A stretch of DNA of 60,662 bases, the filler included, from Hausera hauseri (taxonomy: Eukaryota), in assembly GCA_046269625.1 (NCBI GenBank). It is 10 parts of 10 records of this genome, joined end to end, with 100 filler letters (N's around TTAATTAATTAA, not from the genome) between each part and the next. Parts side by side here need not be neighbours in the genome. Positions count along the whole stretch, not along the records: positions 15,828 to 24,172 come from JBJURY010680995.1; 9 more parts are not named here. One strand, written 5' to 3'. A model generated the notes under the pieces. The model ran no database searches. It saw nothing but the letters and a program-made list of their open reading frames with translations, and was not told the origin of the DNA. Position 1 is the stretch's first letter. Each line of letters starts with the position of its first letter. Position numbers and translations under genes: made by a program. Of the stretch, positions 1-60,662 are shown in pieces.

Positions 1-546
1 CTAATACATATATATGGTGATAGTGTCTGGGTTAATGCTAAAGCTAACAGGCTAAGCTGAGGTTCTTCTTCTATGAAGCAGCTCTGTTGTCCTCCATCCA
101 TATTTTCAGTTGCAGACTGATTCATTTTTACTTTCTCCTCTCTGTCAACACTCTCTGGTTTCATTTAAAAGAGCCAATTGTCAGATATTGTCCAAGTTTA
201 ACTGTCAAAGCTTGCTAGCAGCCTCCACCAATGACCTACCCACGTCCTCATTTACCCAGACTACTTTGCATATAAATAAAATGCCCGCATTCATGTAATA
301 AGTTTTTGAACTTTGTTTAAATTTTTTAAAAACTAAAAACCTTACAGTATGTTTCCAGTCTTTATATATTACAGATAAAATAAGTGTTTATCAAATAAAG
401 TCTAATGTTACAACAAATCATGCATCCTTTTTAAAAAAAATGGCCTGAGATGTTACATTTAAAACCAGTGTCTACACATGGTGGACAAACCAGTTTCACA
501 ATGACAATCAAAAGTGCAAAAGAGGACTCTCAAGTCCTGATTAAAC

Positions 547-725
547 CCTATTGTTCAGAAAGGACCATTAGCTCCATCAACCACGACTATCGTTAGAGCC
601 TTATAACCCCTATTGTTCATAAAGGACCATCAGCGCCATATCAGGGCCCTGATGATCGGCTGATACCTGACGATCGTTAGAGCATTTAAAATCCCTATTG
701 TTCAAAGAGGACCATCAGCGCCACA
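547..725 (+). repeat. Three imperfect direct repeats (CCCTATTGTTCAnAnAGGACCATyAGC)
   Basis: Copies start at about 547, 608 and 693. Confidence 0.8.
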
Positions 726-1318
726 TTCATATTTCCATCGTTCATACAGGACGATCAACACCATCAACCTGACGTTTACTACTATGCCCAGAATAACTAT
801 ATATTTAACTGTTTTTAAATTGTAACCCAGACTACTGAAATGCTTCAGGATTTGTGACTCTATCAAAATGAGGATTAAGTCAAATTCGGTCAAAATGAGC
901 AAACTACATTTTCATTGTTGGCTTTAAAAGTGACATTTTCATACCTGGATCATTGTGATATCATAAGTGGACCTGAGCAATATGACTTCATTTGTCGTGT
1001 TGGTTATGATAATAATAATTTTTAGTCTGAATTCTAATTTTATGTAAATGTATTGAGCAAAGTAACAAAGTAACAAATACATTGCAGCTCAACTGAACAA
1101 TTTAAAGGCACTATTCCTCAAAATGAGTTTTTTTTCATGCTACTGCTCAAAAAATGCTTGAATTTTTTTAGGATTATATTTCAGACAACTCATTCAAATG
1201 GTACATTTATGAGGCATTAATTTATCAAATTTTGAGAAAATGCAAGTTTTGAACACATTAAAACCAAAATAATTTGGATTTGATGGGTCACATATTTTCA
1301 AAGCTGTTTTTCACTCAC

Positions 1319-2112
1319 CTCAACACAGGATATGTCATTGTGATCATCTTGTTCAAAGTCCGAACTGCTGGTATCAAGGAAAAGGTGAAAACTCTGGTCA
1401 TCTTCTGTGCAATATATAAAAAGTTCAAAGCAGAGGAGAGTATGTTTTAATAAAAATGCCTATATTCTTTAGATGTACCCACAACATTAGAAAACAAACC
1501 ATGTGATCCACATTCTCATTCATGACAATATTTAAAAGCAGAAGTAACCATGAACTATGTACATTTCATAAGGTAAGACCAAAAAATAAAGATATTTAAT
1601 CATTATCAAGCCACATGCGCTAAACTAACACTGACATTGTAAAATAAGAAAATAATTAAGTAGTTCTCTCAATTGCTGATAAACATATTGGGACAAATTG
1701 ACACTGGCACTTAAGCACACAATATTTTTTTGTCAGTATAAATGACGATTATTTGCTTACCATTATCTGAAAAGTAAGTTGGGTGGATTTCTTGTGATTC
1801 TTCCATCAGGTCAACTAACTCGTTGTTGTCCTGGTCATAATGCACTATTTCATTTTCATTAACAAAGTCATTAACATTTTCTTCTTCCAAGTCTTCTTGG
1901 TCTGCAAACATCGACTGTGCAGACAGTGAGTTATTTGATGAGACATTCTGAGCTTCTTCTGATCTTGCCTTCTTGGGATTGTTTTCCACAACGACATTGC
2001 TCAGATATCGTTTTTTATGGTAAAAATATTGTGAATGAGAGAGCTCAGTATTGCAGTGTTGACAAAAACGCCTAGGTTTTTGGTTCTTCGTTTTATTAGG
2101 AACTTCCATCAT
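1319..2112 (-). CDS. 5' exons of a spliced gene with an N-terminal Cys/His motif and acidic linker, possibly an EnSpm transposase N-terminus
   Basis: Motif RRFCQHCNTELSHSQYFYHKKRY. Donor GTAAG follows 1761. Second exon at about 1404-1319 is bounded by CAG and GTGAG and encodes EDDQSFHLSLDTSSSDFEQDD. Confidence 0.4.
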
Positions 2113-2300
2113 CTCTGCGTTTTTTGCGTACGTGTGTTAGTATTTAACACCTGGGACCGGTGTCACAACAACATTACCTGTGATTGGACAAGACAGATCA
2201 CGTTCAAGGTGAGACCTCGCGAGACTATAGGATTAACATCTCTTCACCTTCCTCGTCCTCATTTCACATTTGTCTTCTCTGCGCATGCTAACGAACCAAA

Positions 2301-3815
2301 ATGGCGGGACGTAGACTGAATTTTTACTCTCCAGAAACTCCTCGTGGGCCTCACCAACCAGCTACTTCCACTAGTCCCGCCACAGACGAGAAGAGGCTGC
2401 TAAGTGCAATTAGTGGTTTGTCTCGCCAGCTTGCTCAGTTTTCGAATGAGATTTACAACAGGCTGGATTCTCTTTCCGAGAGACTGCGTGTTGTTGAAAC
2501 AAACACAGCCACGACCACGTCTCGTCCAGAAAGCGAAAGGCACGGGAGAAAAAGGCGACAGAACAATCCGAAAATTGCGGTATGATTTGTTTGTTTTTTT
2601 TCCTTCTGCACGAATAATACTAAATATCTTCACAGTAGTAAGTTTACAGTTATTTATTTATTTATTTATTTAGGAGGCCATCCGTCGCCTGCACAGGTCC
2701 GACTCAAGGCTTGAAAGGCAATACGATCCTTTAAAAGGGTAAGAATCAAAGTATTATTATGATGGAGAAAAAGGTTTGTTTTTACTGCTACTTAGCTTCA
2801 CGTTTATTTTCACAGACTGAGTTCGGATCACAATGAGGCCGTGACTTCGGCGTTGGTCGGGATTTTAAAGGCAAGCCCGGATTTTCACGAAGTGGGCACT
2901 GACGTCATTGTTTGTAAGTATTACTCTACGTTACTTTACTGGTTTGCTTATAACTGATGTTGTACTCCATGTTTAAACTCACCCGCATAACTCTCAAATA
3001 TGTTTTTTCAGGTGCATGTAAAACCTTCTATGAGACTGTGCGTCGCAGCTTCCGTTACAGTCAACCCGACCTTGCTGACAAAGCTGCAGCAGCTAAGAAT
3101 TCTGCCCGGTGTCGATCAAGAAGGAAGCGGGTGAGGATTGTGAATCAATTTTTACCTTGGAAACTTATCATAAACATTTTCTTTCTTATCATAAATCCTT
3201 TTATTAAAATGTTATTTACATTGTGTATGTGCTTAGTCAATCCACTGAAGGTAAGTCGGATTTTTATTTAACAAAATACTGTCACATGGATGGCACCATT
3301 TTTGTTAGTATGCTCACTGTGTTATTGTTAATAGGCTAAACTGAGGCTCTGCTTTCATAAAGCACCTCTTCTCCATCCTCATTTTCAGTTGCTGGCTGAT
3401 AAGATATTGTCCAAGATTTTTAATTTTTGTCTTTAACTTCCTCTAAGAGTGAGTTAGAATGACTTTTTTAATTTTTATTGTATTCATTTCTGTTTTGTGT
3501 GTTCTGTGTCAACAGCTGCTGGATGCGAGGCAGAGTGTACTGGTTGGAGAAGAGGTGGCATTCTGGGAAGGTGTCACCATAGACCTAATGTCGGATGAAG
3601 AGGATGGCACTGTTGATGGCGTGTCAGGGTGGATTGTAAGACCTCCTGGTTTCCGAAGCCAGGAGCTCACTGACCTCTGCTCAGCTCTGCAGAAGAGACT
3701 AGATGGAAATCCGAAATACAACGCTACACACCACAAGCGTTTGTACATTGGACCATGTTCAGAAAGATTGACACCGGCACATGGTTCTGAAGTGGACAAG
3801 CATTATGTGTCCTGA
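2301..3815 (+). CDS. C14orf93-like protein, 5 exons, 286 aa
   Basis: Exons 2301-2579, 2674-2738, 2816-2913, 3012-3130 and 3516-3815 have GT-AG introns and consistent phases. The C-terminus WEGVTIDLMSDEED...WIVRPPGFRSQELTDLC...GPCSER matches the C14orf93 C-terminal pattern (MSDEED..W..RPP.FR...LT.LC). Confidence 0.8.
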
Positions 3816-3884
3816 TTCAGTGTTTTTTTTTCTTTTGATATTTAATGAGTGTCTTTTTATTTTGCAGGAGTTCTGTTTTTTTTT

Positions 3885-4405
3885 ATTTTGCAGGAGCTCT
3901 GTTTTTATTTGTAAGAGCTCTGTTTTTATTTGTAAGAGCTTTGTTTTCATTTATAAGAGCTCTGTTTTTGTTTTATTTGTAAGAGCTCTGTTTTTTTATT
4001 TGTTAGAGCTCTGTTTTTTGTAAGAGCTCTGTTTTTTGTTAGAGCTCTGTTTTTTTATTTGTAAGAGCTCTGTTTTTTTATTTGTAAGAGCTCTGTTTTT
4101 TTATTTGTTAGAGCTGTTTTTTTATTTGTTAGAGCTCTGTTTTTTAGTTGTAAGAGCTCTGTTTTTTAGTTGTAAGAGCTCTGTTTTTTAGTTGTAAGAG
4201 CTCTGTTTTTATTTGTAAGAGCTCTGTTTTTATTTGTAAGAGCTCTGTTTTATTTATTTGTAAGAGCTCGGTTTTATTTATTTGTAAGAGCTCGGTTTTA
4301 TTTATTTGTAAGAGCTCTGTTTTATTTATTTGTAAGAGCTCTGTTTTTTTTGTAAAGAGTTTTTTTTTATTTGTAAAGAGTGTTGCCTTTTTTGATTTGT
4401 AAAGA
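3885..4405 (+). repeat. Minisatellite, unit about 20-24 bp (TTTGTAAGAGCTCTGTTTTT(T)A)
   Basis: About 20 tandem copies immediately 3' of the C14orf93-like stop codon. Confidence 0.95.
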
Positions 4406-4970
4406 GTATTTTATTTAAAAAATAAAGCATGTTAAATATCCAAGTCAAAGTCTATAATTTTCTTACTGTATTTTAGTTTATATGATTAAATGAAATCTAT
4501 AAAGTGTTTAATATAATATATAATAGTAATATCATATATAATTCATAATATTCATAAATGGGGAGGGGTTTACCCAGGCCTGTATTTTATAAAGGCTCAG
4601 GCTGTCCAATAGGGACATACTTAACAACCAATCACATGTGAGAAATGAATTGGGAGGGCTTTTACTTTCAACCAATGACGTGGTGGCAAGCCCGTTCTGC
4701 TGCTGTGGCTGTTACCCCCTGTGCTGCAATTCATATGGTAAATGAGGTCATTCACACCTCCAAGCGTAGAGTCCCCGGCGGTCCCCCCGCGCGCACCCCC
4801 CCCCCCCCCAGGGTACGTTTCCGGGAATTTTCAGCGCCTGTAAATGCAAACGTGAGGACTTGAAAATTGCTGCAAATTCCTGCAAATTAGCAAGATTGAC
4901 AGCAGTTTTCAAGGACGAAAATCCCACTTTTCATGCAGTGTGAATTGTGTCATTGATCCAAAGTTAGAGC

Positions 4971-5126
4971 TAGGGCTGGGCGATATACCGAAAAATAACT
5001 GATACCGACATTTATGTCAATAACCGACGTCATTTTGCCCACGTCGGTAATTTCGGTATTTAAAAAAAATGAGGAAAAGAGAAACCTGCTTGTTTTCTGT
5101 TGCGGTCTCTAAAGCCGTCCCGTCTG
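4971..5126 (+). mobile_element. 5' terminus of a hAT-type non-autonomous element
   Basis: Starts TAGGGCTGGGCGATATACCG with ACCGA/CGGT subterminal motifs, typical of fish hAT MITEs. Truncated by the contig end. Confidence 0.6.
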
Positions 5127-5226
5127 NNNNNNNNNNNNNNNNNNNNNNNNNNNNNNNNNNNNNNNNNNNNTTAATTAATTAANNNNNNNNNNNNNNNNNN
5201 NNNNNNNNNNNNNNNNNNNNNNNNNN
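5127..5226. other. Artificial contig linker (N44-TTAATTAATTAA-N44)
   Basis: Identical 100-bp linker with stops in all six frames. It recurs at 10057-10156, 15728-15827, 24173-24272, 28936-29035, 40002-40101, 44388-44487, 51191-51290 and 56079-56178. Confidence 0.98.
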
Positions 5227-8200
5227 CTCTTGAATTTAAGACTGGAAATACATTTATGAAACATAACTTCACTGTAGTTTCCAACATGTCTCGAAGCGCA
5301 ATACTTGGACGTGACTTCCTAAACCAACATAATGCGCGAATATACTTCAATCTTCGGAAAATTAGAATTAATAGCGAATACATCGACTTACAAGATGATA
5401 TTCACATAGCGTCGATTTTGAGAGTCAAGAATAAAGCCACACTCTGTTAAGTTGGTAATAGTCTTCATGAAAGTACTGGAAGGAAAATGATAAAATAACT
5501 GTCGAACCCCTGGCACAAGATGATATCAATAATGAGCCAAGCTTGCAAACCATCCATGGCATAGTACAGTTAAATAGAGAAAGAGAATTTCCTGTCATGT
5601 TGATAAACCGTACGGGAAAAACTATCACTCTCCATAAAGGTTGTGTTATAGCTCAGACAGAAAGGGAAGACAGTAACCATCATATAAATATGAACGAAGC
5701 TAAACTAACCGAGGAAGAACAAAGAAATCAAACAATAAGTTCAAAACAACAATCCATCCAAGAAACAGCCAGTAAAGAACAAAAATACGCGCATCAGGCA
5801 AAACTATTGAGCGAAATAAGACAAGGGATGTGGAATTTGAAAAAAGAAATATCAGTAGCACAAGCTTCAACGGAAGAAGATAGAGTTACAAAATTGCTGG
5901 CAACGTAACAAGCTGATGAAAAATACAAACAAATGATTGAAACCTTTGTGAGAAAACATACGGACATATTTGCATTGTCTGATATCGAACTTGGTAGAAA
6001 GCAAACTGTCGAAATGAAAATTGACACCGGGACTCACGCTCCAATAAGCCTTCGCCAATATCGTACACCATTAGGAAACAGGGAGATCGTAGAAAAAGCA
6101 GTGGAGGAAATGCATAATGCAGGAATTATAGAATGAACCCACTCAGAATGGTCCTTCCCCGTCTTTATTGCCACAAAGAAAGATGGCACACACAGATTTT
6201 GTGTTGACTATAGGGCCCTCAACGCGATAACAACCAATGTTAGTTTTCCCTTACCGCTTATAGACGACATACTTGGCATGTTCGATGAAACCACGCATTT
6301 CACGACACTTGACGCTAGATTCGGATTTTGGAGTATACCGATGGCACCAGAAACAAAAGTAAAGAGCGCATTTTGCACTCATTCCGGACTATATGCATGG
6401 AATGTTATGCTGTTTGGCCTAAAAAGGTCTCCCCCGCCACATATCTGTCGCTCATGAATTGTGCATTAGAAGGTTTGCAAACATTTGCCCTTGCCTACAT
6501 TGATGACATACTGATCTTTACAAAAGGAAACGTGGAAGACTATTTACGCCACATTGAGTCAGTATTCGAGAGACTACGACGTCATAAATTATAACTCAAG
6601 CTTAGTAAATGTGAATTTCTGAAAGAGGAGACCAAATACTAAGGATTTACAATTACGAAGGAAGGCGTGAAACCCGATAGTGATATAGTGCAAGCAATAA
6701 GATCAATGGGCGCACCAACGACTACCAGGGAAGTTAGAGGAATTCTAGGCACATGTGGATATTATCGCAGATTTATCCCTAATTTTTCGGCAATTGCAGA
6801 ACCCATAGTTGCACTTACAAGAAAGTCCGCGAGATTTCACTGGGATGAGGAATGCCAAAAAGCGTTTGAGTATCTGAAGGAAAATTTGTCAGTAGTACCT
6901 TTACTTGCATACCCGAATCCGAACAAACCTTACGTTTTGTATACAGATGCTTCGGAGTACGCCATTGGCGCAGTTTTAGTGCAAAAGGAAGGACAGATTT
7001 AGTCAAAGGGAAGCTGATTACTAAAGAAAAGCCCATATATTTTCTGTCGCACCGGCTCACAAAAGCGCAACGAAAATGGTCAGTCACAGAAAATGAGGCG
7101 TATGTGATTATTTTGCCCTACAAAAGCTTCACTTCTACTTACACAATAGTGAATGTACGATACGAACAGATCATATGACACTCAAAGCTGTGCTACGATC
7201 CGATGTCCAGAATAGAAGAATACAAACATGGATTCTAAATTTACAAAGGTATCAGATGAAAATTGAGTATATACCCGGGTCAGAAAACACGGTAGCTGAT
7301 TTGTTATCGAGAATGCCTACTAGAGTTCACACAGATGTAGAACCTGAAGACAAAGGAGGGACGCCTGACATAGACGACCATACGTTTCAAATTTCAGTCG
7401 TCAACTGGAACGATACGGAGTCAAATGAAACGTATAGTGAACCGGAGTCCGAGCAGAGTGAATTAGAGGATATATGTATAAAAGAAGAACAAAGTAAAGA
7501 CAGCATATTACAACAAATTAAAAGTGAGATGATGTCTACCAATGTAGAGAAAGTCATCAGATGGAAAAAAATATTTGATTGAAGATGATGTACTCTACAG
7601 AATAGATGGAGAAGGAGGGTATCAGTTGTGTATACCTGTTCATTAAAAGGATAGAATATTAGATCAGTAACATGATAAACTTGCTCACTTGGGAAGATAT
7701 TGAACTTATTCGATGATTAAAAGAAAGTATTTCTGGATAAACATGCAAAAGGATATTGCAGAATATATATCAAATTGTCAGCCCTGCAAACTACGTAATA
7801 TGGAATGTTTAAAACACCCCATGCAAGAGCCTGAACATGCAAGATTCCCTTTCGAGAAATTCAGCCTTGATCTATCTGGTCCCCACCCGCCGACAGCGTC
7901 TGGAAATACATACATACTCCATATCGTGGATATATATAGTTGTTGGTCGGAATTGTATCCACTTCCTAGTAAAGCAGCTGAAAATATAGTGGACATTCTA
8001 GTAGAAAAATTTACTCCAAGCTTTGGATGTCCCAGAGAAATTATTACAGACAACGGGACAGAGTTTGTCTACAAAGCCATGAACGACAAGCTTAAAGTAC
8101 TTAACGTGAAACAGATAACAACGTCCTATTATAATCCAGGAGCAAATGGCGTCAACGAATGTCAACACAAAGTTATTTACGATGTTATTACGAAATATGT

Positions 8201-8660
8201 TAAGGATCAACCAGCAGACTGGGATTTATATTAAAACATAGCTCCCATGACATTACGCATAATGGAGAATGGTAGTAGAAAGCATTCTCCGTACGAAATG
8301 ATATTTGGAAGGAAACCTATACTACCACTAGATAATTTATTAACTCCATGGTATCGGTATCAAGGAGATGATTTCCATGAATATTTACTGCGGAAATTAC
8401 ATGAAATTTCAGTCAAGGTCAGTAGAAATGTCAGAAAATCGTTCCAAAAACGCAAAGACCAAAGTGAAGGCAAGACAGTGTACCAAGAATTTGAGATAGG
8501 TGGTAAAGTGTATTATAGTGTGCATCACAGAACGTCAAAAATGCAGAACAAATGAATTCCGGGGTATACGATAATTGAAAAAAAGAGGACCAGTTACGTA
8601 TTTCATCAAGAACCAGATCACAGGTAAAAAAGCAACAGTTACAACAGACTTTTTAAGAAA
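5227..8660 (+). pseudogene. Ty3/Gypsy pol (protease end, RT, RNase H, integrase), degenerate
   Basis: Motifs ILGRDFL; RFCVDYRALN; AYIDDILIF; GYYRRFIPNF; LYTDASEYAIGAVL; YFW..MQKDI..YISNCQPC; IITDNGTEF. Multiple stops and frameshifts. Confidence 0.93.
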
Positions 8661-9864
8661 AGACGACAGGAATTTCCCTGAAGAAAGACAACCAGAAAGT
8701 GCAGAAAGAATACGGAAAGCAAGATATGTAGTACTGCCAGAAGCAGATAACACAGATGCATTAGACGAAGCAAGTATAACCGAAACGCTGACAGAAGAAG
8801 AAAGTGATTCTAGATACGAACGTATAAAACAACATATTTTATCACAAGTAGTTAGAAGGATTGAACCAAGGCCGTAAAATGACCCTAATCCAGCAGATCA
8901 GCAGTCCATTACATATTCAGGTGCACCGTTTCGAAGGAGAAATACGCGAGCAGCTGTTAGAAGAGGCGAGGAATCAGCAATTAAAAAGAGGACGAGATAT
9001 GAGAAGTAGTTCTTATAATGAAAGTGATATTCCGCTATTAGAACGAAAGAAAAGGTTACAATATAGAGAGCAGAGATTATCACAACAAAGAGAAAATGAG
9101 GAAGAAGCAAAAAGTGATCAAGAAAGTAGAACAGAACTGGAGACAGATTCAAGGTTATCGGACATGGACCAAATGGCAAGNNNNNNNNNNATATGTAAAG
9201 AAACCTAATGATAGTGTTAGCAAACAATCCAAAATCCCCATCAGCAAGGCCATGCAATTAAAAAGAAGAATTAATACCACACAGGTCAATGAGATAAGGG
9301 AAACGCAGAAAGAATTCAAGGTAGCAGTGGAAGACAAAGTTGAAGAAATAAAAAGTATTATTCACGCAAAAGATAGAGAAATAGAAGAAATACGAGGGTT
9401 AATTCAAAAGTTGATGGCATCTAGACAAAACACGGAAATAAAATTGAAACAACTTCATAATACTGTCAATGAGAAGGAGAAACTAATAAGGAATCTACAG
9501 AAACAGTTTCAAGACCTGGAAGAAGAACATTCCGAAAAGGTAAGAACGATCACTATATTAAGGAACAAGTTAGCACAGCTGGCAAATAGCAGAACGAAAA
9601 AAAGAGCAAATAATACAGCAAAGTACAATGCAAGATAAGACAGAAAGTAGAGTAGAAAGAATACAAAATAGACAAGAAAAAGCAGAATTTTCTAGCGGTA
9701 ATATTGATCAAGTGAATGCACAAACTAACGTCCAACAGAATCATGATCAATTGCTACAAACGATGTCTCATTTTTTTTATATTAACGTTAGCACAGTTAT
9801 GAGTCATTTAATCAAGAAGCGAATACGATATAGACTTCTTTATTTTGTAAAGAACTTCTTATGA
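8575..9864 (+). other. Charged/coiled-coil ORF remnants 3' of the Gypsy integrase
   Basis: ORFs 8575-8877, 8861-9208, 9096-9638 and 9628-9864 are Glu/Lys/Gln-rich with heptad-like periodicity. Small internal gap at 9181-9190. Confidence 0.45.
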
Positions 9865-10189
9865 ACACGAACTGTTTGTTTATTATGAAACTAATATGTT
9901 TATGTAACGATAAATGCAATGTGTTTGTGCTTGCAATGATTTTTTTTTTGTTGAAAAATGTATGTTGCACAGAGTATCTGCAGAGATTTTGGTAGATTTG
10001 AAAATTTGTGGAATCTTTATTTTTAAGAAAAATCGTTGATGTAGAGAGTTATTTACNNNNNNNNNNNNNNNNNNNNNNNNNNNNNNNNNNNNNNNNNNNN
10101 TTAATTAATTAANNNNNNNNNNNNNNNNNNNNNNNNNNNNNNNNNNNNNNNNNNNNACAGTGAGCAAACTCTCTCAAAAGATGTCTCAA

Positions 10190-10290
10190 TTGTTTTACCT
10201 CGGATGCCCTTCCTGACAAAATCTAGCCTCAAACCTTCAGCCTTAGGATTACAAGACCATGGAACTGACCACTGATCTACTGCAGCCCAG
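10190..10290 (-). mobile_element. Probable tRNA-derived SINE fragment
   Basis: Minus strand has an A-box-like TAGATCAGTGG and a B-box-like GGTTTGAG, followed by TCAGGAAGGGCATCCG, a motif common in SINE bodies. Confidence 0.4.
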
Positions 10291-12007
10291 ATTCAAAGAG
10301 TTAATAATACTGGTGTCACTTTTTTTTCGAACTGAGACATCATTATCTGAGAAATTACTTCTAATGAAAACAAAACAATCAATACACTTGTATTTGCTTC
10401 GTGTCAATGTTCAGTGTTGACCTAAAGCTTTTACAAGAGCAGATATCACATTTATGAGGCTCTGCGTGAAGCAACGTTTATTAATGTCCCTTATAAACAC
10501 TTTGTAGTGCAGCATGTAAGTATGGTATATAACTTAATGTTACATTAATTTTAACACTGCATTTGACGTTCTAAAAAAACAAACTCAGCTGAAGATGTGC
10601 ATTAGCCACATGATAATGCTGCTAAACTGACTCAAGCAGAGCTTCCTGTTTTGAGCCTTCGGGCGTGTTCTATCCAGTTAAAGAGCGATACTGATGTTTT
10701 CTATTTTTATCATCAATAAATGCTTCTGTATATATGTGTGTAAAATATTTCCGCATCAAATAGTTAAAAACGTAATAGAAGCAATAACGAACAATGGGTT
10801 AAGAAAACACAATTTTGGATCGTGCAAATATACTAAAAGAAAGAAAGAAAGTCTTGAAGGAAAAATGTGAGATCGTCATCGTCGAGTTCCATGAAAAATT
10901 GAATGTAAAATAGATGCTTAAAAAATGTGTTCGATCTGTGTAGCTGAGCTGGCCTCCAATTGAGAATATTGTGATTCTGATCGTAATCAACGAATGATTG
11001 GTAATTATTTAAGCTTTGTACAATTAATAAAGTTATGTGTAATCATTAAGGACGTATGGTATAATTTAGGTTTATGACAAGGACTGAGACTGTCTTAATG
11101 ACAAGGACTGAGACCTCAAGTTAGTTACTTCTAAATTCAGTGGGTTAGGATGTAGAGTTCAATCTTATCATGACTGCAAATATGTATCGCTCTAACATCT
11201 CAATTGAACACCTACCTGATGTTACAAGTATGTATATATATATATAAATATAAAAGGTATAAAACTCAACAATACACAACACTTATAGTAGCAAAAACAA
11301 AGATGCCATCAGCGAAATTAAAAGGAGCAAAAAGAAAATAGTACATCAAGAACCAAACCAAGAAGTTAAATGAAGTTGGATATCTAGACTTGGAAAAAAG
11401 CTTATTATGAATAGTGATAGCGTTGTCAAGGGATTATTACCACTATTCATGCCAAGCAAACACCAGGTTTCTGCCTATACTCATAGTAATTAAATAAAAT
11501 GAGTATATATAATCCCAACCTGGTGAACTTTACGAATCCACAACCAAAGAAACCAAAGAACATACAAAACTGAACTGAAACCAGAAAAAAACTGAAAACC
11601 ACAGTGTGCTGCCATCTTTTGAATAGGAAATCATTTTATTGATACATGAAAAATAATTAAAATCCAAGAAATAATATAAATAGAGAAGATATATCCACAA
11701 ATATTTTAATATTGTATAATGAAATGTTGTATAAAGAGTTATTAGAAACAACGGGCAGAATGCACCGATGTCTTAGTAACCCAAGAGAATAAGGCAATAA
11801 ATGAAAATAACACAATTGTGACATAATAAAAATAAAGACCCAATATCAACATGTGCTGCCAACTGTTATATTATAAATGAACTATTAGCATAAAATTAAA
11901 TAAAGCCAATCGAAATTTTATTCATAATTACTGAAAAATATTAAGATAATATTAATACATCAAGATAAAGTTGAAATAGTTTTTTTCTCCTCTCCTTTTA
12001 ATGGGCA

Positions 12008-14740
12008 TTATAAAGAAAATTTAAAATCTAGTTTATTAAAAATATTATCAATAAATGCTATGGGGAATTCATTCAGAATAGCATGTTTATATAACTTATA
12101 TACATTACTTTTTATTTTATTCGAAGAACAAATCTTCATTATACGAAAAAAATAATTTAGTAATATATTTCTATAAACAGAAGTGTGCATACACGAAGAG
12201 AAATTTGTGAAGAAATTAACCTTAAAAGGAAATGAAGTTCTTTTATCATATATATTAAAATTTAAACTATTTCTATTAGATATTGTAATTTTTATGTCTA
12301 AGAAGGAAATAGAATTATTTATCATTTCGTTTTGCATAAGAACAAGTTCTTTTGGATAAGAAAATGGCAGAATTAAATTAGAATTATCTAAATGTATTAC
12401 AATAATATCATCCAAATATCTAAAAATTATCTGATTGTCATAATTTATTTTATATTCATAAAAAACAAGATATAAATCGGCAAGTATGCTTGATGCAGAA
12501 CTGCCCTGTGGAATACCATTAACCTGAAGATAAAGTTGATTATCTTGAAAGAGGTAGTTATTATATAAATTAAATTTTAGAATTTTTGGAAAGATATCTA
12601 CATTTACGTTTGATATTTTATTAATGTATGGCAAATACTCAATAAATAAATGAGTTATAACAGAGTACAGATCATTAATATTGATATTATTAAATAAGTC
12701 TTTAAAGTCATATGTATGTATGTGTGTAACATTTTTTATTGATTTAAGTTTATTTATTAATTGAAAACTATTTTTAATGATAGGAGAAGTTTTAGAGATA
12801 TGCTCATGTAGGGGTGCAAGATACCTTAAGAGTAATTTACTAGCATTATTGTTATAAGATTTACATCCTACAGTTACTGTTCTAAAAGTAATGGGATGTT
12901 TGTGAAACTTTGGTATTATGACCAAATATGGGTAATTTAGATTATCACTTTTAATATTAAGAAGTTTATGAAATGCTAATATTTTTTTATTATTTATTTC
13001 AATTTTTGTGTTTATTTTTTTAAAGATGGGATTGAGATTCAAATTTTCATTTAAATGATTTTTATAATATTTTTTACATATTATGGCATAATTATTGGGT
13101 GCTTTGTCCACATATGTTATTACAAAATTATTTTGTAAATTTTTTATAGCATTATTTAAAGTATGGTAGTTAAGATTTTTGGATTTTATAACAAAATTAG
13201 AAAGAACTGCTTTAAAAGAGTTAAAAAGCATATGTTTCCATTCCAAAAAAAGGTCAGGAATTAATCCATTATACTTAGAAATCTTAAAAATAAATTGTTC
13301 AATATCTAACAGGAATTGTAGCGCTATAGATTTTACATTGTTCTTTGATGGTAGTCTGTATTTAGTCCCAAATCCCATAAACTTTCTAAGCTGTTTATAA
13401 TTTACAATGGTTAAGTCACCAGTGATAATGTGTCCTACATCAGTATTAACATATTTTGCATAAGCAGCATCATCACAAAAACATTGATTTGTATCCTCAG
13501 AGTCTTCCTTAGCAATCACATTATAGTTGAAAATTTTACGACCTAAGGCGATAGGGTATTTGAATGTTTTACAAAAGGTATCTATTTTGGTAGGAAAATA
13601 AATTTTATTTTTATTCAAAAGATTGTTAAGGTTAATTTTGTTAAATACTGGATGTGTGAAATTAATAATAAAGTTTGTATCATAATTATTTTTGGATTTC
13701 TTAGTTGTGAATAGATTGGGTATAGATTTTAGTAATTTTACTCTAAAACAAAAAAGATCAAACATAACGTGAGAGAACTGCATGTTTAGTTTAAGATTTT
13801 GTAGAATATTGAGAATTTTAGGCATATATTTCTTTTTCATTGAAAAAATAAATTTTCTAACTTCAAGCCAGTTATAGGATTTAGAATAGTTATCATTTAA
13901 TTTCAGAATACATTTTGTTGTAGAATTTTTTGAAAAAGAATTATTTGCTTTATGTTTACCTCTTTTTAGCCTATTAGTTTTATTGTATTTAGAAAGATTA
14001 AGTTTTCCATAAATTGAGTTATAATTAGAAATGTGTGTTTTAGAATTAAATAAATTACTGGGATACACAGGTAATGGTTTATTATATATCATTTGGTTTA
14101 ACCCATACGGGTAGCAGGTATTATTTTCCAAAATTAGTTGTGATTCAAAAAATAGCCTTTCTGATGAATTAGGTTTAATATTTAAAATTTCTAATTTAAT
14201 ATTATTAAAGCCGTGTAAATGGAAGTGTTGATATTCTACATTATTGATGGAGTCCAAATATTTCAAATAGTTCTTTACATTTGATCTGTGTAGGTTGATT
14301 CTCAGATGTAGAGGGTTACTCGTTTGTCCAATATATGATAATGGACATGAAAGACAGGAAATTTTATATATACAGTTGTACACTTTACAGAAAGTATTTG
14401 GGGATTTAGATGAGATATAATTTCTAGAATTTGTAGATATAAGTTGTTTGGTATCTGCAAAAGGACAAGTTTTACAACGACTGGAATTGCATGGACTGAA
14501 GCGTAGAGCATGGTTTTGATAAGAAGAAATTGATAGGTCACTGTCTGTCGATCCAAGGGTATCCCTATCAAATATACCCTTGTACCGAGCACAAGAATTA
14601 CCATAAGATAATCCTTTTTTGCCAGGCTCGTATAATGTTTTAGACAATGCCATAAGATTAGATATGTTAATGCATAATACATAATAAAAGCAAAAATAAT
14701 ACGTATAAAATAAAAACAAAATATTATGAAGTAAAGACAT
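12008..14740 (-). mobile_element. Penelope-like retroelement ORF with N-terminal GIY-YIG endonuclease followed by RT (Naiad/Chlamys architecture), 910 aa, uninterrupted
   Basis: Order of motifs: PCNSSRCKTC, then CIYKISCLSCPLSYIGQT..L..R...H and ...E......N..YP.GLN (GIY-YIG), then DKAPNN, IPKFHK, YDFKDLF, GIPQGS, RYLDD, FLDI and YDKR (PLE RT). The true start may be MALSK at about 14653. Confidence 0.9.
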
Positions 14741-16077
14741 ATCTTGGCTATATAATATCCTAAATTTAAAATGGGTGATAAAGATAAAACAAAATACTTG
14801 ATTATAATAATAATAATAATATACACATATTTACATGTCCATGCCTAATCGTATTGATACATTGTCCTCAAAGCGAAAAAAAACCACCATAAGAATCTGA
14901 ATTGCCAGCAATATACAAGTTATAATAATAAATAATAAGATCAATTGATGTTAAATAGCGATTATGTACCAGCATATATATAAGATGAGATAAGAAGTAT
15001 ACATAACTATATTTGCGCAAAACGCAGCATATTATACGTTAGTATTAGAAATCATTATAAGATTTAATTCAAGAACAATAATATGTTGAATGATATAATA
15101 TTCTAAATAATTATTCTAAATCCTATCACTGAATTTATACAGACAAAGCCATAATATTTTTTACTGGTAATAATCTAAAGAATTAGAAATTTCATTTCTG
15201 TATGAACGTTATGGTGCAATATTAGAGAAGAGATTTTAGAGATATTACAACTTTTAAAATGGCCGTTAAAAAGGTATATATTTCATGAATCGAACCGTGC
15301 GCGTTGGTTCAATCCATGAAATACACAAAAGAAAAACCAAACTGAAAGAACTGAAATTCTAATCAAAAACAGTACAATGCGTTGTAAATTTTCCAATAAC
15401 CACAGGAATGACTGGCATAAAACGTGCAAGATCACAGTGATGACAAAGAAATTTAAGTCATAACTATTTATTTTTGAAATACATCTTTATTATATGATAA
15501 ATTTCAAGCTCCACAAAATATTCACTTTTGGTTCTCTTACAAAATATTACATTACATTTTTTTTTCTATTCTATAGCAAACATGGAATTAAATTTTACAA
15601 ACTATTTTGAGAATCTAAATCTTGAAATTAATACCTATATTCTCAAAACATGTTCATTTTGTTTTCATACACATTTTCCAAATTTCAGTACCAGAAACGT
15701 AAGCACTCATAATTAATTTACAATATCNNNNNNNNNNNNNNNNNNNNNNNNNNNNNNNNNNNNNNNNNNNNTTAATTAATTAANNNNNNNNNNNNNNNNN
15801 NNNNNNNNNNNNNNNNNNNNNNNNNNNTTTCTAAGGGCCCATTCGTGTTCCAATTTTAATGTCCTATAAATTTCCTGTAATTACGTGAAACGCTGACTGG
15901 CCGTTAGAAGTCTTGGAATCCTATTTAAGTCACGGCTCATTGCTTCGACCATTAATTTAAAGAAAGTTTCTGGTGCAGCTGGTCTATTCCTTCCTTGTAC
16001 TGTTTTCCCCATCCGTTCTTGGACTATTGGATGAGCGGCTATTTTTCTAAGTCCGGCAATATTTGCATCGGATATCC

Positions 16078-16976
16078 CTAATAGCTCAACTTTAAACGGA
16101 CTTGTTGGATATCGGTCCTTCTCATGAGTTGGTCCCTTCTTAACCCAGTCACCTCTGCATATGACTTTCTGACATGTTTTCGGGGGTTTGTGATGGTGGA
16201 ATATATTTCGGTTCCATCTCTTTCTCTAATACATATCTCGACGGGTATCCCATATCCATCTTCTCCTTTGCCGCAATTTGTTGCTAAGATTCTTATATTA
16301 TGTCCACCTTGGACTAATCTATATGATTGTTTATGTTCGTCTTTTTCTACTTTCGTCGGAGTCTGTTGAAATTCCAAAACTGGCAAACCTAAGTTGCAGT
16401 TTTTTTATAGGTCACTTCGAACATAAGTTTAACAGGAAGGACTGCTACCCTAAATTCCAAACCATAGTCGATACTTTCTAGGCCTTGTCTCTTTAATCTA
16501 AATGTACTAAATCGATACTGATGCCCTTTATTGGAATTCCATGGTTGGCCTTCTATTCTGTAGTATAGTTCCCCGTCGGCTAGGTGTATGTATACTTCTT
16601 TATTTTTATTAGTTCGTTTTGGAATCAGTTCCTTTAGTGAGTAGGCTCTGGCTTGGTCATTTTCACGCATTGCGTAGAGGTAAACGGTTCGATTTTCCTC
16701 TATTATACCGTTTAGGTTATTTGGGATCTCGGTCACTTTTGAAAATTCCATTGAAGTTTTTGCTTGGAGGGCTTCCGTTATGCGTCTGTAGATGGATTTG
16801 GTTTTGGGTATGAATACTGTCGCATGTTCCTTTAGGAAATTGTCGACGCTAATTCGACTGATCATACTTAACATTCTGAAAGAAAATACAAAATAAGGGT
16901 CAATCCTAAAACAAAGTATTGTTTTAAAAATGAACCAATTCTTTGTTTGATGGTGGAATAACCCGATCTGTAGTTG
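16078..16976 (-). CDS. In-frame extension beyond the UGA (putative readthrough domain), function unknown
   Basis: 34 stop-free codons link the TGA (16977-16979) to ORF 16389-16874. ORF 16078-16386 follows after a frameshift in an A-run. Homologous to about 38300-39172. Confidence 0.6.
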
Positions 16977-18400
16977 TCAGGTTATTCTGTCATTAATTTC
17001 ATCCTGTGGTACCATCACCCTTAACTCCCTCTCGGTAATTATATGACGCTTATTACAATAGTTTTTGGTAATCAATAGACAAAACACAATAAAAGTTATG
17101 AGAGCGAATACTGACGTTCCAATAATGGATATTAGCGACAACGTTGTCCATTTAGTCAAATTTTTCGTTTTAGCGGTAGTCGTAATCTCATCCTCCGTTT
17201 TCTTGTTGGTTAGTGGCTTTGTTAAAACAATCTCATTTAACGTCCGTACCGTAAACGTTCTACTTTGTTTGTTCTCGGCGTTCATCTGTATTATGTAGTC
17301 TGTTTTGAGTTTTAAACCAATACATTTGACTCGATGACTGCCTTTAACCAATATTAATTTCTGATTATCGTATAATGTCCGGCAGTTTATTTCTACGTCG
17401 TAGTTAAGGGTTTCCGCCACAATGAAGGTTATTTCGCACTGTTGTGGCCAACATCTTATGGGAATTGTTTCTAGCTCCTTTTGAGGTACTCCCATTGTTT
17501 GTAGGAATTTGATGGAAGTTGAAATAGTTTTATTCTTTTTCGCAGTCGTAATTCTGTTGGTTGTTGTTTCAGGGGGAATTTCCAAAATTGGATTTTCCAC
17601 TTGATAACTTCCTAAGAAAATACTTGGCCGGCTTGGTCGAACTTTATATAAGTCTAATCGAATTCTATATTTATGTCCCTGAGGCAACTTGCAGCACTTT
17701 TTCGGCCTTTCAGTGTCAGTTTGACAGTATTGTTGGTTATAAACTGCTTTGTCTTCTCTCAAGAATTGAACCGTTGTTACTCGCCCTTTAATCAACCGTC
17801 CCTTTGTGTTTATTTGGATACAATTATCTTTTAGATTGTCCATTACACTCGCTATATTTTCTTCTAACATCCGTTTCAATCGGTCGATAGACTGGAGCAT
17901 ATCTTCTAACTATATGTTGATGTAGTCTCCATACGTTTATGGTATAACTAAGTGTGAATTCAGATTTATTTCAGAGTGTACTTCATTACAGTTCGGTAAA
18001 TACGCACGGTAGATGAGGGCGTAAGAATGTTCGTACTCCACGTTGCAGCAAACTGTATCGTCTTCTGGTTCGAATTTTGCAATTAGACTCTGCTCCATTT
18101 AATATGTCTTGGAATAGTATCTGGATTTGTCCCTCATATGATGCTGGTGACCTAAACCCGACACATGGAGCTTCTGGCGAGAAATAATCTAATTTTATTG
18201 CTCGTAAAAATTTTTCGTCTTTTAGTTCTGATTTGTATTCTGTAGTTTTCTCCTTTGGAGATGAAGGCTTTAACGCGATTTTCTTGATTCCATATATATC
18301 GCTCAGCGAATTTTCATCAATCCACTATTGGGCGTTAGACTTATGCGTCGGGGCAGCAATCAACGATAAGGCTACTATTATTTGTGCATAAGATACTGGT
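16977..18400 (-). CDS. Second membrane protein downstream of integrase (signal-like segment, Cys-containing ectodomain, FN3-like motif, TM helix); partly degenerate
   Basis: The integrase frame runs into YAQIIVALSLIAAP and coding continues through 18324-17900. ORF 16977-17900 has GLKLKTDYIIQMNAEN, TM helix WTTLSLISIIGTSVFALITFIVFCLLIT and a short tail ending in TGA. Confidence 0.65.
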
Positions 18401-21400
18401 CTAGTGACAATAGACAAAGTCTTGTATTCTCGCGGTCTTAGATGGTAGTGTTTAGCTGGTCTTATATCTGTCTTAACTACTCTTTGGATTGATACGACTT
18501 CCTCTTTACCGTTTTTGTTGACATATACCGTGGTTGGCGTTGTGCGGATGATTTTATATAGTTTTCTTCCGGTACGTGTTAATTTCAAGGACGTACCCTT
18601 TTTCGCGACTGGGTAATGTATATAAACCCAATTTCCTTTTTCTAGATTATGGGGTTTGGTCTTTTTATCATATTGTTTTTTAAATTGTTCCTGGTATTTG
18701 ATTGATAATGTTTTTGCAACTTCCCAACACTTTTGTAATCTTGTCTGTCGGACTTCGGCAAAATTTTGCTTTAGATCCTCGAGGTTCTTTTTGTACGGTG
18801 TCATGCCTAGATCTGTGGGTAAGATTGCCTCTCGCTCGTACATCATAAAGAACGGTGTAAATCCCGTTGCTGGATGTGGGGTTGTATTAATTGCAAATTG
18901 TGTTCCTTCTAGGAATTCAACCCAGTCCTTTTGGTCTTTTGCCACTACTATTGATAATATTCGAATAACTGTTGCGTTCATTCGCTCGACCATTCCATTA
19001 CATTGGGGGTGGTACGCAGTAGTGGTTAAACGTTCGATTTCGAATATATTAGTGATTTCCTTGAATAATTCGCTTGTAAAGTTCCTTCCACTATCCGTTA
19101 AGATTTGTTCTGGTGGTCCGTATTTGCAGATGACTTTTCTTACCACTGCGTCTGCTAAAGTTTCCGCCTTTTGATCTACTAGTGCCACCAGTTCAACGAA
19201 ATGCGTTAGTCGGTCCAGTCATGTTAGAATGTATCTGTTATTTTTGTGAGTTTTAGGCAAAGATCCTACTATATCCATAGACATGGCTTGCATGGGCCTA
19301 TTTGGTACGTTTTTGGGTTTTAATTCTGCTACGTAGCCTTTCGTTTTCTTCTTTTTTGTCGCGCAAACTTCGCACGCTCCTACCCAATTCTTTACATCAA
19401 TATAGATACTTGGCCAGTAGTATTTATTTAATATCCTTTCCAATGTCTTCTTCCAAGACATGTGTCCAGCTAAATATGAATCATGTTCGGCCATAAGTAC
19501 TTCGATGCGCAATCCTTTTGGAATAACTATTAATCTTCTCCCCTTTCGTTCGTAATATAGGATATTATCTTGGTTCGATGCGTGATATTTATGTCCGTGC
19601 TTCTGCAAATGCTTTTTCAGTTGTCATCCTTTGGGCATTTTGCCCTTTTGTGCAAATTCAATAATTTGCTGAATAACTTTATCTTTATCTTGTTCTGCAG
19701 TGATCCTGATCGTTCTATTTAGGGTTAAGGTTCTTTGACGTTCAATTATTTGTTTGAGTTGCGTTTTCTTCGCTGTGGTAATCCCACTTGTTTTTGTCTT
19801 TAACCGTGATAATGCGTCGGCGTCGACGTGCTTATTACCTGGTTTGTATTGGAATTTGATGTTATATCGTGAGATTTCCTCGATCCAGCGGTTTAATCTA
19901 CATGTCGGGTTGTTAGCTTGTCCTCTCAATGTTGTAACCGCTTTGTGGTCGGTCACTATTATAATCTTTTGTCCATAGACATAGACATTAAAGTGTCGTA
20001 GTGTTTCCTTTACGACTAACGTTTCTAATTTGGTAACCGAGTAATTCTTTTCTGCTTTCTTTAACGAGCGTCCTCCATAAGCTATTGGGTATTTTAGTTC
20101 TTCATGTTCTCGTTTCTGAGCTAATTCATATCCTATACCTTCTTTACTTGCATCCGTTTTAATAATGAATGGTAGGTTAAAGTCCGGATATCTTAAAACT
20201 GTTTCGCTTGTCAAAATTTTCTTCATCTCGTCGAATGCTTTTTGTTACACTCCCGTCCATCTCCATTTAGTTTCTTTTTTGAGTAGGCGATATAGTGGTG
20301 CGTTAATTTCGAATTGTCTGGTGCGTAAGTAGCGTAATACCTACATAGGCCTAACCAGTGTCTTAACTCTTTTTGATTCTGCGGTTCCATACAATTGGAT
20401 ATTTTATTTAGCAGGGATTTATCTGGTTTTGATCCTCTTACTCCGACTGTGTCCGAGGTATGATACTGCGTTCTGTGCCCATTTACATTTTTTTGGATTT
20501 AGTTTCAACCCTGCTTGTTCTAGTCGCATGAATGTATCTTCAATGTATTTTAAGTGTTCTGCCTCTGTTTTTGATGCTATCATTACGTCATCCAGATATG
20601 CGAAGGTGTGGTAGAGTCCCATGAGCATCTTATTCATCATTCTAGTAAAAATAGCTGGTCCTGTGGTGATGCCAAACGGCATAACATTAAATTCGTATAC
20701 GCCATCGTGTGTTTTAAACGCTGCCTTATATCGATCTTCTTCTTCGATTTCTACTTACCAGTATCCCGATTGTAAGTCGAGAATGGTAAACCATTTTGCT
20801 CCCGATAGTCTATCTAAAGCTTCCTTTACCGACGGTAGGGGGAACGAGTCTTTCTTCATAAGCGTGTTTAATGCCAGATAATCTGTGCAAAATTGATGTT
20901 TCGTGGTTCCTTTCTTTTTAACCATAAGTATAGGTGAGTACCATGATCGGTAACGCGGTCGAATTATATCGGCCTTTAACATTCGCTGTACTTTAGTTAT
21001 CTCTGGTTTCAGTGAATGAGGTGAGTACCATTTGGGCATTTTCTATTCTTCTAGGTAGATTTTATCATTGGAGCCTGGTTTCTTCCTTAATGGGATTGTT
21101 AATCTCACGGCTTTTTCTCTACCTATGTCTTCCTCATTTTGTGCAATTATTGAACGGTGTTTGCATATTAATTCGTAAAACTTGCAATACGCCTTAGGAG
21201 AGAATTTGGTTTTGACGTGAGGTGGAAATTCTGCGCACTTATACGGTTTTTCCTCTATTGTTATTGCCGATGCTCTGCAAGTGTGACCCAGAGTAGTATT
21301 AGCATGCAATCTCACGTGGGTTGGTGCATTGTTCACTAATCTTATAGGTATGCGTCCCGTCGCTACCCTACACAGGATATTGCTAAACATGAGGTTTGTA

Positions 21401-21969
21401 TCGATATATTCCTGCGGTTCGAAATACACTGGCAGATCTCCGTCTTGACGAATTTGTGCGAAAATTATCATTTTGGTTCTAGGCGGAATATCTTCGTCTA
21501 CCGGAATCCATACTTCGCCTGGTTTCCTTTCCTTTATTACTTTTGTCCCCTTTATTGGTTCGAGTTTAATTAACTTTCCGTTATGCACGTCGATCGCTAT
21601 GCCTGGTATCTGTTTCAATATATCACAACCCAGTACTACGTCGTCTGTTAATTGGTCCATTATCGCAAATTTATGTTGCAGTGCTTGGCCCATCATACAA
21701 ATGGTTGGGGCCCACCTAAATCTTGGCTTTGATATTTGCCCAAATGCTCCTATGCTACCAGGATCCGACGATAGTGGTGGGCATAGTTGTTCTCGTACTG
21801 TGGTTGGTGTTGATTCGTATTTTATAAACGACTTTTCTGATCCTGTGTCGATCAAGGCATATACCTCCCAGCCTTCAATGTATATTTTAGCGAAGGGCCT
21901 TCCTTCTACTACTGTTCCGTAGCAATTTGACGCTGTCTTTGATTGCTTTGTAGTGGAGACTGTGTCCAT
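18325..21969 (-). pseudogene. Gypsy-type pol: protease, RT, RNase H, integrase
   Basis: Motifs ALIDTGS and VLGCDIL; FCTDYLALN, LDLQSGYW, MPFG and YLDD; KTDAS and VTDHKA; H..AGH..YWP..C..C; LTDSGRNF and YHPQCNGMVERMN. Confidence 0.95.
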
Positions 21970-22295
21970 TTATCGTTATCTCTGGCGATGAAATGATATT
22001 TTGCCTTAATGGTCTTAATTCTCCGTTTGGGTACAAATCATTATTCACCATTTCATTGGCACGACTGTCGATGAGCGGTTCTTGAGGTAGTGGACCTGGA
22101 ATCGAACGCAGTTTCGGGTTTTCCCAGATTGTTGATTTTGATTCTATGTTACGAGGTATCCTTTTCGAGTACAATATCCCGTGGTCGTTTTTTGTTAATC
22201 CTTAGTTAGTAACATTCATTTTCCGTAGTACTCCGTATTGCTTCGTTTTTTCATAAGGATCCTCATACTCGATGGGTTTGCGGTAGGTTTCGAAC

Positions 22296-24172
22296 TTATG
22301 ACGTTACTGATTTCCGGTCGCAGTCTTCATATATTGGCGCGGTCGGTGGCATGATGGGCAGTGGCGCGTTAATCACTGAGTACATCTTATGCATTTTTAT
22401 TCTGGAACCCTCTTCTTCTCTCTTAGGCTCGTCATCGTCTGAATCGTCCCCCCGAGTTATTATTTTCTTGTTTTTGCGTTTATACAGAATCGAGGGCCTC
22501 CATCGTCGTTTGCGATTATAGTATCTGACGTGGCGTTCTACATCATTTTTCCATCGATTTTGTTCATAGGCCTTAAGTATTTTTCGAAAGTGTGTGACAA
22601 TTGCAGTTAAAATTTTGCAGGAAAATCCTGTTAATGTGAATATTTCATATCCGTTGATGATGGCTTGGATTACTGTTTTAATCAATTGGACTAAAAATTA
22701 GATGGCTAGGAATCGATTCAGTTCATAAGTTCTTTGCCGTGGAAATGCTAAGAATTGCCTAAAAGCTTCTGTCTTTTGGCCTGTAAATTCCCTTATTGGC
22801 CGTGTCTCCAAACTTTTCTTCTGATAATCTTTTGATTAGATTTGTCCCGCTTAGTTTACTAGGAGCTGTAGCAGCGCCTTCATTAGGTAAACTTATCCAG
22901 TCGGTTCCACTACATCGAAACATAGGTTCACCTAAGCTCGTTTTGCATTCCTTCAGTATTGTTGGTTCAGTCGAGTTCGCCAGTAATACCATGATGAGTG
23001 GCATTGCTAATCTCGGCATATTCTCATATTCCGGTAGTTCTTGCATGCATCTTTTTTCTTCTACTTGATCGGCACGTCTCTTTCTTCGCATTCATAAGTT
23101 AGTAGGACTTATCCGGTAACTCGTCCAAAAACACCATATTACATTGGTATAATTGGTGATGCCAATTCTGGGTTGGCATAAATTAAGGCCAATTTGGTTT
23201 TCATGACTTCAGTATCTAATTTGCAGTCATTTGTTATCATTCTGGGGTATAACTCTGCTATTCTGGTCTGTCCTTTCTAATAGAAATAGTCGTCTCGATT
23301 TTTGAGGTAATCCTCGATTTGCACATCTTGTGTCTTCAAATCATACGTTTTCATGTTAATTTTGGTTTCTGCAACGAAAAACGCTTTGTAATTGGTAGCA
23401 TACATAACTACATCGCAGCGTGTTAACATATCCTTTCTAATAAACTTCAACCCATGTGCATCCGACATCAATATCGTTCGTGTAGGTTGTTCTGTTACGT
23501 CCTCCCTTGATCTAGTATTTGCGTTTATTTTGTTTGTATAACGCTTTCCGGTTGTCTCATTAAATTTTAACTCTGATTTTGATAAAATTGCAATCCCTCT
23601 TGGAAGGTGGACTCCATACTACAACTGAACTTCGAAACGTGCAAGCACCATTTTGAATGTGACACTTCTGGTTTTCGGTGAATAGTTTGGTAACACTATG
23701 GAACATCACTTTTAAGGATCTTAGCTCGGTTTTGTAAAAATCTACGACTACTATTCCTCCTTCCTGTCATTTTCCTGTGTCATAATCTGCTCCAACGCAA
23801 TAACCGGTGTGCATGTTTAGTTTTCCTACTGCCACTTTGTAGGCTCTAATTATTTTTCCTTCTTTGGCTTCTAACTCCATGCCGTCCCAAACCATTTTAG
23901 CGGTTAACCGGGCTCCTAAACACTGTTGTCTATCCACATTCATTGGAATTAAAGGTGTGGTTGGTTTGATTAATGAAGAATGCCCGTGCATATTACCACA
24001 ATGAGATACGCTGCGGGATCTTCGTATCATACATTCCGTCGCATCCATTGCGATCAATTCACGTTGTTGATATAGTATATAATTCTTTTCTACTGTCTCA
24101 AACTTATGAGGTCTTGCATCTTCACATGTTTCTAAGTCCATCAAGGAATATTTCTGACCCACCTTGAATTTG
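22296..24172 (-). pseudogene. Chuvirus-like (class III, gB-like) envelope glycoprotein
   Basis: Motifs YSLMDLETC; ECMIRRSRSVSHCGNMHGHSS; GYCVGADY; YLKNRDDY; YEC...CMQELP; KGIY; C-terminal IKTVIQAIINGYEIFTLTGFSCKILTAI. These follow the motif order of chuvirus glycoproteins. Several frameshifts and stops. Confidence 0.75.
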
Positions 24173-24519
24173 NNNNNNNNNNNNNNNNNNNNNNNNNNNN
24201 NNNNNNNNNNNNNNNNTTAATTAATTAANNNNNNNNNNNNNNNNNNNNNNNNNNNNNNNNNNNNNNNNNNNNGATGACGTTTGATATTGTTCAAAAAATC
24301 CAGGGAAAGTTTTATTGCGCATATAAACAAAATAAAAGCAAAATTGTTTTCCGTTTTGCAATTGTTGTCACGGTAATTATTCTGTTTCCCCCGCCTATTA
24401 ATTTTGTTTGCCATTAAAGATAAATTTAAAATTTAAATTAGAACTTTGTGATGATATAAATAACGTATTTAATTACGAATTCGTGAAATTTAATTCTTTT
24501 CTTAAATAAATCATGCCTA

Positions 24520-25754
24520 AAGGCTGTCCCGTTCAAAAACCCAGCAGACTAAAACGCGTATATCTTCCGAACCATTTGACCAATTTTCAAAAGTAAACCA
24601 ATTGTAGAAACATTTAATTTCGAATAAAACTACATATCAAAGAAGTAAATAAAAATTTTTTTTGATAAATTTTTTTTATTTTTTCTGGAACTCTTCCATC
24701 ATACTTTTTAAGGAGCTTTCAGCCACTTTCTCTGACGACCTCTTCCACTTTCTCATGAAATCTTACAGACTTTTGGAAGCTCCTTTTGTCTCCTTCAAAT
24801 CTCTTTTTACCGGAGCCCAATGTCTTTCGATTGGCCTGAGCTCTGCGCAATTTGGTGGGTTTGCTTTCTTTGGAACAAAAACCACTCCACAGTCGCCCTA
24901 CTGTAGTGGCATGAAGCTAAATCTGTCCAAAAGAATGCTGACACACTGTGCTAACGTAAAAATGGCAAAAGTTTGTAAATTGATGTAATTTGTTGAGTCA
25001 ACAGTGCCTAGAACCACGAAAAATTTTCTCCTTTTCCCACAAGCGCATATTGCTTGCCAAACGAGGAATCTTTTGAGAAATTTCTACTGTTTCCTGGTTC
25101 TAAATTGTTCGTCGACATTCCCTCTACTGTCTGCAACATAAAACTCCTGTCTAGGAAGCTGTGAGAACTCGGCCAACGCATAAGTTTCGTCGTCCCCAGG
25201 AGTAACGAAATTTTGAGAAAAGATCAGCTTTTAACTTTCGGGCACGTTATTTTTCCAGTTCCTTCTTCATGGCGTTCCTATCTGGCACTTTTGGCTTTAC
25301 AGGTCTTTAGTCCACTTTTTTAATTCTGTGAACAGTTGATCTTGGGCAATCCACTTTTTGAGCAAGTTTCTGTACAGAGGTATTGGGTTTCATCTTAAAA
25401 ATTTCAAAAACTTTTTGGCTGTTCTTGGACTCCGAAAACCCTTTTTCCATCCGGATCCTTCTTTGAGGTTGATTGTCATGTCTTCTTGGAAACATATGAT
25501 GACATTTGAAACCGCTCCTCTGTAAACGTCAGCCTCCTTTGCGATTTCGATGAAGCTCCATTCCGAGTGTTCTTGAAAATTTTTTATAATGAATTTGCGT
25601 GTTTCCGCTTGACTTGCCATTTTTAAACTGACAACGAATAGATTACTAAACAAACTGTTTCAATGGCCTACTTGATAAAAAATTTGTTATTTTTTGAAGT
25701 GGTTTTAAAATTATACGAGTTTTAGTCTGCTGGGTTTTTAAATGGGACAGTCCA
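24520..25754 (-). mobile_element. Tc1/mariner superfamily transposon, DD37E (ITmD37E)-like, degenerate
   Basis: TIRs of about 43 bp (..CTGTCCCrTTyAAAAACCCAGCAGACTAAAAC.CGTATA) flanked by TA. Transposase starts at ATG 25620 and has DDETYALAEFSQLPRQEFY, WQAIC, FWTDLASCHY and NPPNCAELRPIERHW. Frameshifts and internal deletions. Confidence 0.9.
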
Positions 25755-26160
25755 TAAGACTTTATGACATTTATGATTCAATAATCCTATTTCGGGATTT
25801 TACAATTTTTAAAAGTCTGCCTAGACAGAATAAAATTTCACTGAAATTTACGGATTATTGTAAAAGTTATTAATTTCCGGTGTGTCTGAAAATTGATTTT
25901 TAAAATTTCCCGTTTGCCGAGAAATATTATTTGTCATATTCGTTGTCCATTCCGTTCAGTATTGATTATGTCTTTGTACAATTATTTGAATGTAAATTGG
26001 CAAATTTGAGACATTATTCACTGAAAATGTGGCAAAATGTTTCAAAGATAATTGCGACTTGAATGAGAATTTTCGGAAAATGCAGGTGCGAATGTTGTTG
26101 GTTGAATTTCCCCTGCAACGAGCTGCCAACAACGAATATTTTCATACAACTAATTTTCAG

Positions 26161-26912
26161 ATCGTCGTAATGGAAAATGCGAGAAAATTGGCCGAGGAAA
26201 ATTCTGAAATGAAAGAAAATTTACAGAAAAATTTGGTACTAATTTACGAGTTGATATTTACGGGCTACAATAAAATAAAAATGCTGTTGTGTTTATTCTG
26301 ACCCTTCTGTAGGACAAGTTGCGTCAATTTGTGGATGGCAGAAAGCGACATGTTGATAAGAAATTTTGTGAGGTTGCTGTTGATTTGAAGAAAATTCGGC
26401 AAGTGCAAGTGAGATAATTTGATGAAGGTTTGCTGCAGAATGTCCAATTTAATATCGAGTTTGTGTGGCGTGTACCAAATATAACCGATAAAAAACGGGA
26501 TGCAGAAGTAATGGAAAATGAAGTTATCGCGAGTGAATATTTTTTTACCCATCGCAATGGATACCGCATGATAATGAGTTTATATCCCAATGGAGATGGT
26601 GATGGCAAAGGAACTCATTTATCATTATTTTTTGTAATATGCAAAGGTCCGTTTGATGATATTCTGCAGTGGCCAATGAAGAAGAAAATCAAATTGGCCA
26701 TTGTTAATCAGCGAACTGGTGGCGATTACAAACCAGTTGAGTTCTGTTATGAAATGGATAAGGATAAAAATGCAGATGTTTATCAAAAACCGACAAATGA
26801 AAAAAACTGTTCATTTGGTTATGAGAAATTCATCAGTTGGAACGAACTACGATCGAATGCTAATATAATGAAAAACGACGTCATTTTCTTCAAATGCACA
26901 ATATCTGACTGA
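26161..26912 (+). CDS. TRAF-family coiled-coil plus MATH domain protein (partial, possibly a pseudogene)
   Basis: FTHRNGYRMIMSLYPNGDGDGKGTHLSLFFVICKGPFDDILQWP...FGYEKFI is the TRAF MATH signature. Upstream coiled-coil exon 26161-26235. In-frame TAA at about 26415 in the exon starting 26313. Confidence 0.85.
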
Positions 26913-29035
26913 ACAATACAACAGAATATTTCGACTGTTTTGTTTTCTGTTTGATGTTGCGGTGATTCAAATAAATGTTACGTTTCATTTATTCTACTTG
27001 CTGAAACTTTGCAAATATTCAACGCTGTTTAGTATTCATTTAATAGATTCATCTGACTGCATACTAATCATTTCATTTTCATTTGCTAAATGTTTGTTGA
27101 AGTAAAACTATCCCATCTGCATAGTTCATGTAACCGCTACAACCCCACAAATGAACTAATCGAATACTCCTATATTTATGATTTGTCCATGTTTCATCAG
27201 CAGTAATACTCCATAAATTTATGACAATTTAGCACTAACAAAATGAACTCCAATGTCATGTAGAAAATTGTACGTTCGTAATAAACTCCACACATGAATT
27301 TTATATTTGCCGAATATACCTTTATTTCGCAGAACAGCGATTATAAATTTAATATTGAAAAAAGTAAGACAAAGTAGTACAAATGTTAATGCTCATGTAC
27401 GATAAACGACAAAGTAACATTGGGTTGCCAATAATGAATTTGTCAAAGAATTCTGAAATTTCATTGATTTCTTAAATAGATAATTGATTGTTAAATTATC
27501 TTAAATATGATACTTCTTCCATAAGTGGTTTGTCATACACAAACAGATTTATCTGTATTTTTGTGTGTATATTTGTTTTCATATCTGGGAAGTAACTCAG
27601 AAATTTCGGGATAGGAGTAAACAGTGCCGTACTGTAGTTTACTTTGTTGGAAGAATAAGCAATATTCGAGACTAAATTTCAACCAGTTAAACCGGATTAC
27701 TTTTATTGTGCTTGAAACTTTATAAGCAGAACATTTGAGTTTTATTGGTTTATCAAATTGGTGTATTTTTCATACAAATGTATTTATAAAAGTCATGGTA
27801 TTTTCTACATTTGCATTAAATCATAAAAAGGTTGTCCAGTAACAACGCAATTAGGGTATTTAAATGAATATCTTCCAAATTCGATTCTTTTAATTCAAGA
27901 AATATCAATTTCTTAACATTCGATCTTGCGTTATTATTAATTAAATTACCGTAGTTAAGTTATCTATAACTAACAAGAAGACGAATTTTACTGTAAATCT
28001 GGGTTTATTTATAACAGATAGTGAGAAAAATGTGCAAAACATTATGTTGATTAATAATAGGAAAAAAACTTTTCCCAGGAAGCCAAAATAACGCATTCGG
28101 AGTCTTTAAATGTAACAGCTTTTCGCACTTGTTCTAATCTCCCATTCTTTCTCGGCAAAACGTTTTTTTCATATTATTAATTCAGAATTATGTTCTTCTT
28201 GTGTCTCTGACTATTAGTTATAAAAATATCCAGATCTACAGTTAAATTCTTTTCCATGTAAGCTCCACAGTTGGCATTTTAGAGTGGGCAATATTTTGGA
28301 TATTGCAAAAGTTTTGTAGAAGTAATAATATTCTCATCAATGACAACCACAGTCCAGAATCTCTCATGAGAAATTGAGTATATACGTGTCAATAATCACC
28401 ATTAGTTTTGGTTATGAATATTAAAAGGTTAGTTCAAACTCGTTTTCATTCATGATTCTGTAAGCGGTGTACTGAAATTAATTACAAAAAATATATATAG
28501 ATTGGACGAAAGTCATGAAAATAGGGAGTTCGAAGGAGTTAAATGATGCATAGGAAAATTAATGTCCATACTACCAAATCGCAAATTGTTATAAAAAATT
28601 TCTAATAAATAAGAAAAAAGGAGTTATTCGAAGGTCATTCAAGGTTTGGTTGCTCGAAGTCAATCCGTATAGATGAAATACTATTGGGTTATCCGAGAAA
28701 CAATGTGCGCTTTTTCAATAAAATATTACATGTTTTATCCGACCACCCCTGATCACCTTTCGGATAATTTGAGCATCCATCAGTGTTGATATATTATTGA
28801 TTGCATGATAAATGATAAACTCTTAACAATTCCTTCTCCAAAAAGTGAAATAATTGATAGTCCGACAGGTTAATAACATGAAAGCCAGGTGAGTGAGGCA
28901 GCATGTCCCAAACATGTTCATGTAATTCCTTACGGNNNNNNNNNNNNNNNNNNNNNNNNNNNNNNNNNNNNNNNNNNNNTTAATTAATTAANNNNNNNNN
29001 NNNNNNNNNNNNNNNNNNNNNNNNNNNNNNNNNNN

Positions 29036-31153
29036 TATCTTTCATATGGTGAACATTAGGGTTATATTTTGATTCTTTTTGATATTGAGCAAAATAGTTT
29101 TTCTGCATATCAAGATAGAAGGATATGAGTTCTTTTCTTAAATAATCTGATGATTCCCATAAATAATTTGCGCACTGGATACTTTGGTGAATGTCTTAGT
29201 TGTTCCTTTGGCGGGATGTTATTTCGTTTTGATACATTATTGCCATACTTTCTCTGGTCGGATTAAGTCGTTTAATTCTCTCTTTCCATTCTAATTGCAT
29301 TACATGAGTTTTTCTAAGGTCATTAATCATTATTTTCTTGTCTGGAGCTTGATCCAGTGTGATTAAAGGATTTCTATTATCCAAAGGTAGATGAGCTACT
29401 CGGTTAGCGACTGCATATAATTCATATTCCTCCGTGGAAAATTCATGCCGGTCTCTACAAAGTTTATTTATATCACTAAATATTGGAACGACTTCATTAG
29501 CAGTTAAGTATGGATGATCTGTTATTGATTCAACTCCTTTGGCGATTAGCGCTATGATTATTTGTGTCTCTTCAGAAAGTATGTCAAAGGGAGAATAAAT
29601 CTCTTCTTTTATATAATTGATAATGTCTTCATTCTGTGTTTTTAGGAGTAGATAATGCTGATTAAGTTTTGGATCTTTGGCATAAATAACCAAATTCAAC
29701 TGAACTGTAGTATTCAAGTTTAACCATTCTGCATCTTGTTCAAATCCTTTAACAAAGACTTCTTCTGCTCTTTTTTCTTCTTGTAACCTTTTACGTTCAT
29801 AATTCTCTATTTGCCGAGATAACGGTAGGTGTGAGTTTAAGGTGAAACTTTGGGGTTTGTATGTCTCTACTTGTTTAACACAATAATTATCTACACGTTC
29901 AATATCTTTCTTTTCGCATTCGAGTGTCAATGGTTTATTAATTGTTATTTCCTTTAATCGTGCTGTGGTTCGACGTTTTATTAATTTCGGTTCGATAGTT
30001 GAGACTTCTTCTATTATAGTACGTCCCTCAGTTGGAGTAATATCCTCGTCACTATTTGATTGTTCAGCTGTTTTCATATGGAACATTAGATTAACGTAAA
30101 TTAGTAGTATCAGCCAAATAGACGGACTTTCTTGTGTAACATTTAGTATCGATGGAGTGGCTTCTGCTGTTCCAAATAATATAAATGGAATAATGAGTAA
30201 TATTAATATTGGATAAGTTAATCCATTACTAATTATGCTGAACTGGTTTCTGTTGAATGATATCTTTTCATTGGCTTTTCTTTCTTTATTAGTACTTGAA
30301 GTACTTACATCAATAGGTCCGAATGCATTCGTGCTGGCCTTATCACTACCAATTATCCGACCGTTAGAGTCATTACTACGAATATCGACAACAAATCGTC
30401 GCTTTCTTTCTTGTAATGTACGTCTGTCTATTCCTCCATTTTGGATAAATTTTTATTATAATGTAAACTTAAGATTCGCTCATCAAAAGCATTTGTTCTT
30501 CTGAGGCTCCTTGTCATAACTGCTGCTGTTTCTTCATCATTAACTACATTTTGTCTGCGAGTGTTTATTATCCTTTTTCTTTCTTCTTTAAATGGTTTAG
30601 CTATTTCGTCATTATCATTTAATTCACAAAATATTATATGATACCGTATTGCATTTAGTTTACCTAAAAATCTACTTGCATTTACTGTATCAAATCTATC
30701 TATATCCATATAATCCTCTGGGGTCAATATGGTGTTCACATCTCGTCCCAAGTAATCGTTCCACACTATCCGTGCTTCGTCTCCCTCAAAAAGTTTTATA
30801 TCCTCTCGAATAAGATTATCCTTTATAGCCATAATTGTGCAGGTCATCCAACAATTAATCGCATAAGCTTCAGACTGAGAATTAGCATTTAACTCCTTAC
30901 CGTAATACCTAAACAAGTCCAAACATCAATTAGCTATCTTTAGTATTCTTTTAGGTGTTCTACTTGCTATTAATTTCGGAGAGTGTCTTTGAAGATAGTT
31001 AGTTATACTGGTTATAGGGAATGACAGTGGTCTCTTTTGCAAAAAGTGAGTAATTAACATTCGTTCTCTTCGACTTCCGATAAATAGGGGTTGATATTTG
31101 TTTCTATCTCCGTATACTACAGGTTCTTGATTTCTATGCTTCTTAAAATGCAA
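29036..31153 (-). pseudogene. Long degenerate ORF of unknown family with two hydrophobic segments, probably retroelement-derived
   Basis: ORFs 30926-31153, 30428-30922 and 29196-30086 join through one stop and one frameshift. The last frame is open upstream to about 30460 and includes YPILILLIIPFILFG and IWLILLIYVNLMF. Confidence 0.45.
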
Positions 31154-31200
31154 AACGGTTCATATACAACGTTACTCGTCAGTATCAGTTAACAATTAGG

Positions 31201-31680
31201 CTGGAATGGATGATGGGATCAATAAATTTCAGAGCGAGTACAATATTAAACAGAAATGGTAAGTAGTATTTGAGAGTTAATTACAGTAACGAATTATGTC
31301 AAACAGTCATTCACAACTTGAAATTCAAGTCACTAAATATCATCAGTAAAATTGTTTTATATGACGATGCTTTTTATTTCAATGCAACTAATGAATTTAA
31401 CTTATCATCAGGTATACTGAATAAAGCATTATCTATAAATCCAGATATTAATCTAACCTTGTATAACGAAATGTATCAAATTCATATATTGATTGAGTTG
31501 TGACATTGAAAATTCCGTAGCCGTTAATTGGATTAGCAAACAGTTTATTAAGTGGTTAAAAAGTGATTTTCTAATTCAATTTCCAAAACATTTGACTCGA
31601 ATAATTATTCATTACGGTATAAAATTCAATGATAAATATGAGTATTGGAAAAGAGTGTGGAAAATATTTACTGAGTCGAA
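31201..31680 (+). pseudogene. Fragment of an M1 aminopeptidase C-terminal (ERAP1_C-like) domain
   Basis: ILNRNGK*YLRVNYS...L...IISKIVLYDDAF, followed by FIKW...FPKHL..IIIHYGIK...YWKRVW. No introns, internally shortened, with stops. Confidence 0.6.
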
Positions 31681-31829
31681 TGGATCTGTTGACATTAGAA
31701 ACGACGATTTAGCTGTAGGGCTTTATGGAACATCGAAAGCTTATTTCATAGAAATGTTTTACGTAGATATTTGAATAATCGTACACATAAAACGGATACC
31801 TTCAAATGCTACGATTTATTTGGATTATT

Positions 31830-32160
31830 ACGATTTATTTCTGCAACTACAGACGACTGCACTATAGGATTATGGGACGAAGGCAGATTAATCTGCGTAA
31901 TTAGTCTGTCGTTCTCAATCACTTTTTTAACCTGGTTGACCGACGTTTATGATTCAGATTTTGACAAACCAGTTTTAATTGTACTATCATCTGGCAGCAT
32001 TTAATTTCGCGAAATTGACTTTCGACCTTTTGAAACCGACTGCCGTCTTAATCTATACGTTCACATCGCATCGGTTTTTCAACTGTCCATCTCTCAAAAA
32101 TCATGTTTCATAGCCAGTGGCTACAGCAACGGTTTGATTAATTTTTGGCACATCAAAGAT
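31830..32160 (+). pseudogene. WD40-repeat fragments
   Basis: FISATTDDCTIGLWD and VFQLSISQKSCFIASGYSNGLINFWHIKD. Confidence 0.5.
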
Positions 32161-32772
32161 AGCTGTTTGTTAATCCACCGTTCAAATTTAAACAAATATG
32201 ACAACTGTATCAATTGGTGAATTCAATTTGCGACCCACTATTTTAAAATTAAAGCACGATTCGCATCCAGTAAAAACATTGAATGTTTGAATTTGTTACC
32301 GCTAACAATGTATCGAAGTACTGGTCGTCTTACAACGATGATCACTCATACAATGGATTCTCTGGTTGAGGGACCGAGCGTACCCGCCCCCGTTGCGCCA
32401 TGTCCCTTTTCTTTTCTCATCTTTACTAATACTAAACATGTCCACACATTAAGGGTGACACACAAAAACAGCTCATATTCTCTATACTGAATTGTCCTTT
32501 TTTGGCTTTTTCGATTTTTATCTTATGAACAACGATCTAACTTTGCAACCTTACGACTCTTTTTCATCCTTTGCGCCCGAAAAATATTTCATCACTCTCA
32601 CGGTCCATTTTTACATCCGTGGTGGATCAGACCTTCATCCTTCTACTGAACACTTAACAAAAACTAGATTTGGTCGTCTTCCTGTCGACAGCACACCAAC
32701 AACTCCAAATCTCCCCTGCACGGATTTTTTCTAGAAAAGACGATTTCTAGTCGTACCCGGCTTCAGTTCCAT

Positions 32773-33648
32773 TTGCAATGGCTTAAAGCCATTCATATTA
32801 CAGATTCCTTTCTGCGGGCTAACAGTTTGCTGCAAATCAGTAATCTGGTTGACATACTCTTTTCTTCAAGCCCGTATGGTATGCTGTATGAATCGGTTCT
32901 ACATATCGCCGACCATTCCATCGACAGCATAATCCAGAAGTATTTTAACGAACACGCCATCGGAAATCAAAAACCATCGGATTTTCTTAAAATTGCCATC
33001 TCGCAATTGAGCTCTTTGGGCGTTACTCCCACAAACAATGCCAATCTTCTTCGTCGGTATTTTCTTTCATCTTTGCCAACCTCTATTCTAGCTTTGCTTA
33101 CTGTAGTAGATGACTCTACTGCCCTCGAAAAGCTTGCCTTATTGGCAGACAAGAGCTTTGATATTCTGCTGTCTAGTAACTCGCAGCCAGTAGTCACAGT
33201 AACTGCTCACACACTTCCAGACAACACGTTATTTGCACAACAACTGAAAATGATGCAGAAACAATTCGATACCTTCCAACAAGCAATTTCTGTGATCACA
33301 GCCCAACTCAGTGACTTCTCCTTGCCTCGAGGAAGCGAAAATTGTATTTCTCATAATCGCAGTGTTTCTAGGCACTCTTGTTCTAAATCTAGGGATGATA
33401 AAATGAGGTGCTTTTATCACAACAAATTCCGCAGAGATTCAAGGAAATGTGTTTTAGGCTGTCGATTCTACGATGTAAAATATGCCATAGACAATCCAAT
33501 CTGCATCTATCACGCAAAGTACCAGTCCAAGCCTAGGTCATGCGTGCCAGGATATAAACATTATAAAAGTAATTCTAGTTCTTTATCTTCGTCTCCGCGC
33601 ACTCACCATTCCTCCTCTTTCTACCAACAAGTCTCAAAAAACCAATAA
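32773..33648 (+). CDS. Gag with tandem CHCC zinc motifs
   Basis: GNQKPSDFL, FLSSLP and LA.LADK (capsid); CFYHNKF....RKC...C and CIYHAKY....RSC. Confidence 0.85.
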   Translation: MQWLKAIHITDSFLRANSLLQISNLVDILFSSSPYGMLYESVLHIADHSIDSIIQKYFNEHAIGNQKPSDFLKIAISQLSSLGVTPTNNANLLRRYFLSSLPTSILALLTVVDDSTALEKLALLADKSFDILLSSNSQPVVTVTAHTLPDNTLFAQQLKMMQKQFDTFQQAISVITAQLSDFSLPRGSENCISHNRSVSRHSCSKSRDDKMRCFYHNKFRRDSRKCVLGCRFYDVKYAIDNPICIYHAKYQSKPRSCVPGYKHYKSNSSSLSSSPRTHHSSSFYQQVSKNQ

Positions 33649-33678
33649 TGCCACCAGATGCTACGGCACATTCTGGTA
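33636..33678 (+). promoter_or_regulatory. -1 ribosomal frameshift signal at the gag-pol junction
   Basis: A_AAA_AAC in the gag frame, a 6-nt spacer, then TGCC/GGCA and ACCAGA/TCTGGT pairings. The -1 frame reads into FLIDSGA. Confidence 0.7.
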
Positions 33679-36600
33679 CAGGCAATATCATTCAATCTTT
33701 TGGCCGTTTCAACACCGTTTCTGCAGTTTTTCTGTTGAAAGCTGATTTGTTCTTTGGAGAGATATCACACATAGACTTCCTTATTGATTCAGGAGCTGCA
33801 TTTTAACTTCTTCCTTTGTCTTTCGCTCCTACATCTAACACACTTTTCTCTCCTCCACTTTTCACTGCCTGTGGTCAATCTTTGAACATTGTAGGTACCA
33901 CAAAACTGAACTTCACATTCTCCAACATACCAGGGAAATTTTCCTGCAATTTTCACATAGCTAATATCAGATCGCCCATAATAGGCTCCGATTTCTTGGC
34001 TGCATACGACTTGTTAGTCGACTTCAAGCATAAATGCCTCTTGCGAAGAAACTTCGTTGCAAATTCTAACATATGCTCACCAAACTACCAGTCGGACACT
34101 TTGTTTTCCTCTGCTCATTTAAATGTCAATTTCACATCGTGTTCATCAATTGACAAAAACACGTTTAACATTTCATCAATATTTTTAATCTCGTCAAGTG
34201 GGAACAAATCAATTTTGAAACATTCGGCTGAACCAAATGTCGTTAATGAAGCATTTATTCATTCTGCATCAATTACAGCAACTGACTCTTATAATGATAT
34301 GCCATCATCATTCTTATCGTTGGGTTCTGACCTTAAATACTACATTAAAACGTCTTGTTCCCGTACTCTTAAGACGGACATCAATTTTAAGCCGCATTCT
34401 ACAACATATCACTAGATAGTCACCGAACACCAGAGACCTATTAGACAAAAGGCAAGGCCACTTTCACCTAGCATACGAAAAGCTCTTGAATCAGAGTTTA
34501 ATGAACTGGAAAAGGCGGGCATTATTTGACGACCCAAAGCACCATGGGCTTCGCCTTTACATGTAGTGACGAAGAAAGATGGCACATACAGACCATGCGG
34601 TGATTATTAGCAGTTAAATAATCTAACAGTCATGGATGTTTATCCTTTACCTATCATAAATGACATCCTGCACAGCCTTACAAACACTAAAGCGTACTCC
34701 ACAATTGACTTGCATAAGGCATATCATCAAATTCCGGTTGCACCTGATAGTATTCCAAAAACTGCAATCTTTACTCCATTTGGCCTCTACGAGTATATCT
34801 TTATGCCATTTGGTTTACGTAATGCTTCTCAAACTTTCCAACGGCACATTGATGCCGTACTATTAGGCCTAGATTTTACTCATTTATACATTGGTGACAT
34901 ATTAGTTGCCTTTGCATCCGTCAAACAACATCAAGAACACCTTCGTATCATTTTTTACAAATTACATCATAGCAATTTGCAAGTCAACTTCTCCAAGTGT
35001 CATTTCTTTCAAAATCGTGTTAATTTCTTAGGTCACGTCATTACTCCTCACGGCTACTCTTCACAACCGGATCGACTACAACAACTGAAGAACATAACTC
35101 TGCCAACGACTACCACGGACATGAGAAGTTTCTCAGGCACACTCCACTTCATCCACAAATACGTACCACATTGCTCTGAGCTTACAGCACCTTTCGCAAA
35201 TCTATCATCCGGTAAAAAGTGGCAGTTGATCCACTGGACTCCTGATCTGGTAACCAAATTTGATCACTTGCGCGAAGGTCTTAAAACCGTAGAAATACTG
35301 GCTTATCCCAAACCCAACGCAGATCTTATACCTACAACCGGTGACTCAACCACAGCTACTGGCGCTGTACTACACCAGATCTCTCATGGCGTCGACGATC
35401 CATAAGAATTCTATTCTAGGAAGCTAACACAACCTGACAGCCGTTACTCCACATTTAAACGCGAGTTACTCGCCATAGTTCTGGCAGTAAAACACTTCAT
35501 ACACTTACTTCTATCTCGTCTATTCGTAATTGAAACTGACCATAAGCCTCTCCTGCACATTATGTCGTTAAAAGAGCATCACCGAGGCAAGAGTGACATA
35601 TTTCATACCTGTCTACGTGTAGTTTTGCTTTGGAATATATCTCAGGCACAGATAACTTATTAGATGACTTTCTATCGAGTTCGATTGGATCCATTACAGT
35701 TGAGCCGATTTTTTCATCTGAAGTCTTAAAGGCCAATCAACCATTGGCTGATTTACTCAGTTCTTTCAAATCCTACGAGATCATTGATGGAATAGCATTT
35801 GATACGTCTAATACAGGTAATAAAAAGGTCATTCTAGCCAGCTTTTGTTTATACGCATTCACTCCATCATCCAATTTCGAAAGCTACTTTTCGCCTGCTT
35901 CAGCGTCATGTAGTATGACCATCAATGCGTAAAGATGTACAGGACTGGTTTAAAGAATGCATAGCCTGTTAAAAATACAAGATTAACAAACACCTTAAAC
36001 CACCACTTTACCACTTTCCCTGTACATCACGCTTTTATACAGTTCATCTTGATCTAGTTGGACCTTTACCTGCCGACAACGGATATCAACACATACTTAC
36101 TATGATGGATCGTGCTTCTCGTTGGCATGAAGCCGTTCCTCTTCGTTCGACAAACACTGATTCAGTAGCCGACGCTTTTATTAAAATCTGGATCAGTCGC
36201 TTTGGTTCCCCACGCTACATAATAACGGATCAAGGTTCACAATTTGAGTCGGAATTTTTCAAGTCACTTGTCATACGCTTGGGAATATCCCATTTTCACA
36301 CTACATCATGTCATCCTCAAGCAAACGGCCTTCTTGAAAGGTTCCACCGTACAATGAAAGTTTCCTTAAAAATCTTGGCTGACACTCATCGTAATTGCAC
36401 GTCCATTCTATCTTTTGATCTATTAGGGAGGCGCACCACACCTTCGACTACTACCGGTTGTGCTCCAGCCGAAGCACTCTTTGAGACTCCAATTCGGGCC
36501 TTATTTGAGCTTTCTGATCTTCACTACAACCCCACAGACGAAAACATTCGTGCTGCACAATCTCACTTCGTCGAGGTCAGCTCAGATTCATTCTGTCGCT

Positions 36601-37073
36601 TCTTTAACAACAACAAATCCTACATTCCGAAGAATTTATACTACGTCAAGTTTGTGTGGTTAAAAGATCAATCTCCTTCTAGTTTTAGACCTCAATATGT
36701 TAGCCCGTACAAACTGCTGAATCTTTCATCTCACACAGCAACAATCTTACGCCAAGATAAACCGTACAATGTCCAAGTTTCAAATCTGAAGCCTGCCTTC
36801 TTCATTGACAACTTTCCAGATAACAATTCTACATTCAATTTGGACTCAGCTAGCACTTCTACTGACTTTCTAAACGATTTTGCGCCGGTGCGGCAATCAC
36901 TACTTGATTACGCTCAATCATCATCATTTCCTCCATCCGGCTCACTTCCCTCTCCGTCATCATGCTCACCACCTTCACCTCCTTTCTTGCTTGAATCATT
37001 TTCGCTGTCATTTCCATCAGAAAATATCACACAACAGCCAGCACAAATCTATCGAGTAAGCCACGCAGGGTAA
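33642..37073 (+). pseudogene. Gypsy pol (PR-RT-RH-IN)
   Basis: FLIDSGA and IIGSDFL; IDLHKAYHQI, MPFGLRNA and YIGD (mutated YxDD); ETDHKPL; HLDLVGPLP, ITDQGSQF and HPQANGLLERFHR. Confidence 0.92.
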
Positions 37074-38199
37074 CATTCAATACGTACAGCAGAGAAAAGT
37101 TCATTGATAGTACACAACGCATAACTCACACTAAAACCGAATAGGCACCAAACGTTGCTCTTTTTTATCACTCATTTGCTCTCATCTATATTATCTTCAT
37201 TTTTTCCTTTTCACCTTTACATAGTTTCTCTTCTACACGGGAGGGGGGGTGATGTGGTGCCACGGTCGCTGGTTCAGCTTGGTTTTTTCACCGCGGCAGT
37301 TGCTGATAAATGTCCAATTTCTCTATCGTTATTACTCGTCATTCTCCGATTGTTTGAATTGATTTATCACATCAAACCGAATGGAAAATTCGAATCAAAC
37401 GATTTCTCCTGAAGTAGAAAATCTACTCTACCAGTTATCCGACACTGCTCTTTCTGTTGGTATCGCCAACTCCAGTTTTTATCATTCTCTATTACAGATT
37501 CTACATGCTTTGTTACTTAAAACAACCCTACATTCGAAATGCCGATGGTATTGTATTTACGACCTGAGAATTTTTATCCATGTAAATGTCGATGAATTGT
37601 CAAGGAGTGTGTTGATTGAGTTCGTCGTAAATTTTGTCGGTTTCGCCAACATACTCACGAGTCTTGATTCGATTTTTCAATTTTATTATCTACTTTATAT
37701 CATGCCCGTCTTTTAAACGATTTTTGTTTTATGAAGCGACTGAAACGTTGCCAATGTAATGTTGCAACATACTCCGTTGATAAACAGTCTCAGTATAGCA
37801 GAAAGCGGCTTAATGAAGAGACATTTTGTTCGTACAAATAAGATTGTATATAAATTAAAAAAAATACAGAAAACAGTCAATCCGTTGTTTCATTATCTTT
37901 CTTTGTTTATCAAATGGATTTATTCGATAAGAGATCAAAGTCAAAAATCCTTTTGCAGTCATTTATGCACTTATTCTTATGTACTCCACAAAAATATACG
38001 TTACGTGACATTTTGGTAAAAATAAGAAAATTAACGCAATTTGCAAGGCAATACAGTTTATTTCTACGGCCCTTACTACGATCATAACCTTCAGTAAGGA
38101 GTTACGAAAACATGATACATGTGGTGAAAACAGAACTTTTCAAAATCCCGTCCTTGATTTCCAAATAAGACAATTTACTGGAGTATAGATCACGATTCA

Positions 38200-39790
38200 A
38201 TACTTGAAACATATATTTTATTTACCAGGATTTGTACAATATAAACCCCAATGGAAATATTTCGTTTTTCTAGTATTTCTTGGATTTTGTATCCAACTAG
38301 GACACATCCGTAAAGACAATGTTTGATTTCGGCACTGACCAATTTAATGTCTTTACTATCCTTTAGATGTTCTTTTTTTATTCCCGTTGGTTTAGAAAAT
38401 GTCTCTCGAATTCTTTTTCTGGTAGCGATAATCTTGAACTAAAGTTCGCTTCCGTGTATTTCTCTAATTGAGACTTCTATCGGAATATAATTCCCGCCGT
38501 CTTCTCCTCCGTAGTTCGTTTTGATCTTTCTCTTTTGGCTTTTGTCTGAACCTTAGGGGGTGGAACTTGTATATAAGGGACATCTTCATAGGTAACTTCC
38601 ACTAAAATTTTTACAGGCAGAGCGGTTATCCTGAATTCCAACTGATATTCCTTCAGGTTTCCACTACATAGATGAAAAGTGCTAAATCTGAATTACCTTC
38701 CTTGATTTTCGTCCCAGTTCTGCCCTGTTATCCGATATTATAGTTCGCCTTCAGCTAGGTGTATGAAGAGACTTTGATTATATACTAGCTCGTATGTAAT
38801 TAATTATTTTAATCTAAACGCTCGGGCATCCGAGTTGTTCCTCATTGCATAGAGTCGCATGGCACGATATTCTCCACTTGTGCATTTAAGATTATTCGAG
38901 ATTCTGCTGGTCTGGCTGAACTCAACGAATGTTTTTTCCTATAATTCAGTTCTAATATAACGATAGATTGACTTGGATTTAGGTACTGGCACAATAACAT
39001 ATTTATCCAGATATTCATTGACACCATGCCTCTTCTGATCTTCGGCTTTCATCACCATGATAGTATTTACCGCTCTAAAAGTAAAAAAATAGAGGTTAAT
39101 CCTAAAACTCAGTACTGTTTTAAACCAAAACCAATTCTTTGATTGATGACGGAATAACCCGATCTGTAATTGTCAGGTTATTTCACCATAGGTTTTGTCT
39201 TGGGGTACCATTACCCTTAATTCCCTTTATTCGATTTTATGTCGCTCACACTGACAGTTTTTGGTAACTAACCGAAAAGTCGCAACTAATAGTATAAGAA
39301 TGAACGTTGTTAGTCCAATAAGTGATAAAATTGGCAAGGTCGTTAATCCAGTCGGTTTTGGGTAGTGATTGGAGTTATTATTTCATAGTCTATATTTTCA
39401 TTTAGACGGGGTTCTGCGTGGATTTCATCCAGAGAGCGTAAGGCGAATGTCTTGTTTCGTTTATACTTCGCGTACATTTGTATTACATAATCCGGCCGTG
39501 GTTTTAATAAGTTACATTCTGTCTGATAACTATTTTTAAAAAATGTCACAATTTGGTTATTGTGCAACGTTCGCCAACTTATATGAATATCGTAATTTAC
39601 TTTTCTTCCACAGAAAACACGATTTTATACTGCTGGATCAAGTGTTTAATAGGTATACTTTCTAATTCTCTTTTAGGTGTTTTTTCACTTGAGAAGTTGA
39701 GTACTCACTTGAGTAGTTGATTTTCTTGTTGTTGCTTCAAGTGAAATTTTCTATACTTGCTCTTCCGGATAGTATCTTCCAGAGAAAAGC
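38200..39790 (-). mobile_element. Diverged second copy of the 3' module of the 15828-24172 element
   Basis: LLKPRPDYVIQMYAK, a TM segment, RELRVMVPQD...IT-TGA-CAA-TTA, QLQIGLF.HQ.KNWF, PKSKSIYR, IHLAEGEL and LEFRITALPVK all align with 16078-17600. Confidence 0.85.
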
Positions 39791-39889
39791 TCGAAGTAAT
39801 GGCTCCAAAAAATAAATAATAAATAAAATTATTATTTATTTTTAATTTGTTTTGATCAAAGGAATGTGAAGAAAGTTTGGGTGAAGCTG

Positions 39890-40001
39890 TGTGAAAGCTA
39901 TGTGAAGCGCCAATATTAACCTTTATGTATCCAACGAAGGATTTTATTTTTGATACAGACGCATCGTTTGGTGCAATCTGAGAAGTACTTAGCCAACAAA
40001 T
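39890..40001 (+). pseudogene. Gypsy RNase H fragment
   Basis: LCEAPILTF..PTKDFIFDTDASFGAI*EVLSQ. Confidence 0.7.
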
Positions 40002-40475
40002 NNNNNNNNNNNNNNNNNNNNNNNNNNNNNNNNNNNNNNNNNNNNTTAATTAATTAANNNNNNNNNNNNNNNNNNNNNNNNNNNNNNNNNNNNNNNNNNN
40101 NAGTTGATGAAATCAACTATGAACAATTCTAGAACACTGAAAAGGACTACTTGAACCAGTTTAAGCGGTCCAAAAAGGAAATAGTGATGGCGACAACAAA
40201 AAACCGTATCCACTTAACAAGCAGGAAACGTCAAACATACACAAGTCTTGACGAATACATCCGAAACAGTACCGAGCAGCAGCAGCAGCAGCAGATGAAA
40301 AAGCAGGAACCTTCCATTAGTGCCAAGTACGATGTAAACAAATCGTATGTGGACGTGAAAGTAAACATATCGGGGAAAACAACACTGCAGCTGAGGCATA
40401 TTTCTTCCAGTGTGCGCAGACGGTTGGAATTAGAGGTGTAGAAATTCAAACTCAACAACTGCAAAGTGCAATATT

Positions 40476-42992
40476 ATGTACTTGCAGAATATGGAAAATT
40501 TGAAGTTGACAGGAAACAAAAGTATCTGTCACAGAGCCGTACCGTATTCCAAAAATTTTATTGCCGATGTAGGCGAAAAGTTGGATGAGAAAATCGCCAA
40601 CTACACAGAAAATGGTAGCGGATGGCGAATTATGCGAATTTTCACACTCAGCTTTATCATAATAAAGTCGAGTGACGTGGTGTATTTGTCTGGACGGTCA
40701 TTCATACCGACACCCGCATCTCTAAAGCCATCTCTGAAGGTAGTGAATGTACAAAATATTGACGACTAATAGTGTTTTCTGTACAGTATTCTGGATGTAT
40801 TGAAGTACAGCGAAGTAAAGAGATATCATGCAAATCGTCTAAATCAATACCGGCAGTATTTTTCCGAATTGTAACTTGATGAATGCTGGATGCAGATGAA
40901 ACTGCAAACCATTCTGGCTTTCGAACGACGTAATCCAACGCTGTCAATCAACGTTTTCCGGTACAACATAATAGGTGAAATAGCTGAAGATGAAGAAATT
41001 TATATGAACCCCCATGTGGACATAATTTATCACAGTCGGAACCCTAATGGACGCTCGGTAGATTTGTTGTTGTTGGAGTGGGCGGAAAAATTTGACAAAT
41101 CTGGATAAACTGTTGAACATAGAGCATGACCAGTTCATCAGAAAGCGAATACGATGCAAATGGTGTCCTATATGTCTGCATAGATTCAGATGGGAAACAA
41201 CGTGGAGAAACATGTCACGTTATGCAGGCAAAACGCATCAGGGACAACAGTGTACGTCACGTTCGTCAAAAGGGAACTCAGATTCACTGATTGGTTTGAA
41301 ACGGACAGTCCGGTATATGTGGAGTAAGCCGATATCGAAGCAATTCTACCACGATCAAAAGCACGTTGCAGTTTCCCTTGGTATGTTGCCAGTACCAATA
41401 AAAGCCTCCAGACAACTGCTGTATTACGTTTTCCATGGTTGAAACTGTGTACGTGATTTCTTGTAGCAGTTGGAAACCATAGCGGAAACGGAAATTGCAC
41501 TGTGGTATCGCAACAATTGCAATAAGCCATTGATTTGGGCAGACCAATATCAACCGTTGCTTTTCGCTGTCACCGATGATTGCTACCTGTGTCACAAAAT
41601 AATACCGTTTGATGCACAGGAACGACTCGTACCTGATCACGACTATTTCACCGGCTGATACTTAGGAGCAGCATGCAATTCATGCAATTTAGCAAGGCGA
41701 GTGCGACCATTACTGCCGATGATCTTTCATAATTTCCAAGGTTATTAGCGAGGGACATTAACGGCTTTCTGCAGTGGGAACTGTCCATAATCCCAACGAC
41801 AATGGCGAAATGCCTATCGCTGCCGGCACAAGTAAACCGGTTCAAGGCACGCTTCATTAATTCATAGCAATTTCTCAATGAATCATTGGCAAAGCTGATA
41901 AATGCCTTGCCAGATGTGCCGATAGAACTGACGCAGTTCCTTGCACATATTGTTCGCAGCTAAGGCATATTATCATGACTTTGCAAAATCATATGAGCGA
42001 CTCCGGACAGCAGAGGAATTACCGCCGCGATGGACAGGTATCACAGAACATGAATATCGGAGAGCCGAAGAATCTTGGAGAGAAGTGGGCTGTAGAAACA
42101 TGTTGGATTACATGCTCCAGTATCTTAAACTGGACGTGTACTTATTAGCCGACGTATTTGAAGCATTTCGGACCAAAGCGCTGGCGGAAGATAGGTTGGC
42201 GCCACTCAACTTTTATTCCATACCTGGAATGAATTGGGCCTAAGCTCTAATATCACTGGATCGAGACATTGAGCTTCTGCAAGACCCGGAGATGTACCGG
42301 CTGTTTGATATTGGTAATCGCGGCGGCATGACGTTTGCGAACAAGCATCAGGTCAGTAATACCGATACCATATCACTGCTGTATATTTATGTTAATAAAC
42401 TGTACGACTGGGCGCTTTCGCAACCCTTGCCGTACGGTTCATTTGAATGGTTAGTCGACAGACAAGATTTGGACGACATAATGGTCAATCTACCACAAGA
42501 CATGTTAGGCTTAGTCGGATACCTGATGAAGGTCGATCTCGAGAAACCAGATGAGCTGTATGACGTTTTGGAAGATTTACCGATCGCATTATTTAACCAA
42601 TGTCCACCAGGCTCAAAAGTGAAGAAACTGCTCATTACCCATGAACTGAAGCTGAATTACGTGGTCCATTGGCGTCTGCTACAGTTCGATATGCAGCTCG
42701 GTGTACGCGTGCAATCCGATTTGCTTAGGCTTCCATATTCAAGGCGTCCATAGATGGAAATTTGGAGAAACGAGTCGCAGCTTGTACAAAGTTCGAAAAG
42801 GACTACTGCAAGCTGAAAAACAATTCCCTGTACGGAAAAACAGTAGAGAATCTGAAAAAGTGCCTCAATGTGCTCCTATGTAACTCGGAGAAACGGCTGG
42901 TTACATATACCAGCAAGGCACAGTTTCGACGGTCAGTGCATATTTCCGATGGATTGGTTGCGATATTATTATTCATAAGAAATTTATTATAA
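40476..42992 (+). pseudogene. Polinton/adintovirus protein-primed family B DNA polymerase, degenerate
   Basis: ENGSGW; DHDYFTG.YLGAACNSCN; IFHN; YLKLDVYLLADVFEAFR; RGG; VNKLY.WALSQPLP; KLKNNSLYGKTVEN. Truncated before motif C. Confidence 0.88.
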
Positions 42993-44894
42993 AAGTTTTT
43001 ATAACAATTATCTCTTTCATTCATTAAATGAGTCTTATTTTCATCCTTTTCTGAATTTCCAGACTTTCTATTGGCTATTTATTGAATTAACTTTGAATTG
43101 AATTTAAACATTAATATCCGTTTAAATTTCTCCTCACAAGCGGGATAACGGACTATGAGAATATCCATCTGTCATCATATTATGATTATGTAGCAGATTT
43201 TAGCAAATAAAGTAATGTTGAAATAACATACTCGTTATTCAAGTGTTAAATCACATGATGTCTGTCATTCACATCATCCAGAAGCTACCACCATTATATG
43301 CTATATGTGATTTGAAGTCACATCACCAATTTGGGACATTCCTATTTCTGCTCTGCTCCATGTTTCAGCGACCACCGAAGAATGTTTGCATTAATGTGTT
43401 CCGGTAACTCAGTGATTGTGTGACCTACTTGCCTTTCCTGAGAATTTGTACATTATCCCTACACCCTTAATCACACACAGCTGCGCCATGCTATTTGCAT
43501 ATACATTCTGTTTCCGTTCTTTATCTTCATCAACATGTCATTCTCCTACAAACTAATGGGTACATGAAGATGGGTGCGTAGTTAGTGTAGTTGGTAAACC
43601 ACTGACTTATCACAGTGGCAAGGCGATATTGTTTCAGGGATGCCGATTAAATTCTCAGAGTGGCCCGTTTTCTTTCTGGTTTTTTTTTCCTGTTCAGTTT
43701 GTTCTTCTCCATATCTACTGCGTTCAGTCTGTCAGATGCCCTGTTCATATACACATTATTTGGCAGTTCATTTAATTGTTTGATCTCAGGCCTCATCTTT
43801 CTCTTCCTGTTCAGTAGAGAAGACTACAGGTATGCCAAGAGCTAAAGATACATTATGATGATAAGGGTCAGGCATTTCTTAAACACATTTGCCACATTCT
43901 CAGCAGTGATGAAAACACCGTTCATTTCACATCGAAATCCAAGCAAACATCAATTTAATTCAGTCGTGCAGGTTCACCACCACCCACAAATTTTTATACT
44001 ATTCCTTCTGCAGATAAAATAATGACAGGTATTATTTGAAACAAACATGGCATAATTCTTGTTATTTATCTGCCTCATTGACATCATCATCAACAGTGAA
44101 TGCAACCATTGGGTTCTGAAAAATATGCATAAAGAGATTATGAAGAAACAACCTGTTTTAATAATCAGAGATGATCTGCTTCAGCAGGATAAGCACGAGA
44201 AGTATTGCCCGATGGGCAGTTTTCACACCCACATTTAGTTTATTTTTTAGGAATGCTGGCATTGTCTTGTCTTGTCTTGTCATTGATCCACAATCATCGA
44301 GCGTCAGCTCTTAGTGACTTTGATGCCAATATATGGTACTGTGCAGTTTTAATAAGCTGCTGTGGGCTGCCATATAGGATATTGTCTNNNNNNNNNNNNN
44401 NNNNNNNNNNNNNNNNNNNNNNNNNNNNNNNTTAATTAATTAANNNNNNNNNNNNNNNNNNNNNNNNNNNNNNNNNNNNNNNNNNNNTTATTTTTTCAAC
44501 TTGTTAAGATAGACCCTCGCCCACATTTTTAGTTTTTCATCCATCTAAGATTGATGTGTCGTGTTTTCACCAGTTTCATGGAGGCTATAGATGTATATCA
44601 ACGCACTCTATCGAAATATTCCCACAGATTCACATCGGTCATGCGAGTACACACACAAATAAATGTCATGCTAAATGGCCTTCAAAGAAACTAATGAATA
44701 TTTACATCAGTACCAATGAAGACGCCAGAACCTGCCAAAAGCGTCTGTATTGTTATTGAGATTGCAACCCTATGTTATAACTCGTACGAAAATGATCAGT
44801 CATCACGTTTCTTTCATTTAAATATAAGAACAATTAAAAAAGTAGTAAATTTATTTCTGTAAAATGCATCAAAATAATAAATGAAAGAAATAAA

Positions 44895-47800
44895 TCATTG
44901 TTCTTCATTAAGGTATTGAAGTGACTGCGCATCTTCCTGCATCAATTTGATAACCCGAGTAACAAGGATGGATAATACATTATCAAGATGATCTAACACA
45001 CCGCGTTGTAACCATTTGGGGATTGTTGTTTTAGCTTTACGAAATCCAACAACTTTCAATATTTGATCAAAAGCGGTGAATGGCATTTGATTTGCCATCA
45101 GACAGCGAAACTCTGGACTCAGACGCCAATGGATGACATCATATTTGCGCATGTCTTTCACGATAGGAGAACCAGTCGTTGCCCGCTGATCGGTAAAATC
45201 ATTGTGATCTTTAATCTTTTCTTGAATATAAGAACTTATAAGTGTCGGTAGCCAAGGCACATCTATGATACCCAGAAGCAAAACACCATGAAAATCGGTA
45301 TTAAAGCTTAGCCGAACATCGGCATCAATTCGGTCATCAGTGGATGATGGAGTTACCATAGACTGTTTATGGTCCGATGTGAGAAGTGTTGATATACAAG
45401 GAATAACAAAGAGTATTTCGCCTTCACCAGTAACTCGCAGAGGATTCTGACGTTCATTTTTCTTTGTATAAAAATCAGGAAATCCCGTAAGAGGAACATT
45501 AGATTTTTCTGATTGTGGATTATTGGCCCGAATAAAATTTCCAATGGCAATATCAGCCGGTTTGAACACAAAATAAAACCATTCGTCAATGCGGGGTTTG
45601 GAATTTTGGGAATTGTCTCGTCCTCGATTTACTTTTATCACATAAGCCATTTGAGGACGATGTTGAGTTTGTTTTCCGAGTTCAATACTGAGTTCTTGAT
45701 GAATATTAAGAATTTCCTCCAAATTGCTGGTTTCACTTCGGTCGTCAATGGATTTTACGACCTTCGTTTCAAAACTGATAGTTGGAAATTGGATATGAAA
45801 CACAGCCCAATCTGGTGCAGATCGAAAATTTCCTGCGAAGCAAGCCACTCCTAATCCTCGTCCATAAAGCTGTAAAGATCCACCCGTAATCCGTAAATCA
45901 AGACAACCAGGTGGAAGAATGTTGTGTAATTCTGGACTTTCAGGACGATAACATGGCAAACGTAAAAACGATGTCAAAGCCAAATTAAAGGTCTGTTGCC
46001 AATGACGTTGGAACACTCTACAAATGAATTCTTGAGTATCTTCCGTTTTAGACGATACGTTTGCTGTTGACTTTTTCAAATTTCTTTCGATCTTTTGAGA
46101 AAACAAAAGCGACTTTTTGCTTTCTCTAACTTGATCTTTGAAATATTCGACTAATTTGTGACCCGATTTGATAAGATCTGGTGTGGTTGTGCGTCCGATC
46201 GCGAATTGACACTGGTCCCATTTCATTTCTCCCAATACCTGGATCTCAACGCAAAACTGATCGTCGTCTCCACATTCATTGAAGCCAAGTCCGTCAAATT
46301 TTACCGGTTGACATAGTAAGGCTTTTTTCCATTCATCATGCAGTGACAATTCAACATATGATATACGACCCAACAAAATGTTTGTTGTCATATATTCAAT
46401 ACGGATTTCAAAATGCTTAAATCCGCTTATCAATCGATGAACCGGTTCTGTTTTACTATCTTTTTTGATGAATAGTTCAACATCCATATCCGCAAGCGCT
46501 ATTTCCCCACCAACTACTCCATCTGAACTGTTAAATTTTGCTTCCGTCACACCGAATTTTACTTTATTATTACGAGTTTTTGAACTATCCATAATGAGGT
46601 GACCACAACTGTATAATTTCTGCATGCTAAGTTTTGTTGTACCCATGGTGCTGCCCATAAACATTTCCACATTTACTTTATTAAGATTAAAGGCAAACAG
46701 TAAATAAGACTGCCATGTTGAAGACATACTGCACGATTTACTGGTTTCATTCGTTGTTACCTTCATAGTTTCAGATTTAGCAGTTACACTTTTAGGCTGT
46801 TCCGGAAATTTATTTTGCTGACCAAGCTTAACATTTGAACTCAAAAGTCTTGGTTTCAGACGGGGTAAAGATGAATCGTGATTAGCAACATATTTGCTCT
46901 TGTCACCAGAACTCAATCGTCGATGATGATATTTCATGTTATGAACTCTCATAACAACGTTTTCCGACTTATCTCCACTGACACCAGACGGGCTACCTTC
47001 AGAAAATGCTCTCAAGTCGGATTTCTCATTTTCGTAAAATAGATTGTCAATAACTTTGTTCGAAATTTCGGTCGTTTGTTGTGGAGGACTAGGTTCGTCT
47101 CCAAGGAAAAGTCGTCTTGCTAGTGAACTTCGATACCATGCTACTGGAATAGCAAGAATTTCCTGGATTCGTCGAACATCAAATTTAAATTCCGCAGAAC
47201 CGATATCACAAATTGCCGAAATTTTAACGCTATTGTTCGTACTCAAACTATCCGTCGGATTCGTTTGTTCAGTTATGATTGTTAGCTGACGCATACGACA
47301 CAAGCTAACTCGAACATTTTCAACCAGCAACGTTAAAGAATTATACGAATCAATGGGTCCAGTCGCATTTCCATGGGGATGAAAAACAGATATTTTAAAT
47401 TCCTTCATTATTCCAGTTACACTCAATCCTCCTTCAGTAAACAGTTGTTCACTTGCGTGTTGACCCTGAGTTTTAGAATCAGTTTCATTGGCTGATTTCT
47501 TTGAAGCTACGGATATACCCTCTTTGCCGTTTAAATCAAACTGACTTCTTTTTGTGTTGAAAATGAGATCAACCGAAGGCAGAGCCATCAAACACTGAAC
47601 AGGCGATGTTGGAAGACATACAAAGCCTAAGACTGATGGCTCGACATTGATATGGACAACGACATCTACCGGTAATTGTTCGGATAGCAATCCAGAGGAT
47701 TCTTCACTTCTATCACTCTGTTGACTTTTACAATCAAATTCAATATCTTCAGGAAGTGTAGGCAAAGCTTCAAGTGCTTGCTCAACAAAATCAACTAGCG

Positions 47801-50800
47801 ATGGATGAACTACTAAATCTTTTGGCAATTTCTTCAATAGCACAGATGCATAAATATTTGCTTTTTTGCTTTCTGAGCTGTGCGCATCTGATAAATTGTT
47901 TGACGGTTTCATGCTAGTCTGAGACTTAGAATTATAGAAAAATTGAATATCTACAGCCGGAATATAAAATATTGAAATTTCTGAAATTGTGGGAGAAAAA
48001 TTGAGATAATTTTGGTAGCGTTTTAAAAGAGCACTGAGTTCTTCTTCCTCATTGTTATCAAATGAAACCGCAGTAGCATTATGATTATACGGGAAAGGGC
48101 TATATGCATTCAACGGATTGATAAACGTATTCAATGATTGAGACGATTCAGTTGGAATGATTTTAGGATGTAAAATGCAACGGCCTGAATCAACATGAAT
48201 GTTTAGCTTTAGTTCAATAGCTGCTTGATCTGCCTTATCCTCTTTCTGAATCTTTATTTTTTGTGAGCCTTCTGTTTTGCTGATGTCAATTTGACTGCTG
48301 CGCTGACTATCACTTTCTGCATCTTCAAATTCTTCGGCGTACGCTGACTCAACTGATGCATTCTCAGTAGCGTCAAAATATATAGATTCTGCACGTTGAA
48401 CCTCTGGAGTTGATAACTTACTATTAATGTTTAGTGTAGATGGTCTCTCCGATTGCTGTCGTAGTCCAATTCGCGGTGACTGACTACATTTGCCAAAGCG
48501 AAGCAATTCTTCTTCACTTATAGATTGTCGAACATCGCCTTTCCTAATAATAGAACTTGCAGAAGAACAAGGATAACTATCGACAAGTTCAGAGTTTATC
48601 GTTTTACAACTCATTCGAATTGGCGGTGACGGATGAGATCTTGTTGCACTTAGAGATCCACTTCGTTTAATTGAACCATGTTTAGGATATATAAATAACT
48701 GACTAAGCTTATTTCTTTTGGGTTTATGAAAATCCAAAGATTTTCTATGAGTGTAAGTTGGAAGAGAAAACCCAAGATGATCATCTAAAATTTCTGACAG
48801 AGAATTAAGTTTTGAATGATCATGAGGACTATCAAAATTCATATTGTAATGGTTTTGCAACAAAACAGATTCTGATTTCAAGTTTTGTGTTTCAGCTGGA
48901 AGGTCTTCACGAGCATCTGTATCTTTAAGATTAATCATAGATGTTATAATAACTGAAAGATTTTTCAAACGTTTGCCAATATTCCAATCAAAATGAGTAT
49001 CCAAGCCGCACATTTTCCACACTACCTCAATATGCACTCCCTTACTACTGTCAGCGTTTTTCATTTTAGAACAGGCTTGAAATGTACCATTCGGTACGAC
49101 GCATCCATTCATGACAACCAGCTGATCTTTTTCTTTTGTTGATATAAGACATCTTGCCAAATCAGGCTTCCAATCGTCGGAACCAACATTGAATTCTTCG
49201 TCAAATCGAATGCAGAAATCGTTAAATTCACCTTCTCCCACAAAATTATTTTTAAAACAACTTACTAAACGAGCATCCTTCAGTGTGACAACAAGATTGG
49301 ATCGGTAATCAGTTTCGTAAACAATGTTAGAAGCCTGACACATAGGAACGCATATACCAAGATCATCGATAATTAATTGTAAAAATAACGGAACGTTTTT
49401 AGTACTACTTTGACCAAAAAGTCCCTGCCCAGTGCTACTGCTGCTTGGTGTCGCAGGTTGACAGGTATTCGTGAAGAATCGAATTGGGACGGCATGACTG
49501 GGTGCTAATCCGGTTGGAGTGGATGTTTGGACATTTGTCATTGTTTTTTTCCATTTTTCAAACTCTTCCTTGTAACTTTTCCACATTAAGATTCCTCTAT
49601 CAAAGGCAACGGGTTTAATCCAAAATAGTGGTCGTATAAGAGATATGAGATAAGCTTCTCTGTTATCATCTGACGATCTCAGGGCTGCTTCTTCATTTAA
49701 CAACGAACGAAGAGAAATAGCAGTTTTAAAGAATGCTAAAGTTTTAAAATCTGGTAATTTTTCGCTGTACAATACATCTTTATATAACTGACCAAGCTCA
49801 ACACTGATATTTTTGATAAATGCGAATACAAATATTGATTCCGTAGCATCTTGTTCGCGAACTTCCAATCCATTTTCTTCTTTCTTTGCTTTAGATTTAA
49901 AAGATACATTATGACCTTTGTCCATGCTACTGGGCTTCTGTTGTATGATGATGTTAGAACGAACGCGATTTGAAAGTTCAAGATCAATTTGCTGGGTTTC
50001 GAATTTCACTGCTCCATTTTTTGTTGTTGCAATTAATCGGATACCATCCATGATAATGCGAAAAGAAAATTTCGTATTTCCTCGAGCCGCTCTGTTTAGC
50101 AATTTATTTTCAGCAGAAAAAGATTTTGTGTAATCTTCACTACTTGGGAAATTGAATTTCGCTTGATCTTCACCGGCCATCTTTTGCAATACTTCATTTA
50201 TTTCTTTCATGAACAACTGAACGATAACAATGATGTAACTTAACAAAAACGTTGTCAATGTATGCTCTAACGTAGAAACATTTGCCAGAATATCAACATA
50301 ACTTCCTTCTTCTGTAACAAGATCCTGAGTTAACTTTCCTTGACTCAATAAAAATTTTCCACCTTTAGACATTTTCTTTGTAATTTGAGCATTAACTTTA
50401 GGCAATTTGATGGAAACACTTCGAGGAACACCAGCTGGTGGATTATCAGAAATAAAACTTAAATAATGGTTATTTATGTAAATGTTAAGACAAGAGTCAT
50501 CGCCAACAATATTTCCATTCATATAAACTGGATCTAACTGATACCGGGCCGTTAAAGTTTGATGCAAAGCTACGCTAATCATCAAACCCTTTGACAAACC
50601 ACTAATTGACATTTGGATTTTTTTCTCTGGTAATATATTTTTAGTATTATCAATTATCGGTGATGCAATCTTTGAATCAACGAAATCCTGATCTGACTTC
50701 GTATTTCTCAAAGCACCGAAAATTGTTGACGTCCCCTGCTGACTGGGATCGGAAGACTTTTCAGCTGTAGCGCCAGCGAAACTTGAACTACCTTCCCAAA

Positions 50801-51190
50801 ACTGTGGTTGGTTATAATATGGTCGAAAAAACTCTGTCATGGTTGAGCTGATACGTTTGGCACTCCGTTGCATCATCTCTTTTAATTTAACTGGATGATG
50901 GGGTAGATCGATGTCAAATTTGCCGAGACCGAAGAAACAAGAATTTTTTTCCAATTTCTTTTTTCGTTGAGAAGAATAAACAAAATGTGATGGACTTCCT
51001 TTAATATGAACAACATCAAGCTTTTGAGTTGGAATTTCTTCGAATAGAGTTGTTTCAAGTTCACCACAATGGAGGCTGAAGCTGTGGTCTGATGACTTAT
51101 CCGTAAAAATTCCACGGCCTTTAACCCGAGACGTTTGTGAATATGAACAGTGAAGATTTAAAAGTTTCCCGTCAAGATTTAGCTCACTTA
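44895..51190 (-). CDS. BLTP1: Bridge-like lipid transfer protein 1 (KIAA1109/tweek/Csf1 family), 3' part
   Basis: DIGSAEFKFDVRRIQEILAIPVAWYRSSLARRLFLGD and terminal GFRKAKTTIPKWLQRGVLDHLD (FSA_C-type). The frame stays open from the annotated start at 50954 to the contig end at 51190. Confidence 0.9.
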
Positions 51191-51290
51191 NNNNNNNNNN
51201 NNNNNNNNNNNNNNNNNNNNNNNNNNNNNNNNNNTTAATTAATTAANNNNNNNNNNNNNNNNNNNNNNNNNNNNNNNNNNNNNNNNNNNN

Positions 51291-52947
51291 TCTCTATGAC
51301 TATATAACTTCATGGGAAACACTGGATGTAACCTCATTGCTGGACAAAGAGGGCCTTTATAACCAGCTGTCGGACAACCATATAAGCGATGAGGATTACC
51401 ACCATGCCAAAAATGTCTGGCATACATTTCAATGCAGGACAATTGGAGAATACAAAGACATATACCTTAATATGGATGTTCTGCTGACGGATGTCTTTGA
51501 GGGCTTCAGGGATATTACGATGAAGAGCCATGCATTGGATCTGGCTCGTTTCTTTACAGCTACAAGGATGAGCTGTGTAGCAATGTTGAGATATACCGTT
51601 ATTATGCTGCGGATCATAAAGAATTACGACATGATCCTCATGATAGAGATAGGAATTAGAGGAGGGATATGCTAGATTATTCACCGCTATACTGAGGCCA
51701 ACAACAATACATGACAGATTATGACTCATCTAAATTATCCTCGTATATCACATTTTTGAATGCAAACAACTTGTATTGATGGGTAGGGAGCGCCCCATTG
51801 CTATATAATGACTTCAAGTGGGTTGATCACCACGAAAACATCCATATACTAGACCTGGATCCCAGCGAGGATACGAGCTACATACTGGAGGTGGATGATG
51901 AATATCCACATAGCATCCACACAAGACATGAGCAGTTGCCTTTTCTTCAAGAAAGCAAAAGGCCACCGAATGGGGAATTCGAAAATTTACTATGATATCT
52001 TAGAAATTGGGAAAAATATGTAGTCCGTTACATAAATCTACAACAGGCTATCAGAAATGGACTCCACATCACGAAGATCCATCGGGCCCTGCAGTTCAGC
52101 CAGTCCATGTGGTTTTAGCCATACATCGACTTTAAAACAAAATTGAGGACCGAGGCTAAAAGCGACTTTGAGAAGGACAGTTCAAGCTGTACAAGAACAG
52201 CGTTTTTGACAAGACCATGGAGAATATCCGCAACAGGATTAATATCGAGTTGGTGTCTGAGTCAAAGCGAGCAAAGAAGCTTACTGCCAAGCCCAACGTC
52301 CATAGCAGCACCATATATGCGGAGAACGTGGTGGCCATCCATATGCTGAAAACATCCTTGATATTGAATAAGCCCATATCTGTGGGTATGTCCATTTTGG
52401 ACTTATCAAACATCGTGATGTACAAATTCTACTATTACATCATGGTCGCCAAGTTCAAGTAGCTGCAGCTGATTTACATGGATACTGATAGTTCCATCTA
52501 TCAGATCCATGTGGAGGACATTTATTATGACTTTGTTGAATTAGCTCAGCACATGGATAAGTCTGACTATCCGAAGGAGCATCCCAACTATTCAATCACC
52601 AACAAAAAATTCCTTGGAAAATTCAAAGACGAGGTGAATGGGGCAGTCAACTGGACAATTGCGGCTCTTAGGTCCAAAATGTATTCGCTTATGTATGTGG
52701 CCAGGTAAAGAAGCGGGCTAAAGGGGTTCACATGGCTACCTTGGCCAAGGAGATCAACTTCGATGACTATGTGTGTGTTGCAGGAATAGACTCATATCAT
52801 ATCAGATATACAAAGGATCCAGTCTAGGGGCCACGAGATACAAACAGTAACGTTGCAGAAGAAGAGCCTAGATTGTCGGATGACAAGAGACAGATCTTAG
52901 AAGATGGAATCCACACACTGCCTCATGGACGTGTTGCATTATTGTAA
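51291..52947 (+). pseudogene. Polinton/adintovirus pPolB C-terminal half
   Basis: YLNMDVLLTDVFE; GIRGGI; NANNLY; ILEVD..YP; KTMENIR; KPISVGMSILDLS; YMDTDS; GKFKDE; LRSKMYS; TLPHG. Confidence 0.92.
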
Positions 52948-53039
52948 ATATTGTAAATGTTACTTTATTGTTATACCAATAAATTTTGTTTGAAAAATCG
53001 TGTTTTGTTCCACCTCAAGTAATATGGAATAAGTATATA

Positions 53040-53215
53040 GGTTAATATTAAGTAAATACATTAATCAGTAAATCAATATATTAATCAATACACTAATATA
53101 TACAATGCATCAGTAAAATGAATCAATACGCTCATCAATAAATCAATACAATGCATCGATACACTAATCAATACACTTATAAATAAATCAATACTATGCA
53201 TCAATACATGTATTA
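53040..53215 (+). repeat. Low-complexity array of ATCAATA(C/A) units
   Basis: About 10 copies of ATCAATA/ATCAGTA upstream of the RING ORF. Confidence 0.7.
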
Positions 53216-53233
53216 CTCTGTCATTATTTCAAA

Positions 53234-53521
53234 ATGAACAGTACGTGCGCAATTTGTCCTGAGGAGAAGAACCGTTTCAATGCAAGATTAGCAACATGTA
53301 AAGATCATATATTCTGCATCGAATGTCTCAAAACCGGGATGCGATACAACAATGCTTGTTTAATTTGCAAGACAGAATGTAATTATGTTGTAGTCCAAGT
53401 TGACAATAGGCAGGTGATATATATCGCATTGGTGCTACTCGTGATAATTCATTTGAACGCTGATAAAAAGAGTGATGATGACACTGTTATTGAAGATAGT
53501 GATGTTACACAAGTGTTCTGA
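53234..53521 (+). CDS. Small C3HC4 RING-finger protein
   Basis: CAIC...C.DHIFCIEC.........CLIC, then a hydrophobic stretch and acidic tail. Intronless, with AAAATG start context. Confidence 0.7.
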   Translation: MNSTCAICPEEKNRFNARLATCKDHIFCIECLKTGMRYNNACLICKTECNYVVVQVDNRQVIYIALVLLVIIHLNADKKSDDDTVIEDSDVTQVF

Positions 53522-53556
53522 TTGTTCACAGTTATTTTAAAAAATCGCGCATGGCC

Positions 53557-54380
53557 TGGCATATCCCTTCTCTAGTTCCTATCTCTATCATGAGGATCAT
53601 GTCGTAATCCTATATGCTCCGCAGCATAATAACAGTATATCTCAACATTGCTACACAGCTCATCCTTGTAGCTGTAAAGAAACGAGCCAGATCCAATGCA
53701 TGGCTCTTTATCGTAATATCCCTGAAGCTCTCAAAGACATCCGTCAGCAGAACATCCGTCTTGAGGTATATATCGTTGTATTCTCCAATTGTCCTTCATT
53801 GAAATGTATGCCAGACATTTTTGGCATGCTGGTAATCCTCATCGCTTATATGGTTGTCCGACAGCTGGCTATAAAGGCCCTCTTTGTCCGTCAATGAGGT
53901 TACATCCAGTGTTTCCCATGAAGTTATATAGTCATAGAGAAATACTTCTTTTCTTTTGACTAAGTCAAATGTGTTTAGAAAGTGTTTTTTAGTTTCCTTT
54001 AGTTCGTCTACCAGAAGGTTCTTGACGAGGCTATCAAGAGACAAACTCACGAACCGGAAACTATCTATGAATCGGAGAATGATTTTACCCACATGCTTGG
54101 CAAAAGTGATGTGTTTTTCCACACTATTAGGGATCACTTCAATATTGTCATCAATGTTCCCAAGCTCTCTCACTATAAAATGGATGTCATACCCACTGAA
54201 ATTATGGAATATTATGGGTACATATGTCAACTTTTGCAACGCAGATTGCAATTTTTGCATGCGGCGTCTCGATATTTGTCTGTAAAATGGCAGTGATCAT
54301 GTACCCTGTAATTGCCCTTTGTGAATGATTTTTCACATAAGTAGCAGATTGTTGCCTTTCTCCATTCACATGTTTCTTTC
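53557..54380 (-). pseudogene. Second, inverted pPolB fragment
   Basis: IIFHNFSGYDIHFI, RFIDSFRF and YDYITSWE. Region 53557-53940 is a near-identical inverted copy of 51291-51673. Confidence 0.9.
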
Positions 54381-54563
54381 TGTGATATAAGCTTACCATC
54401 TGTGAAGAGGAATTTAAACGGATATTAATGTTTAAATTCAATTCAAAGTTAATGCAATAAATAGCCAATAGAAAGTCAGGAAATTCAGGAAAGGAGGAAA
54501 ATAAGACTCATTTAATGGGTGAAGAAAATAATTGTTATATGAAACTTTTATAATAAATATCTT

Positions 54564-56078
54564 ATGGATAATTCAATCTTACAATCATCAAGTGATGTGG
54601 AGGTCGGGATGGTAGAGACTCAATTGACTAACATGGCGATCAACGTTTCAAGAGACATCTTTGAGATGAAATTGATGCTGAGAGAATTCCAAAAAGGTGA
54701 CAATGTGGAAACCTTTATTGGAAAATGCGAGCGATACTTCGACTTCATAAAGATGTCGTAGACGGACCTGGAAACTGCGGTCCTGTGCCTGATAACGGAC
54801 GAAGCACAGGAAAAATACAATCTGGTGGACCAGAAGGTGAAAGGGTACCAAAACCGATTGAGAAAAGCATTTTCAAAACTCACAACGCTGTGCGGAGACA
54901 TGCATGAGGCCTTGAACTACAAAATGAGGGGGCAGAACCGGACGCCTACTTCAACAAAATTGTGCAATTGACGAAGAGCATTCTTAGCCACAAAGTAGCC
55001 CTTGAAACTCTAACAGAGGAATTGGTGATCCATTGTTGCGACAATCCAGAGATGAGAAAGGAAATATATGGCTGTGATGAAAAAAGCGTCGAACAAATCA
55101 AAGACAAAATACGGAAAGTCCACGAAGTTGCAACAAAGACGGAAGAGATAAACACAGTCAGAGAATACACTAGAGATGGTCGACGGAGTTATCGGGATAT
55201 GGTGGTGCACAAATTTGGAAAACCATGACATAAAAGGAAGCATGTCAAACTGCACAATACGCAGACAAAGAGCACGATGAAATGATGGTCGTGCCAAAAA
55301 GACGGGCATACAAGCAAGACGTACAAGCTCCAACATGCATCAATATTTTTTATTTGCAGGAAAGAAGGACACATTACAGGAATTGTCCGGAAAGGAAACC
55401 TATAATATGTTATGGGTGTGGTCAGCAAGGACACATAAGGCGAAATTGCATAAACAAAATTCAATTGATGTCACAATAGAGGGCACAGAGACGAAGAGTA
55501 TTATACAAAATTGGATAAGAGCATAAGAGGACAAAATACGTATACCGACAATTTTAAACGTGCGGGGTGTGGTCAGAAAAGATATGAAGAGAGAGTAAAC
55601 AGCAGGCATGCATACGTTGCAAATATTGACGAAGATTGTGAAGAATCCATCACAGAGTCGACAAACCCAAAAGTCAGAGCCTGGACAGAAGTGGAGCTAG
55701 TCAAGGCATTACATTAAACAACTCCAAAGGCTCCAAAAATATTGAAAGGAACGGACAAGGTAATGATGAAATAAAGGAAAGAACAGAGGAAAAGATACGG
55801 AGGTTCATAAAAAAGGAAATATTTGGGGACACAAGCAAAGAAGTACGATTTACAAAAAGTCAAAACAAGAGCCTCCATAAAAATAGGATTTTTTCCATGG
55901 AAGGACTGACGGAAAAGAATATCACGTACAATAAACTACAAGGACGGGCAGGTGTAAAAATAAAGGTACAAGATAGATGGGAAGACTGCCTATTGGACAC
56001 AGGGTGAACGTGATGAGTAGGAAAATTTTTGAAAGACTGATAGATGTTCAGCTAGAAAAATCAGATATCACGCTCCGT
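54564..56078 (+). pseudogene. LTR retrotransposon gag-protease, degenerate
   Basis: CCHC knuckle CYGCGQQGHIRRNC; protease CLLDTG at about 55985-56005. Confidence 0.75.
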
Positions 56079-57079
56079 NNNNNNNNNNNNNNNNNNNNNN
56101 NNNNNNNNNNNNNNNNNNNNNNTTAATTAATTAANNNNNNNNNNNNNNNNNNNNNNNNNNNNNNNNNNNNNNNNNNNNGAAAATTTCTTATTTGTTCAAA
56201 ATGAAATTTAAAGTTATGCAAGTGATTAAGGATGGAACAATTTTCTTTTGACAATTTTTTCTTTGTCTTCATCAAAAATTGAAACACAAATATATATCTA
56301 CTTATTGAAATTAATAATTTCCGAAATGGTGTATTGAATGATCTGACCAAAAACAATTATTCTCGGATTAAAGACAATTACTGATAGAACTGGATATCTT
56401 ATTTCTTTGGTGATCTTTATTTTTGACCAATAATAATCTGATCCATTTGTATATTCAATTTATAATGTACGTTTTATAATTATTATTTCTGTTCTTGGTT
56501 CGGATGTGATTATTTTTCAATGTCCAATGATCATGGTAAATCAACTATAAATACGTGATCATTTCATAACTTACATAAAAGTAACTTCTCTTAGACTCTG
56601 ATAAACTCAATGTTTAATTTAATTATATTTATTTTATGCTACACCTTTTCGTCGTTATTTGTCTTATATAATTAAAAAAATAACTATGTAACACATCATA
56701 AATAATGTGGTAGTGATTCCAACGTTCTGTTGGTCTGCATCCAAAATAGCCGAATAACGTGGAGACAAGAAAATCTTAGTAAAAAAAACGCTTATTTCAT
56801 TAATCCTTACACATTACCTATAGATTAAGGTAGATAAGAATTCTACAAAGGGTAACTCTTTTCTCTTGTTCACGCGCCAATTTAATCATCCACGATTATA
56901 ATAAATAGGTCTCCCATTTAAATTGACGGAGACTGAACAACAGGTGCTACGTTCCCGGATATAAGAAAATAATTTAAACATTTAGAAACTTAAAGGCTTT
57001 AAAATAACTAAATATCAAACGAACCGCGATACACCATGCCGACTAGAATATTTAGCTAACTTAAGTGAAGAAGAAACTG

Positions 57080-57600
57080 CGACGATGAATAATGATGCTA
57101 TCGTAGAGCAAGTGATACAATCAAAAGCTGATTTCATTCTACCTATAAAAAATTCTCTGGTAATGAGGATGTCCAAAATTTTACCATGGAATATGAAGTA
57201 TATTCTAAGAACTTTGGATGGAATGATGAGAATCACGTAGAGAGGTTACCTCTCCATCTTAAAGGTACAGCTCTAGCCATATATTTCCAAATGCCTGATG
57301 CCAACAAAGGTGGATGGAAGGCCGTTAAAGAAAAGTTGCCCCAAAACGTTTTTGGTTGAACCCACCTGAAAGGGGCGAATTGAAAAATTCATAAAAAGAA
57401 GGTAATGAAAAGACAAGTCAGTTCAAGAATTTGTTTGTATTAGAAAAACTGACTGAAAGAGCTCATCAAGACACTACTATACAAAATAATACCCTATTGG
57501 CTCAATTCCAAAATGGACTAGAAAAAAGTTCAGAACGATAATTTCTCAAGCTGATGCACTCACGTTCTAAGAAGCCATAAAGAAAACACGTAAAGCCGAA
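57080..57600 (+). pseudogene. Gypsy gag capsid remnant
   Basis: GWNDENHVERLPLHLKGTALAIY...WKAVKEKL; later AQFQNGL. Confidence 0.6.
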
Positions 57601-57789
57601 AAGGATTGTAAACTATGGAAATGGAATAAGCCAAGAACTTATAATAATAATAATAATCTTGATGGGCGAAAAAATAATAGTACGCAAAAGTATGAACGAC
57701 ATTAAAGAAATCGCAGCCCTTCTCACACCTCAGCTACAGAAGTTGAATAAGATGTAGAAAAGAAAGTAAAATTTAAGCTACAAATAAAA

Positions 57790-57943
57790 ATAAAAAGTGT
57801 CAAAAACAACTCATTGGCCTTGCCAACGCTCGTAATAAATGACTGAAACGAGAGGTCATGTACCAGCAAGACGGCGGATTCCTTGGTGAATTCTACCGCT
57901 TATTAAGTCATTACTAAGTGGAATCATTGGTGGAACAGTTTAG
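57790..57943 (+). pseudogene. Polinton small Q.GGFL-motif protein remnant
   Basis: MYQQDGGFLG followed by an amphipathic LPLIKSLLSGIIG (one frameshift), directly upstream of the integrase. Confidence 0.45.
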
Positions 57944-58086
57944 TATAAAGAATGACGGTAAGTATATAATGATTTGTGATATGGGTGCATGGTTTTCAAC
58001 TTTCTGTCCCAGTTTACCGATTCTTTCATTTACGTTTCGTTCGAATTGTTGTAATGCAAGCAAAAGTGACACCATCGACAACAATT

Positions 58087-59120
58087 ATGGGCGACGTGTG
58101 GTTCGATCCGCATCATCCCATCGGGTATACTGGCGTTGAAAAACTGGCAAAGACTGTCAAATAGACTCGGCAACAGAACCCGCGTTAGCTCACGAAGCAG
58201 TTAGCATACTGTCTAAGCAAACCGATAAGAAGGCGGTTTCAAACTCGTTCATACCGTGCTGCCGGTGTAAATAATGTATGGCGAATGGACCTAATGGAAA
58301 TGATTCTGTACATCAGAATCAACGATGGGTATCCGTACCTGCTGACATGTATTGATGCTTTTATCGTTTTGCACGTGTAATTGCTGTGAAATCTAAATCC
58401 GGTTAAGAGATTGCCAACGATGTTCAGACACTGTTACAACAACAACAGTCGAAGCATTTACAAACGGATTTGGGTAAGGAATTTTACAACGCCCACGTTG
58501 CAACGGTCTTGAAACACTTCGGCGTTAACCACTAATCGCTGTTTTCCCAATACCAAGCTTTAGTCGTTGAACGATTTAATCGCACATTGCGCTATCGCCG
58601 AAACAAATTCTTTACGAAGCAGAGAAACAAACGCTGGGTAGTTGTACTGCCGGATATTATTCATGCATGCAATCATTCGACACATCGTGGTATCAATGGA
58701 TTACGGCCGGTTGACGTAATCGATGATTTGGACATGCGGCTTTATCAACACCAACCGACAACAAGGACGTCAGTCAATGAAACGTCACCCAAAATATAAA
58801 ATCGGTGCTTACGTACGTATTTCGAAAATAAGTACGACGCCATTCATTAAGAATTTCAATCAGAACTGGAGCGACAAGGTTTTCCGCATTTCGGCAATCA
58901 ACACAAAACAAACACCAGTCATGTACGTTTTAGAAAATAAAAACGGCGAGGAAATACGCGGTAAATTCTACAAACAGGAACTGCAGGTACTGCCCGAGAA
59001 ACCCAATGTATATCGTATTGAGGAAATTCCACGTTCACATGGCAAAGGTTTGAATAAACAATATCTCGTCTAGTGGCACGGTTACACTGCACCGAGTGGA
59101 ATTTTTGCTTCAAATTCAAT
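58087..59120 (+). pseudogene. Polinton retroviral-type integrase with C-terminal chromodomain
   Basis: W.MDLMEM; YLLTCID; LQTDLGKEFYN; VERFNRTL; GAYVRISK; GKFYKQELQ; YRIEEI...YLV*WHGY. Confidence 0.9.
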
Positions 59121-60140
59121 GAGCAACAGCAGTATTTACTTGGTACTTAATAGTAAGAGATCATTATCAAAGCATGATGACAATGACAATACCGCTAAAC
59201 AGTTTACAATACATTTGGACCAACTGGTAGATTTACGCCAGAGAGCCTGGGAAGTGGCTTTGACGGAATTCACATATACATTTCCACCAATGAAAATACA
59301 TCAGAACAGTGGTATTTACTTTACCCGACAAGAAACATACCCTATTTCAAGTCGTTTGCGGACAATCCGACACAATAACTTATATACTCTTCGCAATTAT
59401 TCGCAAGAAAATTTGGTTTATGCTTATTTTTCAAACTACCGTATGAAACTAATGCATCGAAATCCCATTGAAATGCAGTTTAATTTTATGACTGATACTC
59501 AGGCATGGGGTTTTCAACCAGTCAATGTACACTCAAAACGTCTACGGCTAGGTGGACATGTTACAATTGGTGAAAAATTGGACCTTTCACTCAATGCGGA
59601 ATCTGATATTATAATAAAGTGGACTAAGTCAGAATCCGTCTTACGCTCATATATTATACCACATGATTTATTAATGGGAACGGAACTGGAATTGTGTGAA
59701 TAGGTCAAGAAAATGGCTACATTAGCCATAAAGATATGTGAAATAAATGTTACATATATTTAGCCTTTGACGAATTATTGGCTCGGAACCTGTTTTTCGA
59801 AACGCGAATTCTATCAAAACATTGTTGGACAATCTATTGTTGCCAAATACAAACCAAACTCTATGGAGCATTTCACCGAATAAACATTTCAACGAACTTA
59901 ACCAAATCTGTATTCGTTGATAAAGAACGTAAACAACTGCCGGCTTTTATCGAACTGGATTCTGACACGTAGAAAACATTGGGTGAAACTGTTCGCATTA
60001 ATATGCTCAGACCCATGTATTTATCATTGTCTCACAATATTATGCACAGTATTTCCGTGTATATGCTTCATGAATTTTGGGAACCAATTAAATTTCTGTT
60101 TGGGTCAACGACACTTGACGTTATATTTTTGACGTCGTCG
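59119..60140 (+). pseudogene. Polinton/adintovirus minor capsid (penton-like) gene, copy 1
   Basis: IYLVLNS.....DNTAKQFTIHL...VDL...WEVALTEF N-terminus. C-terminal PMYLSL....HSISVY.......PIKF..GST.L. Confidence 0.7.
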
Positions 60141-60195
60141 ATAATAACCAAACTGCGTCATCACCATCATCACCATAATCATCATCATCGAGATC

Positions 60196-60662
60196 ATGAG
60201 TATTTACATGGCGTTGCCGAGCAACAGTTGTCCGACGACTCGTCCGAATAATTCAGCCAGTGAATACGTTGTAGATTGAAACAATCCATTGGATTTACCT
60301 GGAAAATGGGAGGTTGCACTGACGGAATTTAACATTCCCTACGCACCGGTGACATTGAAAGGTAGTATGAAAATAACGTACAACAAGACAGTTACTGAAA
60401 CCAAAACACATTCTTGTCCTCTGACACTTACTAACAATAAAATAACAGTTGGAGAATCGGGCATTTGCACGACCGAAGCAAATTACGAATATATTCGGCA
60501 AGACCTGTTTTTATTTTAGATCAAAATTTACATTTTATGACAAATTTTGAATTTACTGTTACCTTTGAGTCCTCTGGGATGGCGAAGAAATTTGGATTCA
60601 AAAATACAGAGTACAAAGGTAAACATATTAAAAGTGAATATGTAGTTGGTCCAAGATTAAGT
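60196..60662 (+). pseudogene. Polinton/adintovirus minor capsid (penton-like) gene, copy 2, truncated by the window end
   Basis: MSIYMALPSNSCPTTRPNNSASEYVVD*NNPLDLPGKWEVALTEFNIP. Confidence 0.75.

Follow-up and report, generated by a model that had tools for sequence, protein, structure and literature searches.

The 8.3-kb contig described here appears to carry a dead copy of a Ty3/Gypsy element with a gB/chuvirus-type envelope gene 5' of pol, likely a member of a multicopy, Burro-like Gag-Env-Pol family. Located 3' of the integrase is a gene for a type I membrane protein with predicted FN3-like domains, which likely functions in host modulation or attachment rather than as a fusogen and is likely produced in both a short form and a form extended by stop readthrough. 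We assign this reading a probability of roughly 0.7. The env-before-pol layout is already known, and no new category is needed for it. The less familiar part is the 3' cassette, with a receptor-like membrane-protein gene behind the integrase. New is the stop of this gene (ORF3), a TGA-CARYYA present in two diverged copies and followed by an in-frame ORF (ORF4).

Contig and gene order

The window (the whole stretch of DNA analysed, 60,662 nucleotides) consists of ten short contigs with spacers of N44-TTAATTAATTAA-N44 between them. Positions 15828-24172 coincide exactly with one whole contig of 8.3 kb. Thus, the missing ends of the element, correctly noted in the initial annotation, are contig ends: the edges cut the element inside Env (5', at 24172) and inside the 3' ORFs. 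Gag, the LTRs and any domains upstream of Env would lie beyond these edges. Domains are encoded on one strand only, the minus strand, in the order Env-PR-RT-RH-IN-ORF3-ORF4. The following features were identified:

22296..24172, minus strand: Env, a chuvirus/herpes-gB-type (Monjiviricetes) glycoprotein (three PF24664 matches, hydropathy, motifs)
21970..22295, minus strand: spacer separating the Env tail from the protease (104-codon frame open at 22201-21890; without gag match or long internal repeat)
21607..21903, minus strand: aspartic protease (PR) with LIDTG (Pfam RVP, E 2.4e-7, and motif)
21229..21558, minus strand: PR-RT insert in the place of the Burro dUTPase-like block, identity unproven
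19864..21042, minus strand: RT (YLDD) and RNase H (TDAS) (Pfam RVT_1, E 7.2e-25; RT_RNaseH, E 1.4e-29)
18430..19623, minus strand: integrase (IN) with HHCC zinc finger, core and C-terminal part, containing stops (Pfam Integrase_H2C2, E 1.3e-19; rve, E 2.6e-7)
16977..18408, minus strand: ORF3, type I membrane protein (relative P0099, hydropathy, domain 3 model and fold searches)
17241..17465, minus strand: ORF3 membrane-proximal domain (domain 3), a predicted seven-stranded FN3/Ig-like sandwich (model, Foldseek, VIA)
16875..16991, minus strand: conserved RNA-level block (comparison of two DNA copies)
15881..16976, minus strand: ORF4 region, protein without known family (16976-16389 in frame with ORF3 directly behind its stop)
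38310..39766, minus strand: copy B, a diverged second cassette of ORF3, stop and ORF4 on a different contig of the window (identical at 807 of 1249 aligned bases)

Envelope and pol

Pfam PF24664 (Monjiviricetes_fusion) matches three separate minus-strand stretches of Env, which follow the order of the model. Model positions 37-159 correspond to 24171-23770 (E 9.5e-12), 263-396 to a stretch within 23618-22698 (E 7.4e-10) and 560-611 to 22697-22299 (E 9.9e-6). These matches precede RVP, RVT_1, RT_RNaseH, Integrase_H2C2 and rve, the Pfam order of Ty3/Gypsy (Metaviridae) pol, in agreement with the initial annotation, which proposed a Gypsy-type element whose chuvirus/gB-type Env precedes pol. Env is truncated at its 5' end by the contig edge and its reading frame is broken by stops and frameshifts. 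Also identified were a furin-like RRKR near 23088, a TM near 22712 (by hydropathy) and PTAP in the cytoplasmic tail. The N-terminal part of Env has no match among PDB sequences at E <= 10, and a word-index protein search at longer lengths found nothing among 289 candidates. By eye, a motif of the form G-[LM]-[KR]-F...C...TNY is shared by all six listed Schmidtea C1a Envs and the contig Env (as YATNY), where the insect rows shown have TEHP in place of TNY. This likeness in Env domain I-II suggests a flatworm link for the element.

Motifs of pol include DTG, YLDD, TDAS, HHCC and the D,D,E-region. The RT/RNase H region contains stops and a frameshifted stretch near 20420-20247. Env, RT/RH, IN and ORF3 all carry stops and/or frameshifts, and the copy is decayed, as originally described. 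The best RT matches (39-45% identical) are polyproteins with the same Pfam families as the contig pol. An integrase search returned 98 Gypsy-type polyproteins, none of which (0/98) has PF24664 listed, and the Env, ORF3 and ORF4 pieces have no match at E <= 1e-3 in these polyproteins or in 25 metagenome loci. The PR-RT insert has no Pfam or PDB match. It shows a weak match (E 0.041) to a block of another Gypsy element in the window, and that block matches Pfam dUTPase at E 0.0028.

Pfam gag families gave no match in the 104-codon spacer frame, consistent with the earlier observation that gag is absent between Env and pol. In the decayed contig copy, Env, spacer and Pol/PR occupy three different frames. 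Thus, we infer, rather than observe, that the three belong to a single polyprotein.

Copy number and contiguity

At an identity of at least 80%, 21,998 contigs align to the 15828-24172 stretch (run X1) and 30 of 30 bins are covered. The identity is 99% or higher for 1,051 of these contigs, 95-99% for 3,176, 90-95% for 8,895 and under 90% for 8,876. A makes up 37-39% of the sense strand in each of the five element regions, and env, pol, ORF3 and ORF4 correlate with one another at 0.89-0.92 in 3-mer content. The other Gypsy element in the window correlates equally (0.88-0.92), so composition does not separate elements.

For a highly repeated family in a short-contig assembly, it could be argued that nested insertion or misassembly joined an env fragment, pol and a host receptor gene into a chimera, particularly as frames break in the env-pol spacer and none of the contigs listed in run X1 spans the whole stretch. 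However, a long internal repeat was not found within the contig. Contigs of other copies among those listed align over the spacer and protease (21812-22190), and others among them bridge integrase and ORF3 (18354-18477). In addition, ORF3-ORF4 recurs on another contig as a diverged, intron-less and decayed copy, and the order of genes agrees with that of published elements. We consider a chimera very improbable.

ORF3, a predicted receptor-like membrane protein

ORF3 is conserved as a protein-coding gene, and an intact relative exists. The layout comprises a signal peptide, probably three beta-sandwich domains, a Thr-rich linker, a TM (17135-17058) and a short tail; sequons and Cys pairs are also present. 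Signal peptide, single TM and cytoplasmic tail are supported by hydropathy and a model helix. The contig copy is broken by a stop at 18327-18325, a frameshift near 18080 and stops near 17936-17910, and an ectodomain and the TM helix (hydropathy 2.76 at 17126) lie beyond these. A search of 1.84 billion representatives with ORF3 returned four matches, two of which are true relatives; the candidates P0101 and P0102 were rejected as fish protocadherins that match only around the TM. P0099, a natural intact relative of 479 aa with the same layout, matches ORF3 from the signal peptide to the last residue (residues 10-120 and 113-479, tblastn E 1.9e-56).

The integrase frame does continue into the signal-like segment, as previously described, with no stop until 18327-18325. 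The fusion of the membrane protein to the integrase is seen only in this broken copy. Intact P0099 has a start Met of its own, preceded by an unrelated stretch, so the fusion is not established.

A repeat motif, C-x-x-L-x4/5-Y, occurs at three ORF3 domain ends. Domain 1 scores against domain 2 above all of 1000 shuffles; against domain 3 its score is not above shuffles (652/1000). Alignment-based modelling covered domain 3 and gave seven strands at pLDDT 50-59 (mean pLDDT 36). Foldseek matches to this model are mostly FN3 chains, with E of 0.015-0.09 (best 0.015, probability about 1.0) and none at E <= 0.001. VIA gave Z of 6.3-8.1, with FN3 tied with non-FN3 Ig-like folds in the best rows. In both Atlas searches, 10 of the 10 best family matches belong to one family or FN3-containing clan (scores 0.90 and 0.80). 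Pfam fn3 matches ORF3 at an E of only 0.12, and the single-sequence ORF3 model (pLDDT 44) had no meaningful fold match. A word-index protein search at near lengths found nothing among 812 candidates, and viral contigs scanned with ORF3, P0099, the stop-block motif and the ORF4 alignment gave no match. With low confidence, we assign the membrane-proximal domain to the FN3/Ig sandwiches.

The initial annotation had proposed a second membrane protein downstream of pol and a virus with two surface proteins. The membrane protein is genuine and of type I. A role as second fusogen was rejected given the FN3/Ig-type model and fold matches of domain 3, and a receptor-like accessory role with FN3/Ig domains seems to describe the protein better. 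It could also serve as a virion attachment protein beside the gB-type fusogen, with both surface proteins derived from one long polyprotein. Signal peptide, sequons, Cys pairs, Thr-rich linker and TM would suit this role, as would the open frame from integrase into the signal in the contig copy, a contig of another copy that aligns gap-free across the integrase-signal point (run X1), and a polyprotein topology that would be coherent. Set against this are the independent Met and unrelated upstream stretch of P0099, literature descriptions of Gag-Env-Pol elements with Env alone, and the host-regulatory nature of the known extra domains of Burro, as given in the accessible part of its description (PMC6431247). 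An attachment protein of this kind is decidedly unlikely.

The ORF3 stop and ORF4

The ORF3 stop, TGA (16979-16977), is followed by CAACTA (a CARYYA) and a 12-nt spacer. In the predicted stem of the block, 16964-16955 pairs with 16906-16897. Also present is a branch-point-like and polypyrimidine-AG signal that ends at 16876. TGA-CARYYA with an in-frame ORF behind it occurs in 2 of 2 diverged DNA copies, the two on which the stop-block comparison rests; the frame is open past the stop in both, the single gap being 3 nt. Over about 115 nt around the stop, 31 of 38 third positions are identical, versus 124 of 284 in flanking coding regions (Fisher p 9e-6), and ORF3 ends with the same residue in four homologs. 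The stem reaches z -3.6 in copy A (the contig element), and in the proper register (slide +2) 18 of 18 cells are paired. In copy B the stem lacks significance (z -1.3, 21/200 shuffles), and no two-sided change occurs in it between the copies. Of 451 stop triplets in the element, 1 has CARYYA behind it, and chance alone would give 1.1-1.3. The weight of the motif therefore lies solely in its position, and its presence at the ORF3 stop was noticed after the fact.

The part of ORF4 directly behind the stop (16976-16389) is followed by pieces in other frames (16404-16078 and 16225-15881), and all are likely parts of one longer ORF. Identity between ORF4 and copy B is 52%, and differences are distributed over codon positions as expected under purifying selection; the second piece is 32% identical (E 3e-9). 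No credible match to ORF4 was found in Pfam, PHROGs, NCBIfam or PDB, and its model is below pLDDT 50. Copy B is intron-less and likewise decayed.

CAR-YYA and 3' stems are described as readthrough signals in the accessible parts of two reports (PMC2194720, PMC3159437). Third-position conservation and a shared predicted stem around TGA-CARYYA point to programmed readthrough. The chances seem about even that some ribosomes read through TGA-CARYYA, helped by the 3' stem, and so add the ORF4 domain.

ORF4 may instead be a separate accessory gene whose message is a spliced subgenomic RNA of the kind made by complex retroviruses. The block would then supply an AG acceptor together with its branch point and polypyrimidine tract, and a similar acceptor may serve ORF3. 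When the 580 AGs of copy A are ranked by a simple pyrimidine score, the one at 16876 comes first, as does its counterpart among the 119 of copy B. Second among the 580 is the AG at 18401, which precedes the ORF3 signal peptide. The score is a rough count devised for this purpose, however, and T-rich tracts also arise from hydrophobic codons (the AG of rank 3 lies in the Env TM). A YTRAY-like branch site is present and an ATG follows the AG after 1 nt in copy A and 15 nt in copy B, but conservation reaches about 100 nt upstream of the AG with its peak at the stop itself, and the final ORF3 residue is shared by all four homologs. On balance, we find spliced expression of ORF4 somewhat unlikely. 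Direct in-frame splicing from the ORF3 tail to ORF4 was rejected because the phases disagree: the acceptor is in phase 2, and both conserved GT sites of the tail are in phase 0.

Proposed expression and implications

By analogy with Burro, active members would make a single polyprotein with the order Gag-(accessory domains)-Env-Pol. The Env ectodomain would enter the ER and, past its TM, the enzymes would stay in the cytosol, where the protease would cut them out. Env would act as a trimeric class III fusogen. ORF3 may be made from its own start, from spliced RNA, or as an end of Pol freed by signal peptidase. Readthrough, which we prefer for ORF4, would add a cytoplasmic domain of about 200-360 residues to ORF3; with partial readthrough, one gene would thus yield both a tail-less, receptor-like product and a longer one.

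Taken furthest, the element would represent an invertebrate Gypsy virus with a gB-type fusogen and a second, FN3-built surface protein (for attachment or receptor mimicry), switched by TGA-CARYYA readthrough between a tail-less form and one with a large cytoplasmic domain. Such a recoding-controlled accessory receptor was not found in the literature searched, and we consider the combination unlikely. In published surveys, Env-carrying Gypsy elements were annotated for gag, env and pol. The contig adds the region 3' of the integrase, with a conserved receptor-like gene and ORF4 behind a conserved RNA signal. If readthrough occurs, a recoding element of 100 nt would toggle the signalling tail of a membrane protein, the elements would resemble complex retroviruses in having accessory genes on both sides of pol, and the finding would inform how elements with a gB-type Env attach to host cells or manipulate them.

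Comparison with known elements

The accessible text on Anakin, a BEL/Pao element, describes capture of the same broad chuvirus-type glycoprotein family by an LTR retroelement (PMC7642597). The contig pol differs in being Ty3/Gypsy-like, not Pao. BEL/Pao Envs (Roo, Tas, Cer-7) are placed downstream of the polyprotein in the same text. Identity with Anakin was rejected, as the glycoprotein is 5' of pol and Pao-specific Pfam families had no match in any of 18 pieces.

Tobamovirus CAR-YYA sites and the stop-separated pol/env of SIRE1 share with the contig a stop, CAR-YYA and an in-frame ORF, with a predicted 3' stem after a short spacer, according to the accessible parts of PMC2194720 and PMC3159437. 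By these accounts, the differences are that the contig stop ends a membrane protein tail, not pol or replicase, that it is UGA, and that its spacer is 12 nt versus 7-9 nt; readthrough in the contig is predicted.

The initial annotation regarded env before pol as a candidate new architecture, but this order is already published (PMC6431247, in its accessible part, and PMC13524379), so that for env-pol a family with the same order has been described. GAG-ENV-POL errantiviruses with a gB-type Env are known from Nematoda, Bryozoa and Platyhelminthes (PMC13524379). Like these (PMC13524379; Sacco 2022, as conveyed there), the contig has a Ty3/Gypsy pol preceded by Env, which is of chuvirus/gB type by sequence family. 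The contig copy is not intact, and the terms accessory, readthrough, fibronectin, splic- and Burro are absent from the main text of that paper.

Among the closest counterparts is Burro/GYPSM1, a giant planarian Gypsy element (PMC6431247, cited here from its accessible part). Burro has Env (with mononegavirus fusion glycoprotein matches) in frame between gag and PR-RT-RH-IN and, like the contig element, a PR-RT insert and accessory ORFs. Env and pol are in frame in Burro; in the contig copy, which is decayed, Env, spacer and PR are in three frames. In the accessible account, neither an FN3 membrane protein nor a readthrough ORF is mentioned 3' of the Burro integrase. Burro encodes Gag, BIR, BCL2, MATH and ankyrin domains upstream, a region before which the contig ends. 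It has an internal region of >25 kb and a triclad host; the contig element is known from 8.3 kb. Decayed Burro fragments are also reported in Dugesia japonica.

Gene order and decay of the element

The element is exactly the fourth contig of the window (15828-24172, minus strand). As the initial annotation had it, a glycoprotein (Env) lies upstream of pol: three minus-strand stretches match Pfam Monjiviricetes_fusion in model order (E 9.5e-12, 7.4e-10 and 9.9e-6), followed by a protease (PR), a reverse transcriptase (RT), RNase H and integrase, in order and with catalytic motifs present. The annotated loss of both ends coincides with the assembly ends of this contig, where the Env match begins at position 37 of the 653-position model. 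This copy (copy A) is decayed, as had also been proposed. Several stops and frameshifts interrupt Env. In pol, stops occur at 21045, 20757, 19626 and 19221, and the sequence near 20420-20247 is frameshifted. Env, spacer and protease each lie in a different frame.

The sense strand is 37-39% A in all five element regions, but this composition is weak evidence of unity because a different Gypsy element of the window shows just as good a correlation. A search for internal repeats in the element found no long repeat. The cytoplasmic tail of Env includes a PTAP motif (context PPTAPIY; 22340-22360, minus strand), which we take to be late-domain-like.

Public sequencing run X1, which contains one third of sampled words, may be related to the source. 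In total, 21,998 X1 contigs align to the element stretch at no less than 80% identity (most at 80-95%), and X1 contigs cover all 30 of its 30 bins. Among the matches listed, there are bridges from spacer to protease and from integrase to ORF3 (a predicted type I membrane protein gene 3' of integrase), a few align across 22296, and none spans the entire stretch. From these alignments we read the element as a multicopy family, probably sharing the env-pol-ORF3 layout.

Comparison with published elements

The placement of env before pol had been put forward as part of a candidate new architecture. This order is already published for the planarian giant Gypsy Burro and for GAG-ENV-POL elements (PMC6431247, PMC13524379). 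According to PMC6431247, Burro Env sits between gag and pol in one reading frame with them and matches arthropod and fish mononegavirus glycoproteins, and a dUTPase-like block separates PR from RT. Copy A has a PR-RT insert that may be dUTPase-like (no Pfam or PDB match; E 0.041 to the dUTPase-like block of another Gypsy in the window). PMC13524379, citing Sacco 2022, describes GAG-ENV-POL elements whose Env is of gB type from Nematoda, Bryozoa and Platyhelminthes; its supplement contains 9 elements from flatworms and 10 from bryozoans.

Env motifs were compared by eye, not by computed alignment. Copy A (GLKF...C...YATNY) is like the listed Schmidtea C1a Envs, which have TNY at the end of domain II in 6 of 6 rows, whereas the insect Envs in the rows shown have TEHP at this position (90 occurrences of TEHP in the file; PMC13524379). 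The Pao-based Anakin, as described in the available text of PMC7642597, does not fit the element. The accessible part of PMC11410931 contains nothing on the structure of Burro elements. The element probably encoded a Burro-like Gag-Env-Pol polyprotein, in which Env would be a class III fusogen.

A second membrane protein

In a full HMMER search with 1.84 billion representatives as targets, ORF3 had four matches, of which two are true relatives:

P0099: 479 aa, unnamed ENA protein, E 4.6e-39 to ORF3
P0100: 189 aa, unnamed ENA protein, E 7.3e-33 to ORF3

The others are fish protocadherins, with similarity only around the transmembrane segment. P0099 maps to the window in two frames (E 1.9e-56), beginning with the signal segment (18408) and ending with the stop (16977). 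Thus, ORF3 is a genuine gene, disrupted in copy A. P0099 starts with its own Met, nine residues ahead of the signal segment common to both, and these residues are unlike the end of the integrase in the window, so we read the integrase-ORF3 fusion as a feature of copy A that need not hold for the family. Overall, the layout, the decay and the second membrane protein of the initial annotation are retained, whereas the novelty of the env-pol order is not and a family-wide integrase fusion stays hypothetical.

A C-x-x-L-x4/5-Y motif occurs at three domain ends of P0099. Similarity between domains 1 and 2 exceeds 1000 of 1000 shuffles and that between domains 2 and 3 exceeds 973 of 1000; domains 1 and 3 are not more similar than expected by chance (1000 shuffles). 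The predicted structure of ORF3 domain 3, based on a five-row alignment, has seven strands (pLDDT 50-59). Foldseek searches with this domain returned mostly chains of fibronectin type III (FN3) proteins, at E 0.015-0.09 and in no case at 0.001, and VIA-align gave Z values of 6.3-8.1, where other Ig-like sandwiches scored on a par with FN3. Atlas searches (scores 0.90 and 0.80), a PDB profile match at E 1.7 to an FN3 monobody and a match to Pfam fn3 at E 0.12 each point weakly in the same direction. Among the fold matches listed for ORF3, in which domain 3 is the part well covered, there is no viral fusion protein. ORF3 may encode a host-derived-looking FN3 membrane protein that acts on the host cell or contributes to attachment. 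We prefer host modulation, solely by analogy with the other extra domains of Burro in the available text of PMC6431247.

A literature search returned no paper on an LTR/Gypsy element with a fibronectin type III additional ORF. By title or abstract, none of the four papers listed on Burro and Schmidtea retroelements concerns a transmembrane 3' ORF; 3' ORFs of Burro elements may already be shown in Grohme 2018 and its extended data, in Sacco 2022 or in Repbase. The main text of PMC13524379 uses none of the terms accessory, readthrough, fibronectin or Burro.

ORF4 and the ORF3 stop

A second cassette of ORF3, stop and ORF4 (the frame directly behind the stop) occurs on a different contig:

39766-38310, minus strand: copy B

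The copies are diverged (807 of 1249 aligned bases identical), with a pattern of protein selection across codon positions in ORF3 domain 3 (63/77/35%) and in the ORF4 body (59/77/44%). ORF4 identity between copies is 52%. The copy B frame continues beyond the ORF4 stop of copy A and homology extends into the following piece (E 3e-9), so the length of ORF4 probably exceeds 195 codons. Domain, profile and PDB searches gave no credible family match for ORF4, and structure prediction yielded no fold.

Besides protein-coding ORF3 and ORF4, there is RNA-level constraint at the ORF3 stop. In the block around it (16991-16875), 31 of 38 third positions are identical; for the flanking regions the figure is 124 of 284 (p 9e-6). 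All four ORF3 homologs terminate at the identical residue, and in both DNA copies the stop TGA is followed by CAR-YYA and an open frame. CARYYA follows one of the 451 stop triplets, which is the chance level, so only its place counts. A predicted stem begins 12 nt after the stop in both copies (z -3.6 in A, -1.3 in B); 18 of 18 cells are paired in the alignment of the two, with two one-sided changes and none that is two-sided. PMC2194720 and PMC3159437 describe CAR-YYA and 3' stems as readthrough signals, the former paper including SIRE1, a retroelement with stop-separated frames. The literature search found no paper on CARYYA readthrough in retrotransposons.

We favor programmed readthrough of the stop, at a probability of about 0.5, which would produce a long form of ORF3 that includes ORF4. 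In both copies the end of the block is also the best splice-acceptor-like site (rank 1 of 580 in A, 1 of 119 in B), with an ATG just behind it, and the block could instead be explained by splicing. We consider splicing less likely than readthrough, and the operation of both mechanisms, or of neither, less likely still.

Other contigs in the window

The window consists of ten short contigs, and the joints between them are artificial N44-TTAATTAATTAA-N44 spacers. The 100-nt repeats found by the repeat search are these spacers, and thus adjacent segments are not genomic neighbors. Animal-type content on the remaining contigs includes BLTP1, TRAF MATH, Penelope and further Gypsy elements. The features noted are:

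5400-9635, plus strand: decayed Gypsy whose RT is preceded by a dUTPase-like block (Pfam E 0.0028) and whose integrase is followed by a coiled-coil frame
12011-14830, minus strand: Penelope-like ORF of 940 codons, apparently intact, with GIY-YIG N-terminal to RT (domain matches)
26418-26909, plus strand: TRAF-type MATH domain (E 1.7e-32) following a coiled-coil-like frame
29199-30925, minus strand: two long frames, of 165 and 418 aa, that contain hydrophobic stretches; the sense strand is rich in A, and Pfam gave no match
32668-37070, plus strand: decayed Gypsy with a C/T-rich sense strand, unlike the other elements
44898-51188, minus strand: uninterrupted frame of 2097 codons that matches the C-terminal part of BLTP1/KIAA1109 (E 8e-105)
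40102-44387, 51291-56078 and 56179-60662: Polinton-like frames and fragments of protein-primed DNA polymerase B (PF03175 at 53799-54296, E 3.9e-5)

In canonical Penelope elements the endonuclease is usually C-terminal. The MATH domain is either a host TRAF or a captured domain of the Burro type, and the two frames at 29199-30925 may represent a further portion of a large retroelement. The BLTP1/KIAA1109 frame would be either an exon of unusual length or a host gene with few introns, and it might reveal the lineage of the host. Within the Polinton-like region there is a 385-nt inverted duplication (51291-51675 and 53556-53940).

Follow-up and report, generated by a model that had tools for sequence, protein, structure and literature searches.

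A conserved UGA between two accessory ORFs of an envelope-carrying Ty3/gypsy-type element as a probable programmed leaky stop codon

The UGA codon at 16977..16979 (minus strand) of the DNA stretch from Hausera hauseri analysed here (the window, 60,662 nt including filler) is probably a programmed leaky stop, and our comparisons suggest that this stop is conserved and belongs to an accessory gene of a Ty3/gypsy-type element with an envelope. The codon is directly followed by CAA-CUA (16971..16976, minus strand), a CAR-YYA context. The preliminary description of this DNA had proposed that programmed readthrough at this codon adds a long cytoplasmic extension to a membrane protein. On the grounds of context, conservation and relatives, this is the best-supported reading, whereas its account of the stimulatory hairpin, of the route to the downstream protein and of the length of the extension is corrected below.

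The window consists of ten contigs with N linkers between them, and its content is mostly animal repeats. On the minus strand of the contig at 15828-24172, read 5' to 3', a gB-like envelope gene is followed by protease, RT, RNase H, integrase and two further ORFs. The gB-like envelope (Monjiviricetes_fusion) gene lies in pieces at 22299..24171 (minus strand), directly upstream of pol, and is truncated by the contig end; it matches Pfam PF24664 with E 9.5e-12 at 23770-24171 and, under the curated cut-off, with E 9.9e-06 at 22299-22697. The pol gene, likewise in pieces (18328..21969, minus strand; Pfam RVP, RVT_1, RT_RNaseH, Integrase_H2C2 and rve), begins with the protease from 21969 and has the Ty3/gypsy order. 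The domain order PR-RT-RH-IN is common also to BEL/Pao, and the integrase relatives (25-48% identity) that are named include Ty3/17.6-like Pol. The contig begins within env and stops within the last ORF, with gag and the LTRs outside it. The strongest donor-like site of the element by a crude matrix, CTG/GTAAGT, lies within RT at 20758 (minus strand).

A second, more decayed copy of the two-gene cassette is located at 38265..39695 on a separate contig, also on the minus strand, with its TGA at 39175-39173 and an acceptor-like AG ending at 39075. Both copies are decayed fragments with many nonsense and frameshift breaks elsewhere, and our conclusions therefore concern the element family rather than these two insertions.

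The rest of the window holds several further features. Two long ORFs of 418 and 165 codons at 29196-30925 (minus strand), with a TM-like stretch and without a Pfam match, adjoin a second gypsy-type pol at 32668-37073 (plus strand). A further LTR-element piece at 5471-8234 (plus strand) has RNase H and integrase preceded by a weak match to dUTPase, and a Penelope-like ORF of 940 codons with GIY-YIG and RT occupies 12008-14830 (minus strand) in a stretch of 23-28% GC. At 51291-54296, a 385-nt inverted repeat, 95% complementary, adjoins a DNA polymerase B fragment and is Polinton-like, and a tandem array of ~22-nt units is found at 3856-4413. An uninterrupted BLTP1-like ORF of 2097 codons (PF25040, E 3.5e-180) lies at 44895-51188 (minus strand).

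All of the sequence quoted in the preliminary description is confirmed, and both junctions read as given there: ATA-ACC-TGA-CAA-CTA in copy 1 (TGA 16979-16977) and ATA-ACC-TGA-CAA-TTA in copy 2, each on the minus strand and each with the stop followed directly by CAR-YYA. The earlier translations of the two linkers are likewise correct, the post-stop frame is open in both copies, and the two indels between the linkers, of 3 and 24 nt, keep the frame. Silent sites differ between the copies at 4 of 25 positions in 16988-16880 but at 52 of 95 in the flanking sequence (Fisher p 6e-4), and enhanced silent-site conservation is a signature that has been used for readthrough elements (PMC3159437). We conclude from the sequences that an RNA-level element spans the junction. 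Between the copies, dN/dS of the downstream domain is 0.46/2.52; by this comparison the domain was evidently under protein selection and the downstream ORF was translated.

Variation in the family was followed in a single public run that contains it (X1; 27% of words, kind unrecorded), in which 554 contigs were compared over 16860-17030, counting only contigs at least 80% alike and excluding differences near contig ends; differences at 2% or above number 20 in all. The summed depth is 57,000-90,000 at 16938-16985, 1,787 in the first bin and 1,355-3,282 from 17004 on. UGA, CAA and the final UA are free of variants at this threshold, and the sole variant listed for the context is C/U at 16973, with 53% of the depth, which falls on the degenerate Y. 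None of the 20 single changes creates a stop in the readthrough frame, and no indel is among the differences of at least 2%; a gap of 68 nt that takes in the stop occurs in one contig, of depth 5. A sense codon at the stop or a frame-breaking indel in the linker, either of which had been named as contradicting the proposal, is seen neither at 2% or above in X1 nor in the relatives.

The junction 9-mer itself is not rare, with 8 matches in the window vs 5.9 expected, and CARYYA accounts for 20 of the 8340 hexamers on the sense strand of the element. Unlike the 9-mer itself, the placement of CARYYA at the junction and the conservation of the surrounding nucleotides are each beyond chance. A decay stop in pol at 19626, TGA-CAA-CTG, differs from the context by one mismatch, so look-alike contexts arise by chance. 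The open 33-codon linker alone is weak evidence for readthrough: shuffling gives p 0.19 and 0.17, and in copy 1 the +1 frame is open as well. In a mammalian reporter, UGA-CARYYA gave ~15% readthrough, similar to UAG (PMC4132726).

Relatives of both ORFs extend the comparison. With the 506-aa X-joined protein as query, a full HMMER search returned five matches. Two of these, P0059 (479 aa) and P0061 (189 aa), align with the membrane ORF (31% and 45% identity), and both protein sequences terminate where it does, after I-T; because relatives this distant end there, we do not regard the stop as a product of decay. The downstream ORF is matched by P0060 (870 aa) and P0062 (333 aa), in which the frame is open from approximately codon +15 and codon +10 past the stop, respectively. 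Their N-termini match the linker in the readthrough frame only (52, 54, 7 and 77 of 2000 shuffles; other frames 209-1994), and both have 55-67 open codons before the first internal Met (chance ~0.05 and 0.03 each). The ENA contigs that encode P0060 and P0061 are each 16,242 bases long and are probably one and the same. The fifth match, the protocadherin P0063 (E 3.6e-07), was dropped as TM-only. None of the five matches spans the junction, so no sense-codon relative supports a fusion. Scans of viral, metagenome and genome contigs brought up no relatives with DNA context. Word-seeded protein searches, run with the downstream ORF and with the alignment of the two copies, likewise returned no relatives, and none of 56 integrase relatives has a TM-like tail or a match to the accessory ORFs. 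The frame match of the linker, the open codons before Met, the in-frame register and the 3-nt indel in the linker are each modest points; taken together with the context, they favour readthrough.

The stop had been described as lying in a hairpin with the arms AATAACCTGA and TCGGGTTATT, and these are identical between the copies, as claimed. In the predicted fold of the free RNA, this hairpin (hairpin A, 16956..16987, minus strand) has the stop within its 5' arm, with z = -4.1 and -3.0 for the two copies in 61-nt windows, and the X1 variant G>A at 16964 (12%) keeps its pair. Since this predicted hairpin contains the stop, it must be melted at decoding and cannot be the stimulator in the known sense; we infer the melting by the decoding ribosome from the distance of ~8 nt to the mRNA entry site (PMC3159437). 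Hairpin A alone would conserve UGA, but not the loop bases after UGA.

When the footprint of the ribosome is excluded from pairing, the 3' arm of hairpin A becomes free and is predicted to pair with a downstream segment, forming a stem that is mutually exclusive with hairpin A and starts 12 nt after the stop (stem B, 16897..16964, minus strand; 16964-16955 pairs with 16906-16897). The pair probabilities under this blocking are 0.90-0.98 in copy 1 and 0.82-0.91 in copy 2. In copy 1, 16906-16897 is the best partner of the arm across the 8.3-kb contig; in copy 2, the stem B partner ranks just behind a site at 38632. All nine stem B pairs are kept in copy 2, two of them via one-sided changes, and none shows compensation on both sides. 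Conservation does not extend to the inner helices, 3 of 12 pairs being broken in copy 2. In X1, the variant at 16955 (22%) keeps stem B, and the one at 16964 breaks one pair unless accompanied by a partner change. With no two-sided change, unconserved inner helices and the 16964 variant, stem B as a readthrough stem is therefore only plausible. From the folding predictions it would be a likelier stimulator than hairpin A, and a 12-nt spacer has been reported for Sindbis (PMC3159437). Rfam returned only three weak miRNA-hairpin matches on 15828-18600, below the gathering score.

The first reading missed a strong 3' splice-site match at the linker end in both copies, through which the downstream ORF could be expressed with no need of readthrough. 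This signal (16876..16903, minus strand) comprises a branch-like TTGAC, a pyrimidine tract and a CAG ending at 16876, followed by an in-frame ATG at 16874; in both window copies, an in-frame ATG lies within 17 nt of the acceptor-like site. Of the 243 YAG sites in the contig this one scores highest, and its homologue ranks first among 64 in copy 2. Its pyrimidine tract sits on an A-rich strand, and it resembles a host acceptor in the window, that of a TRAF MATH-domain exon at 26290-26912 (plus strand; CTGAC, pyrimidine tract, TAG). Both distant relatives have a Phe-rich run and then Arg or Lys at the acceptor position, and all four sequences carry an in-frame Met between this position and domain A (see below), the first internal Met of P0060 and P0062 lying ~35-45 codons past it. 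With the top-ranking 3' splice-site match of the element at the linker end, splicing has to be taken seriously, either as a rival or as a second route.

As a rival, splicing would make the UGA an ordinary stop, and the downstream protein would come only from a subgenomic mRNA spliced at the 16876 acceptor, with the hairpins regulating the splice site or acting as a genome-RNA signal for export or packaging. The rank of the site in both copies on an A-rich strand, its likeness to the host acceptor, the Phe-rich run with Arg or Lys and the Met shared by the four sequences all speak for this reading, as does the report that third ORFs of LTR elements typically come from spliced messages (PMC5408684). 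However, under this reading four features would be coincidental: the CAA-YUA, the register of the frame, the tract indel of 3 nt and a frame that is open ahead of the acceptor in four lineages. The branch-like motif is the 3' arm of stem B, so that only the tract and the AG count as independent splice evidence. In addition, a crude weight matrix found no strong donor near the stop, the conserved AGG/GT at 17018 being weak and out of phase. We therefore consider it unlikely that splicing is the only route. A nearby splice that excises the stop in frame was rejected on phase. Readthrough alone, for its part, leaves the pyrimidine tract on the A-rich strand unexplained; given readthrough, the chances are slightly better than even that the acceptor-like site also supplies a free downstream protein by splicing. 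Another acceptor-like site, modest and third of the 243, lies at 18396-18440 (minus strand), just before the signal-peptide-like stretch, and given this site the membrane protein itself may derive from a spliced mRNA.

Expression of the downstream ORF from an internal promoter, or by re-initiation at a nearby ATG, would mean that the conserved block is an element, of DNA or RNA, with no connection to the stop. There is a precedent in Candida Tca2, in which an apparent readthrough junction held a weak promoter and showed no readthrough in yeast (PMC2194720), and in-frame ATGs do follow the linker in the window copies. Nevertheless, the ATG position is not conserved among the four sequences, and the long open stretch before the first internal Met of the relatives also counts against such a start, which we regard as improbable. 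UGA is also the codon used for selenocysteine, and the copies carry many nonsense mutations, but decay by mutation, selenocysteine insertion and a variant code that reads it as sense are all very improbable here, decay and code change being largely refuted: it is fixed in both copies and X1, two distant relatives end there, the 2097-codon host ORF has 17 TGG, no internal TGA and a TGA at its end, and no SECIS family is among the three Rfam matches in 15828-18600 (the 3' end of the element is outside the contig).

The membrane-protein gene upstream of the stop spans 16980..18408 (minus strand), as judged from hydropathy and from tblastn of P0059, which covers the region in two frames. It encodes a signal-peptide-like start, repeated Cys-containing ectodomain units, an FN3-like domain, a TM segment at ~17144-17073 and a short tail ending in I-T. 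In copy 1 the gene is broken by in-frame stops and a frameshift near 18080. ESM Atlas gives FN3+TM look-alikes at 0.91, a lead only. An in-frame TAG at 18325-18327 (minus strand), directly after the signal-peptide-like stretch, is in frame with integrase, and P0059 has no codon at this column; it may reflect either decay or a second junction. The tails of copy 2, P0059 and P0061 end in Y-x-x-I-T (16980-16997, minus strand), which we take to resemble a tyrosine sorting motif, and copy 1 is without the Tyr.

Downstream of the linker, domain A (16407..16850, minus strand) is predicted from the model of a relative to be a double-stranded beta-helix of the AlkB/2OG-dioxygenase-like type. AlkB/2OG-Fe(II) dioxygenases bind iron through HxD/E...H; across the four sequences, domain A retains one invariant His only, in IHLA[DE]G, and is thus without the triad. 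The model of the first domain of P0060, built on a six-row alignment and of moderate confidence, has pLDDT 51-82 over residues 51-200, and its residues 49-204 match Ofd2 with Z 9.9 and rmsd 4.2 over 141 aligned residues; the top 13 structural matches are all of 2OG-dioxygenase type. Foldseek on the 870-aa model was noisy, its short matches being also of cupin/AlkB types. A single-sequence model of the downstream ORF (pLDDT 35, fold matches Z at most 5.3) was set aside.

Domain B (15839..16389, minus strand), in two frame pieces located by tblastn of P0060, is DnaQ/DEDD-like, matching DnaQ 8h18 with E 1.7e-05 and the PolC exonuclease with E 4.9e-03. It is without the acidic residues: the ExoI DxE is AxN in copy 1, P0060 and P0062, and a hydrophobic residue takes the position of the ExoII Asp in P0060 and copy 2. 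P0060 continues to a RING finger (PF00097, E 2.6e-07), which is known only from this relative because the window contig ends (15828) at P0060 residue 417. The proposed extension would thus be much longer than the domain originally quoted, the relative P0060 having 870 residues. Pfam returned nothing for either accessory ORF in the window, PDB sequence searches with the membrane ORF, A2 and A5 gave nothing significant, and ESM Atlas had no usable match for the downstream ORF.

We suppose that most ribosomes would terminate at the UGA, the product being a type I surface protein whose tail is short, and that a minority would decode it owing to the CAA-YUA context. Stem B, which could form 12 nt downstream once the ribosome melts hairpin A, would likely aid the decoding. 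Ribosomes that read through would go on into the AlkB-like, DnaQ-like and, in the relative, RING domains, yielding a membrane-anchored form. The short product would be a surface or particle accessory protein, and the long product would present two catalytically dead nucleic-acid-enzyme folds and a RING anchored at the membrane. Viral membrane-anchored RING ligases exist, and by this analogy the long product perhaps recruits element RNA to budding sites or ubiquitinates host factors.

A more elaborate picture is possible, though rather doubtful: an errantivirus-like invertebrate element with a cassette in the style of complex retroviruses, in which one 110-nt RNA switch sets three products and the elongating ribosome flips a stop-hiding hairpin into a readthrough stem. 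The products would be a short surface protein, a transmembrane RING ligase made by readthrough, whose RNA-binding domains are catalytically dead and of AlkB-like and exonuclease-like types, and the same tail in free form from splicing.

The recoding signal is one of a known class, found here in a combination and a setting that are new. Type I readthrough, as in tobamoviruses, uses UAG-CAR-YYA, and Providence virus, an animal virus, has UAG-CAA-CUA, with the same six-base context after the stop; a structural protein is extended as well in the coat-protein extensions of pomoviruses and benyviruses (PMC3542737). Natural type I cases generally have UAG (PMC3542737), although UAG is not required, whereas the stop here is UGA and is preceded by CC rather than the favourable AA; moreover, the element is a retrotransposon in which a membrane protein would be extended and the linker holds a splice-acceptor-like site. 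With type II readthrough of alphaviruses and furoviruses, the junction shares UGA, silent-site conservation over ~100 nt and a predicted two-arm stem after a 12-nt spacer, but UGA is followed by CAA instead of the CGG or CUA of that class, and here the stem's 5' arm has an alternative pairing that covers the stop (PMC3159437).

Among retroelements, SIRE1 of soybean likewise uses stop codon suppression outside gag-pol to express an env-like ORF. It is, however, a Ty1/copia element of a plant with the event at the pol-to-env junction, whereas the present one is of Ty3/gypsy type, from an animal, with the junction between two accessory ORFs. The GAG-ENV-POL errantiviruses of nematodes, bryozoans and flatworms, with an HSV/gB-type env, similarly have a gB-like env upstream of pol in Ty3/gypsy order (PMC13524379); the available part of that source mentions neither readthrough, fibronectin nor splicing, and ORFs after pol were apparently not looked for there. 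Bdelloid Vesta and Juno elements carry extra 3' ORFs, including DEDD-type and TM proteins, but their DEDDy exonucleases keep the catalytic residues, and readthrough and RING go unmentioned in the portion of the source at hand (PMC5408684). Troyka elements were rejected as a match, none having an envelope in the part of the source available (PMC12440569). In the open-access literature we found no description of the cassette after pol or of readthrough at its junction.

Readthrough in retroelements is known mainly at gag-pol, and at pol-env in the plant element SIRE1. The junction is short and directly testable, the overlapping splice site being a known trap for reporter assays. If our reading is true, an animal retroelement that carries a natural UGA-CARYYA together with a stem like that of type II would link two classes of readthrough, and envelope-carrying Ty3/gypsy elements would have accessory genes and recoding like those of complex retroviruses.
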